DNA of 64,000 nt from Folioceros fuciformis. Taxonomy: Eukaryota. A program made the translations under genes and the position numbers. Location: NCBI GenBank assembly GCA_049999805.1, contig JBNGIO010006273.1:53637-117636 (forward strand), given 5' to 3'. Positions 1 through 64,000 of the stretch are shown here, one piece after another (within the stretch, counting starts at the first letter, position 1; every line of letters starts with the position of its first letter). Under the pieces are notes generated by a model. That model ran no database searches and was not told the origin of the DNA. It worked only from the letters and a program-made list of their open reading frames with translations.

Positions 1-51
1 AACATTTGGTGACCCACCAATGGACTGTGATACTTTGATATCATTGTCCTT

Positions 52-1430
52 CTATGTGTCCAACACTTTGGCGATCCAAAAAGGCCTATTGTCTTCATAT
101 GTCTCGCATGGGATGGTAATCATGTGCTCTGCTTCTATCTCTAATACATCTCCATTGAAGCTGTCACGGTCGTTGCAAACATGAGCCTCTCTTCTATATG
201 CACCCACATACATGTCTCTTCTAGGAACTTCTCGTATCCGTGGGTTTTCCACCACCAATGCATTTGGCACGTGTAACGGTGTATTCAACAACTCTGCCAC
301 ATCATGATTATACCATCGCCATGGCCACAAGAGGTCTTGCTCCACACCCGAATTTATTATTTGAACGATGGCCTCTTGCTCTGCCCAAAGTGAATCCCAT
401 CAGATGTCCTCGCCCACACCTAAGTGCTGCCGTAATTTGCACTCCAATCTTGATCGAATCTGTGACAAGTTATATCCTGGCACATTGTCAGTAATAGTCT
501 TCTATTTCCTACTCCTGAGCTGCAGATGCATTAGTGGAGCGGCTTTCATAACCCCATCCGAAACTAGTTAGAGAAATTCTATACCATCATCAAGTGACCA
601 GTATTGATCGAAGGAATACTGTTTCCCTCTCGTCATTGTAACAGATCCACGATCTCCGCGGCTCTCCTTTGTGATCTTGAATTGGTGTTGAAAAGATATA
701 TTATGGAGCTGATGAACTGCTGCAACATTCTGATACCTTGCTTTCCCATACGGTATACTCCACACAAACTTTCTAAAGTCCGGCACCTCTTTCACCTCAT
801 GAATGTCTCGCATGGGGGTATACGTGTTCTACATGACTGTAATAAGTTTTGGTAAAGTCAAAGCTTCCTTCCAACCGAGTGCCGTTGAAAAACTGGAAAA
901 CATATGATCTACCTGGTCGTGCGTATGGCCCACTAACAAGAACCCCACTTTTATCTTCACGTAAGCCCGCTTTTCCACTGATCAAATAAGAAGAAAGCAA
1001 CGCGTTTTTGTTCTCCCGTGCAATGTTGTCTAGCTGCAAGTATAGAACTCCAGGTAGCAGGCCGTCGTACTCGTGTATCGCGTGCTGAATAATTAATATT
1101 GTTAGGTTTGTATCGTTTCGAATGTTCCCAAACTTGATGAAGAGCTTGGGTGTCATAGTCTTGTTGTATATCAGACACCCTACCACATGCACATCAAGGA
1201 GGCCAACATCCGCCAAATCTTTTGGTACTCGAACGAAATTGGGCAGCTGAGTCTTTTGTTGATCCATTCCATCCACTGATATCCCAATGTACTTCCCGGG
1301 GTCGCCATAACATTTGACCCGACGTTTGATACTCTTCTCGCGCTCTACTTCCAATCTATGTCGATGTATCTTCAAGTCAGATTTGAAGCCCTCTACAAAA
1401 AATGCATGGAACTTCAAATCAGAATAAGAA
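52..1430 (-). pseudogene. Putative DNA-transposon transposase remnant (RNase H-like, DUF7869-type motif set), frameshifted
   Basis: ORF 797-1441 has GISVDGMDQQKTQLP and LPGVLYLQLDNIARENKN. After a frameshift near 960 the minus strand reads VKIKVGFLLVGHTHDQVDHMFSSFS. Fragments 568-813 and 52-345 continue downstream. Family label is from motif recall. Confidence 0.7.
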
Positions 1431-1450
1431 AAAATACGCACTAATGGTGG

Positions 1451-1672
1451 GTGTGCGCCGGTCTATCGGCGCACACCTACCACCAGTGCATTGTGGAAAA
1501 ATGGCCGGGGTGTGCCAGTAGACCGGCGCAGCCTGGCTACTGTGTCTAGAATGGGCGTTTTTCGTCGCTTTCTGTGAAAATTGCCGGAGTGCGCCGGTAG
1601 ACCAGTGCACTCTGGCCAACTTGAAAGACTTGTAGATTGGGGAGGGTGTGTGCTGGTCTACTAGTGCACTCT
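1451..1672. repeat. Cluster of four hairpin motifs, consensus GTGCGCCGG-TCTA/TAGA-CCGGCGCAC
   Basis: Copies at about 1451-1476, 1511-1530, 1583-1616 and 1648-1672; another copy at 6772-6794. Confidence 0.8.
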
Positions 1673-1749
1673 AGTCATTACAAGTGATTTTTCCCTTACG
1701 TAGGCTGGTATGACGTAGTTCTTGATTTGTGATTCTGCTTTTTGTGTAG

Positions 1750-4700
1750 TTTTTCTGAACGAAATGCTTTTTGGCAGAAACCAGTGGACATCACAGACCT
1801 TGAAGCATTGCTGAAGCCTTTTCAAGATTATGTTTATTCTGCTAGAAACTGGAAGCGCATGGAAGAAGAAAAGCAGAGACTCGCAGATGCAGATATGGAT
1901 GCAGGATGATCGGAGTTCAAAGTCCCAAACAGTAACATTAAGACTAAGTATCAAGTTATCCATCAAAACATTCTGGAGATGAAAGCATTTCTGGTAAAAC
2001 GATCGTATACTCTCTTATTCACAGATTTGCCTCGCGGACTGCAATGACATGAATACGACAGGCAGCTGACAAGCGAAGAGCTTGATGTGGGCAAGCGGGT
2101 ATGGTATCCCTACCAGGAACCCGCTCACATGTATCGTGGCCACATCAATCCCACGGTCGTTGTAGGTTTCCCTGGAATCGCTCCCCTCTTAGCCTAGTCA
2201 GCTATGTTTATCGCTCCCCTACACTAGTCAGCTCTCCCAACCACGTACCTACCAATCTAGCCACACGTCCCATTAATAGGTAGGCACCATTCCTTCACTT
2301 GGAAGGGCCCCAGTACCTCCCCTACCGATTTCTACCTCCCTACACTCAATACCTTTTCCTCACAAGGCTCCCTACGACACACTCCTCTACCCACAATCTA
2401 GCTACTCGTCTCCCTACGCCTAGCAANNNNNNNNNNNNNNNNNNNNNNNNNNNNNNNNNNNNNNNNNNNNNNNNNNNNNNNNNNNNNNNNNNNNNNNNNN
2501 NNNNNNNNNNNNNNNNNNNNNNNNNNACATCAATCCCACGGTCGTTGTAGGTTTCCCCGGAATCGCTCCCCTCTTAGCCTAGTCAGCTACGTTTATCGCT
2601 CCCCTACACTAGTCAGCTCTCCCAACCATGTACCTACCAATCTAGCCACACGTCCCATCAATAGGTAGGCACCATTCCTTCACTTGGAAGGGCCCCAGTA
2701 CCTCCCCTACCGATTTCTACCTCCCTACACTCAATACCTTTTCCTCACAAGGCTCCCTACGACACACTCCTCTACCCACAATCTAGCTACTCGTCTCCCT
2801 ACGCCTAGCAACCGACAAGTTTTCCTCCGAGCCTACTCCGCTCCCTCCAACTCTGTTTATTGTTCGCCTACGACCTTCAACCTTTCCCGCGTACCTTCAA
2901 CACGTCCAGTTAGTAGGAAGGCACCATTCCTTCACTTGGAAGGGCCCCAGTACCCCCCCCTACCAACTTCCAACTACCTACACCCAGCACCTTTCCCCAC
3001 AAGTCTCCTCACAACACCTTCTACACGATCCAACTCCGCGTTTCCCTATGTTCAAGACTCCCAACCAGACATCACAAGAACCTTTGCAATCGGCAACAGA
3101 AAGGGCACTCGCAGCTCCCCCTCCTGCCAAGATGTCCACGCAGGCTTACGAAAATTGGTTCTCTATTCGTCACGAAACACTTACAATCAAAGAACGAGGC
3201 CTCTGGCTCAAGTTCTTCATTCTACTTATATAGGATGGCAGACGGCTTCCTACCTACCACTAGCCGCGGCCAGCTTTAACTATGCACACCTACCAAGAGG
3301 CTAAGACCTACCAATAGTTGCTAAGGCAGTGCGCGCTGATGAAGATTAGGACTGTCGGTGCCGCCATAGAAGATTCGTTGACCCCCTTTTTCAAAAAGGT
3401 ATGGCTAGGATGACTCCTGAAGGGAGGCAGAGTCTAAAGGCTGAGCCATTGGGCCCCCCTCCATTATTGGGATTCGTCTTCTTGTGGATCTACGAGCTTC
3501 CACCGTACCTTCCTCTGTGTGGATCTCTTGGGCTATCCCTTCACCACTACCTACAAGTTTCGTAGGGGAGGGTTCCCCTTGTTCCTCAACTTGAGGCTCC
3601 TTCCCTACATAGGGTGGGAATGTTCCCTCCGTAGCTAGGGTACCTGTTGCTTCCTCCGTAGGTAGGGTCCCTACCATTCCTTCCCCTCCTCTCGTAGGTA
3701 GGTTCCCTACCCCTTCTCTCATAGGTAGGTTCCCTACGAGAGTAGGTACCCCTTGTTGCGTGCTCTCCAGGTCCATACTGCTGTCCTCTTGAAAGTCTGT
3801 TGGTAGGGGCACTGTCTCCAGGGCCTCATGGTCGTCATCATGTGGCCGAAGACACCTTCGCCTTGCCAATGCTGCCAGTTCCTTGTGATGAGCGAGTAGA
3901 TGTTGGTGTAGGTGGAGGTTGCGATTCTGTTGAGCTAGATCTATGGTATCCATGTCAACAACCCAATCCCCACCCTCGCATCTACTCTTGTAGATATCCC
4001 GTTCAGCCTCCATCGCCCCTACCTTCAACTGTAGGTTAAGGTTTTATTGATGAGTTGCATGAAGCTTGGTCATGCACCCCATCAAGTAGGCATAGTCAGC
4101 ACGAAACCTACGAGCTCGAACCACCAGCATCCTGTGAATCTTGGTCTGGTGCTCAGCTTCTTGTTGTGCTTTCTCCTGCCGAAGGTCTTCTAATTGGATG
4201 GTCAATTGTTCCCTCTCCACTCGCTCTCGTTGCCCTGCTTCAAGGCGTTACTGGAGTTCTTGGTTCGCTTTAGCATTCTGTGCCTCCAACTCATCTAGCT
4301 TGCCTTGTAAATCCTTTGCAAGGTAGACTTGTTCCCGTAGCTGTTCCTCCACCACTTTCCTAGTTTCCTCAGACTAGGTGAGGTCCCTTCGACATGCAAT
4401 GATCTCATGGGATAAACCTTGTTGGGAAGTCTGCAACGTGGTCACCTGCTGGGTCAACGTCTCCAGTCCTTGCCTTTGCTCACCATCCTTGAGGAGATAT
4501 TGTTCTCTCTCCTTTTCCAATTCCTGCACTTTGGATTCTAGTCGTGCCTGGTTTGCATCCCGACTTATGTCCTCCTGTAGACGGGCTGCAATCATTGCAC
4601 GTGCCTCTCCCCTATTGATGTTTTGTAGCTATTGGCCACAGCGAATGATGTTGCTTCACACTCCCAACAGCAATTCTAGTGCCCCAGATGGTAGGGTGGT

Positions 4701-6479
4701 GTTGGGTGACCTCCGCCCATCTATGGTTTTATCCAGGATCCCAATACCATCGCTCTCCTCTTTCGACCTACCGTACACCTATCGGATGCTCTGCACAGTC
4801 CACCACTGAGGGTCAGTCCTTGCGATTCGTTCAGGTAGGGATTCAAACTCCTCCTTCGATTGCTTTATGTTGGTATAGCACTCCTTCACCAAGCCTTCAT
4901 GAACATACGACCAATGTCTGCCCTATATCCAGTCAAGCTAGATGTTTGCGTCACATGCCCAAGTCCGTAGGTCTATCAAATCCCTTGAGTTCAGTTGGCC
5001 CCCAAAGCAGGAAAAGGACGGAACTTTGGTTCGGGGAGAGCTGGCTGCCCTCGTGGGTCGTCCCCTACTGCCAGAACCCACCTGAGTGTTGTTGGAGGTC
5101 CGCGCCATAGTTGATGGAACAAAACCCCAAGAATGTCGATTGCCCTCCTTTACGCAAGGTTATACCCCTACCTCCGTAGGCAACTGTTCCCAACTTCTGT
5201 CCAACTGATTTCACGTCCCCTGCACCGTTCCTCCCTATGGCTCTCACCACAACAAAGCCCTTTCTCTCGCTCTGAGTCCGCTTGGTCACAACAAGTAGGT
5301 CCCCGGCGTAGGTGTCTTGTCGCACAGCTACTTCCTTGATCCCCGCTATGTAGGTAGATGTAGTTCCCTACGTGGAGGTGAGCACCCTTCGTTGATGGGA
5401 CACCTTAGGTAGGGACCCCTTTAAATACCCTCTTGTCGTAGGTATACTTCTATATGTAGTAATTGCCCTTAATAGATACCCTACACAGGTGTCCCCTTTT
5501 CTGTAGATAGCTTGCAAGCCCTTCACAACTATATTTCTTATTTAGGTACTACCTCCCACATAGATATCCTCCCTACGTGGGCATACTTCCCTATAGGTAG
5601 CCATCCCAAAGAAGGTAACTTCTTTATGATACTACCCCTTATTATCGCCACTCATCTAACCTACCAAACCAAGACCAAACAAAACTGAAAATGATATTAG
5701 CCGCTCTCTACCTATTGCGGGTACTTGCCAAAACCCCGCATTCCACACTTGAGGACATGATTCGAGGGTTTTCAAAATGCACCAACAGTAATGTGTATAG
5801 GGTGGTTCTTACGCATGGCGTGGATCTTATTACATAGGCTAGGGAAGCACTTCGGCCATGGTGCAAGAAGGGAACCATTCAGACCTTAGTGTGGGAGAAG
5901 ACTAACATACCTCCCAATGCAGGCACAGTAGAGACTGTCAAGTATTTAATTGTTGGAAGTGCAATTCACTCTGAAGCTCAGGACACAAAAGCTTCATTAT
6001 TTGCGAATCAGGGATTTTTTCTTCTGAGAGTTATAAGGCATGGTGCTGTGGTGAAGAAACATCTGTTCTACTCTGCAGATTCTCTAGTCGTCTCGCCATA
6101 TCAAAAGCCCCTTGGTTTAATGGGTATGTTGGTGAATATGTTGTCTGCTGAAGGGGACTGGGTAGTGGATGCTTGCGCAGGATCTGAGTCATTTCTACAG
6201 TCTGTGATTCAAAGAGGAAGGCATGTTGTCGCAGTGGATATTGATGTAAGATGTACCACTTACGTCATGCAGCAGGTGAATGGCATAGGCTCTTTGCCAG
6301 ACTCTGATGAGGAGATCAGCACAGAACATTTCTCGCACGGGCCCACGAAGTTTTGGGCCAAAGTAGTCTGCGCGGATGGTAGCGTGGATCGTCGGATGCA
6401 GGTATTCAGTTTGTTGGGAAGAAAACGAGAGATTTTTTCACAATTGGACGACACACCAGCGAAAGAACTTTATGCATGA
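1750..6479 (+). pseudogene. Beta-class DNA amino-methyltransferase-like gene (N6_N4_Mtase-type), split by the 2086-5747 insertion and carrying in-frame stops
   Basis: 5' part ~1950-2085 reads YQVIHQNILEMKAFLVKRSYTLLFTDLPRG (motif IV-like). 3' part from 5748 in the same frame reads IQTLVWEK...SPYQKPLGLMGMLVNMLSAEGDWVVDACAGS...HVVAVDID (motifs X/I/II-like). Stops at 1907, 2045 and 5835. Confidence 0.75.
2086..5747. mobile_element. Large solo-LTR-like insertion (TGTGG...CCACA) with 5-bp TSD CTTGA and an internal minus-strand coiled-coil ORF
   Basis: CTTGA at 2081-2085 and 5748-5752. Inverted termini TGTGG/CCACA. Minus ORFs 3405-4028 and 4374-4595 share a frame that extends with stops to about 4920. 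CCTAC-rich. Contains an N gap. Confidence 0.8.
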
Positions 6480-7814
6480 CTATATGAGATGAGAGTGGAA
6501 AAGTTTCGCCTGAGATTGTGAAAACCCCGCATTTCTCTGTTCTAGATGTGGAGGGGGACAACTTCGGAGACACAGAGGGCCAGCGACTTAAAGACGTAGA
6601 AGTTGTAGTCGATTCTGAGGCCAATCAAGACATTCATGTTTTTGTTTAAAGGTGATTTTGAGAGTAGTGGAAGTGGATGGTCTATTATGATTATGAACAA
6701 ATTTGACTATTTCGTTTTTAAATCCATGGGATGCATATAGCCAGTTTCCTGTCCTTCAAACTTACACTTTAGGGCGCCGGTAGACCGGTGCACCGAAAGT
6801 AAGATTCTTTTTTTTCTCAAAGTTTTGGAGTTTGAAGGGTTTATGTACCACTTGGTTGTGGGCTTGAAGCAAATCTGTGGAAATCGATTATGTTCACTAC
6901 ACGTCAATATAAGTGGTTTTTGAAAAAAAAGTCTAAAATGTGGATATGTGACTAGGATGGTGTAAATTCAAATGTGCACCAAACGGGCTTCATGGAAAAC
7001 GACCGTTAGGTGCACAGCATGTTAGTTCCTTCACCAACACTTATATTGGCTGGTACATAAATGCAAAGTAACACACACAAGCAACCAATTGCTGACTTAT
7101 ACACTATTAGCACTAAATTTGCCTACTCCACTTATTGCCTAAAGAAAGAAGCCTTCATTAACACACATGTGTCATCGTATACTCACCTATCTATGATTTG
7201 CACTCATGTGCCTACTACAGCTATTGCCTAACGAAAGAAGCCTAAATTCAGGTTGTTTGTTCTTGTCAACAATTTGGACATATTGGTTGTTGTAGCATGC
7301 CTCACAACATTCATTGCGGCGCACCTTTAGTATGGATTGTTCGCGAAGCGTTGTGTGTTTTGTGGCACTTCATAAATATCTTGTGAATTGGCTTTGGATT
7401 TGGATAGTTGAGGATAGCAAACCTGTAGGGTTATTAAAGCCCAATGTGCTTAGTGTCTAGTTGAGTATCATTTTTTTAGATTAGCTTAAGCTAATCTTTA
7501 GGAAGCTTCTTGCGCAGCTTCCTGTGAGCTTCTTGTGAAGCTTTCTTGGGAGCTCTTCTAGAGGGTATAAATACCCTCTTGAGTTCCCTTGCAATATTGA
7601 GACAGTGGGAGTGTGTGAGAGACCTTGCTTTCTCATCTCCTCCTTCACCACGTGGCTCTCCTGGCATTCCTTCAAAACCGACCACCATTCAGCGAGCTCA
7701 ATTCATCCGAGGACATCATCAATGTGACAAGCCCGTAACGGGTTGTAGTGGGCCAGAATCCCGCTCTTTGCAGCCCACATCAAGCTAGCTCATTGCAACC
7801 AATTGGCCAATTCA

Positions 7815-8000
7815 TGTGCTCAAACTACATCCGGCTCATTTACATACCCAAACCACATCCGGCTCATTTACATACCCAAACCACATCCGGCTCATTTACA
7901 TACCCAAACCACATCGGCTCACTAACATGCTCAAACCGCATCGGCTCCTTCATATGCTCAAACCAGATGGGCTACTTCATATGCTCAAACCACACTGGCT
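7815..8000. repeat. Tandem repeat, ~28-bp unit (CATCCGGCTCATTTACATACCCAAACCA), degenerating at both ends
   Basis: Exact copies at 7828, 7856 and 7884, with degenerate neighbours. Confidence 0.85.
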
Positions 8001-8364
8001 CATGACACTTGGTTGTACATGCTTAGGTCGACCATGGCTAGCCTAGGATTTTCATTTATGACAAGGATTATGATCTGTCTTACATCAGCTGCAAAAACCT
8101 GTAGGTGGCATGGCTCCAAGGTATCGATGGACGTTGAGCTGGGTATCTTGAATTGAGGCAGGTTTTATTTCACACTATTTGCACAAAATCGCGATTGGTC
8201 CTGCCAAACATGGTGACAGCCGCTTGGGTTCGATGAGCGCCCAGCGCTTTCACCTTCAGCGCTTTAGCTCCGGATATTACATTTTGCGAAAAAAGTGGTA
8301 CAATCGGTACAAACACAGAGATCCAAGCGTCAGGCTTGGCATCGGTGAAGAATGAAGAGTGGTG

Positions 8365-9806
<1,442 letters not shown>

Positions 9807-10040
9807 ACCGATGATGGCTTTAGAACCTTCCAATGGATCCGCTGTTGGGACGGTCCCGAGCACTATTTCTCCCACTGCTTCCAAAACTGTCGGATTGCTC
9901 TTGATCCTATGCGATCAAGTCGCGGGAGATATCAGACGCGTATACGTACGGGAATGGGTGAAGCTATGGTGGAGAGTAACTATAACGTAGAAGGATTGGC
10001 GGTTCCGGATGCTGTGCTGATGATCGGTGGTGGGTGCTGG

Positions 10041-10049
10041 TTTTATAGG
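10041..10049 (-). promoter_or_regulatory. Candidate TATA box of the peroxidase gene
   Basis: Minus strand CCTATAAAA about 235 bp upstream of the ATG at 9806. Confidence 0.5.
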
Positions 10050-11096
10050 CCCTTGAAGGCGTGGGCGGAGAAGCTGATCCGAGCTGCTACCGTTGCCCAG
10101 CCCAGGTGGCGCCAGCTCTCCATGGACGCGCTTCGTTCGCGCATCCATGTTGACCAGAGGTTGGGTGCTGCACGACGCCGTCACGGCAACAATCAGGCGC
10201 CTTCGGTTGCCTGCCTCGTTTCGTACGAGCTGAGGGACAAGATAAGAGGTGTCACACCTGATGCTGCCTTGTTTGTTTTCATTGGTTTAGAGGAACATGG
10301 ATGAGAGACGGGAACTGTGGCATAAAATGCTCACCGTTCTGTTTTGTCTTATTGTATTATATTATTATATTATATGATGTTAAATTTAGAGTTCGTACAA
10401 ATTATCGGTACTTGATGGGACTTCCACTTCCTGCTGGCGTGCCTGGGCGGGCGCCTGAGCAGCCCGGGCTTTTCTGGCCATGTAGTTGCCCGCTGGCTCG
10501 TGTGTTCAACGACAACTTTGAATTCTGGGAGATGGAACTTTCACTGCCACACTATGATATTCGTACATAATCGAGTTCCTGTCTCCGCGCTCTCTCCTTT
10601 ACCCAATCAGGCAGCAAGCTCAGAAACAGCCTGCCTAAGACCATGTCGCCTGAATTGCAGTCCACTGTTCCATGAGTTCCAGGAAACGTCTTTTATCTCG
10701 TTCACCCAACCAGGCAGCAATTTCAGAAACAGCCTGCCTAAGACCATTTCGCCTGAATACCAGTCCGTTGTGACACAAATTCCAGGTCACGCTAAAATGG
10801 TCTTATTCGAGTTGGAGGCTATGTGTGGTCGCAAACCCTGGGAGTCTGAGGTTACTCTTGAACAGCCACACTTGTTCACTATCGTGGCAAAGTTGCAGAA
10901 AGGCTCCGTCCCTAGTGGGTATGCGGACTTGATTGGCGTTGTTTACCTCCCTTCCCTTAACAACACTTATGACTCCTTTAAGTATTGGCTCACGTACCTG
11001 GGTCCATTGCCGGAGTCTCGCTCTCTCGGGCCCATTAATTACTTGTTCGAGTAACCTAGGTCCACCGCATAGAGTCTCTCGCTCTCTCGGGTCCAT

Positions 11097-12850
11097 TGTG
11101 TTAGAAATCCATAGGATTTATACAACATATTTATAGTAGACTTATTAAATCTACCTCGAGTTATTTATGGTTAGGGTTTATCGAATGCTATATATATATA
11201 TATACATGCATAGACTACCCTACTATGGTAATGAGAAATACACTTGGGATTTTGTCGAAGCCTCACTTAGGGTTTTCTTAGTGTGCGGTATGTGTGTGCC
11301 AATGTGTGGTAGACTAAGCGTGGTTTGTTGAGTGTGAGCTCTATGGTCCCACAACCTTGTAGGAGGGCTCTATTGAAGTGTGGAACTTGAGAAGACGTAA
11401 AGAGCAATGCTCATCATCATGGCTTTTGAGATTTTTAGCCATAAGTCCATACCAAAAAAGTTTGACCCTACAACCTCAAACTTTTCATCTATGGGGCACA
11501 TGGCTTTTGAGAGTTCTGACCATAAGTCTATGCCAGAAAAGTTTGACCCTCAACCTCAAACCTTCATTTATGAAGAACATGGCTTTTGAGAGTTTTGACC
11601 ATAAGTCTATGCCCAAAAAAAGTTTGACCTTGCAACCTCAAACTTTTATCTATGGAGCACATGGCTTTTGAGAGTTTTGACCATAAGTCTATGCTAGAAA
11701 AGTTTGATCATAAGTCTATGCTAGAAAAGTTTGACCCTGCAAACTCAACCCTTCATCTATGGAGAACGTGGCTTTTGAGAGTTTTGACCATAAGTCTATG
11801 TTAGAAAAGTTTGACCCTGCAATCTCAAACTTTCATCTATGGAGCACGAGGATGAAGATGTTGTCTAAGAAAGAGGAGCTATGGGCGATTGTGAGCGGAG
11901 AAAGAGAGAGGTCCACAAAGCATTCAAGCACCTTGAGAGATTAGATGAAGAAGAATAGCCAAGCGTGGAATGCGATTTGTCTTCACTTAAAAGGCCCTAT
12001 TTTTAAGCATGTTAATAATTTCAAGAACTTAGCGAAGGTATGGAGCAGCTTAGGGGAGCTTTTAAAACTAAAAACTCCACACCTTCATATAAATTCTATG
12101 ATTTAAAGATGCAAAGGTGATAAGGAGATACAATTACCACTCATTTGAGCATAAAGAGAGAAGGTAAGCTTGAGGAAGAGGACATAAATTATAATCCTAG
12201 AAAGCTTATCCGCATCATATTATTCATATTATTTGCTTGTTTTTGCTTTGCATGCACAATGACAACAATTGACTGTGAAAGAGTTGACAAGTTGATTGCT
12301 TTATTAGGAGCAAAGACACAAGTGATCATAGTGTAGATAGAGGTTTTGCTTTCTACTCGTGAGGGAAAGGAAAAGGTCAATATCGTCAAGGATCAAAATC
12401 ATGTAAAGGTAATCATGATAAAAAAAGTGGATCTAGTGAAAAGTCTTCTCATGGTAAAGCTATAAATCTATATATCACTATTGTGGAAAACCCTAACCAA
12501 ATGGTGATTGTATACATATCACTATTGTGACGAAACCTAACCAAATGGTGAGAGACTATTGTTGGACAAAAGTGCATACATGAGTACCTCTAATCAAAAG
12601 AAGGCCATAACAGTGCCCATCATGTGCATGAAAAGAAGGCCACAACTATGGCCATTGTGTAGATGAAAAGGCTTAAGGAGGCTCAAAGAACTTTCTGTTT
12701 TCTTGATCAAGTACACAATATACATTATATCATTCTCTTCTAATTCTACATGCCAACATATCTAAGATACTTACTTATAGACTTATGAGCATTTTACATT
12801 TTATACATGACCTCATATAGGTCATAGTTCGTAACGTATAAGGATCATTC
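11097..12850 (+). mobile_element. Heavily degraded Copia-like remnant (LTR-like start, tandem array, gag fragment)
   Basis: TG-starting AT-rich block at ~11097. Gag-like MKMLSKKEELWAIVSGERERS at ~11850-11910, followed by stop-ridden UBN2-like sequence. Boundaries approximate. Confidence 0.5.
11418..11845. repeat. Tandem array, ~78-80-bp unit (ATGGCTTTTGAGAGTTTTGACCATAAGTCTATG...AAGTTTGACCCT...), about 5 copies
   Basis: Unit starts near 11418, 11500, 11579, 11661 and 11768. Confidence 0.85.
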
Positions 12851-13349
12851 TAATGATAACCCTATGATGTAGCTTGAGATCATAAAAGCTTTGTGATCAA
12901 GGGAGAAATGAGCTAGCATCTGAATCAAGTTGGAGAATGGGGACATTAAGTATCTCAAGGACAGACAATAGCTCATGATGGACGGTCCACGAGGAGGAGT
13001 GATCATGGGAGTGGGAGCGTGGTCATTCAGGATGGATGGGGAGTGCGCGCAGCAGGTGCAAGGAAAAAGAAGGTGAGAAGCGAAATAGCTTTCATGGAGA
13101 AGGAAGGATCAAGAACGTGGAGCTGAACGGAGCAATGATGTTTGAGCAAGCAAACGCTCCCATATTGGTGTGAAAATGTGTGCTAGCTGCGAATAAGAAA
13201 GTGCAAGTGTGCAAAGGCCAGAGGATTTGAGCTCAAGGAAATCCGTCACCTTGCAGTCGTGAGGTCTTGGACCCAAGACAATGCAAGGGGCATTTTGATG
13301 CTTCATAACGAAATAAGGTTGCCCTAATATATCCCGCTTCCCGGCGCTA

Positions 13350-14423
13350 AGCATAGTCCTTAGTTAAATATACATATAGAATACGAACAGGCACGAACCG
13401 TGCCCTAAAGAACGATTACCCGTCAACCGTCGTATAGGTTCACGGGACACGGCCATTAAGGCCTCACACACTCACACATTTTTGAAGAATTCATTCATTA
13501 CTCATCTTTCCTACCCTATCGATCCCGTTCACGCTATGGTATCAGAGCCCGTCAATGGACTCCGCCATGTCGCCTCCTAGTGTGTGTGAGATCTATAAAT
13601 CCGAGTCCTGCATTAGGACTTTGACACATGAAAATTTTTCGAGCTGCAATTCATGCACTCAGACTCTCACTCACCCGGTTTGGCGTGATGGCGGAAGCCT
13701 TCTTGGCGGAGGTTGTCAATCACTACTACGCGTAGCATTTGCGTACCTGGCGCCAAGGAACATTGAGCCACCCTGTTGAACCTACGTCTGCAAATTGCTA
13801 GATCGTCACCTCGGTCTCTGTCCTGCACAGTATGATCAGCCCAGTACACTTCTAGCATGGTCTGCAACTAGTTCACTGTGTGTGTAAGACTCAATCCACT
13901 GTAGGAAACAAGCTTGTGTAGGAACACCAGATCTTCTACATGTCTTTCGTAGCGTTCTCATGTACACTAGGAAACAGGTGATGATAACCGGGTATCCCTG
14001 CACACAGGAGTCAGTCCATAGGCCTGCACAAGATAGGTGAATGATTGGACTGCTATTCTAAGCAATGCCTCGCAATGGCCGCTCAAGGCGCACTTTCAAT
14101 CCACAAAGAGCCAGTGTAGCGGACGTCCGTCACCCTGCACCTACCAAGCTATGAGTTCTTGCAATACTTGTGGAAGAAGTGCACACCTGCGTCCATCTGC
14201 GAGCACACCTGGAACCACGCCTGGTCAGACAGAGCCGGCGTTGAAGACTATCCACAATTTGCTTGCTGAGGAGCGCCGTCACACTCACGCAACACTGTGC
14301 GATTTTCGGTGGATGCGTGAGGTTCAGGAGGAGCGCCTCCGCAACAAAGTCCTCATAGGGTACTCCGACCAAGTTAAAGCCTACAAACTTTGGGATCCCG
14401 TCACCCGTGATGTCATCCACTCT
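13350..14423 (+). mobile_element. Internally deleted Copia fragment (LTR, PBS, post-integrase piece)
   Basis: tRNA-Met PBS TGGTATCAGAGC at 13537-13548. Post-integrase motif VLIGYSDQVKAYKLWDPVTRDVIHS at ~14350-14423. LTR start uncertain. Confidence 0.6.
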
Positions 14424-17312
14424 ATGAGATATTATAGGCTTATTTCCTGTCCATCTTTAGTAGGGCGTTATATTTGGGAGTTCCTTGGTTGGGAGGCGGT
14501 TTTTGAGGTAGTTAGAAGTAGCTACGGCTTCTGCCAATAGCCCTTTGACAGACCAGCTAGCTTAAGGAGTGACCGTGAAATTTCTAACAAAGACCTATTC
14601 AGTCTCTCGGCAAAGGGATTTTGAGAAGGTGTATAAGGGACTGTATATTGACGTAGGATTCCTTTTAACTTGCAGAATGACTGGAAAGCGTGACTGGTGA
14701 ACTCTCCGGCATTATCAGTTCGAAGGGTACCTACCAGAAAACCGGTCTGCCGCTCACTCATGAGGAGGAACTCTTGGAAGTAAGCTAAGGCCTCATCCTT
14801 GTGTTTGAGAAAAAAGATGTGGGTATACCTGCTCCACTCATCCATGAAACTCAGGAAGTATGAATGTCCTCCTAAGGAGGGTGTACTCATAGGCTTGCAA
14901 ATGTCAGAGTGTATTACCTCGAGAAGTCGACGAGCTCGTGTAGGTGATGGGTCAGTGAAGGGAAGTTGATTTAATTTTGTATACTTACAAATCTCACAGA
15001 AAAAGTCTTGTGGAATACTGATCTTGATGGGGTCTCTATACATTGATGAGTTGGCGAAGGCATTGAGGTACCTTGGGTTGATGTGGCCAGCTCTACAGTG
15101 CCATAAGAGTGCTGTATTGGAGTTTTCTTTGTTGGAACTGTCAACTAACAGTGAGGAAGCTGAGTGAATGTTTAGCAGATACAAGTCATTATACGGGAGA
15201 CCATGAGCGAGAGCAGTTTGTGATGGGTCCTTGGCGTGGCTGATGGTACAGTGATTACCTTGGAACACTATTACCAGGTCATGTTCAGTGGCAAGTTTGC
15301 GTACAGATAGGAGGTTTTTTGTCATGGAGGGTACGTGTAAAACTCCATTGATGATGAGGTGTTCTCCATTGGATAGCCGAAGTCGAACTCCACCAGTTCC
15401 TTCGATTGATAAAGCACTGTCGTCTCCAAGCAGTACATGTTGGTCCGACAGTACATGGTAATAGGTTTCAAACGTATCTCTACTGCTGCAAATATGTGTG
15501 GTCGCCCTTGAGTCGAGGAACCACCTATGTGGATCAGTCCTGGTTAATGTGAGGCAAACTGCGAGGATGGAGTTTGCTGAGGGCAGCTTTGCTCCCGTGG
15601 TCACATGTGACTCATATCGAGGGTCATCTCTCCGTGGTTCTCCAGATTGCTTCTTTCTACACTCGCTTTCGTAGTGCCCGAGTATCTTACACCAATTACA
15701 TATGCCTTTCTGACTTCTGTTGGCAAATGGTTTGTAGCCTTGATTAAAACCAGGTTTGATGAACTGACCAGGTGTTTTCCGTCTGGAAAAACTGCCAGTT
15801 CTGAATCCTCCTCGTCTTGCGCCTCGTCCTCTCAAAGTGAATAACACGTGAGACATCCCAGCATTGGGACATGTGCTGCCTCCTCTACTGGATTCCTCCT
15901 CGAGTAAGGCTGCTATCACTTCTGATAGTGTGTTGGCTTGTGGCGTATGAGATGTTTGGCGAAGCAGCACATTCTGTGAACTCACAAAAGTTCTGTTTGA
16001 AGCAGGCAACGAAGTTAGAAGGGTGATGGCTGCTTGGTGCTCTGTAACAGTTGTGCCACTGGAAGCCAGCTTTGCTCTTGCAGAGCGGAAGTTGTGAACA
16101 TGGTGTTCAACCGTTTCAGTCTCTTTCATTTTCAAAGAGTAAAATTGTCGAGTTGCATTTATTAATGTCATCAAACTCTGTGCTTGAAACATGTCGTTGA
16201 ATGTGCTCCAAATGCCGTGAGAGGTCGCTTGACCATGGGTATGTTGAAGCATATTTCTGTCGACGGCAGAGATGAGTAGATTTCGAGCTCTCTTATCTTT
16301 CCTAACCCAGGCTGCGATCTCGTCTGCAGTTGCTGGTGGTGAAGATGTGGTTGATGGCTTGGGAGTGGTGTTGTCGACGATGGTCATCAGGTCATGCTCC
16401 TCAAGCAGAGCTGAAATTCTCATTTGCCAAATGTCATAGTCGCTTCCTGTGAAGCGATCTCGGTCACGAAATTCCAACTTCGTGGTGTTGAAGGTCAATG
16501 TTGTACTCGCGGCAGATGAACCCGAAGTCGCCATCATGTGACGGCTGCCTTGATTTGTTGGTTGCGCTTACGCCAGGGTTAGGTGTGAGCGCGTGCAGGC
16601 CTACGAGGTGTAAACGTACCTACTTCCTCTGATTGAGGACGAGCTCGCGAACCTCTAAGTGCAGTGCTTCAATTTGAGATTCGATGCAATTGAGTTGAAT
16701 TCTGATGTACTCTGGTGTTGCGGGAACGGCAGCAGGGAACGGTGCAGCATATGCACATCCATGGCTATGGCAAGGACGTATTTCGGGTACTGATTGTGAT
16801 GGAGGTGCCGTCGATGTTCGCAGCGGCAAGTAAGTCACGCTCTAGCGCGACTGATTCCCTTTGACGCCTCTGGCTCTATTGAATCTTTCGGTGCAGCCCT
16901 TATAGAATCTTGGAGACGGTGATGTGGGTCGTCCGTGGGGCGCGTAGCTTGCTGGTGAACGGCGTCGAGGCATGTTATCGTTCAGTGCGCACGGCTAGCA
17001 TCGTACGATTCTGCTTCGGGCCATGCTCACGGACTGCAATCGCGTAGGGGCGAGGCGCGGGGAAGAGGCCGAACCAGCTCTGATACCATCATACAATTAT
17101 GAGTGCGGAATAGAATATTTATTAATTTAGGTAGATGTCTTAAATACACATTCGTAATACGGTTTCAACTGTTTAACCGTATTTACGGTTTGTTTAATCT
17201 AAACTGCTTTCGGTTTAATAACTGCCTGTAAAACCCTATGTGTGAAACGTGCCCTAAAACTTGAGGGGAATTAAACTCTGAGTTCTACAGTATGTACATG
17301 GATACTCCAACA
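14424..17312 (-). mobile_element. Ty1/Copia LTR retrotransposon, 3'-truncated (5' LTR, PBS, extra ORF, gag-PR-GAG_pre-integrase-integrase; no RT)
   Basis: PBS complement GCTCTGATACCA at 17077-17088. ORF 14522-16537 has the CX2CX4HX4C knuckle, WFLDS, LWHCRAGH, IHSDIC and RTDNAGEF. Homology continues frameshifted to ~14424. Confidence 0.9.
14522..16537 (-). CDS. Copia gag-pol polyprotein (gag, protease, integrase), truncated
   Basis: 671-aa ORF with the Copia domain order gag-PR-IN. Confidence 0.9.
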   Translation of the reverse strand: MMATSGSSAASTTLTFNTTKLEFRDRDRFTGSDYDIWQMRISALLEEHDLMTIVDNTTPKPSTTSSPPATADEIAAWVRKDKRARNLLISAVDRNMLQHTHGQATSHGIWSTFNDMFQAQSLMTLINATRQFYSLKMKETETVEHHVHNFRSARAKLASSGTTVTEHQAAITLLTSLPASNRTFVSSQNVLLRQTSHTPQANTLSEVIAALLEEESSRGGSTCPNAGMSHVLFTLRGRGARRGGFRTGSFSRRKTPGQFIKPGFNQGYKPFANRSQKGICNWCKILGHYESECRKKQSGEPRRDDPRYESHVTTGAKLPSANSILAVCLTLTRTDPHRWFLDSRATTHICSSRDTFETYYHVLSDQHVLLGDDSALSIEGTGGVRLRLSNGEHLIINGVLHVPSMTKNLLSVRKLATEHDLVIVFQGNHCTISHAKDPSQTALAHGLPYNDLYLLNIHSASSLLVDSSNKENSNTALLWHCRAGHINPRYLNAFANSSMYRDPIKISIPQDFFCEICKYTKLNQLPFTDPSPTRARRLLEVIHSDICKPMSTPSLGGHSYFLSFMDEWSRYTHIFFLKHKDEALAYFQEFLLMSERQTGFLVGTLRTDNAGEFTSHAFQSFCKLKGILRQYTVPYTPSQNPFAERLNRSLLEISRSLLKLAGLSKGYWQKP

Positions 17313-18030
17313 AGCAGGGGATGATCGCTAGAGGCAGCAGCATGGGTGGAGCAGCATCGTGTGGTCACGCACAAAAGGCAATAGTGGGAAGGCAAGAGGG
17401 GGGGAGGGGACTTAGGCCGCAAGCAAGAGTAGGTGGGACAAATCCAGCATGGCCAGACATTGTTGATTGCAGTTGCAATGCCAAGAAGCGTGCCACCCTA
17501 CACCAGTAGTCCAAAGCGCCACCCCAAGCAACTCTACAGCCAACTCCACCAACACGATGCCCAACACTCTCCACCACATGCACGCATGCGCCTGGACACA
17601 GGTGCCAAGCTGCGACATGCATAGCTAGGGATCAGTGGTAGCAACTAGTGAGCGCCAAGCAAAAAAAAACTAGTGTCAGCAGACATATCTGTTTGTTCTT
17701 GCCAGACTGTCCTAGGCATCCAACAGCCGCAGCAGCAGGGGATGATCGCTAGAAGCAGCGGCATGGGTGGAGCACCATCATGTGGTCACGCATGAAAGGC
17801 AGCAGTGGGAAGATAGGAGGGGGGGGGGACACTTAAGCTGCAAGCAACAATAGGTTGGACGAATCTAGGAGGGCCAAACATGGCTAGCTGCAACTGCAAT
17901 GTCGAGATGCGTGCCACCCTACACCAACAATCCAGAGCGCCAGCACCAGCAAGTGTACACCCATGGCAACTCCGCCTACACGCCGCGCAACGCTCTCCAC
18001 CACAGACGCACGCATGAGCCGGAGCGGCCA
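17313..18030. repeat. Diverged direct duplication of ~290 bp (about 17313-17605 and 17733-18030)
   Basis: Both copies start AGCAGGGGATGATCGCTAGA and share GCGTGCCACCCTACACCA and CTCTCCACCACA...CACGCATG. Confidence 0.75.
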
Positions 18031-19437
18031 CAAGCCACAGGGATGCAGTGAGGGAACAACACGTCGTCTTCTACTAAACGTGCATGCATCTGTCGAAGCC
18101 TACAAATGCCTCGATGCGGAGATGAGCGGGCTGATGTAAGAGTAGCACCTTGTAGATGATATAATGTTTAGGAACTTCATATTGAGGTGTGCGTCGAAGT
18201 GTTTTTTTTGCTTTTTTGCTAAGTTGGGAGTGAAATTGGGTCAGGTTCTAAGAAGGTCGAGGCAAGAGCTCCTTGGCCCATGAAGTTTTTAGTTTTGAGT
18301 TGGTTTAACCAATAACTAGTCCATGGATTAGGAAGGGGTGGGGGGGCTCATTGTTCCTTGGCCTTCAGCCTTTGAACAATTTACAAAAGCCTATATGAGG
18401 AGGAACCCCATAACTATAGAATCAGGTTGTGATTGGGGTCAGCTCGGGCTTAGGACATCACTGTCTGTGGACTTACGCTAAGAAGGGAGGTAGTCAAAGC
18501 TCGATGACAGTCGTGGAAGGTGGAAAGCGGTCGCAGAAGGAGCAACCGGCAGTGGAAGCCGCTACTGGTAGAGGAGAGACGACTCCGGTAGTGGGAAGTC
18601 CTACTGCGGTCGCAGAAGCAGCGACAATCGTGGAACCAGCAACCGAGGTTGCTGAAACCCCTACTCGCACCAGGAGGACTAGAATGAAGACAGCCGTAGG
18701 CAGAGCGACTGGAGGCGCTCCAACATCCTTGGTGGGCAGAGAGCAGATAGTTAGGGGAGGGACTAGGGCCTAACGTCTGCCAATGAGGACCCGGAATGGA
18801 TACTTCTTCTATTGTGTCCGGGTATGGGGGTTAACCCCTTGTAAATCAAAGGCAGTCCTGAAGGAGCTCACAGGCCTGGGTGGAGAAGGAACCTGTAAGG
18901 GTCCTTAGTAACCAACGGTCNNNNNNNNNNGGGGGTTAACCCCTTGTAAATCAAAGGCAGTCCTGAAGGAGCTCACAGGCCTGGGTGGAGAAGGAACCTG
19001 TAAGGGTCCTTAGTAACCAACGGTCAATGGAGGAAGAGATGACTCCAAGGCGGGCCCCACCCTTGCCCAGCTAGGATAGGTCAGCCAGCAGCGAGAGCGA
19101 GATGGAGATTTTATGGGAGGATTTGGGAGGATTTGCCGTATCAGCAGCATGGAAGGAGAGCCCAGGGATTTGGCAGTAGAGGAAGGAGGGCCAAAAGAAC
19201 GGATAGGAGGAGAGCGCGGCACTGAGGTAGGCCAGGAGTTATTGCATCTTAAAATAGAATTTAGATGAGATTCGGTAAAGATGGTATCTTAGACCCGATG
19301 CCGCCCATAATTAAGGGCACCTTTCAAGATGACCGTTTTTAGAACTAGACTTTATGGCAGGCTATGGCTCCCGCTCGGAATTTTTTTTATAAAGAGGCCT
19401 GTTGGTGCCTCTCTAATAAGCCAATGTTGGAAACACT

Positions 19438-19815
19438 TCCCGGTCAAGATCCCCACACGGCCAGGGTGGGCAGCGTGTGCGAGAAGCTCCTAGGAGGAGT
19501 TGAGAGCATTGCTCCGCGGCTAGTGGCAAGAGGGATGAATCCGCAAGATCTGCTGGCATGGGAGGTTTTCTCCTCCCCTATTCCCCGAGTTACCTATCGT
19601 GTCCGAAATTCGAATGTGTGTGTAAGACCATCTCCCGGTTGAGATCCCCGCATTGCCAGGGTGGGTAGCATGAGCAAGAAGCTCTTAGGGGTGGTCGAGA
19701 GCATTGCTCTGCGGCTAGTGGTAAGGGGGACAAATCCGCAGAACCTGCTGGCATGGGAGGTTTCTCCTCCCTTATTCCCTGAACTAACCGCTGTGTTCCG
19801 AAATTCCGTGTGTGG
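19438..19815. repeat. Diverged tandem duplication of ~196 bp
   Basis: CCGGT(C/T)(A/G)AGATCCCC...GAGAGCATTGCTC...CTGCTGGCATGGGAGG...CCGAAATTC occurs twice (from ~19438 and ~19634). Confidence 0.75.
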
Positions 19816-19991
19816 AAGCGTGTGTGTGAAGACAAAGGGTGAAGGGGTAAGTGAAGAGAGTGTGTATGTGTGAGTGAGTTGAGTGAGTTTAAAGTTCACT
19901 TTCCAAAACGCATAAGGAAAAAAAAAACATACCTTTCATGATATCTGGTATGTCAAACATCAATCTTGTGGGGCCTCAAATATATAGCATT

Positions 19992-20580
19992 GGGGGTCCT
20001 TGGCCTTTGAAAATCGTAGCACCATACATCACTTGGGGTCCTTAGCCTTTGAAAATCGTAGTACCATACATCACTTGGGGTCCTTGGCCTTTGAAAGTCG
20101 CAGTGCCATACATCACTTGGGGTCCTTGGCCTTTGAAAATCGTAGTACCATACATCACTTGGGGTCCTTGGCCTTTGAAAGTCGCAGTGCCATACATCAC
20201 TTGGGGTCCTTGGCCTTTGAAAATCGTAGTACCATACATCACTTGGGGTCCTTGGCCTTTGAAAGTCGTAGTGCCATACATCACTTGGGGTCCTTGGCCT
20301 TTGGAAATCCTAGTACCATACATCACTTAGGGTCCTTGGCCTTTGAAAGTCGCAGTGCCAAACATCACTTGGGGTCCTTGGCCTTTGAAAATCGCAGTGC
20401 CATACATCACTTGGGGTCCTTGGCCTTTGAAAANNNNNNNNNNNNNNNNNNNNNNNNNNNNNNNNNNNNNNNNNNNNNNNNNNNNNNNNNNNNNNNNNNN
20501 NNNNNNNNNNNNNNNNNNNNNNNNNNNNNNNNNATCGCAGTGCCATACATCACTTGGGGTCCTTGGCCTTTGAAAATCGC
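19992..20580. repeat. 42-bp minisatellite (GGGGTCCTTGGCCTTTGAAAATCGTAGTACCATACATCACTT), at least 11 copies, interrupted by an N gap
   Basis: Directly visible array; explains the AFENRSTIHHLGSL-periodic ORFs. Confidence 0.95.
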
Positions 20581-20934
20581 AGCAACCAATATCAATCGGG
20601 GCCCATGGACTATGATACCTGCTTTCGTGGAGGGGCCTCTTGGCATCTTAACCATGTCGACATGGCTTTTGGATTTTGAGGTTTCTGCTTCCATATCAAG
20701 ATGTTCCTTGAATGTTGAGGTTTTTGGTCCTTAGATTCGATTACTTCGCAACCACGAACTCTTAGCACTTTGATACTCAAGAAAATAACCATGAATATCA
20801 GTCCTTGGAGTTTGAGCAACAAAGTTTATCCCAGCTTGTAAGTACTTCAAGACATATGGCCCCACTATTCTTTAACTAGTCCAATTACTTGCATTCGACA
20901 ACAACTATATGTCATTTGGTCTTCTAGACCGACG

Positions 20935-21160
20935 TGGACCAAATGTCATTTGAACCATCAGTGACCTTATGTCCAGTACACCAAAAGCGACCAAATGTCT
21001 CCTACACCAAATGCGACCAAATGTCTCTTACACCAAAAGCGACCAAATGTNNNNNNNNNNACACCAAATGCGACCAAATGTCTCTTACACCAAAAGCGAC
21101 CAAATGTGCTGCACACTGGAAGCAGCCAAATGTCCTGCACACCGCAAGCGACCACATATC
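20935..21160. repeat. Short tandem array built on GACCAAATGT / ACACCAAA(A/T)GC units
   Basis: Repeated GCGACCAAATGTCTC(C/T)TACACCAAA, with a 10-N gap inside. Confidence 0.85.
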
Positions 21161-21330
21161 TTGCCTTCACACAGGAGCCTAGAAGCAGGATGTCCAATGC
21201 TTGAGAATAGAAGGAGCTCAAGCGCCTAGCTCCTGACAAACAAGGAAGCCACTACTCAACTCGCCACTCATGCCCACAACTAAGAGCAAGGAACCATGAC
21301 GTGGAGTGCTAGAACACCATCTAGTGCAGA

Positions 21331-21680
21331 AGTGTGCCGGTCTACCGGTGCACTTCTGCTCTAGCCGGCTGCTCGAGTGCACCGGTCTACCGGCGCACTG
21401 GAGCGCGAACCGGCCGGAGTGCGCCGGTCTACCGGTGCATTGGAGCCCGAGCCGGCGGGAGTGCGCCGATAGACCGAATATACAAATTCCGGTATATTGT
21501 ACAACCGAATATACAAAATCCCAACTCCAGTGACCGGCGCACTGGTATATTGTATATAGTTTCAAGGCCAACCAGGATGACCCAGTTTTTGTGTGAGACT
21601 TAACTTGACTTAACTTGAACTTGTCCTTTACTAGAACATGAAGTATTTTGAATAGCTTATGCGCCGGTCAACCAGCGCAC
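21331..21680. repeat. Second cluster of GTGCGCCGG-TCTA-CCGGCGCAC hairpins
   Basis: Copies at about 21332, 21377, 21419, 21461, 21530 (half) and 21660; the first four are spaced 42-45 bp apart. Confidence 0.8.
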
Positions 21681-24600
21681 GATATGTTTCAATTGTTAAA
21701 TATCAAATTTCGCGTAGAAGACTCACAATGTTTACTGCATTTATTTTAGTTTTATTGACATTTGGTGAATAAATACTATACGCATACATGTCGGTGGCCT
21801 TATTGTTTGTGAAAAGAGATCAAAGGTAGATATGGGCACGGATCAAGACAAACTTAAAAAGCGCAAAACGGGCTTTGTGGAATCCGCTCATCTGGGTTAG
21901 ACCTTGTTTATCAGTATGGTTTCATCTTTAACACACTTATAAACTTATTAATCCTAATCACATAGAAAAAATCATGTTAGGGGCTCAAGAAGACTTTGTT
22001 GGCCCCAACACATTACTACCTAAAACTTATAAAAGAATCGCTCTAGAAAGGTCTTTGGAACCCACACTTGGATATTTTCCTTGTTCTAATCTGTGTTCTA
22101 ACACTTGCGACAACAATCTACTATACCAGGTGTCGTGCACCCAGAGGCAAAAGTCTGCACCGTGGGTCTCGCGCGTTGGCAAAGAATGGCGGATTGCACG
22201 CGAAGCCACTCCAAAGCAATGATCGGACTCACAGAATCCTTGTGGAAACCTTACCGGTTTGGTGGCTACGTTGCATCATTTAGTGGACCCCATCCGGAAG
22301 GACAAAGATGGTTAGGTGAGGGTGGGGCGAGAAGGGTGAGTAGAGGCAGGGGGTGCGAGATGGGGACACGAAGTGGAAGATATGCAAAGGAATGCTCCAA
22401 TCCGAGTGCTTACCTCGGGGCATTCTTGACTGGTTGTTGCAGCAAGGCTTACCGGGTTTGTCCCTTGAACGTCGGAGTCATTCCACAATCTCTCGTGAGA
22501 GATTCGGACTGAATCGTCAGATGGGGAGGTGCTAACACTTGGGAAGTGTACCCAGTGGGGAGCAGGATCCCCTCGTCGACAAAAGCCTGGGAGCACCCTC
22601 CATGGATGGCGAGCGAGTGGGAGAGAGATGGAAGAGAATAGAGAGACTAGACACATACTTACCAAAAACCGAGGCCCCTGCTGGGATAGTAGGTCTATCC
22701 TTTATAACAAAAGTGGGCTCTTGGCCTGAGAGACAACCATAAATGCAAAATTATCCTAAGACTTGGGCAGGCTAGTCCTGCTAAACAACAGTTGGCTCAT
22801 TTTAATGAGCCAATGGTGGAGTGGGCAGTGTGGGGTCGGAGGAGGAATTCGTAGGAGATCTTCGTGTCAGTGAGGTGGGCCCCAAAGAAGTTTCTGCCCC
22901 TCCAATCGCTATTGCCAGATGGACAGAGCTGGCCGAAGGAAACCGGACTAACAGCTGGAGGTCCAGTGAGGAAGGTCAGGCGGTGGGGTGTTAAGGACCG
23001 CTCAGAGCTGTCCGTCCGCCCGTAGGTGCTGGTCCTGTCAACACCATCTTTGCTGTTTTGGTCAGGTTCCGCAGTACCTCCCCATGGAAGAAGGCGTGAC
23101 TATCATCCACCTGGTGGATGGTGTCAACTACCATCCTCGGAAGGGTCCTGTACTCTGGTCGCCATCATGCCTTTGGGAGCTCAGCATATTGGGCTGCGAC
23201 GGTGTTGACATGCCAACAGAGTTCTTCCAAGGTGGCGGAGGTGCCTATTGCCGATTCCCGAAAACGGAGAGCGAAGACCGCTTTGGTTTGAGCCCGAAGC
23301 AAGGTGACCTCACATTGGTCCTCATGGACCTTGTAGTCGGCCAGCTGCGATTGCAACTCCTTGGCGTTGCTCCAAAAGCCGTTCACTTAGTTGATGAGTT
23401 GCTTCCACTCCTGCTCCCAGACTTCTCCATGACTCTACATGGTCTAGCGAGTCTTGGCGAGCTCCATCTTCAAAGTGCGGACCTCTTGATGGGCAGCCTT
23501 TTTTGCCACCTGCGAAGTTTGCAGTTTGGCCCGCATCTCTTCCACTTGCTGAATGGCCTTTGCCAACTTTTGAGAGGCCTCCTCCTCTAACTCGAGGGCC
23601 CGGTTGTGCTCCTTTCGGTACCGGTCCTTATTTGATGTATACTGGCGATAGGCAGCCAGGGAGTCCGAGTCCCGTTTCCTCCATGCCTGCCGCTCCTCAA
23701 CATGTATGGTCTCCATCTTGGAGTGCGTTCTCTCCAGCTCACCCTGAGCGGCTCCGATTTGGTTCTCTAGGTCCATGTGCCCACTGGCGAGTTGGACCTT
23801 AAGGTCCGTTAGTTCTCGCAGGTAGCTGTGCCACTCCTCCCGGTACCTAGCTGACTCCTCTAGCAGCTCAGTAGTATGTTCGGCTGCTTTCTCTCTTAAG
23901 TTGGATAACTGAGTAGCTAGCTCAATCATCCTCCTCGGGAGGGCGATGTTTTTGCCCTCCCGTGCCGCCACCTGTTCGAAGGACCAGGCAAGTCCTTCTG
24001 CCACACTAGCCACAATCCCTTGGGCTGCTTGTGTGGCACCCTCTGAGGTCACTCCGGTGTAAAACTGATAGTTGGGAGGTAGCTTGGCCCTCCCGGAGGA
24101 CGTCTAGATCGCCCTCCGCATGGGCTCTAGGTCTGTGATGCCTCCGTTGATCAAATCCTCCAGGACTATTGATCGCAAGAGGGCTGGGGTGGGGACTACA
24201 AGAGCGAGGAGATCCTATGGCTTTGGGTTTAGTAGAGGGCAGGGACTACAAAATTGGAAAACCCCAAGCTCCCACTGCTCCATCAAATCACCGGCCGCAG
24301 TAATCCAGGGAGCCAGATTTGGATAGGACCTTGTCTGGATGTGCTCGGCGTTTGTTGAATAATTAATTGTTAGTTTATGATACATTGTTATATACCAAGG
24401 GGTGCTTCATCTGAAACCCTAGTTGGTAGTTATTAGTTGTTGTAACCGTTCATGGGACATGGACACATAAGTGCCTAGTTCCCATATTCAATAATATATA
24501 TATCTGCTTTGTGTGCTCTACGTGAGTAATCTCACGGTCGTGTTCGATGTTCACATATACTTCATAAATGCTACATGGTATCAGAGCACCTCGTTCTGAT

Positions 24601-24685
24601 CCTTGGTGCTCAACGGCTGTTTCTTCTCTAAGCACACCTGACTACTAATGGCAATTTCAGCCAAACCCTAGTGCTTAGTGACAGG

Positions 24686-25189
24686 ATGCCTCGTAGGAAT
24701 TCTAGTAGGCAATCTTTGCCAAAATTCGACAAAGAGAGAGTCAGGCATCCTGCTAAGATCATATTTGAAAAGAAGCCCAACAAGAATTTTGTATTTGCTG
24801 CAGAAAAAGAAGATTGGGATCGGCGGTGGATCACCAATTATCTCAGCAATCTTGGAGATAGTCGGGATTCTGATTCAGAATCTGAACAACCACAACGGAG
24901 GTCTCACATCAGAAATCAGCACTTGCGTATTGCATCATCGAGCACTCGACAGGCGCCAGAAAAATTGGTACCATACGTCGAAAGGTTTACAGAGCATGAT
25001 GCAATCCTGAACTCCATCCTGAACATTAGAAGTAAAGTGCTGGAGTATACCACTCGTGCTGATCATCTGCAATCAAGACAAGAATGCCTTGAGCATCTTT
25101 GCATTTCAGATCTGTCTACAATGGCTAAGCAAGAGCAAGAAATAAACACCCTTAGGGAGCAGATTGCTCACCTGTCACTACCCCACTAA
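24686..25189 (+). CDS. Extra ORF upstream of Copia gag (basic N-terminus MPRR, C-terminal coiled coil), function unknown
   Basis: Uninterrupted 167-aa ORF between the PBS and the gag ATG (~25215). Confidence 0.6.
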   Translation: MPRRNSSRQSLPKFDKERVRHPAKIIFEKKPNKNFVFAAEKEDWDRRWITNYLSNLGDSRDSDSESEQPQRRSHIRNQHLRIASSSTRQAPEKLVPYVERFTEHDAILNSILNIRSKVLEYTTRADHLQSRQECLEHLCISDLSTMAKQEQEINTLREQIAHLSLPH

Positions 25190-25214
25190 GCGAGATTTAG
25201 TGCTCGCAGGCATC

Positions 25215-28200
25215 ATGTCTGGGGCTGCTCCCCCAGACACGGGTTCAGATCGGTTGCAGGAAAAGGACCGTCTGAATCCAGGTAATTTCGATGCCTAGAG
25301 CTTCAGGGTGCGCTGCATCCTAGAAGAGAAACTTCTGATGGAAGTTGTAGATGGAACTGTACCAAGAAGGGTACATGGTCAGCCATCTGGAGTAATGACA
25401 CCAGGAGGTGTGAATCAAGTGCCCTGGACAACGAAAGATGAGCTAGAGTGGAAGTATAAGGACAGAAAGGCACGTACCATATTAGTTGCCTTTGTCTCGC
25501 AGGAGATGATTCCTCACATTCGATTGACGCAGTCTTCAAACGAGGTCTGGTCATTGCTATCAGAAACTTATGACTCTAAGGATATGGTAGCCGAGGCAGC
25601 AGCAACCCTGCAGTATCAGACACTTCGTATGAAGGAAAACGACTCTGTTGAGAGTCATGTTGCCGAGTTTCGAGCCTGTAGGGCCAAGCTTGCATCCTGC
25701 GGAGTGATCATAACAGAATCTAGGTCAGCAGTCCAATTGCTGCTCTCACTTCCACCTAGCTATGAACATTTCAGTTCGGGTCTGCAAACATCAGCAGTAG
25801 TCATACCTGCTACAGCCACAACTCCTGCTTCGTCTAACCTAACTGTCCAGAAAGTTGTAGGGGCGTTGCTGCAGTTTGAGGCCAATAGAAAACAAATGAA
25901 GGGTGGCCCACCTGCGTCCCATTTCTCACATAGACAAAGTGATACAGCTTTATTCTCTGGTAGAGGTAGAGGAAGGGGTAGGGGTCGAGGTAGAGGTGGC
26001 TACGGTAGGGGTAGAGGACAGGCTTCTATGTCTACGTCATCCCCTACTGGTCAGTCAAGCTCATCCTCTAAACCTGGAAATTGTAATTATTGTGGGAAGC
26101 CAGGACACTGGATTAAAGACTGCAGAAAACGAGCAAAAGACGAGGCTGCTAAAGGCAGACATGCACCTGAAGCCCACACTGCTAGGGCTACTACTCCAGG
26201 GCTGCTTGTAGCCTGTCTTACATCTTCCAAAAAGGGTTGCTAGAAGAGGTTCCTAGGCAGTGGAGCCAGCATTCATATGTGCTCAAAGAGGAAGTCATTT
26301 GTAACATACGTGCCATCTCCCACATGTCACGAGACAGCATTAGTGTTAGGAGACGACTCTACCATTCCAATCAAGGGTTCAGGAACCATTCAAATTACGT
26401 TGAAGGATGGAAGTCATCTACTGCTGGAGAATGCACTTCATGTACCAGCTCTTGCGAAGAACCTGGTCAGCACTATGGCGTTAGGGAAGACAAACTTGTA
26501 TAGGATTACATTTGAAGGCACAGAGTGCCATATCTCCAAATTAGCTACTCCAGCTGTCACAATCGCTCGTGGGACACCACTCTTTGATCTCTATCTTTTG
26601 GATTTCGAATCAGATGTTCCCGGTGCTGCAGTGAACTCCACAGAGACAAGCATTAGAACTGTTAAGGCTAGCAATGCTTTTAAGTGGCACTACCGTCTAG
26701 GGCACCCGAACATCCAGGCTATGAGGAGACTGTTGCGTGAAAAGATGGTAATTGGTTTCAATGAGAGTGAACTTCCTGATCTTGATCTCTGTGTTGCATG
26801 TGTACATGGCAAGCAGTACAAGTCGCATTTTGGAAGTGGAAAACCAAGAAAGCCCACAGAGATCTTAGATCTCGTTCATACAGACATCTGTGGACCCATG
26901 TTTGTCACCTCATGGGGAGGAGCCAAGTACTTTGTCGTGTTTGAGGATGATAAATCTCACTTCACTGTGACTGAGCTTCTTCGCCAGAAAAGTGAGGTGT
27001 TTGACAGTTTCAAGCGGTACCTCGCGTATGCAGAAAGGCAAACAGGGTATCAGCTTAAGTGCATAAGATCTGACAACAGCAAGGAATATCTATCAACAGC
27101 CTTTCAGGAGTATTGTCAAGAGAGGGGGATCACACGCCAACTGACCATTCCATATCACTCTGATATGAATGGCCGTGCTGAACGAAGACACAGGACCATC
27201 CAGGATGCTGCTAGAGCACTTCTATATCAAGGAAGGCTTTCAATCAGGTTCTGGGCAGAGGCAGTGCAAGTGGCTACATACCTTCAGAACAGGTCTACTG
27301 TGTCTTCCTTGCGTGGTTCCACTCCATTTGAAGCATGGACAGGAAGTAAGCCTGATCTTTCTCATCTTAGGGTCTTTGGTAGCACTGCATATGCGCATAC
27401 TCCTGATAAGTTACGTCAGAAGTTCGCCTTTAAGTCCAAAAGACACATTTTTATAGGATACACAGCTGGAATACATGGCTACAAGTTATTTGAACCCACC
27501 ACTCGTCAAGTTGTTCATGCACGAACAGTTGCTTTTGATGAGAGCATTGTACTTAGACCTCCGTTGCATTCTTTAGATGACTTTGTAGATCCAGACAGTG
27601 TAGAGCTGTCAGAGCCTCCTGTAGACACTGAACAAGAGGTTAGTGAATCAGACTTTGTCCATTTTCCAGCCAATGATCCGTCTTTTCTTAACCCTGTTCA
27701 GCCAGTTGTTCTTCCTCCTGTCGTCCAGCCTCCACCTGTTGTCCAGCTTGTACTGCCTCCACCAGATCCAGGTGATCCTCCAGATCAGCCTGATCTGTCT
27801 GATTCCTCAGATGATGATGCACCTGCACCTGATCATGCAGCACAAGGTGCTGATGAACACTTACTTGCTACTGCAAATCACGCTATAAACCCTGATTGGT
27901 TTGTCGATGATCCAGTAGAGTATGTCATACCTGTTTCACAGCCTGTTCTTCCACGTTGTTCCACGAGGATCAGGAGACCTCTTGCGCAATGGATTGAGCC
28001 TCCATACAGAAGTGAAGATTTCAGGAAGGTACCCAGTCCTGTTGGCTCAGCACCAGGGGAGGTGGTTATTGATGTGGTTGAGCAGGCTAACATGACTGTA
28101 AATCCAGGCTATGAGCCTCAGTCATATCGTGAAGCAGTGTCTGGTCCTGAAGCACGACAGTGAAAACAAGCAATCAAGTCAGAATATGATAGCCTTATTG

Positions 28201-29680
28201 ATAACAAGACATGGGAGATCTGCCCTCCACCTCAGGGGAGGAAAATTGTTACCTCAAAGTGGGTATTTAAATTGAAGTATAAGGCAGACGGCAGTATCTC
28301 GCGTTATAAGGCTAGACTAGTAGCACATGGGTTTTCACAAGTGCCGGGACTGGATTATCATGATACCTTCTCACCTGTCGTGAAGTCTCAATCACTGCGA
28401 GTTCTCTTTTCCATGTCGGCATTTTTCTCCTTGTTCATACGTCAAATGGATGTTAAAACGGCATTCTTGCACGGCAAACTTGAAGAAGGGATCTTCATGC
28501 AACAGCCTGAGGGCTTCAAAGTAGAAGGCAAGGAGGACTGGGTTTGTCGACTACTCAAAACGATCTACAGGCTGAAGCAAAGCCCAAGGGCCTGGTATCA
28601 ATGCATTGACAAGTTTTTGCTAGGACTGACCTTCGTGAAGAGTGCTGCAGATTCCAACGTTTATCTTCTGCAAGAGGACAAAGGATTTTTTATATTAGCA
28701 CTCTATGTTGACAACTGTATTTTACTAGGAACAGACCTAGATAACATCATGAAGGTGAAGCAACTCTTATCTGGGCGTTTTGACATGGTTGACATTGGAG
28801 AGCTCTCATACTGCTTGGGGACTCAACTCCTACGTGACCCTGCCACTGGAACTCTTACAATACATCAGCAGAAGTATATCTACAACATGTTGTTCAAGTA
28901 CAAACTCACAGATGCAAAGCCAGCACTCACTCCACTTGAAGCTGGGTGTAAACTGACAAAGGAGCAATCACCTACCTCAGATTCTGACAAGCTTGAGATG
29001 GAGGCAGTTCCTTATGCCCAAGTTGTTGGCTCTATTATTTATTGTTCCAATAACAGCAGACCAGATGTTGCACTCCCTGTTAGCATGATTTCTCAACACT
29101 TGAAGAATCCAGGGAGAGCGCATTGGTCAGCAACAAAAAGAATTCTAAGATATCTCAAAGGGACAAGTGATCATGGCATACATTACACAAGACAAGACTA
29201 TGATGAAGAGGAGCTTACCTTAGTCGGCTATTGTGATGCTGACTGGGCGGCGGATCCTGATACTAGGAGGTCAGTTTCTGCTTACACCTTCTTACTTGCA
29301 GGTGGAGCAGTTACTTGGTCGTCGAAGAAACAAACCACAGTATCACTCTCCTCGACAGAGGCAGAGTATTCTGCCCTAACACAAGCCTCGAAGGAAGCCA
29401 TATGGCTGAGAAGGTTGCTAACTGATCTTGGACAAGCACAGAAGGGCCCGACTGTCATTTATTGTGACAATCAGTCTGCGTTGGCATTAGCACAGAACCT
29501 TGTCTTCCATGCTAGGACTAAGCACGTGGAAGTTCACCACCACTTCATTAGGCATGTAGTTGAAACAGGACAGTGTTAAACTGGAATATGTGCCAACAGA
29601 ATCAAACGCAGCTGATATACTTACCAAACCCTTACCCAAAGCGAAGCACTATCAATTTAAGAAAGCTTTGGGAGTCCTTA
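25215..29680 (+). pseudogene. Copia gag-pol with premature stops and altered catalytic motifs
   Basis: ORF pieces 25308-26243, 26277-28163 and 28272-29579. Motifs CNYCGKPGHWIKDC, VHTDICGP, QMDVKTAFLHG, LYVDN (normally YVDD), YCDADWA and STEAEY. Confidence 0.9.
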
Positions 29681-32600
29681 GCCCACTTCATACAAACAAC
29701 AGTTCCAGCAGTTCATAAGATGTACACTTCAGGAGTCATGGTATCATTTGCTCCATCACCGTCAGTCACCACATGCCTCATCTTGTGTATACGACCTAGC
29801 GGCAACTTGAAATCTCTGGGCTTGTAGGCTTCAGGAGCTACAACCTTGTCCAGACCCTCAGTCAAGTCTTCATTCTTAGTCATGATGCTCCAGGATCCGT
29901 CAGGAGCAGCCTGTTTTTGCTTGGAGGTGGAAGCTGCAGACTTCTTCAGAGCAGCAATTTCCTCCTCAAGCTTGGTCTATCTCTCCTACACCTCCTTCAG
30001 CATCCCTTGCCAGGAGATTCAATAGCAGCTGAATCAGGTTGTGCCCTGCTTAGGGCAGCAGCGGTCAGCTCCTCATCTTCAGACGCGCTATGGTACTCTT
30101 CAGCTGGATCAGTTTCTTCTGAAGCAGACAAGTAGATTGGCGCAGCTTTGGACCCGTTTGCCATCGCGCTCAGCAGTGTGTGCTCATAGTCTTCTCAGTT
30201 GAGCTTCCGCAGACTCTTACGACTGGCAGGAGCGCGGGCAGGCGTAACTTAGGAATTTTCAAGTTGGCTGTTTTCTGGCCTCTATTCTGGTTTTCTAAAT
30301 TAGTTGTATATACAATGAGAGGGGGTGTTGAATAATTAATTGTTAGTTTATGACACATTGTTATATACCAAGGGGTGCTTCATCTGAAACCCTAGTTGGT
30401 AGTTATTAGTTGTTGTAACCGTTCATGGGACATGGACACATAAGTGCCTAGTTCCCATATTCAATAATATATATATCTGCTTTGTGTGCTCTACGTGAGT
30501 AATCTCACGGTCGTGTTCGATGTTCACATATACTTCATAAATGCTACAGCGTTGAGCTTCCAAGGGTTGCCGATCTCTAAGAATTGCCCTGGCGACATGG
30601 GTGGTAGTTGGGAAGCCGTCGAGGGTGAGGACGAAGGTGAAGGTGAAGATCGTTGGGACACGGTAGAGAGCGGGCGTGGAAATGTCACGCAAATGAGAGA
30701 AGTGCAGGGAGTCGAAGTGATGGAATGAAAGAAGAGTAGGGGGCGGGAAGCGAGAGAGAGGTCAAGGGAGATGGGGCGTATCGGCTGGCGTAATCAAGAG
30801 TAAGCACTTACGCTCCAACACTGGTACGCCTGCAATCGCCCGTGGCGGTTACGCCCTGCCATTTGCATGATGTCAGAGTCCTCGTTCTTGATCGGACTAT
30901 CTTGACAATCAGTCCGGCGGCTGATTCGGTGGAAGAGACTCCGGCATGCTGGTTACTCCAAAAACTCGACTTTGCTGCCACTGTTCTCTAGTCTACCTTA
31001 TGTGGTCGAACTCCGAAAAATTACTCTGGTAGACTATCAAAGTAGAGCTCCGATAGATATTTTGGGAGTAGACACCAGGGCAATGCACTCTTTAATACAT
31101 ATTCTCTCTAGAGCATAGTGCTATGCAATCTAGAGTAGTGACATGCATTACTTGTTCAAAATTGTGTAGAGGTATGTCATTTGACAGAGTCTTGACTAAA
31201 GATTCTCAAATACCTTTTACTATTATGTTTTTGCCACAATCTAACCTTGGATGTTTGAGAAACCTTTTAAAATGAAAGATACCCTCGGATAAATGCACAT
31301 CATCGATGCTTAATACAAGAGCAATATATTACACCGGCACTAGTGAAGCCTTTTAAAATTTAAAAGGGCTAAAAATGCAAATCTCTTAGCATGTTTTGCT
31401 TTGAAGTAGACTACTTTCCTTAGTTCTAAGTTATGCACCAAGATTACTAACCACATAACTCACTAGACTTGATGGCTCATAAATAATAATGCTTCTTATA
31501 ATCATAAAAATCATTATTATCATAATTAGTCATGAAACTAACTAGATTTTGATGTCTCATAGCATTATACTTATAATCATAAGAATCATCATCATCTTAA
31601 CAACAACAACAAAAAAAACAATATTATAAATATCGAGACTTCATTATCTTTGTAGTCTATATAAGTGTGGGTGCATGACTTTGAATTCTATCCTATCCTC
31701 TAGTTCATTATTTGGCTATTTTGTGTTATTGTCATACTTGTGGAGGATAGTTAGGCTACCATTATTACTTCCTATCACCACCATCAAGTCCTATCAACCT
31801 TAACAAAGTACTTTAACTCTAAAGATGCACTTTGTTAGTTTTATTTTACTAAAGATTGCACTTTGTTAGTCATATTTTGCTAAGGATTGTACTTTGTTAG
31901 TTATGTTTTGTTGTTTTTTCTTTTTCTTTTTTCTTCTTTTCGGCAGGCTTTCACCAATGCTAATTGTACATGCAGATATGGAAAGAAAAAAAAAATCTTC
32001 AAAGACAATGTCCGGTTTATCAATTACTTCCGAGATAAAGGTGAGAGCAAAGGGACCATCAATATTGGCTCATATGTGCGGGGTTATTGCTGCTTATAGC
32101 ATTGGTGCACCTTTACAAACACCATGTAAGCAAAAAGGATGTCTAAGAACAAAACCTAAGCTAAAGAATAGGGGCAATGTTTCTTTGCAGCCAGATGAAG
32201 GCTTACAATGTGCATCAAGGAATTCTTCAAGTTCAAGGATCATGAGAGAGGTAATCATATATGGATTTGTGCTTTTTTATTCGGATGTAATTAGTACGGG
32301 AGTTACAGATGCCAACATCAATTAATGCCCTAAGAGAAATGTTTAACTAAACAAGAGTTGCAGAAACGGAAAGCTTTGAAGGAACGAATGGAATATTTGT
32401 GTGAAACGATGTGGAAGGGAGATGAGTTTGATGAGGAGGGTGACAAAATAATAGATTATGAGTTGAATAACTCCACATGTGAATTGGGGACGTTACAAGG
32501 TATTTTGGGCATAGGGGAACTTTATTCCAATGACAATAATAAGGGCAAAGGATTGAGTCCTCCCAATGTTGCTCAAAGTGGGGGCCCACTTCATAGCTTA

Positions 32601-34050
32601 GAGGCATTTATAAGAGAGAAGGAACGTTGTGAGCAAGGAGGTCAAATAGAAGAATATTCAGCATTGCAGAGTTTTCACATTGTTCCTAAAGTTAATGCCC
32701 TTGAGACAACAATGTTCAATGAAGGTATGAAATTCAGTGTTTAAGTATGTAAATAAGGTTGACATGAAATCTATTTATGTTTTGTGATCATACTCAAAGG
32801 GTAGTCATATTGTTTATGTTTTCTGAATGCTAATAATATTGGAATTGACAATCTTCGCAGAAGGAATAAGACAAGATCCTATTCAAATTGACAGTGCGAG
32901 AATTGACAATTTGAAAGCCCATGAATATGTTGCTGCACACATGGAAAGTGTCATTGCCCACGAAAAGAGTGCTGCTCAAGAAATGAACTGTGACTTGAAG
33001 AACGGAAGTTCCTTGGACATATTAAAAGAAAGTATTGATCGTTTGTCTAAGAGAAGACACTCTCCGGAAATATCCATATCTACAAAAGGTACGAATCACA
33101 TAATGTTTGAAAAATTAATTATGTAGACTTGTATTAGGATGAAACAAGAACTATTCTTCATTTTCACTAGAAGAACGTGATGTAATAATATTTTAATTTG
33201 TGTCATGTGAATAAACACAGGAGCTAGTACCAACAAAGAGCCAAACCCCATTGACATATCCATGTTAAATATTTATCGTAAGCTCAAGAAACAACATAAT
33301 ATATGAGAACCTATAACATTCATCTGAGGTATGCATTACACACTCTAAATATGCATGTGCTAAGATCAAACTAAAGCTACTCCATTATGAATTTTACTAT
33401 GTAGGCAATATATCTATTTTACATTTGTGCAAAACAAACCTAGACATAATATTGCTATGCTTTGTATGGAGGCATAAATGAAGTTGTCAATATTGTTGTT
33501 AAATAGGAACAAATATTATTAGGGGCATATCCTCTTATGTTGGAAGTATATTTTACATAACATTTATGATGTTGGTAACACATTACGCATGCAATTGCTT
33601 ACAGGTCCAATTTACGGTGTTGAGTAAGATGACACTTGTTAAGTAAAGGAGTCATGTAGTACTAGCCAATTTACTGTGGGTACTAGGAAAAGTTTAGGCA
33701 CATATTGGTACTTCTCCCATTTGGTCACATCAAGCTTGAGTGACTCATAGCAAATCTAGTTTCATGAAGATTAGTGACTAGCACTCTTCATGCAGCTTCA
33801 ATTTTTAGTTTGTCCTACATCATCTAGTTTGTCTTGCAGCATCTAGTTTGTCTTATAGCTTTTACTTTGTCCATCCTTGTTAGGATATAGTCTTCTGGGA
33901 ATACGAATGGTACTGCGATTTTGCAGTTAAATTATTTGCTTTAAAATGACACCTAGATCCATGAAGAAATCATGATGACGGAGAAGGCAACTCTTAAACA
34001 ATCTACGTTTGTTTTCTTTTTCCTAAAAACGTAGCTTCTGCACACCTGGT

Positions 34051-37000
34051 AAGAAAACAAAAAGGTGGTTATTTCATGATCGGGCACCTTTTAAATGCAT
34101 CTGACAGTTATTTATAGTTTAGGTTTTAGTTTATGAAACCTTTAGAAATCTCATTGTTATTAATTCTACATATTCACTTTCCTAATTCACTTGTCTATAC
34201 TATGCTGCAACTAGGCTACAAACATCACACTTTTCTACTCCCACTTAGACTAGCGTGCTGTATATCAACTTTATCTCCACTTGGGTCTTGTTCTTCGAAT
34301 GCTATAACACCTAACGCTTTAGTGTGTTTCCAGTGTGCCTCCTTGGAAAGTGACTTTGTCAATTGATCTGCCATATTATCACTCAAGCTAATATACTTCA
34401 GCTCAAGCACAACATCTTCTATTGCCTTATGAATAAACTGCTATTTAACATCTATATGTCTTGTTCTTGAGTGAGCCACGAGATTCTTAGCTATGGCTAT
34501 TGCGGATTGATTATCACACCAGATACATGAAGGTAATTTCAGGTTATGTCCAAGTGTTTCTAGCAATGACCTCATATGCATCAACTCTTGAGCTGCAGAT
34601 GTGACTGCCGAATACTCTTGCCTACCCCTCCTCTCGTAGGTAGGTTGCCTACCATTCCCACCCATTGTCGTAGGTAGATAGCCAACCCCATTGCCGTAGG
34701 TGGGGTGTCTACTGTATAAGTACCTTCCCTACCTACGTAGGTATCTTCCATTTTCCCACGTAGGTACTCTCTCTACGTATGTAGGTAGACATCCTACTAT
34801 GTAGGTATCTTCTTATTCTAACCTACCAGAATAGAACTAAAAAAAAACGCCATAAAAACCTTCACTATCCGCTCACTACCTACCATGGGCACTTGCCCAG
34901 AAACCTACCTTCCACATGCCTTCCTTCGAACTATTTTGAACAAAAAGAAACCAAGTTAGACTTTCCTAGACCGATTACCAAACTTTTCCGTTCCACAGTC
35001 TTGAAGTCGAGCTTTGTCCTGACTTCCTTAGGTATGTGCACAAAGACCTTACATCCAAAGATCCTAAAATGAGAAATGGCTGGCTTCCTACCTGTCCAGC
35101 GTTCATACGGTGTGGAGACCTTGAAAGCTGTGGTGGGAAGTCGATTCTGTACATAAGTAGCAGTGTGAATTGCCTCTGCCCAGTACCTCCTTGATAGTCC
35201 TGACTGGTATAGCATGGCTTTTGCAGCTTCTTGCACATAGCGATTCTTAGATTCTGCAAGTGGATTTTGGCTGGATGTGTATGGGAAAGTGATCTGTCTT
35301 TCTATGCCAAGTGATCTGCAAAAATCTTGGAAATCACCACTGTTGAACTCTCCTCCTCCATCACTTCGAAGAACTTTAACCTTATTCCCAGTCTGTCTTT
35401 GTGAATAATTCACATAATCTACAAATCGATCAAGTGCCTCTGATTTTTGACGTAGGAAATTTGTCATAGTAAAATGGCTGTAATCATCTAGCAGCAACAT
35501 AAAGTAGGAGGCTCCTCCAAGAGATTTGACAGACATGGTCCGCATAGGTCGGTATGTACGACAGCAAGTGTTTCTGTGGCCCTATTTTGCTCATGAGGTT
35601 TCTTAGCATTTTGTTTTGGAAGCTTGGCATGAATACAGGCATCGCAAAGTACATCTACTTCCTGGACTGTTCAGGGAACCTTCTCTTGATACAGGTGTTC
35701 ACCAACCATGTTCTTCATTTTATTATAGTTCGGGTGTCCCAAACGACAATGCCAAAGCAGCTGATTACTGTCTTCCTCCAAACGCTTAGCTAAGTGTGCT
35801 CGAGTATGTGAGCTACTAGCACTTATCCCAACATGGGTGCAGCAATTAAGCCTATACAAGTTTGAATCCAAAACTCCTATGGCCAACTCGTTATGAGTCT
35901 TGCTATCAATCAGTCTGCACTGTTTTTCATCAAAGCTCACTTTGACACTCACTCTTGGCACACATGTCTAACAGACATAAGGTTCTTCACCATCTGAGGA
36001 ACGTGAAGAACCTTATTCAGCCTTCTCACAGAGCCATCATACAAACGAATTTTTACTATCCCCACACCTAGCTATGTTCAGTCCACTCTGATCTCCCAGC
36101 AAGACAAATTGTCCGGGTGAGATTGTTGATAATCATCGAAGCTATCTCGATCATAGCAAATATGAGCCGATGCACTTGAGTCCATAAACCAGGATTGTTC
36201 ATCTGACTTAGTGTGCGCTAGAAACATAGTCAGTATGACATTGGAGCTTGAACCTGACGCCTTCATTTTTTAGATCATGTTGGCTTCAGGTGATCCAGAT
36301 TTTCGTGGATCACCTGCTCTCTTCTTTCGGTAGTCAGCCTCTATGTGGCCCATATTCTGACACCAGTTGCAAGTAAGCTTTCTGTGATTCGGATTGGGTG
36401 GAGTTCGTGTGCCCACAGTCATGGGCCTCCCTTGCAAGATCGAGCGGTTCCCGAATCTTCCTCCTCGACCACCTCTACCTCCTCTGCCAGTGTAGAGAAT
36501 GTGAACGTGTGAAGAATGACCTTGTCCTCTGTTCGAGCCCATCGAAGCCTCTTCCTTAAGCAGAGCCCCGATGGTGGTGGACAACGAAACCGTTGATGCT
36601 GCAGCCGTATGAATGCTGTTGTTTTGAGTACTTACGAAAACTCTGTACTTGTCTAGCAGCGACGTCAAGAGAGCAACAGAAGCCTGAAGTTCAGTGACCG
36701 TCGTGCCAGCAGTAGCAAGCTTCTGTCTCAAATGCCTCAAACGCATAACATGCTCTTCGACTGTCTCCGAATCCTTAATCTTGCAGTTCCAAAACGAGCG
36801 GGTGGCATGAACAAGTGATGATTGATTGGTTGTGGCAAACATCTGCGATAGGGCTGTCCAAGCCAGATGTGCCGTAACAGCATCTTCGATATGGTGCTTC
36901 ATGCTGTTATCAATGGTTAGTTCTAGGATGGCCCTAGCCTTCAAATCCTTCTTATTCCATGCTGTAATACCTACTACCGCTGCGTTTTGTCCCGGGTGAG

Positions 37001-38588
37001 GAGCAGAGCCATCCACCACCTCCCACAAGTCTTCTATCATCAAAAGGGTCTTAACCCTATGTGCCCAGACATCATAGTTGGACCCTGAGAATCGGTCCTT
37101 GTCCTTAAAATCAAGCTTCATTGAAGTCGTCAAGTTTGGTTGAAATCTCCGTTGATGAGCAACTGACTGCGTGAGCCAAGTTGGCAGGCTGCCCGAAAAC
37201 CAATCTCGTGATTTTGACGGGGGTGGAGAAAACGACCTTGACTGGGAACGAGGTTGCCCGGCTTCTCTCAATTTTTCTGCGGAGGTGGCTCTCTTAAGTG
37301 GCATACTGNNNNNNNNNNNNNNNNNNNNNNNNNNNNNNNNNNNNNNNNNNNNNNNNNNNNNNNNNNNNNNNNNNNNNNNNNNNNNNNNNNNNNNNNNNNN
37401 NNNNNNNNGCTGCGTTTTGTCCCGGGTGAGGAGCAGAGCCATCCACCACCTCCCATAGGTCTTCTATCATCAGAAGAGTCTTAACCCTATGTGCCTAGAC
37501 ATCATAGTTGGACCCTGTGAATCGGTCCTTGTCCTTAAAATCAAGCTTCATTGAAGTCGTCATGTTTGGTTGAATTCTCCGTTGATGAGCAACTGACTGC
37601 GTGAGCCAAGTTGGCAGGTTGCCCGAAAACCGATCTCGTGATTTGACGGGGGTGGAGAACACGACCTTGACTGGGAACGAGGTTGCCCGGCTTCTCTCAA
37701 TTTCTTTGTGGAGGTGGCTCTCTTAAGTAGCATATTGGACATGCCACCTTAACAGGCTCGAAAGCGTCCTCATGTTGTTCACGACCTCTAACAGGAACTT
37801 GCGATTGAATCACATGCGTCGTGTCAAAAAGGACTTGTAGCCTTATGGATACTCCCTCCAGAATCTGCTCCAGAGAAGTGATATGATCGTGGAACCCCTG
37901 AATCAAAGAAGGCAAATGATCCAGTGAGCCTAAGCCCATTTTTCTGGCTAGGTATCCCGATTGCTTACGACATGAACAATTGGATGGCTGCCAAAAAGAT
38001 CTTCTTGACGGTGTAACCGCAAATGAAGGAGGGTGCGAATTGTGGCAATCTATGTGCCTAAGAGTTCGAGAAAACGCCTCTCCTATGTTGGACAGAAAAC
38101 TTGGCGAGAAATCTCTGCTCTGCCAACCTACAGAGCGCCCTCTATCGCGGCCTCTGCGCGGCATGGTGCATGCAATTCATGTGGATAGAGACCACAGATA
38201 GGAAGAAATCGAGACATGCCGATGCTGCATACTGAAGATTGCAGGAATCTGTGCGTGCAACACCGCCGAAGCCATGGCACGAATTTTGCAGGCGTGTAAT
38301 CACAACACCCTGGAGAATCTAGCCGTGAGCATCAAGTAGTGATTCCATCTCATGCCGCGCTCAATTTGAATGCCACCACCTGGGATCCCGATCTGATACC
38401 ATAGAAAAACAAAAAGGTGGTTATTTCATGGTCAGGCACCTTTTAAATGCACCCAGCAGTTATTTACAGTTTAGGTTTTAGTTATGAAACCTTTAGAAAT
38501 CTCATTATTATTAATTCTAGATATTCACTTTCCTAATTCACTTGTCTATACTATGCTGCAGCTAGGCTACAAACATCACACTTTTCTA
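34051..38588 (-). mobile_element. Older Ty1/Copia element with RT region deleted, LTRs of ~187 bp
   Basis: LTRs at 38402-38588 and 34051-34237 (roughly a dozen differences). PBS complement TCTGATACCA ends at 38401. PPT AAGTGGGAG. Gag 36270-37120, protease WFMDSSAS, integrase 34931-35545, RNase H CDNQSAIAIAKN at 34441-34615. Confidence 0.9.
34617..34916. mobile_element. Terminal fragment of an element related to the 2086-5747 unit, replacing the Copia RT
   Basis: CCTAC-rich and ends CCGCTCACTACCTACCATGGGCACTTGCCCAGAAACCTACCTTCCACA, similar to 5701-5747 CCGCTCTCTACCTATTGCGGGTACTTGCCAAAACCCCGCATTCCACA. Confidence 0.7.
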
Positions 38589-38728
38589 CTCGTGGGATAG
38601 GAATATAGGATAGGAATATACCAGATTGGTGGTTTAGAACTATGTAGGCTACTTAAGCCCCTATTTTTATTTATTGGATTTATTATGTAATTTGAGTGTG
38701 TTAAGAAGAAGCTAAAAAAGTCAGAAAG

Positions 38729-38923
38729 TTCTAATCCAAGCAATAAGCCATGCGGCAGAATTGAGCCGGTGGCCAGAAATGGATAATGGATAGATAACGG
38801 AGTCCGAGCAATCATTGGAGTGAACGTTCTAATCCAAGCAATAAGCCGTGCGGCAGAATTGAGCCGGTGGCCAGAAATGGATAATGGATAGATAACGGAG
38901 TCCGAGCAATCATTGGAGTGAAC
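38729..38923. repeat. Near-perfect tandem duplication of ~98 bp
   Basis: TTCTAATCCAAGCAATAAGCC...CATTGGAGTGAAC occurs twice, one mismatch seen. Confidence 0.9.
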
Positions 38924-39852
38924 CCTTTGTTGGAGATGGATGGGTCACCGGAGCTTAGTCGGGGTCCCTGAGGAAGCGGAGAGAGTGCACTTTGATGAGT
39001 AGAGGGGTAAAGACCTGGTAGTAAAGGTCACCTGGATTTTGAAAGAACTATGGACTAGAGAAAGCTTGTGATATGACGGAGAAGTGGAATCTTAGCATCT
39101 TCTACACATTATTATCACCAAGTATGTGAGTCCTATTATCAACAACTCGTTGATACAACTTCTACGCTATACATAGGAGTTATCTATAGCTATGCATAGC
39201 CTAAGTGAGAACTGCGGTATACCATGTAAGGTAATGCTTTAACAATGATTTTACACATGGCCCAAACACTAGCCGGCAACCCTGAAGGGTGTTTACTCCT
39301 TACAAATCTCTTCGAGCTTCTACACATTCCTCCTAGAGATGGAGGGAGGATCTCATTTATTGATATATGCACTTCAGATGCATGCGAGATTCCAAGCCTA
39401 GTTGTGTCTCCAAGAACGAACTCACTATGTCAGAGTACACTTACACTGATTACGACCTTGTTCTTCAGTCTCTTTCAGACCAAAGCGCGTACTATCCTTC
39501 CAGGGGACAATTGTGCTACCTGTAGCCAGGCAAGGGGTAAAGGACATGAAAGGGGGATGTCCTTGACAGATGCAAGCACCCAGTTCCACTGCTATAGCAT
39601 GTGATCTGCCCATGTCAGTTGATACGAGTTAGTACTTCTCCCCTGCTGTAGCCCGTAAACCACGAGCCGCCCGCTGTCTCCTGTCTCCTGTCTCCTTCTG
39701 TGTCGACTTCAAAGCTACAGTTCAGACTGTCTCTTCACAAATTACAGCAGCAATTACCGGCCACGCACCAAGTCCCTCACAATCTTTCCCACTGCTACTC
39801 CACCCTCGTAGTCATCTGATCTACTCCCAGGAGGTCCTCGGAAGTGACTTTC

Positions 39853-40230
39853 ATGGCGGATCGCTACTCGCCACAGGCACTCAGCGCTCCTCCTCCTTCG
39901 CCATGGACGCCTCTCTTGTTCATCGCGGTGCTGGGTTGCATCTGGATCCTGCCATCATGGCTTCACCGTGAGCCTGTGCAAGAATGGGATAGCGCGAGCC
40001 AGCTGAGAGTACTACTGAGCTGGCTGGTTCCTGCTGGTCTGATCTTCTGTCTGCTCCGGGTTTATGCTCCTCCGCAACACACTGGGCAGTTGCAGTACCC
40101 ACAGTCCAAGCAGATCTCTAGTCGTTCCCAGAACTTCTCCGCTCCTTACAGCATCATATGGGCCTGCCTTATGGTGCTCACCCTGCTATTGTTGCTTCAC
40201 GGCACAGCACACGGTCGGGTTGCCGAGTAA
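39853..40230 (+). CDS. Small intronless membrane protein (about 125 aa, three hydrophobic segments)
   Basis: ATG at 39853 after a pyrimidine-rich leader. Pro-rich APPPSPW, then three hydrophobic stretches, an architecture seen in small plant membrane proteins. Confidence 0.55.
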   Translation: MADRYSPQALSAPPPSPWTPLLFIAVLGCIWILPSWLHREPVQEWDSASQLRVLLSWLVPAGLIFCLLRVYAPPQHTGQLQYPQSKQISSRSQNFSAPYSIIWACLMVLTLLLLLHGTAHGRVAE

Positions 40231-40684
40231 TTAGCAGGCTAAAGGGTGCGTCTACGGCTTTGGTTTGATGGGGGCCTTGTGGAACGTCGACCCAGTTGTG
40301 TAATATCAAATTCCATTTCGGGCTCGGGACACTCATAATATTTCCTCCTGACGTGAGTGCACCAGTGGATAACGGGAGCCAGCAGAAAGCTTTCGACATC
40401 GTTGGAGAATTTGAAGCAACCATCCTCAGAAAAACTCTTGTGGAGTGACGGTTTCTTGATGTGTCCAATAATCACAGTATGTTCCCTCGATTTTGAGATT
40501 TTGAAAAAGATGCCATGGGTGGCTTGGCCAGCAATTGATGGACACGCTTGCTTCATGACTGATGTCAATCGTCTCGTTATGTTCTTTCGTCTAGACGTCT
40601 AGTGCATTCCGACAGCCCTGTATCATAAAATCATTTTGAAAATGTAGTGACTTGGATGAGTTTACATGCTGGGTTTTTGTCAAC

Positions 40685-40900
40685 ATTCCCACGAAAGACG
40701 TGGTGACATACAATTGATAGCAGCTGGGTGTGCGCAGCAAGGACTCACCCAAGAGATTCGTGATCGATATGGACAATCCGAGCAAGGAGGCCTCATTTTG
40801 GCCGATCATGTTACTTTCACTTGCCTCCTCAAGGCATGTACGATTCAGTTGCCTGCTTTCTTGTAGTGCCCTACAAGAAAGCAGGCAACTGAATCCCAGC
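40685..40900 (+). pseudogene. PPR (PLS-class-like) gene fragment
   Basis: KDVVTYN / LIAAGCAQQG / DHVTFTCLLKAC / ALQESRQL, broken by frameshifts. Confidence 0.6.
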
Positions 40901-41369
40901 CTGTTGGATAAGGACTGCTGAATAATGTAGGTAGTGCTGGGCAACTTCCTTGTGGACACGTAAGGATTCAAGATGTTTTGGTTTTTGCAGTTGTAAGGGT
41001 CGACCGTGAGAGCAATGGACGCCATAGCCAGTACGGGGAAGCCTGTACAAAGTATGTTCGCAAATCTTCATGTATATAGTATGTACCTACGTCCGGTAGA
41101 CAAATATCCCACGGTACATGGATTTCTGCCTCTTTGTGCCCAACAACGCGCTGCGTGTTGATGCATACTGCCAGTCCTCGTGGGTTTACATACCCAACTC
41201 ACTCCGTGCAACGGGACGGGGCTGAATATGTAAGTAAAAAAAGCTTGGGGCCGTAGCTTGCCTGCATTTTGAATTCGTCGTGGGCGCCAAATGCTGGCAG
41301 AGAGCTTATGGTGAAGGCTGTGGGTAGCGTAACGGGCACTTGGGCGTATCTGCCTTCCGAAGAGACCGC

Positions 41370-44300
41370 ATGGCACCAACTTTCTGCATTCCCGAACGAT
41401 TGGACGAGCTCTTCACGACCCGGGATCCGCCGGACAGGCTACTGTGCCAGCATCTCGTTCCAATTGAGGATCTTACCGAGGAGCTCGTAAAAGGTTCACA
41501 ATTTTCTACCGTCAATGTCCGCCTTTCCTTGCCACCTCTTGGGGATGGAATGTTAGAGGGAGCATTTTCTTCCGCTTTTCACTCTCCTAGCTGAGTAGTC
41601 ACCGGTAGCGGTGTCCGAATTCTTAGGAGAAAAATCCTCAATTGTGCAAGTACTGATTGTCTGCTGGCAGAGGTGACATACGAGCTGAGCGAGAGAGAAG
41701 TGGTGAGCATTGAAGACCAAGATTTGTTCGATCAGGTTTACTCCCTTGTCAGGTGTGCTGGTGGTGGGTGGAAGGTTTTTCCTGACGGCAAGTCTTGTTT
41801 GGGAAGCTGGCAGTGGAGTTGCTGGATTGGCCAGCCTTTCTGTGCGGTGTTCTGTTAATGAGGAGTGTGTTGACGTTGCAGGGGCTTTGCTTCGTTGGAG
41901 CCCTTTTCCAAGAGCCGACTCCTTGAAAGCCTGTGTTCCAACCTCTCTGTGCTCATTGCCTCCATTGATCCAATTCTTGCCTCCGGAAGCGAGTCTGCCT
42001 TGGAGGCGGAATTCCGACGACAGAGCATTTGTTCAATTCGCAATGCCCTTAAAATCTATGTCTATTTCATCCACCAAATCCTCGCGCCTGGGGATTCGGC
42101 TGTGCTGTCGAGAACGGAACGGCTTGCTAAAGGGAAGGTCTGTGCAGGCCACGTCGAGTGATGTTGTTGATGTCCTGATGTATAGTGCCTCTAAATGGGA
42201 AGGTCTCTTTTCTGCAGGGAAGGAAATCTCGTCAGAAACATGTCCCTCAACAATGGGACAGGGAGGCTCTGCAAACAAGATTCATCAGGGTTCTGGCAGC
42301 AGCTGCTCTCTCTAATCTACGGCAGCTTTTTGGGACAGCCCAACTTGAAGAGGGTTTTGTTCGGCTGATTGCAGAGTAAGGGTCTAACATCTCAAATTCA
42401 GCTAGCAAAGGTGTTCATGTTTAAGGAACTTGATGAACTAAATTGGTGTCTCACAGGGCCGCTTTCACAATGTTGGAAAGTCCGGCAGCAGTGAGAGATA
42501 AGGACCTGAAAGATGCACTGTGCAACATCGGTTCAGTTTGTGCCACCAAATATGGATACCTAGAGCAGTCCGTGGCCTGTGTTGTGGATCTTCTGCACAA
42601 GTTTGACCACTTGCCTGTGCATCTGGCTCAATTAGTGGCAGTGTCCAAAGAAAGCTTTGGGGACACTACCTTTGCGTCAAGTGTGCTTCGGGAGATTGGT
42701 CGGACAAACGCAAAAGATTATGCCCGGGACTCCAAAGGTGCAGAAAAAATTGGGCTCTTCCTGGTTGAGCTGACTACTAGGCTGCCAAAGGTTATGTGCA
42801 CTAACCTCAGCTTTCTGATGCACCACATGGATGGCGAGGCATACAAAATGAGGAATGCTCTTGTTCAGGTAATGGGTATACTAGTCGCAAAAGCATTTGG
42901 GGATCCAAGTGGCAATGGGTCAACAGAGCCATCTTCATCAAGGACTAGACAGGTTCTTCTTGATAAGTTACTCGAGCGAACTCGGGATGCCAATGCATAT
43001 ACAAGGACCAAGACCCTGCAGACCTGGGCCAGACTTTGTCAGGACGGAGCCATATCAATCGGCCACTGGAACTTAGTTGCCAGCATTGCCGCTGGCAGGC
43101 TGGAGGATAAAAGTGCCTTCGTTCGAAAAAGTGCTCTTGAATTACTTGCAACGCTGCTGCAGTTCAATCCCTTTGGACCGAAGCTCCGCTCAGCAGCTTT
43201 TGAGGCTACACTTGAGAAATACAGAAAGCAACTGGAGGAGATGAGTGTGCCTGCTACATCCGAGTCTAGCGATGCGGATGGCGCTTTGACTCCTGCAGTC
43301 CCTAGTGTTGTGCATCCCACGGAAGGAGCTGAGTCCCAGACTAGTGATGCTTCAGAGCTGGATAATGTTGGTGCTTCTGAGGACGTAATGGCAGAAAATA
43401 ACACACAAGCAACCGCAACTTCTCCAAGCCCTGAGACCCCTGCCACAGAAATGAAAGGGACTCCTCGCCTGGATGTTGGGGGTTTGGAACAAACTCGTGC
43501 CTTGGTTGCTTCGCTCGAAGCAGGGCTACATTTCTCAAAATGCATGGCTTCCACAATGCCCATGTTAGCTCAACTGCTTGCATCAAAGACGCTTACTGAT
43601 GTTGATCAAACCATACAGCTTCTCATGTGCTGCAAGCAATTTCAAGTTGATGGCTCAGAAGACAAGATTCGCAAGATATTGCCACTTGTGAGTGGTCGCC
43701 ACATTTTCCTTAATGCACAAAGTACAAGTGTTGGTACGAAGAGTATAACGTTAGATTATAACAATGCTCAGCTACCCTTGAAGGGATACTTGTTTGTCGC
43801 TTTGTAGGTCTTCTCCCAGGAGCAGGGTATTCGAGAAGCTGTTGAAGATGCATTCCATCTTTTGTACAGTAAAAAGAGTCCCTCTGAGACTGCAGCCAAC
43901 CTTATAAATTTGACCTTAGAGGCCAATCTTGGGGATCTGGCTTCCATTGAGGCACTAGTCAGTAAGTTCATGGAGAAAGGAGAGATTTCGCAAAGCACGG
44001 TAATTTTCATGACTTGAACATGCGCTTCTACTTTTTCTATTCTGTGCTTCACCGGCGTCCTACTCTTTCTGGCTTCTTACAGGTATCACGCCTTTGGGAC
44101 ATATTTAGGTTCAATGCTATAGGAGTTACAGCTGACCAAAGTCGCGGAGCTCTGGTTATACTGACTATGGCTGCCAAAACCTGCCCCAAAGTTTTGAGTT
44201 CAAATCTGCAGAATATGTTGGATATTGGGTTTGGTCGTCGAGCAAAGGAAGATGTTCTCCTTGCAAGATTCGCCTGCATAGGTCTTCAAAGGCTTTCTGA

Positions 44301-47300
44301 TGAGGACCGCGTAAAGCTTGGGGGTAGCCACAAAGCCTTTAACCTGTTGTCTAGTCTGATCACCAAGGGTGGCTTATCAGATGCTATCTGGTACTCGGTG
44401 GCAGAGCAAGCCATAAATTCCATTTATGTGCTACATCCCATGCCAGAGACATTCTTGGCAAATCTTTTAGTCTCTTTCTCTCAGTCAGTGTTTTCAGGAT
44501 GTGCAAATGGGTCAGAGTCTCCATGTAACTCCGACCAGGGCGAGTCAGCTGGTCCAGGCTTGGGTTTTACACCACTGCCTCCTGATTGCTCCATATCAGT
44601 TTCTGCCATGGCCAGATTCTTCTTTACAGTGGCTCATGTTGCTTTGAAGCAACTTGTCTACGTCGAGAACTGTGTGCGTGTTCTGCGCAAACAGAAAGCC
44701 CAGAAAGAGCGTGAGGAGGCCTCCATAACTGGAGAAAGGAAAGATAGAAGCAAGCTTCCTCAGGTGACGGATCTCTGCAGTTTAGCTCTTACCCTCAATG
44801 GAGAGGTTCTTTGATCATAATGGAAAAACCTCATGATGCAGAGGTCGATCATCACTGAAGAACTGGGGTTGGTTGCAACCGAAGATGCCCGCCTGGATAG
44901 TCTTCTGGAAAATGCAGAAGCTGAGATTGTTTCTGGTGGAGACGATCAAACGACCCTCATCAGCGTTATTGCACCCTTGGTGGCAAAGCTATGCAGGAAA
45001 TATGCTCGACTGCAACAGGTGATGGATGTCCAAGCTTTCAACACAATACAGTCATGTTCGCAGCAAGGGACCACCCTGACAGATTATTTATTTGTCTGTC
45101 TCTCATTGCAGCACCCAGAGCTTCGATCTGCCTCGATGCTAGCACTTTGCAAGTTGATGGCTGTTGATGCGCAATTTTGGTATGAACTTACTCAGGGATC
45201 TGTCTCTCGAACTTAATGAGTTAAGAAGTCGTTATTACTTACACTTAACAACGTTCTCTCCATCAGTAATGCACTCATTGTTGGCCATGTGCAGTGATCA
45301 AAATCTTCAGCTCTTGGTGACAGTTGCACGGACCTCAACAGAAGAATCTCTACGGTCGAATTGCGTGATAGCGTTGGGAGATCTGTCCATGAGGTTTCCA
45401 AATCTGCTGGAACCTTGGACAGAACATGTCTACTCATGTCTCCATGACAGTTCTGCAGTTGTTCGGAAGAATGCGGTGCTCGTACTGGCACACTTGATCC
45501 TGAATGACATGATGAAGGTCAGTAACTGTAGAAGCACTCGTGATAAGTCGATTGTGCTGTGCAGCTCTCTGTGAGCTGTTTTGTGCTAGATTTCAGAGAC
45601 GTTAAGGACAGCATTTGTTGCTAATCTGTTGCTGGATGGCAGGTGAAAGGTCATGTCACAGAGCTTGCTCTACATTTTGAAGACGAAGATCAGAGAGTGG
45701 CCAGTCTTGTAAAACTCTTCTTTCATGAGCTGTCTAAAAAGGGTGAGAGCGCGACTAACTTGTCCAGTCAGTTGGGTCAAGAGTTGTGGTAGACAATCTG
45801 ACCTTGTAGTCCTTCTCCAGGGAACAATCCAATATATAGTCTCCTCCCAGACATGATAAGCCGCATGTCTTCCATGGCAAACTTGCCACAAGAACAGTTT
45901 CGGAGTACCTTACAGTTCTTGATCAGTTTCATCGAGAAGGTTCTGTACTGTTTCTGTTGTAACCTTTTCTTGCATGCTGTCACTATTTTTGATGCACACA
46001 ATATTAATTGGCGTCGAGGTCTTCAAATCTCTTGCATATCGTAACAATTGTTTTGGTTTCCAATGATCTCGGGAACAGGACAAGCATGCAGAGGGACTCG
46101 TTGAGAAGCTTTGCAACCGTTTTCCTGGAACATCAGGCAGGTTTCTTTTTCTCCAACCGCTGACAGAACTCTTCTATGGTCTTTGTGAGACCCACATTTA
46201 GCATTGTGGTGCAATGACCTCCCTTGTCTTGCTGGTTACTGAACGGCTTAATGTGCACAGATGCCAAACAATGGCGGGATATCGCATACTGCGTCTCTGA
46301 GCTGAAATGCACCGAAAAGGGGATGAAGAAATTGATGGACATGTTCAAGACTTACGAGTTTGCTTTGCTGGACGAGGAGGTTGTTCAGCTCCTTGAGGCT
46401 GTGGTATCAAAGGTAAATGGCTTCTTGTTTACTGTGAACTGATGAAGTCCGTAGAGCCTCTGATGGTGATTTATATTGACAGATCATGTCATGTCCACAG
46501 GCAGCCAAGAAAGCAGGAAACGCAGAGCTGAAATTGTTGTATGATGAATTCAGCGAGAAAGTTAGGATGTGCCACAACGAACAAGCAGAGAGGGAACATG
46601 CATTCCAGACAGTGGATTTTCACGGGATTATTACAGGCCAGCTCCATGACTCTGACCTGATTAACCAACCTGTAGACGAACGGGATCCGATTGACTTCGC
46701 GCAGAAGGGTAACGAACAGGATACCTTCCAGTACTCTGGAACACGCGCAAAGAAAGGTAACGAGCACCTCAGTAAGTGTGCTGTTTGCAGTTCTTTATGT
46801 GCCCAAAAGTTCTTATTTGAAGGTTCAGCTGGGAGTCTGATGGGTAACGCTCTACCGTAGGTGGACCTAATACTTGTATTCTAAGTGACGACGAAGATCA
46901 TCACAGCCCAGTAGTGAGCATAAAGGGAGAAAATGTTTCACGTGAATCAACGGAAGGGCCAAGCAACAAAGCAGAGCTGTCAACTGATGGATCTCCTATC
47001 ACAACAATCCGCTCCCAGGAACAGAAACGTATTCAAGCAAGAGAAATCGAGATGGCTGCAAAAGTCCCTACCGAGGATGTTGAGGAGTCGCATTCAGATT
47101 GTAACGTTGAGGAGTTGCATTCAGATTCTAATGTTGAGGGAAGGGCAGGTGATACAAGGGATCTTGAAGAGGCAGCTAACATGCAGGAGCAGAGAAAATT
47201 ATCAATAGAAGAGGCACACTCTAGCTGGTCAGAGTCTACCATCTCTGTAGAACGAGAGGCGTGGTCAAAAGACTCCGAAAGCTTCTCACCGAATGAGAAT

Positions 47301-47552
47301 AGCACGTACAACCCAATAGACATGGCCCCCACCTCAATCAGAACTGCCGCGGCTGCTGCGAAGAAGTCAGGAGGGCGGCTGCAACAGAGGTGTGCTTTTG
47401 ATCAACTTGAACCTTTTCCACCTTCCCAAGAGTTCTCGGACATTTCTGCTGATGTCTCTGTCCGTTGTTACGTTCTCAAGCGTGACTTGTGTATTAAATT
47501 TGCTCCGTGTGACAGGACTCCACTCAAGACGTTACGGAACCGAGAAAACTGA
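41370..47552 (+). CDS. CAP-D2: Condensin I complex subunit 1 (HEAT repeat), multi-exon
   Basis: HMDGEAYKMRNALV, RTRDANAYTRTKTLQTW, GRLEDKSAFVRKSALELL, LRSNCVIALGDLSMRFPNLLEPWT, VRKNAVLVLAHLILNDMMKVKG and NPIYSLLPDMISRMS. Short introns. 3' end less certain. Confidence 0.92.
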
Positions 47553-47724
47553 GACACCGTTGAAATTGTACCATAAAATAGTTCACTATGTGCTCAGCGA
47601 AGACAGATTGAACAGAAGATGCAAGGAAGGCAGTTTGAACAGAAACACAAGCACTGTGCATCAGAACTGCAAGTACGCAACCTGGATCCCCACAACAATT
47701 TGAATTATGCAACCTTATACACTG

Positions 47725-50700
47725 TCAGGCTGCATGATGCTCATGTTTACTACCGGATAGGAGGCCAAGACCTAGACCTAACGGTATAGAACCAGTTAGT
47801 CCATGGTTGTGATTACAACCCACCGAATGTACATGTGTTTTACATGAGGCTGAGGGCTGAGGCTGGGTAGTGACAGGAGGGATGTGGGAACCATTTAGCT
47901 CAGTCATTTCTTTAGGAACGGCTTGCCAGGGCAATTCTTCATCTTCATTGTAGCCTTTCAATGCAAAGTCACCACAATTCTTCATACAGCCATGGTCATA
48001 AGGGTTGTAAAACTGCCCGTCTCCACCCTTCAGATAGTTGTACCGACTTGCGTTTGCCATTTCATTCGTAGTAATATTCCGTCCGATCTACAGCTCATAA
48101 ATGTGATCCATCAGACCTATCCCGCGTCTTTTTTGATACAAACTGAAGCCCTGTAACCAAGATAGAGCACTTACTTGAACTGCTTGAATTCCAGTTAAAG
48201 TTGCTACTCCGAAAAGAACAAAGATGTCGGGTATCAAAAAAGTCATCGCCCCAACATGGTAAGTCCACACGTGCTTTAACCAGGCCCCGCGGGATGACGG
48301 TGCTGCAGGATCTGTCCAAAGCCCTGCAATCACACCCATCTTAAGCTACTAGTACCTGTGTACACAAGAGGGTGAGAAACATAGCAAGTAAGGTGAACGT
48401 ATGACAAACATACAATAGATTGTAACACCACCCGCCAGTATCATTGCTGCTGTCTCAACACAAAGAAAGGCAAAGAAATCCCACTTGTTCGCCTGAATTG
48501 TCACATACAGGCACCGAGTAAGAATTTCTGGGAATTGGCAGGATAGCAGAGACATCGGTAGACAGAAGATTCTCACCTTGCCAACGCAGTTGGAAATCCA
48601 GGGGCAATGATGATCAAACTGCTCAACACATCTATTGCAGGATGCACAGTGCTTTGACCTAAGTGGTCTAACTATCTGCAGGAAGCAATCCAAGTGTAAA
48701 ATGATGATGAAAAGACTAGAAGTGTTGAAATCATTCTAATCCCAAGAACAAAAACTTTCCTCCAACCCACCTTACACGTGGGGCATAACTGAGACCAATA
48801 ACCTGCCCATAGCGCTGGACTACTTAAATCGCCCTTGAAAAGGCTTTCCTGCTGACAAGGCAGAACATACAATTTCACAAAGTCACACAACGAACATACT
48901 TGTGACACTTGTGTCTGTCTATCCAGCTTTCTGCTCAGGCACCTTGATGACAACTGTACGTAGCGCATGAACAGCTAGTTCAACTGATGCATGGCCCACC
49001 TCAGCTGATTTATGGTCTGATGAGAATCCCCGAAGAGTTGTTACATAACCAGGATCCTTACTGGATAGCAAAATTTTTGGTCAGCCACGGCCAATTCCTA
49101 TGGCGTGATGGAAATGAAAGAGAAAAAGAAAGTACACGAAACAACATAAGCATTGGGTTTAGACCTGCTGCATCGATACAATAGAAGCAAACCACCTGTT
49201 GCCAGGAAAACCGCAATCCAAGCCCAAATTGCAATGCCAACCCTTACTCTCAACATACCAGGTGCTGCAAAATAAGAATGTAGGTCACTGACTGCCCTCA
49301 AATATCAAGAACATCAACTACGAACATTCACCATTACTTTAAAGGCAACAAATTCTTACTCACAGCTTAGGATAACTGAGTTGATGTACGTAATCACCAG
49401 GGCCACAATAAACGCCCAGAGGACAGGTGCAAGCCCCATCTTGGTGAGCCTCCCCATATACCCTTTCCCATCCCACCTCCGGTTGAATATCATCCGTGCA
49501 TTAGACTGCACACACGAACAAGACTGAGCATATGGGAGCTCTCAAAACCAAGGGCTATCTGTTTATTCCTCAACATCACACCTAAAGAGGATCAGAACTA
49601 TAACTAGTGCGCACATTTCGTGTTCTCCAACAACGCAACAGTAGTGAGGCCTCACATTGTCAAACCAAGACCATGGAGGGGCAAGTACGTCGAGTGTGAA
49701 CTTACCAAAAAAAGGGCAACATGTCGGTGGCCCTTATCAGAAGCAAGCTGAGCGGGAGTGCATCCCGATGAATCAGTCATCTCCAAATCCTCCTTAGTTC
49801 CAGCTTGGACAAGAACTGTACAAGCTTCTAAATTTCCCCTGATTGATGCCCAATGTAAAGGTGTGCATCCTGCAAGCGAACACAGCACTTCTCATCAACC
49901 AAACCGAACAACAAGTACACACAAGAACATCTCGCACTCAAGTGGGTATGCAAACACCAACCTTCCTTATCCTGTCTGGCCAAATACGCATCCATAAACA
50001 GCAACAACCTGATGCAGTCGGCAAAACCTTTGTATGCAGCCCTGCCCTTGATCAACACAGCAACGCTTCAGCTTGTTGGACTTACAATGTACACAGCTGC
50101 GAAACTATCTTCACAGTGAAGCATAACGCTTTGACAGTTCTCACCAATGCAGTGGACTTCGACCATCATTATCAATGGCATCGACCTCTGCATTCCATTT
50201 ACTGGCAATGTAATACAGAAGGGCAGTATGCCCATACTGGGCAGCAACATGGGCAGTCTGGAAGAGGCGGCGGCAACTGTAGTCAGCCAACGTTTTGATA
50301 TTCTTTCTCTGAAGGCTCAGCAAACAATCGTTGGAGACCTATCATGAAACGGTTTGCGAATGTGACTAACCCGATACCCGTGAGAATCTGCGGCCTCAAT
50401 ATTGGCGCCATTTTTAAGCAACAATTCTGCCACCTGTATCGAACCTCGTACAGCAGTCCAATGAAGAGCAGTTTGCCCAGTGAAATCAGCAGCATTCACA
50501 TCCGCCCCATGCTGTGCACAGCCAAGACTAATGGTTAGACATACTGCAGGATCACAGATGAGATCATTCAGGCAACATATCTCATCTAGCCAACAGAGGA
50601 AACTAAGTACACCTGAATCAGATAGTGTGCTGCAGCCGACCGATTGTTGAGGGCACTCCACTGCAAAGCATAATATCCACCTCCATCAGGTGTGTCCACT

Positions 50701-50882
50701 GAACAGCCCTTCTCCTCCACCAACCTTTGCAGCTTTTCCAGATCTCCATAGGCAGCTGCAGTGTACACATCTTCTCTTTGCGACTCCACCTCCTCCGAAT
50801 TGTCCAACACCTGCCCGTTAGCTGCCTCAACGCCATTTCTAACATCATCGGTCTCCACTTCAATTTCTATCTCCGATCCCAT
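47725..50882 (-). CDS. TIP1: Ankyrin-repeat DHHC protein S-acyltransferase (TIP1/PAT23-24-like), multi-exon
   Basis: MGSEIEIEV start, [14 protein letters not shown], ankyrin repeats ([25 protein letters not shown]), [31 protein letters not shown], and C-terminal NPYDHGC...IPLGLGLGL. Confidence 0.93.
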
Positions 50883-53375
50883 GACTACCCCCTGTACCCT
50901 CACAGGGGCTTACACTGAAACTGTTGCTGTATGTTAGTCAGGAGTTTCCCACAGTTGAGCACGAGGCGATCCATCTACCACACAGACAACCACTGATATC
51001 GCATAGCTGTAGCACCCTGCAAAACCATTCTCTCCTAATTTCACCTAGCCCGATCACAAAATGCAAGTAGTTCCTTGCACATCATCCCCTAACGCTAAAT
51101 CAAACCAGCAAGGAGCTGAGCGAGGCCGCCGCCGCTCGCGCACTGAAATCCGAAGCAGGACCAGCACCCACTGCCTGCATACACACCAATCCTCTGCCTC
51201 CTACGAATTGGAGGCGGAGCCGGTAACTGAGCGATGGCCGCGCGCCAAGCTCTGGCACGGGCGGACCCTTCCCTGCTCGGTCCGCCTCCCCGCGTAGGAA
51301 ATCCAGCAAGTGGAGCAGAAATGCCGGGTCGACGTCACACGGCAAGCAATTCCTTCGCCGACGGGAAAAACACGGATTGTCCGATGCGTCATAGTGAAGG
51401 TTTGACAGGCAATTTTACCTACCTATACAGCTTTACCTCTACATTTCTCATACTGAATCCAGGTAATGTACGTGGTCAGTGACAGAATTAATATGATCTC
51501 CAAGTGAGCGACCCTAGAAAGGAAACCTTCTAGTGAAGTCCAGTAAACGCTGCAAATGCCTGCGATTCGTTGCAGCAGCTTCGAGGAAGAAGACGGAGGA
51601 TAGACTGCATCGCTACGCTGAGCTGAGCATTGCATAGTCAGGATTAGAAGTGTCTGGACCGGGAGAACGAATCCCAGAAGCCGGAAGGGCTTACTGGAAG
51701 GGCATCAAGACAGCGCATTAATCCTTATAACACTGAGACAGGCAGGTCAGAACTAGTGCCGTTTTCCAATTAGACTACAGAGTGGAAACCAGCCGATAAA
51801 TAGAATACAGTAGGGAGTGGAAGCCGACTGGAGAAAAATTCCGACAGAGCAGCGTCCAAGAGCCTAAACCCCACGCGGGATGGCGGGGCACACATGTGAG
51901 CTGCCAGTGCACGAAGAGCTGGTGCCGCTGCCTACGACTGTTCTCTATGCCTCCACAATGGCAGCAATCGAATCACTCAAAAGGGGGACGGATCGTTTGA
52001 CGAGGATTGATGTACAGGGCTCGGTCCTGTTATCCCGCGCATATTGAGCCGATATGGTTCGTGTAAGGGCATCGGGGCGTGACGACGTCCAACAAACCGG
52101 ACGGCGACCTAATCACACCCAAGGTGTGCTATGGTTTCTGTACCTCTCTGTTTGACATGAAGCTGAAAGGGTTGTCTGTTCAGTAACTTTGCTAAATCAG
52201 TTGATGAGATACATTTCTTCTCACACTGTACATGGCCGTACTGTCATTCAGATCGACGCTCTGTACAGTCCACTGGCGAGTCGAGTCGAGGCGAGGCGAA
52301 CCACAGTTTGCATGTCGGCTTGTTCATGTAAAGTACCAAGCTTGACCTGCCATGACCGTCCGTACAGATAGGTGGATGCCCTCTTTGTCTTGCTTCAGGG
52401 ACAGAAGGCCAGGTTTACACGACGTTACCCAATTCTCCAATTCCCTGTCACACGCCGGCGGGTAGGACTGATTTTGGTGCCCTGTCAATTTTGGGAAAAG
52501 CACTGCGAAAGGCACGTGTACTGAACCATAGGCATTGACGATGCTTGGAGTGCAAGAAATCTGAAGCGATTGCTCTTGTTCTGTTCTTCCGTGTGTGGAA
52601 GTCAAGCAGTTTGTACGGACCTTAAGAGGAATCGGGAGAGCCTACCTACTAGTCTGGACTTCCGTCTTCTAGCCTTAATCTTTCTACGGAATCTGGTAGT
52701 AAGGAGGACAGAGAGCGCTTTATTCTTGTAAATTATTCCCGAACGAACTGGACTGTCTATCCCGATAGATTGGTCCAATGGATCATAGAATTGGGTCAGA
52801 ACACTCTTGCTGGAACCACTTCTGTTGTGACGACACATTTTCACGTCGATCATTCACAGATGTCGCTTTGATTCCGCTACCTATTTCTGTTGAGCTTCCG
52901 GCTAGCTTCTAGGCTCGGCAGAAGACTTGAGGCCTACGTCTGGGTCGTTGGGACGAGTCTCTTCACAGTTCTGCTCTTGAAATTTGGGATATATGGTTCC
53001 ATGCTGTACATGTAGCCACACAGTTGCTTTAACTCTTGAGTTCTCTGCTTCCATCGGGGAATTTTTGTGAATTATCGACAATCCAACTGACGGCAGTGAG
53101 TACTCGTTCATCCAGTACAGAGCTCGCATGCAGTGGAGAGTGCAGCACTGTGAAAGAAACGCATAGCATTGCCGCCACCTTGGTATGTTTTTTTGTGAGT
53201 AATGAATTCTTTCATCACAGTCTTTGAATCTCCGCCTCCGGAAACATCGTGCGATGTTCCTACGCACTTCTTTTCATGTTCTGAGAGTTGTTGCTTGCCA
53301 GTGCTGGTGCAGCAGGGAAGTGAGAAATTTTCAAATTTCATCGCTCGAAAGCTGGAAGACCTGCTATAACAAAGA

Positions 53376-58856
<5,481 letters not shown>

Positions 58857-59949
58857 GATAATTCTCTCCAGTGCAGAATTAATGTTACGGCAGGACGGGA
58901 CTTCGTACTATCTGCGTGGTTAGGCGCCTGATGGCTAACCTCGGCCTTGGGTAGAGATTTAGGATTCCCGTCCTTCACCGAGAAAATGTTTTGGATCCCC
59001 ATTACGTTAGGAAGCGAGATCTCTGGAAGTCAAAACTGCTAGGAACTGTGACGAGGAATATCCTACCTCACTGGTCAGTAAGAAGCTTCACCGGCGCCAC
59101 AAAGTTTCATAATTCGATGTAGCAGAGTATGTTCATAATTGGTCGGCCTAGGCGATCTACAGATTCTACTCCTGCTCCTTCGTAGTAGAATTGTGTGGTT
59201 CAAAACGTCTCTGGGACCCCAAGCTTTTTGAGAGTGCGGTGAGAGGCTTATCTCACCGAGATCTAGGGGTTCAATACAAGATCCAGGGACCTCAAATTCT
59301 GCATCGTGCAGGGCAGGGATATACTACAAAGTGCCAGCCAGCTCTGCTTGCATGGAAACTCGTATTGACAGGCTGTGATTTATCCTGTAGGCGACACTCC
59401 TTGACCCCCACGCAAAGATATGAACCATCTTCCTTTTGTTGGTTTCCGGGCATAACAAGAGTGGCACACTTGTTTGGCTGCATGCACAGGTGCAGAGAGA
59501 CGGTCCACGCTCCTGACAGTTTTATGAAAATCCACAACGTTAAGACAAGCGTTCGCCGCCCGTATGGCCTCCTTGTCGTATGCCTTGTCGTATGCGATTC
59601 CTCCAGTACAGAAGGGAACGCACTGGCCAAGGCACATACATGGACAGTGACAGACAACGCTTGCAGTACAAGAAATCTTGTCGATCAAATCCTCACCTAC
59701 GCCATGTACAGTTCTGCCAATGCCTCGAAATCAAACAACCTGAAGGGAGCTGAGTCTCTTCTAAGAACGCACAACTCTGTGGGAACATTTCCTAGACACA
59801 TTCCTTTGTTTGTAACCTGCTCTCCTACAGGTTGGCATTTTTTCTCGCGCAATCAGGACTCTATGGAAGTCACAAGCCACACTGTCCACGTGATGCAACG
59901 CTTGTGTGCGTGGTTGAAATGCTGTTGTCGTAACGCATCGAACCTTAAC

Positions 59950-60007
59950 GAAATGTAACTCGAAATGTAACTCGAAATGTGGCTCGAAATGTAACTCGAA
60001 ATGTAAC
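59950..60007. repeat. 12-bp tandem repeat GAAATGTAACTC, about 5 copies
   Basis: Directly visible, bracketed by two copies of CATCGAACCTTAACG. Confidence 0.85.
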
Positions 60008-60539
60008 ATTTTTGTCATCGAACCTTAACGTATTTCAGTCCCCGATTCTTCTGTCAATTTTCGGTTGATTTTGGCCTTCCCAATGTTGCGTTGGAGCCGA
60101 AGGTCCCCCTCTCTTCTCCAATTCATATATACTATAGATCTCAGGCCTGTACATGACGGATTGAACCTCTCCGCTCATGCTGCGCTCACCGTTAAACGAG
60201 TCGCAGCTTGTGTTGTGATTGTGAACGACAAGATGAACAATTTTTCCAGGAGACGAATTTCGTACCACCTTTGCTAAGCATTTGATTCATCTCAGAATCA
60301 AAGTATAGAGCTCATGTATCGACGAGCGCACCACTGTAAGAAATTGCATTGTATTGGCGTGACGCTGCGATCTGTTGTTCTGCGCGCGTCGGTTTTGGTT
60401 TCCGAGCAGTTGTTTGTTGCATGCTTTATGAATTGGTGCAAATGCAAATACTGTACACTGGTAGTCGTCTGTGCAGTTGACGTTCTAAAGAATCCAAGAG
60501 TAACGCTCAGCAGTGGCCACAGATCCGTCCGCCTCGTAG

Positions 60540-64000
<3,461 letters not shown>

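Follow-up and report, generated by a model that had tools for sequence, protein, structure and literature searches.

In the window, by which the whole stretch of 64,000 nucleotides of Folioceros fuciformis DNA is meant, positions 1 to about 6,800 are read as one copy, now dead, of a repeated class II mobile element that combined a transposase with an accessory methyltransferase, and a probability of roughly 55% is given to this reading. Judged by its sequence, one of the two genes is the pseudogene of a beta-class amino-methyltransferase, split by a nested insertion, and it lies next to a divergent pseudogene of DUF7869 type, the putative transposase (Table 1). Both genes, and indeed the region as a whole, are a multi-copy repeat in the same organism.

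Table 1. Coordinates of the features of the proposed element, counted from the first letter of the window.
Feature	Position	Strand	Basis or detail
DUF7869-type (DDE-like) putative transposase pseudogene	52..1462	-	PF25273 in two frames
Four-palindrome array between the divergent genes	1438..1681		units 1450-1482, 1507-1539, 1586-1618, 1645-1677
Methyltransferase pseudogene, 5' part	1742..2085	+	N-terminal helices and motif IV (TDLPRGL); BLASTP to P0006
Left target-site duplication copy, 5-bp CTTGA	2081..2085		sequence; 5 ambiguous letters at empty-site joint
Nested 3,662-bp insertion TGTGG...CCACA, high-copy, LTR-like	2086..5747		ends, duplication, contig joints
Right target-site duplication copy, CTTGA	5748..5752		sequence; contig joints
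Methyltransferase pseudogene, 3' part	5753..6479	+	LVWEKTNI, SPYQKP, decayed motif I DACAGSES, LPDSDEEI tail motif; PF01555
Single palindrome copy	6765..6805		exact match to 20-nt motif; about 290 bp downstream of methyltransferase stop

A split methyltransferase gene and its nested insertion

Excision of 2086-5747 together with one CTTGA copy fuses the two parts of the methyltransferase gene with the frame kept: the reading frame 1742-2083 ends in ...TSEEL, and the GA that follows it forms, with the G at 5753, the glutamate codon from which the protein continues as DMIRGFSKC.... The initial annotation had proposed this fusion, and all the peptide strings quoted in it are present. Both halves match a single protein, P0006, in order and without any frame change, as residues 12-100 of the 5' part align with P0006 residues 13-103 (BLASTP, E 8e-10) and residues 2-188 of the 3' part with residues 124-317 (E 6e-31). 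A Pfam scan of the window frames gives no match for the 5' part alone; in alignment A1 this part and the family are colinear. The 3' half reaches PF01555 at a marginal 27.7 bits (cut-off 26.7, E 3.1e-6). Together with the profile and fold matches of its relatives, described below, this upholds the earlier assignment to the beta-class amino-methyltransferases.

The gene was also said to be dead, and it is. Three in-frame stops (TGA at 1907, TGA at 2045 and TAG at 5835) fall within 356 codons ahead of the terminal TGA at 6477, and the SAM-binding motif I, kept in the family as D..xG[ST]G, is broken in the window copy, where the D.C.GSG of the relatives reads DACAGSES, its last glycine now a glutamate. 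The further claim that its 5' end is missing is correct for only a short stretch: the gene is nearly full length against P0006, but about 12 N-terminal residues and the start codon are unaccounted for, the 5' part being devoid of an ATG.

The insertion shows three features of LTR-type elements: it runs from TG to CA, it is flanked by a 5-bp target duplication, and its site is empty in paralogues. For the last of these, contigs of the runs X1-X3 were aligned to the window and joints were read at a likeness of at least 80% in X1 and X2. Six contigs, four from X1 and two from X2, pass from 2080 to 5748 and skip exactly the 3667 bases of 2081-5747, with 5 ambiguous letters at the joint, which confirms the nested mobile insertion that had been suspected. 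These contigs are paralogous empty sites, that is, other copies in the same organism, and one of them is about 87% identical to the window. Loose contig ends accumulate at 2086 (22 in X1, 23 in X2) with flanks that disagree with one another (agreement 0.35-0.37), and the summed depth over the insertion in X1 is 628-3970. Inside the insertion, positions 2427-2526 are a gap of 100 N, with a 285-nt duplication on its flanks. As the repeat search found no long terminal direct repeats within 2086-5747 and the Pfam scan no family in the four longest ORFs, the LTR-like insertion would be either a solo LTR or a non-autonomous LTR element.

Family, fold and motif IV of the methyltransferase

A phmmer search with the 3' part returned 60 relatives (best E 2.3e-19), and 25 of the 28 that were scanned reach the PF01555 cut-off, at 30-121 bits. 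Among solved enzymes, the family profile (A4) finds M1.HpyAVI at E 6.7e-10 and RsrI, CcrM and MboIIA at about 3e-7, so that N6-adenine enzymes span 7e-10 to 3e-7 against 6e-5 for the rotifer N4C enzyme. The fold comparison was run on the relative P0006 and not on the broken protein of the window; in the AlphaFold model of that relative, the core blocks at 70-330 are mostly above pLDDT 90, and Foldseek matches the model to CcrM (6pbd, E 4.5e-14), MboIIA (1e-12) and rotifer N4CMT (8s9o, 9.4e-12) as well as to BceJIV, RsrI and PvuII. The order of motifs is permuted, with TDLPRGL in the 5' part and SPYQKP and DACAGSES in the 3' part, as it is in full-length relatives, and the family also keeps [NS]xYQKP.

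The catalytic motif IV of beta-class enzymes is (D/N/S)-P-P-(Y/F/W). The window departs from it with D-L-P-R-G, shared with P0005, P0006 and P0008, while ten other relatives have D[IFA]PYG and the Ginkgo protein has D-I-P-H-G. The aspartate and the second proline are kept throughout, the whole family lacks the first proline, and the clade of the window has lost the aromatic residue as well; S-P-P-Y is found at this position in no examined member of the 60-hit family. The DLPR had been listed as a caveat; it is not a product of decay, being present in all three members of the clade that cover the motif, and must be regarded as a feature of that clade. Relatives with D-x-P-Y-G are expected, from their motifs, to be active amino-methyltransferases and more likely N6-adenine enzymes, bearing in mind that according to the available part of one report a PF01555-type domain alone does not settle 6mA versus 4mC specificity (PMC8885841). 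The DLPRG clade is possibly non-catalytic, because arginine replaces the stacking aromatic while the SAM motifs are retained; its members may bind SAM and DNA without methyl transfer, or may have an altered substrate.

In the tree, the window groups with P0004-P0007 (SH-aLRT 93) and next with P0008 (89). A branch of length 1.05 and support 99 sets 37 rows, the window and 36 others, apart from the phage and bacterial-type rows (six phage rows and P0036) and from P0051 and P0052, and no prokaryotic member is found on the family side. In scans of metagenomes and viruses, all matches were ordinary methylases of prokaryotes or phages. The best explanation for this divergent family would be descent from bacterial or phage enzymes of the N6-adenine type. 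Since the great majority of the PF01555 family is prokaryotic or from phages, the gene could be a bacterial contaminant or could have been transferred from bacteria very recently. This explanation, to which next to no probability is assigned, is effectively refuted by the tree position, the diverged paralogues, of which there are many in the same organism, and the plant setting, as the gene lies in plant DNA between the transposase-like pseudogene and a peroxidase gene and is interrupted by a high-copy plant repeat. Its Pfam scores are also low, at 27-66 bits compared with 92-189 for phage and prokaryotic loci.

Names are carried by 10 of the 30 relatives that were looked up, and these are the fern genus Adiantum, Ginkgo and Chara. 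All three lineages have flagellate sperm. Together with the family-wide conservation of the SAM motifs and the use of PF01555-type enzymes in Marchantia sperm, as described in the available part of a preprint (bioRxiv 10.1101/2021.02.12.428880), this would fit a family of host genes, for example modifiers of germline or sperm DNA, and the window copy would be a pseudogenised duplicate of one of them. However, only a third of the looked-up relatives bear names, which makes the taxon pattern weak, and an origin as host genes is considered improbable: the window copy is part of a repeat of which one genome contains many diverged copies, at least 7 separate proteins of the family occur in Adiantum, motif IV is unlike the TSPPY of MpDN4MT1, and the nearest solved sequences are N6-adenine enzymes.

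The DUF7869 neighbour, the palindromes and the repeat

The divergent neighbour had been noted as transposase-like, which agrees with its DUF7869 domain and D..D motifs. The initial annotation had also taken it to be truncated, but the domain is nearly complete (profile 3-181 of 192) across one frameshift: residues 83-157 match PF25273 positions 3-78 at 53.9 bits (cut-off 26), and in the next frame residues 159-270 match positions 82-181 at 70.8 bits (E 1.5e-19). The frame is nearly open up to the first base of the window, apart from the frameshift near 985-995 and 4-5 stops in about 470 codons. The motifs include SVDGMDQ, LQLDNIARENKN and LLVGHTHDQVDHMFS, with two candidate aspartates (SVDGMDQ, LQLDN) and further acidic residues in GHTHDQVD. 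The nearest Atlas clusters are all DUF7869 and all eukaryotic; a sequence search gave no solved relative, and no function of DUF7869 was found in the published literature. Its motifs and its repetitiveness suggest a DDE-type transposase.

The palindromes of the spacer are roughly 34 bp long, with the core GCGCCGGT(CT/AG)ACCGGCGC. With up to 3 mismatches allowed, the window contains 8 matches to the hairpin motif and 100 shuffles contain none; when folded as single-stranded DNA, 4 of the 8 copies beat all 200 shuffles and 3 more beat at least 197, so that the hairpins reported earlier are real. The copy at 1438-1489 folds at -24.1 kcal/mol (z -7.96) and the one beyond the methyltransferase gene, possibly a subterminal element site, at -11.0 kcal/mol (z -5.04, equalled by none of 200 shuffles), whereas the folding of 1641-1681, a decayed copy (z +0.58), and of 21413-21447 is not above shuffles. 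Seven of 16 palindrome arm pairs are changed on both sides. The number of units varies between copies, since two X1 contigs skip 1475-1585.

Contigs that match the window number 2209 in X1, 1893 in X2 and 1948 in X3, and all 30 bins are covered. In X1 the summed depth over the transposase part, 420-729, is comparable in magnitude to the 524-631 over the methyltransferase part. This is one of the arguments against regarding the methyltransferase, the decayed DUF7869 element and the palindrome array as independent repeats that are neighbours by chance, with the methyltransferase derived from another type of transposon or from a dispersed gene family amplified in some other way. The others are the divergent layout with only about 280 bp between the genes, which resembles a two-gene element, the further palindrome beyond the methyltransferase gene, and decay to a similar extent in both pseudogenes. 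Chance neighbourhood is nevertheless a tangible, if rather unlikely, alternative. Matching contigs are shorter than 620 nt, and the linkage of the two genes is thus seen once, in the window; the summed depth dips over the spacer at 1441-1680 (179 versus 558 and 327 in X1); and DUF7869 is neither fused to any of the 28 scanned relatives nor part of their annotation. A further array of these palindromes, at 21.3 kb, has no copy of either gene next to it, so that the palindromes may belong to a separate repeat, and the association of methyltransferase and transposon may itself be loose, because the corresponding accessory gene of red algae moves among several transposon superfamilies. As to the limits of the outer element, a repeat search of 1-9000 gave no terminal inverted repeats that bound it, a weak test because the window does not reach its left end, and no target duplication was found, its right end being undefined.

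Proposed element and known systems

For the reading as a single class II element, the following model can be put forward. The element would carry the DUF7869-type, DDE-like transposase gene on the minus strand and, divergent to it, the accessory PF01555 amino-methyltransferase-like gene, with four palindromes in the spacer and a fifth downstream. A 3.66-kb LTR-type element would have entered the methyltransferase gene just 3' of motif IV and duplicated CTTGA, either as the inactivating event or later than the loss of function, and point mutations would afterwards have brought the three stops and the altered SAM-binding glycine. In intact copies, the transposase would mobilise the element and the methyltransferase-like protein would target the DNA of the element itself, probably at or near the palindrome arrays, where it could either modulate silencing by the host or link transposition to the state of modification. 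That such elements carried these enzymes into plants is speculation.

The pairing of methyltransferase and transposase is uncommon and has a described parallel in red algae, from which transposon-borne PF01555 genes are already known. The available part of that account (bioRxiv 10.1101/2025.02.11.637652) describes DNA transposons that have a PF01555 gene as an accessory, and also inverted repeats in tandem next to an accessory gene of ParB-like type; PAG2, the accessory gene that joins PF01555 with SET, occurs there in Plavaka, Zisupton, Mutator and Fanzor-type elements. As far as it is described, PAG2 resembles the gene of the proposed element in being a PF01555 accessory of DNA transposons in an archaeplastid host, in mostly degenerate elements, in the arrays of inverted repeats that adjoin the accessory gene, and in its proposed role of modifying the DNA or chromatin of the element. 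By contrast, the domain scan of the window frames and of the 28 relatives gives no SET match, the transposases of PAG2 elements are of EnSpm/Plavaka, Zisupton or Mutator type where the window has DUF7869, the host is a red alga and not a streptophyte, and the clade of the window has DLPRG at motif IV, PAG2 being compared by its description only.

Bacterial and phage beta-class N6A methyltransferases (M1.HpyAVI/DpnA-like, CcrM, M.RsrI, M.MboIIA, M.BceJIV) share the fold, the permuted order and the QKP motif with the family and are its best matches in sequence and structure. They differ in having DPPY in place of D-x-P-[Y/H/R]-G, at an identity of 13-19%, and are separated from the family by the long branch; the family also has eukaryotic features such as acidic tails and, after the domain, the conserved motif LP-E-QE[IV]G. 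MpDN4MT1a/b and bdelloid N4CMT are likewise PF01555-type enzymes of prokaryotic origin in eukaryotic genomes, and the rotifer structure is among the fold matches. A link to them, as had been considered, is not supported, given the weaker profile match to the rotifer N4C enzyme and the (T)SPPY motif; they are described, in the available parts of the sources, as host genes, in the rotifer with a chromodomain (bioRxiv 10.1101/2021.02.12.428880; PMC8885841).

Other mobile elements with a DNA-modification domain of their own are known from partial accounts: C5-DNMTs in retrotransposons of dinoflagellates and charophytes (PMC5890265), a TET/JBP gene in fungal Plavaka elements (cited by bioRxiv 10.1101/2025.02.11.637652), and DIRS1 elements with an inactive N6A-MTase domain that has lost its catalytic residues (PMC4738411), which may also apply to the DLPRG clade. 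Compared with these cases as described, the window combines a beta-class amino-methyltransferase with an apparent DNA transposon of DUF7869 type in a different host lineage.

The split methyltransferase gene and its insertion

The initial annotation had proposed that excising bases 2086-5747 with one CTTGA copy fuses two pieces of a methyltransferase gene in frame, and this is borne out by the order of the two halves and by paralogous copies with an empty site. The frame of 1742-2083 translates to a product with YQVIHQNILEMKAFLVKRSYTLLFTDLPRGLQ, a stop codon and HEYDRQLTSEEL; at the junction, the two leftover bases and G5753 encode a glutamate, after which the frame runs through DMIRGFSKC, IQTLVWEK, SPYQKPLGLMGMLVNMLSAEGDWVVDACAGSESF and GRHVVAVDID to the TGA at 6477. 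The peptide strings quoted in that annotation are all found in the translated frames, as are the three internal stops (1907, 2045 and 5835) by which it had judged the copy dead, and no frameshift is needed. The 5' half aligns with residues 13-103 of P0006, an intact relative (E 8e-10), and the 3' half with residues 124-317 (E 6e-31), so that the halves are colinear. In the family alignment that includes the window translation (A1), about 16 window residues around the junction occupy the 20-residue interval of P0006 between the two aligned parts. The joined frame is real biology and not a chance frame. Motif I has additionally decayed from GSG to GSE, and the window copy is a dead fossil whose own value is that of a marker of its family.

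Features of the window, with coordinates and strand where they apply
Feature	Position	Strand	Details
DUF7869 (PF25273) pseudogene	1462 to at least 52	-	profile 3-78 at 53.9 bits; profile 82-181, shifted to the next frame, at 70.8 bits (E 1.5e-19)
Palindrome of ~34 bp, 4 copies	between the two genes		central TCTA/TAGA alternates orientation
Methyltransferase pseudogene	1742-2085 and 5753-6479	+	
CTTGA target-site duplication	2081-2085 and 5748-5752		
Nested insert	2086-5747		3,662 bases; starts TGTGG, ends CCACA
Fifth palindrome copy	290 bp past the methyltransferase stop		
Peroxidase exons	8368-9465	-	
Copia-type retroelements	14.5-16.6 kb and 25.3-29.6 kb		
Second palindrome array, 4-5 copies	21321-21493 (21.32-21.49 kb)		43-45 bp spacing
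Condensin/HEAT pieces	within the window		
ABC-transporter exons	from 53 kb		

The history of the insertion can be read from contigs of three DNA sequencing runs of the same organism (X1, X2 and X3), which were compared with positions 1-7200 at a threshold of at least 80% likeness. Four contigs of X1 and two of X2 join 2080 directly to 5748, omitting 3667 bases with 5 ambiguous letters, and one listed empty-site contig has about 87% identity with the window. The contigs represent paralogues in which the insertion site is unoccupied, and CTTGA is therefore a target-site duplication. At position 2086, 22 contigs of X1 and 23 of X2 enter unrelated flanks (agreement 0.35-0.37), and the insert exceeds its surroundings several-fold in summed depth; both imply that the insert is a high-copy element of its own. 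Its ends and the 5-bp duplication are LTR-like. A repeat search found no internal LTR pair in it and none of its four scanned ORFs matched a Pfam family, and it is treated here as either a solo LTR or some other non-autonomous element. Five contigs of a further run, X4, guessed to be RNA, matched positions 1-7200, all of them on the nested insert; for 5753-6800, no run was listed as matching in RNA data.

Some further observations were made on the same contigs and around the insert. Two stretches of 285 nt (2142-2426 and 2527-2811), 99% identical, flank a gap of 100 N inside it, and contigs connect 2349 to 2816; the pair probably reflects either a duplication made in assembly or a tandem repeat that belongs to the insert family. 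The 14 nt across the left junction (AGCTTGA followed by TGTGGGC, 2079-2092) recur as an exact reverse complement at 7773-7786; we estimate that 9 kb would contain about 0.15 exact 14-mers of this kind by chance. The match may be a coincidence, or it may mark where another decayed member of the insert family ends at a similar target. On 1-7200, C-to-T and G-to-A changes (228 and 316 places) are strongly in excess in all contigs of X3, an excess absent from X1 and X2; X3 resembles a bisulfite-type library made from the same sample, and contigs give no methylation level.

The window itself, at 46.8% G+C, resembles plant nuclear DNA and contains five runs of N. A tandem repeat with units of 27-28 bp (CGGCTCATTTACATACCCAAACCACAT) lies at 7805-7995, between the putative element and the peroxidase gene. 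Bacterial contamination as the source of a prokaryote-like gene is ruled out by the plant-like genes around it, the paralogous copies in runs of the same organism and the placement of the gene in the tree.

A divergent PF01555 family with an unusual motif IV

The 3' half scores 27.7 bits with PF01555 (N6_N4_Mtase), whose cut-off is 26.7, and the 5' half alone has no Pfam match. An exhaustive phmmer search of 1.84 billion representative proteins returned 60 at E of 1e-3 or below, eight of them at 1e-10 or below and the best at 2.3e-19; a word-index protein search with the 3' half gave no relative, near or of greater length. PF01555 was reached at its cut-off by 25 of the 28 relatives scanned (16/16 and 9/12 in two batches), with P0046 and P0060 falling slightly under it. 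P0045 was discarded as an unrelated low-complexity match. A profile built from six long members matched solved enzymes, with M1.HpyAVI (6.7e-10) ahead of M.RsrI, CcrM, M.MboIIA and M.BceJIV (each about 3e-7), the rotifer N4CMT (6e-5) and M.PvuII (0.09). The fold was assessed on the intact relative P0006, not on the broken proteins of the window, by AlphaFold with an alignment of 59 rows. The model has an overall pLDDT of 67.5, with values above 90 in most 10-residue blocks across the core (70-330) and a disordered tail, and Foldseek matched it to CcrM (4.5e-14), also to BceJIV, MboIIA and RsrI, and to the rotifer N4CMT (9.4e-12) and PvuII (8e-11). These profile and structural matches uphold the proposed identity as a beta-class amino-methyltransferase. 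The family is very divergent, with Pfam scores of 27-66 bits versus 92-189 bits for the phage and prokaryotic loci. Directly after the methyltransferase domain, most members in A1 keep a motif L-P-x-E-x-Q-E-[IV]-G, which reads LPDSDEEIS in the window and is followed in the family by acidic low-complexity tails.

The initial annotation had read the DLPR of motif IV as a possible defect of a dead copy. It is instead a character of the window's clade, as DLPRGL is found in all three clade members that cover motif IV (P0005, P0006 and P0008), which share less than 50% pairwise identity. Elsewhere, the motif is D-[I/F/A]-P-Y-G in 10 members, DIPHG in Ginkgo and DPPYG in one bacterial-type match. 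The DLPRG clade retains the D..xG[ST]G (SAM-binding), [N/S]xYQKP and W-x-K-x-N motifs. In amino-methyltransferases, it is the aspartate that contacts the amino group to be methylated, and the flipped base is stacked against the aromatic residue. The change of this residue to arginine with the SAM site kept suggests that catalysis may have been lost with binding retained, or that the substrate may have changed. METTL14 and the DIRS1 domain, inactive partners mentioned in a 2015 review (PMC4738411), are examples of lost catalysis with retained binding as proposed here. The clade offers a natural experiment on the behaviour of a beta-class enzyme with arginine in place of the base-stacking aromatic residue.

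Organism names were obtained for 10 of the 30 relatives looked up: Adiantum nelumboides (six representatives and a 720-residue cluster member), Adiantum capillus-veneris (one), Ginkgo biloba (one) and Chara braunii (two), all annotated as hypothetical or as ‘DNA methylase N-4/N-6 domain-containing’. Within plant genomes, the family occurs in repeated copies. A quick maximum-likelihood tree covers 46 rows, with six phage methylases from a viral-contig scan and one bacterial-type row as the outgroup; rows shorter than 180 residues, duplicate cluster members and P0045 were omitted. A branch with a support of 99 and a length of 1.05 separates 37 rows from the six phage rows, P0036 (bacterial-type), P0051 and P0052. 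All named plant and Chara members are among the 37 rows, a group that may be eukaryote-only, judging by its named members. The window read-through sits with P0004-P0007 (SH-aLRT 93), then with P0008 (89). The 12 phage methylases recovered in the viral-contig scan are distant (20-39% identity), and P0012 as the query gave no match. A metagenome scan with four rows gave two loci, both ordinary prokaryote-type PF01555 genes (176-189 bits) adjoining other methylases, and therefore provides no genomic context for the family.

The long members from Chara, Ginkgo and Adiantum and one further long member carry a large N-terminal extension that is missing from the window's clade. In P0009, P0012, P0018, P0028 and P0044, the N-terminal 200-450 residues have in common a motif of the G-G-x-H-S-x-E-A-R type and a second, helical block that is also conserved. 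The Atlas neighbours of this region are fungal DUF3723 (0.95) and phage ParB_N (0.93), and DUF6551 was matched in one of six long members (E 0.019). The extension has no PDB sequence match, the AlphaFold model of P0012 has a pLDDT below 50 over residues 1-240, and no literature linking DUF3723 with ParB was found. As weak hints, these matches offer a lead towards a possible ParB-like N-terminal domain in the long relatives.

The divergent neighbour, the palindromes and the proposed element

A divergent transposase-like neighbour had been proposed as well, and a DUF7869 pseudogene is indeed found on the minus strand. One frameshift must lie near 985-995 because the PF25273 match divides between two frames; the second frame reaches the window edge with only about four stops. 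The motifs SVDGMDQ, LQLDNIARENKN and LLVGHTHDQVDHMFS resemble those of DDE/RNase H-type transposases, and it is from these motifs that a transposase identity is proposed. The closest Atlas clusters are eukaryotic animal ‘hypothetical proteins’. For the same ORF, there were no PDB sequence matches at E up to 10, no relative among longer proteins in the word-index search and no match in the viral-contig scan, and no literature on DUF7869 or PF25273 was found. Contigs of at least 80% likeness span the entire transposase part, and summed depth in X1, which is not copy number, is of the same order over this part (420-729) as over the methyltransferase part (524-631).

The hairpins of the initial annotation are real palindromes, as a 20-nt core has eight matches versus none in 100 shuffles, and the one at 1438-1489 is a near-perfect hairpin of 52 nt (-24.1 kcal/mol, z -7.96). 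Other copies show C-to-T and G-to-A decay, two copies are indistinct from shuffles, and an array also exists at 21.3 kb without either gene. Among nine aligned copies (1442-1680, 6761-6804 and 21321-21493), 78.5% of cells pair, and the outer arms vary yet remain self-complementary, with 7 of 16 pairs altered on both sides. Cells with two-sided changes number 12 versus 6.7 +/- 2.2 after shuffling (9 of 500 shuffles reach 12), with slid registers far lower, a modest sign that the symmetry may have been maintained. The number of units varies among copies, as two contigs of X1 omit 1475-1585. The array at 21.3 kb adjoins a tandem repeat of 21-22 bp (ACACCAAAAGCGACCAAATGT) and two N gaps, and no DUF7869 or methyltransferase ORF was found near it, which implies that the palindromes may also occur apart from the two genes, in a repeat that is separate or non-autonomous. 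The array itself may be related to the element as a non-autonomous form, or it may be an unrelated repeat.

The anatomy is most likely that of a two-gene DNA transposon, now dead, the pairing of its genes being known from a single instance. Such an element would pair a transposase with a divergent accessory gene, and the spacer between them would hold palindromes of a protein-binding type. As to function, we infer that the methyltransferase-like protein would act on the element's own DNA, which could blunt host silencing or tie transposition to the modification state. A more far-reaching joint reading, to which we give about one chance in five, is that DUF7869-type transposons of streptophytes carry an amino-methyltransferase and have disseminated it across charophytes, ferns and gymnosperms. 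Its ancestor would perhaps have been a ParB-like fusion as in phages, a 6mA or 4mC self-mark on the palindrome arrays would counter host 5mC silencing or time transposition, and the DLPRG clade would read or block sites instead. If this were true, transposons would be the makers of some of the disputed 6mA/4mC signal in large plant genomes.

Comparison with known transposon-borne DNA-modifying enzymes

Amino-methylation (6mA, 4mC) in plant DNA is contested, and the known candidate writers are few. The finding exposes a divergent PF01555 family with named members in ferns, Ginkgo and Chara. If active, its intact copies would be writers of non-5mC marks, borne by transposons of land-plant relatives, and a further case of mobile elements with chromatin or DNA-modifying tools. 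In the searchable literature, no description was found of a streptophyte PF01555 family, of DUF7869 or of their association. The 2015 review credits land plants with few N6A-methyltransferases (PMC4738411).

The Marchantia 4mC writers and the bdelloid N4CMT have a (T)SPPY motif, and their demonstrated common ground with the family is PF01555 only. The rotifer enzyme is reported to lack eukaryotic homologues in its published description, where the PF01555 domain alone is said not to determine base specificity (PMC8885841). The best sequence matches of the family are N6-adenine enzymes.

Transposon-borne DNA-modifying enzymes as such are already known from several sources: C5-DNMTs carried by retrotransposons (PMC5890265), TET/JBP in fungal Plavaka (as cited in bioRxiv 10.1101/2025.02.11.637652), the inactive methylase domain of DIRS1 (PMC4738411) and PF01555 with a SET domain. 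The last is PAG2, an accessory gene of red-algal Plavaka elements; PAG3 of the same elements combines a ParB-like with a 2OG-oxygenase domain and is adjoined by tandem inverted repeats, and these accessory genes are also found in Zisupton, Mutator and Fanzor-type elements (bioRxiv 10.1101/2025.02.11.637652). Within these sources, the nearest precedent is such a red-algal transposon accessory gene, and the mechanism proposed for the Plavaka elements would be mirrored by the one proposed here for the window element.

Follow-up and report, generated by a model that had tools for sequence, protein, structure and literature searches.

Among LTR retrotransposons, Ty1/copia (Copia) elements are regarded as the simplest, having a single gag-pol frame. 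Elsewhere, an extra sense open reading frame (ORF) 5' of gag has been described as a lineage trait of the Ty3/gypsy non-chromoviruses Ogre/Tat (PMC2533021, PMC6317226), and 5' additional ORFs (5' aORFs or ORF0) are found among the Ty3/gypsy Tekay chromoviruses, some examples being Retrosat2, RIRE3/8 and sunflower Tekay group 2 (PMC11728184, PMC3485330). The products of the Tekay 5' aORFs carry predicted nuclear signals and cannot be aligned between species (PMC11728184). For Copia, the accessible part of PMC6317226 names just one extra ORF as a lineage trait, the env-like ORF of SIRE; this large plant survey counted no extra ORFs below 250 codons, and small 5' genes would thus have gone unseen.

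We describe here a candidate extra gene ahead of gag in four Copia elements (E1 to E4), all of them situated within the window, i.e., the whole 64-kb stretch of one genome (Folioceros fuciformis) that was analyzed. An extra protein at the 5' side, putative as its product is, looks like a new feature for Copia within the open literature searched. As a Copia trait, a 5' ORF was not described in the open full texts covered by this search, and is absent from the accessible parts of PMC7264820, PMC6317226, PMC2774666, PMC4093653, PMC2533021, PMC9181549, PMC11728184 and PMC8220671. The per-element eORF lists in the supplement of PMC6317226 might include Copia eORF-5'F cases of at least 250 codons.

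Position of the Upstream Reading Frame and Its Carriers

A sense ORF with an ATG-CCN-CGN start lies between the primer binding site (PBS) and gag in all four Ty1/copia 5' ends, that is, after each of the four PBS matches (Table 1). It starts with MPRR in three elements and with MPRN in the fourth (E4), is distinct from gag and differs from it in frame, and spans about 60-170 codons. In E1, the frame runs from an ATG at 16973-16971 to a final TAG at 16622-16620, its translation being MPRRRSPASY...QSR(stop)SVTYLPL...LVLNQRK, and the gag ATG follows downstream in a different frame; in E4, the length is counted to the second stop of the frame. No further copies were found in the window by tblastn with three of the products, the sole match being a second copy of the final 12 residues of the E3 product beside the assembly gap, and blastp against all window ORFs of at least 120 aa revealed no relation of the products to gag-pol.

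The carriers are Ty1/copia elements (Pseudoviridae), with the order GAG, protease, integrase, reverse transcriptase and RNase H. The Pfam matches of E2 succeed one another as Retrotran_gag_2, Pol_BBD, gag_pre-integrs, rve, SH3_retrovirus and RVT_2, and parts of the same order are present in E1 (Retrotran_gag_2, Pol_BBD, gag_pre-integrs and rve, all in the long frame that starts at 16537) and in E3; SH3_retrovirus is also matched on 14037-14537, in E4. Furthermore, E2 possesses the end features of Ty1/copia, namely an LTR pair (222 of 223 positions identical), a 5-bp target site duplication (TSD), a PBS and a purine tract. The PBS of E1, TGGTATCAGAGC, is presumably the complement of the 3' end of tRNA-Met. 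This is in agreement with the tRNA-Met PBS used by most Copia, as stated in the accessible part of PMC6317226. Neither E1 nor E4 has a second LTR within the window, both elements being truncated; E4 is also internally deleted and leads into an integrase C-terminal piece at ~14330-14440, and E3, with its gag start at 37563, contains a fragmented pol and an assembly gap (37309-37408).

The initial annotation had reported the E1 frame, with its one stop, between PBS and gag, together with MPRR ORFs in the same position in two other Copia elements, with no evident similarity among the three LTRs. All of this was confirmed: the E1 ORF comprises 117 codons on the minus strand, the other two (starting at 24686 and 38164) are intact, with 167 and 155 codons, and blastn over the LTR and leader regions matches the PBS alone. 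The pattern proved wider than the three elements, E4 being a fourth case absent from that annotation. As leaders and LTRs share only the PBS, and the gag proteins of three elements are only 36-45% identical, the four represent old, separate families.

Table 1. Features of the four Ty1/copia elements in the window.
Feature	Position	Strand	Remarks
E4 PBS	13537..13548	+	exact match
E4 upstream ORF remnant	14065..14241	+	MPRNGRSRR..., 59 codons, one in-frame stop
E1 gag-protease-integrase frame	14525..16537	-	671 open codons, cut off at ~14522
E1 upstream ORF	16620..16973	-	117 codons, MPRRR start, one in-frame TAG (16842-16844)
E1 PBS TGGTATCAGAGC	17077..17088	-	exact match, upstream of the E1 ORF
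E2 5' LTR	24353..24575	+	223 bp; TSD GCGTT at 24348-24352
E2 PBS	24576..24587	+	PBS match
E2 upstream ORF	24686..25189	+	167 codons, intact, MPRRNSSRQ...
E2 gag-pol	25215..29579	+	order GAG, PR, INT, RT, RH; three in-frame stops
E2 3' LTR	30326..30548	+	purine tract GAGAGGGGG before 30326; TSD GCGTT at 30549-30553
E3 whole element	34054..38591	-	LTRs 38406-38591 and 34054-34240, 94% identical
E3 upstream ORF	37697..38164	-	155 codons, intact, MPRRGRDRGRS...
E3 PBS TGGTATCAGATC	38390..38401	-	one mismatch

Chance, Selection and Alternative Explanations

Chance was assessed by dinucleotide shuffles of each leader. According to one explanation, the frames owe their openness to chance or are remnants, without function today, and the MPR start is a leftover of common leader ancestry. 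It is favored by the two broken ORFs (E1 and E4, each with a single in-frame stop before the frame end), by the lengths of these same ORFs, which show no excess over shuffled leaders (P = 0.71 and 0.31, respectively), and by the absence of any homologue in the protein databases searched. However, the E2 ORF is the longest ATG ORF of its leader and was equalled in 0 of 2000 shuffles (P < 0.0005), the 155 codons of E3 reach P = 0.023, and ATGCCNCG, found in 4/4 real leaders, occurs in the shuffled ones with P = 0.07, 0.014, 0.04 and 0.04. Since no similarity is detected any longer in the rest of the leaders, a neutral relic would be expected to lack the 8 conserved bases and the 150-codon open frames as well, and we hold such an origin to be improbable. 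Given the decay of the elements, an intact ORF in E2 or E3 is not significant by itself within a copy: the three stops in ~1455 codons of the E2 gag-pol correspond to ~0.35 expected in 167 codons. A codon-usage score trained on the elements' own gag-pol is positive for the ORF frame and negative for the other two in E1, E2 and E3, and fails for E4; this evidence is weak, since the absence of stops in itself raises the score of a frame. Four sequencing runs were also aligned on 24560-30330, where DNA contigs cover the E2 ORF and one possibly-RNA run gives no cover there; among the 40 rows listed out of ~1380, no variant is inside this ORF. Selection could also act on the nucleic acid, ATGCCNCG being a signal for primer tRNA contacts, dimerization or packaging, and the open frames incidental. 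Ty1 has additional boxes for tRNA contact in a region comparable to this one, and the motif is placed 98 and 103 nt past the PBS for the pair E1 and E2, but the corresponding distances for E3 and E4 are 225 and 516 nt, and the variation falls precisely on the third codon positions. From E1 to E4, proline is encoded by CCT, CCT, CCG and CCT, the arginine at position 3 by CGA, CGT, CGC and CGC, and position 4 by CGC, AGG and AGA (arginine in both codon families) and then AAT. Third-position variation and the CGN/AGR switch fit a peptide, not base pairing, and a nucleic-acid signal is hardly to be expected. Judged from these codons, proline and arginine are retained through synonymous changes in the MPR(R) start, which suggests that selection acted on the peptide and not on a motif in the DNA or RNA.

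A start codon, its context and a rough length would also be kept in a regulatory upstream ORF (uORF), translated solely to restrain or time gag-pol, with a functionless peptide. The leader ORFs of plant pararetroviruses act in this manner. Here, the body of the ORF is nearly unalignable between families, a purine occupies position -3 in 4/4 start codons, the ORF ends 25-134 nt ahead of the gag ATG, only 3-6 ATGs are present between the two starts, and short ORFs are also found upstream of the main ORF; small upstream ATGs precede it in E1 (two), E2 (one) and E3 (eight), making its efficient translation less obvious. Nonetheless, a purely regulatory uORF has no need for Pro-Arg-Arg preserved through synonymous codons, nor for a basic head and a heptad helix found each time in four sequences that cannot be aligned elsewhere, and 150 codons are far above the usual size of such uORFs; we consider it unlikely. 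An upstream exon or extension of Gag, joined to it by splicing or recoding, like the retroviral glyco-Gag made from an upstream start, would agree with the same relative frame of the gag ATG in E1, E2 and E3 (436, 529 and 601 nt; offset 1 modulo 3), the chance of three frames agreeing being ~0.11. However, in E1 the upstream ORF has already ended 53 nt before the gag frame opens (16567), so that a frameshift cannot join the two. No spliced read was observed, which is neutral evidence given that the single possibly-RNA run does not cover this part. We regard a Gag extension as very improbable.

Predicted Architecture and Searches for Relatives

The products are barely alignable beyond their first four residues (BLASTP among them, E = 0.056, 0.092 and 37), yet their sequences are consistent with one common architecture. 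The conserved 5' accessory ORF put forward by the initial annotation is upheld as regards its presence in 4/4 elements, with the same position, the same start and proline and arginine kept synonymously; sequence conservation holds for the first four residues and is much weaker beyond them than had been implied, with only the E2-E3 pair reaching a marginal score (Smith-Waterman against shuffles, P = 0.027; 0.33 for both E1-E3 and E1-E2). The Arg/Ser-rich head that it had described is present, the first 25 residues of E1, E2 and E3 containing 6-8 R+K, 0-2 D+E and 3-5 S; these three heads include an arginine-rich motif, as do the RNA-binding accessory proteins of the Rev/Rex class, and that of E4 reads MPRNGRSRR. 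A short helix motif, F/Y-L-S-N-I/L-G-E/D, follows in E2 and E3, and is weaker in E1. As for the heptad-like tail, it is sustained by the comparison with shuffles in E1 (0/500; best window, residues 88-115), E3 (P = 0.008) and E4 (P = 0.046), and is not significant in E2 with this crude score (P = 0.16), though AlphaFold2 predicts a helix at residues 92-163 of E2, with pLDDT >90 over most of it, and disorder over residues 1-95. For E3, one helix is predicted on the shared motif (21-35) and another at 84-122, both at low confidence (mean pLDDT 38). A homodimer prediction with residues 90-167 of E2 scored 0.08 against a mark of 0.32.

In Pfam, the ORF products matched no family above the cut-off (best G-gamma, E = 0.022, and SPATA24, E = 0.03, far under their gathering scores), and none of the families known from Ogre/Tat-type ORFs was matched with E up to 1. 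A word-sharing search restricted to proteins of near-equal length yielded 21, 17 and 5 candidates for the products of E2, E3 and E1, none of them at E ≤ 0.01; phmmer with the E2 product against 1.84 billion representatives gave 0 matches at E ≤ 0.001, and the ESM Atlas provided no usable match. The gag alignment was also used as a query, with 143 pattern matches and 0 confirmed in viral contigs, and 393 pattern matches and one confirmed locus (L001) in metagenome contigs; this locus belongs to a remote Copia (27% identity) that lacks both the PBS described here and an ORF with an MPR start, and it is uninformative.

Discussion

On balance, we lean toward a putative 5' accessory protein that is conserved in the lineage and fast-evolving, analogous to the 5' aORFs of the Ty3/gypsy Tekay/Ogre elements. 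The candidate gene would occupy the segment from PBS to gag in a group of plant-type Ty1/copia elements, as a sense ORF of ~60-170 codons whose product would change rapidly while keeping its architecture, which begins with Met-Pro-Arg-Arg within a disordered, Arg/Ser-rich region, continues with the helix motif and ends in an extended amphipathic helix with a heptad pattern. The Arg-rich head is compatible with a signal for nuclear targeting or RNA binding, and might serve either or both of these functions; the tail may multimerize the protein, which could act on the element's own genomic RNA through export, protection from silencing or packaging. The nuclear-localized or anti-silencing role proposed in the initial annotation is a guess. 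With the ORF ahead of gag on the full-length RNA, translation of gag-pol would presumably need reinitiation, shunting or a spliced RNA. A conserved 5' protein, if true, would mean that Copia lineages too evolve accessory genes; it would offer a handle on RNA export, on gag translation behind a long leader or on host silencing, and would make it worthwhile to examine Copia leaders again at a lower size threshold.

A more specific proposal, which we think improbable, is a small Rev/Rex-like factor ahead of gag in one plant Ty1/copia lineage, whose protamine-like MPRR head would bind its own unspliced RNA or enter the nucleus and whose coiled-coil tail would multimerize, the genomic RNA thereby being exported, packaged or shielded from silencing. 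These Copia would then be "complex" retroelements in the retroviral sense. Rev and Rex act on the unspliced RNA of their own element and are made from spliced 3' exons. The resemblance is limited to small size and an arginine-rich stretch combined with a helical part, which serves for multimerization in Rev and Rex and may do so here; there is no sequence relation, and the ORF described here is 5' and not in spliced 3' exons, so that the likeness is an analogy for a hypothesis and not membership.

Within retrotransposons, the env-like ORF of SIRE is likewise an extra ORF in a Ty1/copia lineage and, in the accessible part of PMC6317226, highly heterogeneous between families; unlike the present one, it has several hundred codons and is located 3' of pol, whereas the position between PBS and gag, instead of between pol and the 3' LTR, is found here in 4/4 elements. 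Ogre/Tat ORF1 shares the sense orientation and the position upstream of gag with the Copia ORF, but has ~500 codons and belongs to giant gypsy elements using other tRNA primers. The Tekay 5' aORFs differ in their carrier, Ty3/gypsy elements having integrase after RT-RNase H and a chromodomain or aRH (in the carriers described here, integrase precedes reverse transcriptase), and in their length, ~400 aa in sunflower against 60-170 codons. Their likeness to the Copia ORF, as far as the accessible part of PMC11728184 describes them, lies in their sense orientation and their location after the 5' LTR/PBS and ahead of gag, as found in the four elements, in a largely disordered product with a few predicted helices, and in being conserved within a lineage and unalignable between distant hosts.

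The Copia Elements of the Window

The window holds eukaryotic, plant-like DNA (46.8% G+C, CpG observed/expected ratio 0.60) and has five N gaps. A pattern search of the window allowing one mismatch returned four occurrences of TGGTATCAGAGC (0.31 expected), which we take to be the Copia primer-binding site (PBS) for tRNA-Met; all four stand at the head of a Ty1/copia element (E1–E4). The assignment to tRNA-Met agrees with the available excerpt of the current classification (PMC6317226). The Copia domain order was recognized by Pfam in E2, and in part in E1, E3, and E4.

E2 is complete in structure, with 223-bp LTRs (identity 222/223), a perfect 5-bp target duplication (GCGTT) and a purine tract; despite this, its gag-pol contains three in-frame stops (25296, 26241, and 28161). 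At 26241, a differing base in the DNA contigs of two sequencing runs (X1 and X2) abolishes the stop; either, therefore, the frame is intact at this point in sister copies or alleles, or the E2 copy was mobilised in trans. E3 shows 94% identity between its LTRs and a fragmented pol, E1 is cut off past the integrase core, and E4 has an internal deletion. E4 (13537-14540, plus strand) lies tail-to-tail with the truncated E1, whose frame ends at about 14522, immediately beside it; its order runs from PBS through leader (the stretch from PBS to gag) and the remnant of an MPRN-start ORF directly into an integrase C-terminal piece, a jump that is an internal deletion or rearrangement.

Two stretches also stand twice in the assembled window. 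At 17313-17963, in the E1 5′ LTR region or adjoining it, a segment of 230 bp has a second copy 421 bp away (81% identity). Around a 100-N assembly gap, 36979-37308 and 37409-37737 hold the same stretch twice (94-96% identical), comprising the end of the upstream ORF, leader and gag start, and a gag stop on one side is a sense codon on the other; two copies or haplotypes were probably collapsed there, rather than a true tandem duplication.

Coordinates of the primer-binding sites and upstream ORFs of the four Copia elements
Element	Feature	Position	Strand	Remarks
E1	PBS	17088-17077	minus	pattern match
E1	upstream ORF	ATG 16973; in-frame TAG 16844-16842; terminal TAG 16622-16620	minus	117 codons
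E2	PBS	24576	plus	pattern match
E2	upstream ORF	24686-25189	plus	167 codons, intact
E3	PBS	38401-38390	minus	pattern match, one mismatch
E3	upstream ORF	38164-37697	minus	155 codons, intact
E4	PBS	13537	plus	pattern match; absent from the initial annotation
E4	upstream ORF	ATG-CCT-CGC-AAT at 14065	plus	MPRNGRSRR; 59 codons to second stop, one in-frame stop before

Other Features of the Window

An ORF at 800-1462 (minus) matches DUF7869 in Pfam (E = 6.5e-15), and another at 5838-6476 (plus) matches the N6_N4_Mtase DNA methylase (E = 2e-6), which is unusual for a plant-like genome and may be foreign DNA or have been carried in by a transposon. Host genes include a peroxidase split over two adjacent frames (8368-9465, minus) and an ABC transporter with very long exons (53370-62466, plus), in which a single open frame of 674 aa holds ABC_membrane and ABC_tran. 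About six 80-bp tandem repeats (11376-11894) immediately precede a short gag-like fragment lacking a PBS match (11870-12110, plus), and together they may be a further decayed retroelement leader. At 19898-20615, at least 14 units of a 42-bp tandem repeat are interrupted by an N gap; the ORF through this array gives a spurious-looking NOD2_WH Pfam match, no matched stretch passing alone.

An Upstream ORF in Four Dissimilar Leaders

The initial annotation had described an ORF between PBS and gag in E1, with one in-frame stop, and ORFs in the same position in E2 and E3. All three were recovered, and a fourth was added in E4, so that the frame is present at 4/4 Copia 5′ ends of the window. The E1 gag ATG (16537) lies 3′ of the upstream ORF in a different frame. 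The LTRs are as dissimilar as had been reported, pairwise blastn of the four LTR-plus-leader regions finding no similarity beyond the PBS; gag identity among E1, E2, and E3 is 36-45%, and the families are old and separate.

ATGCCNCG occurs once in each of the four leaders (P = 0.07, 0.014, 0.04, and 0.04 in 2000 dinucleotide shuffles per leader). The E2 ORF exceeds the longest ATG frame of every shuffled leader (0/2000 as long) and the E3 ORF is also long for its leader (P = 0.023), while the broken E1 and E4 frames, as they stand, are not significant in length. A codon-usage score trained on the gag-pol of these elements, and thus partly circular, favours the annotated ORF frame in E1, E2, and E3, and not in E4. 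Beyond the first four residues, similarity between products is weak overall, with Smith-Waterman scores against shuffles giving P = 0.027 for E2-E3 and P = 0.33 for both pairs with E1, and BLASTP giving E = 0.056, 0.092, and 37.

Predicted Products, Searches and Reads

The Arg/Ser-rich head initially annotated is borne out by residues 1-25, which are basic and Ser-rich (6-8 R+K, 0-2 D+E). A short motif is common to E2 (YLSNLGD) and E3 (FLSNIGE), with a weaker form in E1 (FYKGCTE). All four products end in a hydrophobic heptad pattern; by a crude a/d score against 500 shuffles, the heptad-like tail proposed for three elements held for E1 (0/500) and E3 (P = 0.008), was extended to E4 (P = 0.046), and was not significant for E2 (P = 0.16). 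AlphaFold2 without an alignment predicted the E2 product to be disordered over residues 1-95 and helical over 92-163, with pLDDT exceeding 90 for most of the helix; the E3 model, a poor one (mean pLDDT 38), placed helices at 21-35, on the shared motif, and 84-122.

No Pfam family scored above cut-off for these products, which showed no relation to gag-pol or other ORFs of the window. Word-indexed protein searches with the E1, E2, and E3 products returned no relative, phmmer with the E2 product gave 0 matches against 1.84 billion representatives, and the ESM Atlas gave no usable match. Scans with a gag alignment found nothing in viral contigs; in metagenomes they found a single Copia, which is distant and uninformative.

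In four sequencing runs aligned to the E2 region, the ORF is covered by DNA reads, with no variant inside it among the variants listed. Run X4 departs from 24560-30330 almost exclusively through C>T changes at 383 places and G>A changes at 305, and so resembles bisulfite-treated DNA; the methylation of these elements could therefore be read from it. In X3, the one run that is possibly RNA, the ORF is uncovered, and a 180-nt contig links 25695 to 25806 in the E2 gag with zero mismatches; the junction ends are not GT..AG and lie within a short direct repeat, and the link is more readily read as a deletion variant or an artefact of assembly than as an intron.

Interpretation

The observation is thus confirmed and extended, and its reading as a conserved 5′ accessory protein is partly supported, the function being putative. 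We consider a real gene for a fast-evolving accessory protein somewhat more probable than the contrary, because a frame with the same position and start persists across four families with otherwise unalignable leaders, and because the products repeatedly combine a basic head with a short helix and a heptad helix; conservation does not extend far into the sequence past the shared start. That start varies at third codon positions (CCT/CCG; CGA/CGT/CGC), and its fourth codon encodes Asn or else Arg, the latter through CGN as well as AGR codons (CGC, AGG, AGA). Since this is the variation expected from constraint on the peptide, and a nucleic-acid signal would not yield it, a shared start of the latter type seems highly improbable. 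Scarcely better placed is an upstream Gag exon, for which a +1 frame offset common to three elements is suggestive (about P = 0.11), but the upstream and gag frames of E1 do not overlap. A functionless relic is improbable, and a purely regulatory uORF merely unlikely.

Were the accessory protein real, action on the element's own RNA would be its most economical role, since arginine-rich heads of this kind usually mean nuclear import or RNA binding, and long amphipathic helices multimerisation. As the gag start lies behind a frame of 117-167 codons, with 3-6 further ATGs between the two starts, gag would have to be translated by reinitiation or shunting, or from a spliced RNA. Four decayed copies in one window provide a testable lead, namely that small 5′ accessory genes can be part of Copia elements.

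Comparison With Known Extra ORFs

Extra ORFs are well known in plant LTR retrotransposons, the 5′ ones in the available excerpts belonging to the Ty3/gypsy groups Tekay, Ogre, and Tat (PMC6317226, PMC2533021, PMC11728184); for Copia, the excerpted survey that underlies the current classification names a single lineage trait of this sort, the env-like ORF that SIRE carries on the 3′ side (PMC6317226). According to the same excerpt, extra ORFs were counted only if they had at least 250 codons, and frames of the size of the upstream ORF would therefore have been missed; 582 Copia elements with extra ORFs were nonetheless reported, in 45 similarity groups (PMC6317226), and some 5′ cases might be among them. 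Of the known cases, the Tekay 5′ additional ORF comes closest; it is described as disordered, as having a few helices along with a predicted nuclear signal, and as kept within the group yet unalignable across species (PMC11728184). Because extra ORFs are already known and Tekay offers this analogue, the Copia upstream ORF would add to a known kind, the extra 5′ ORFs, rather than form a kind of its own.
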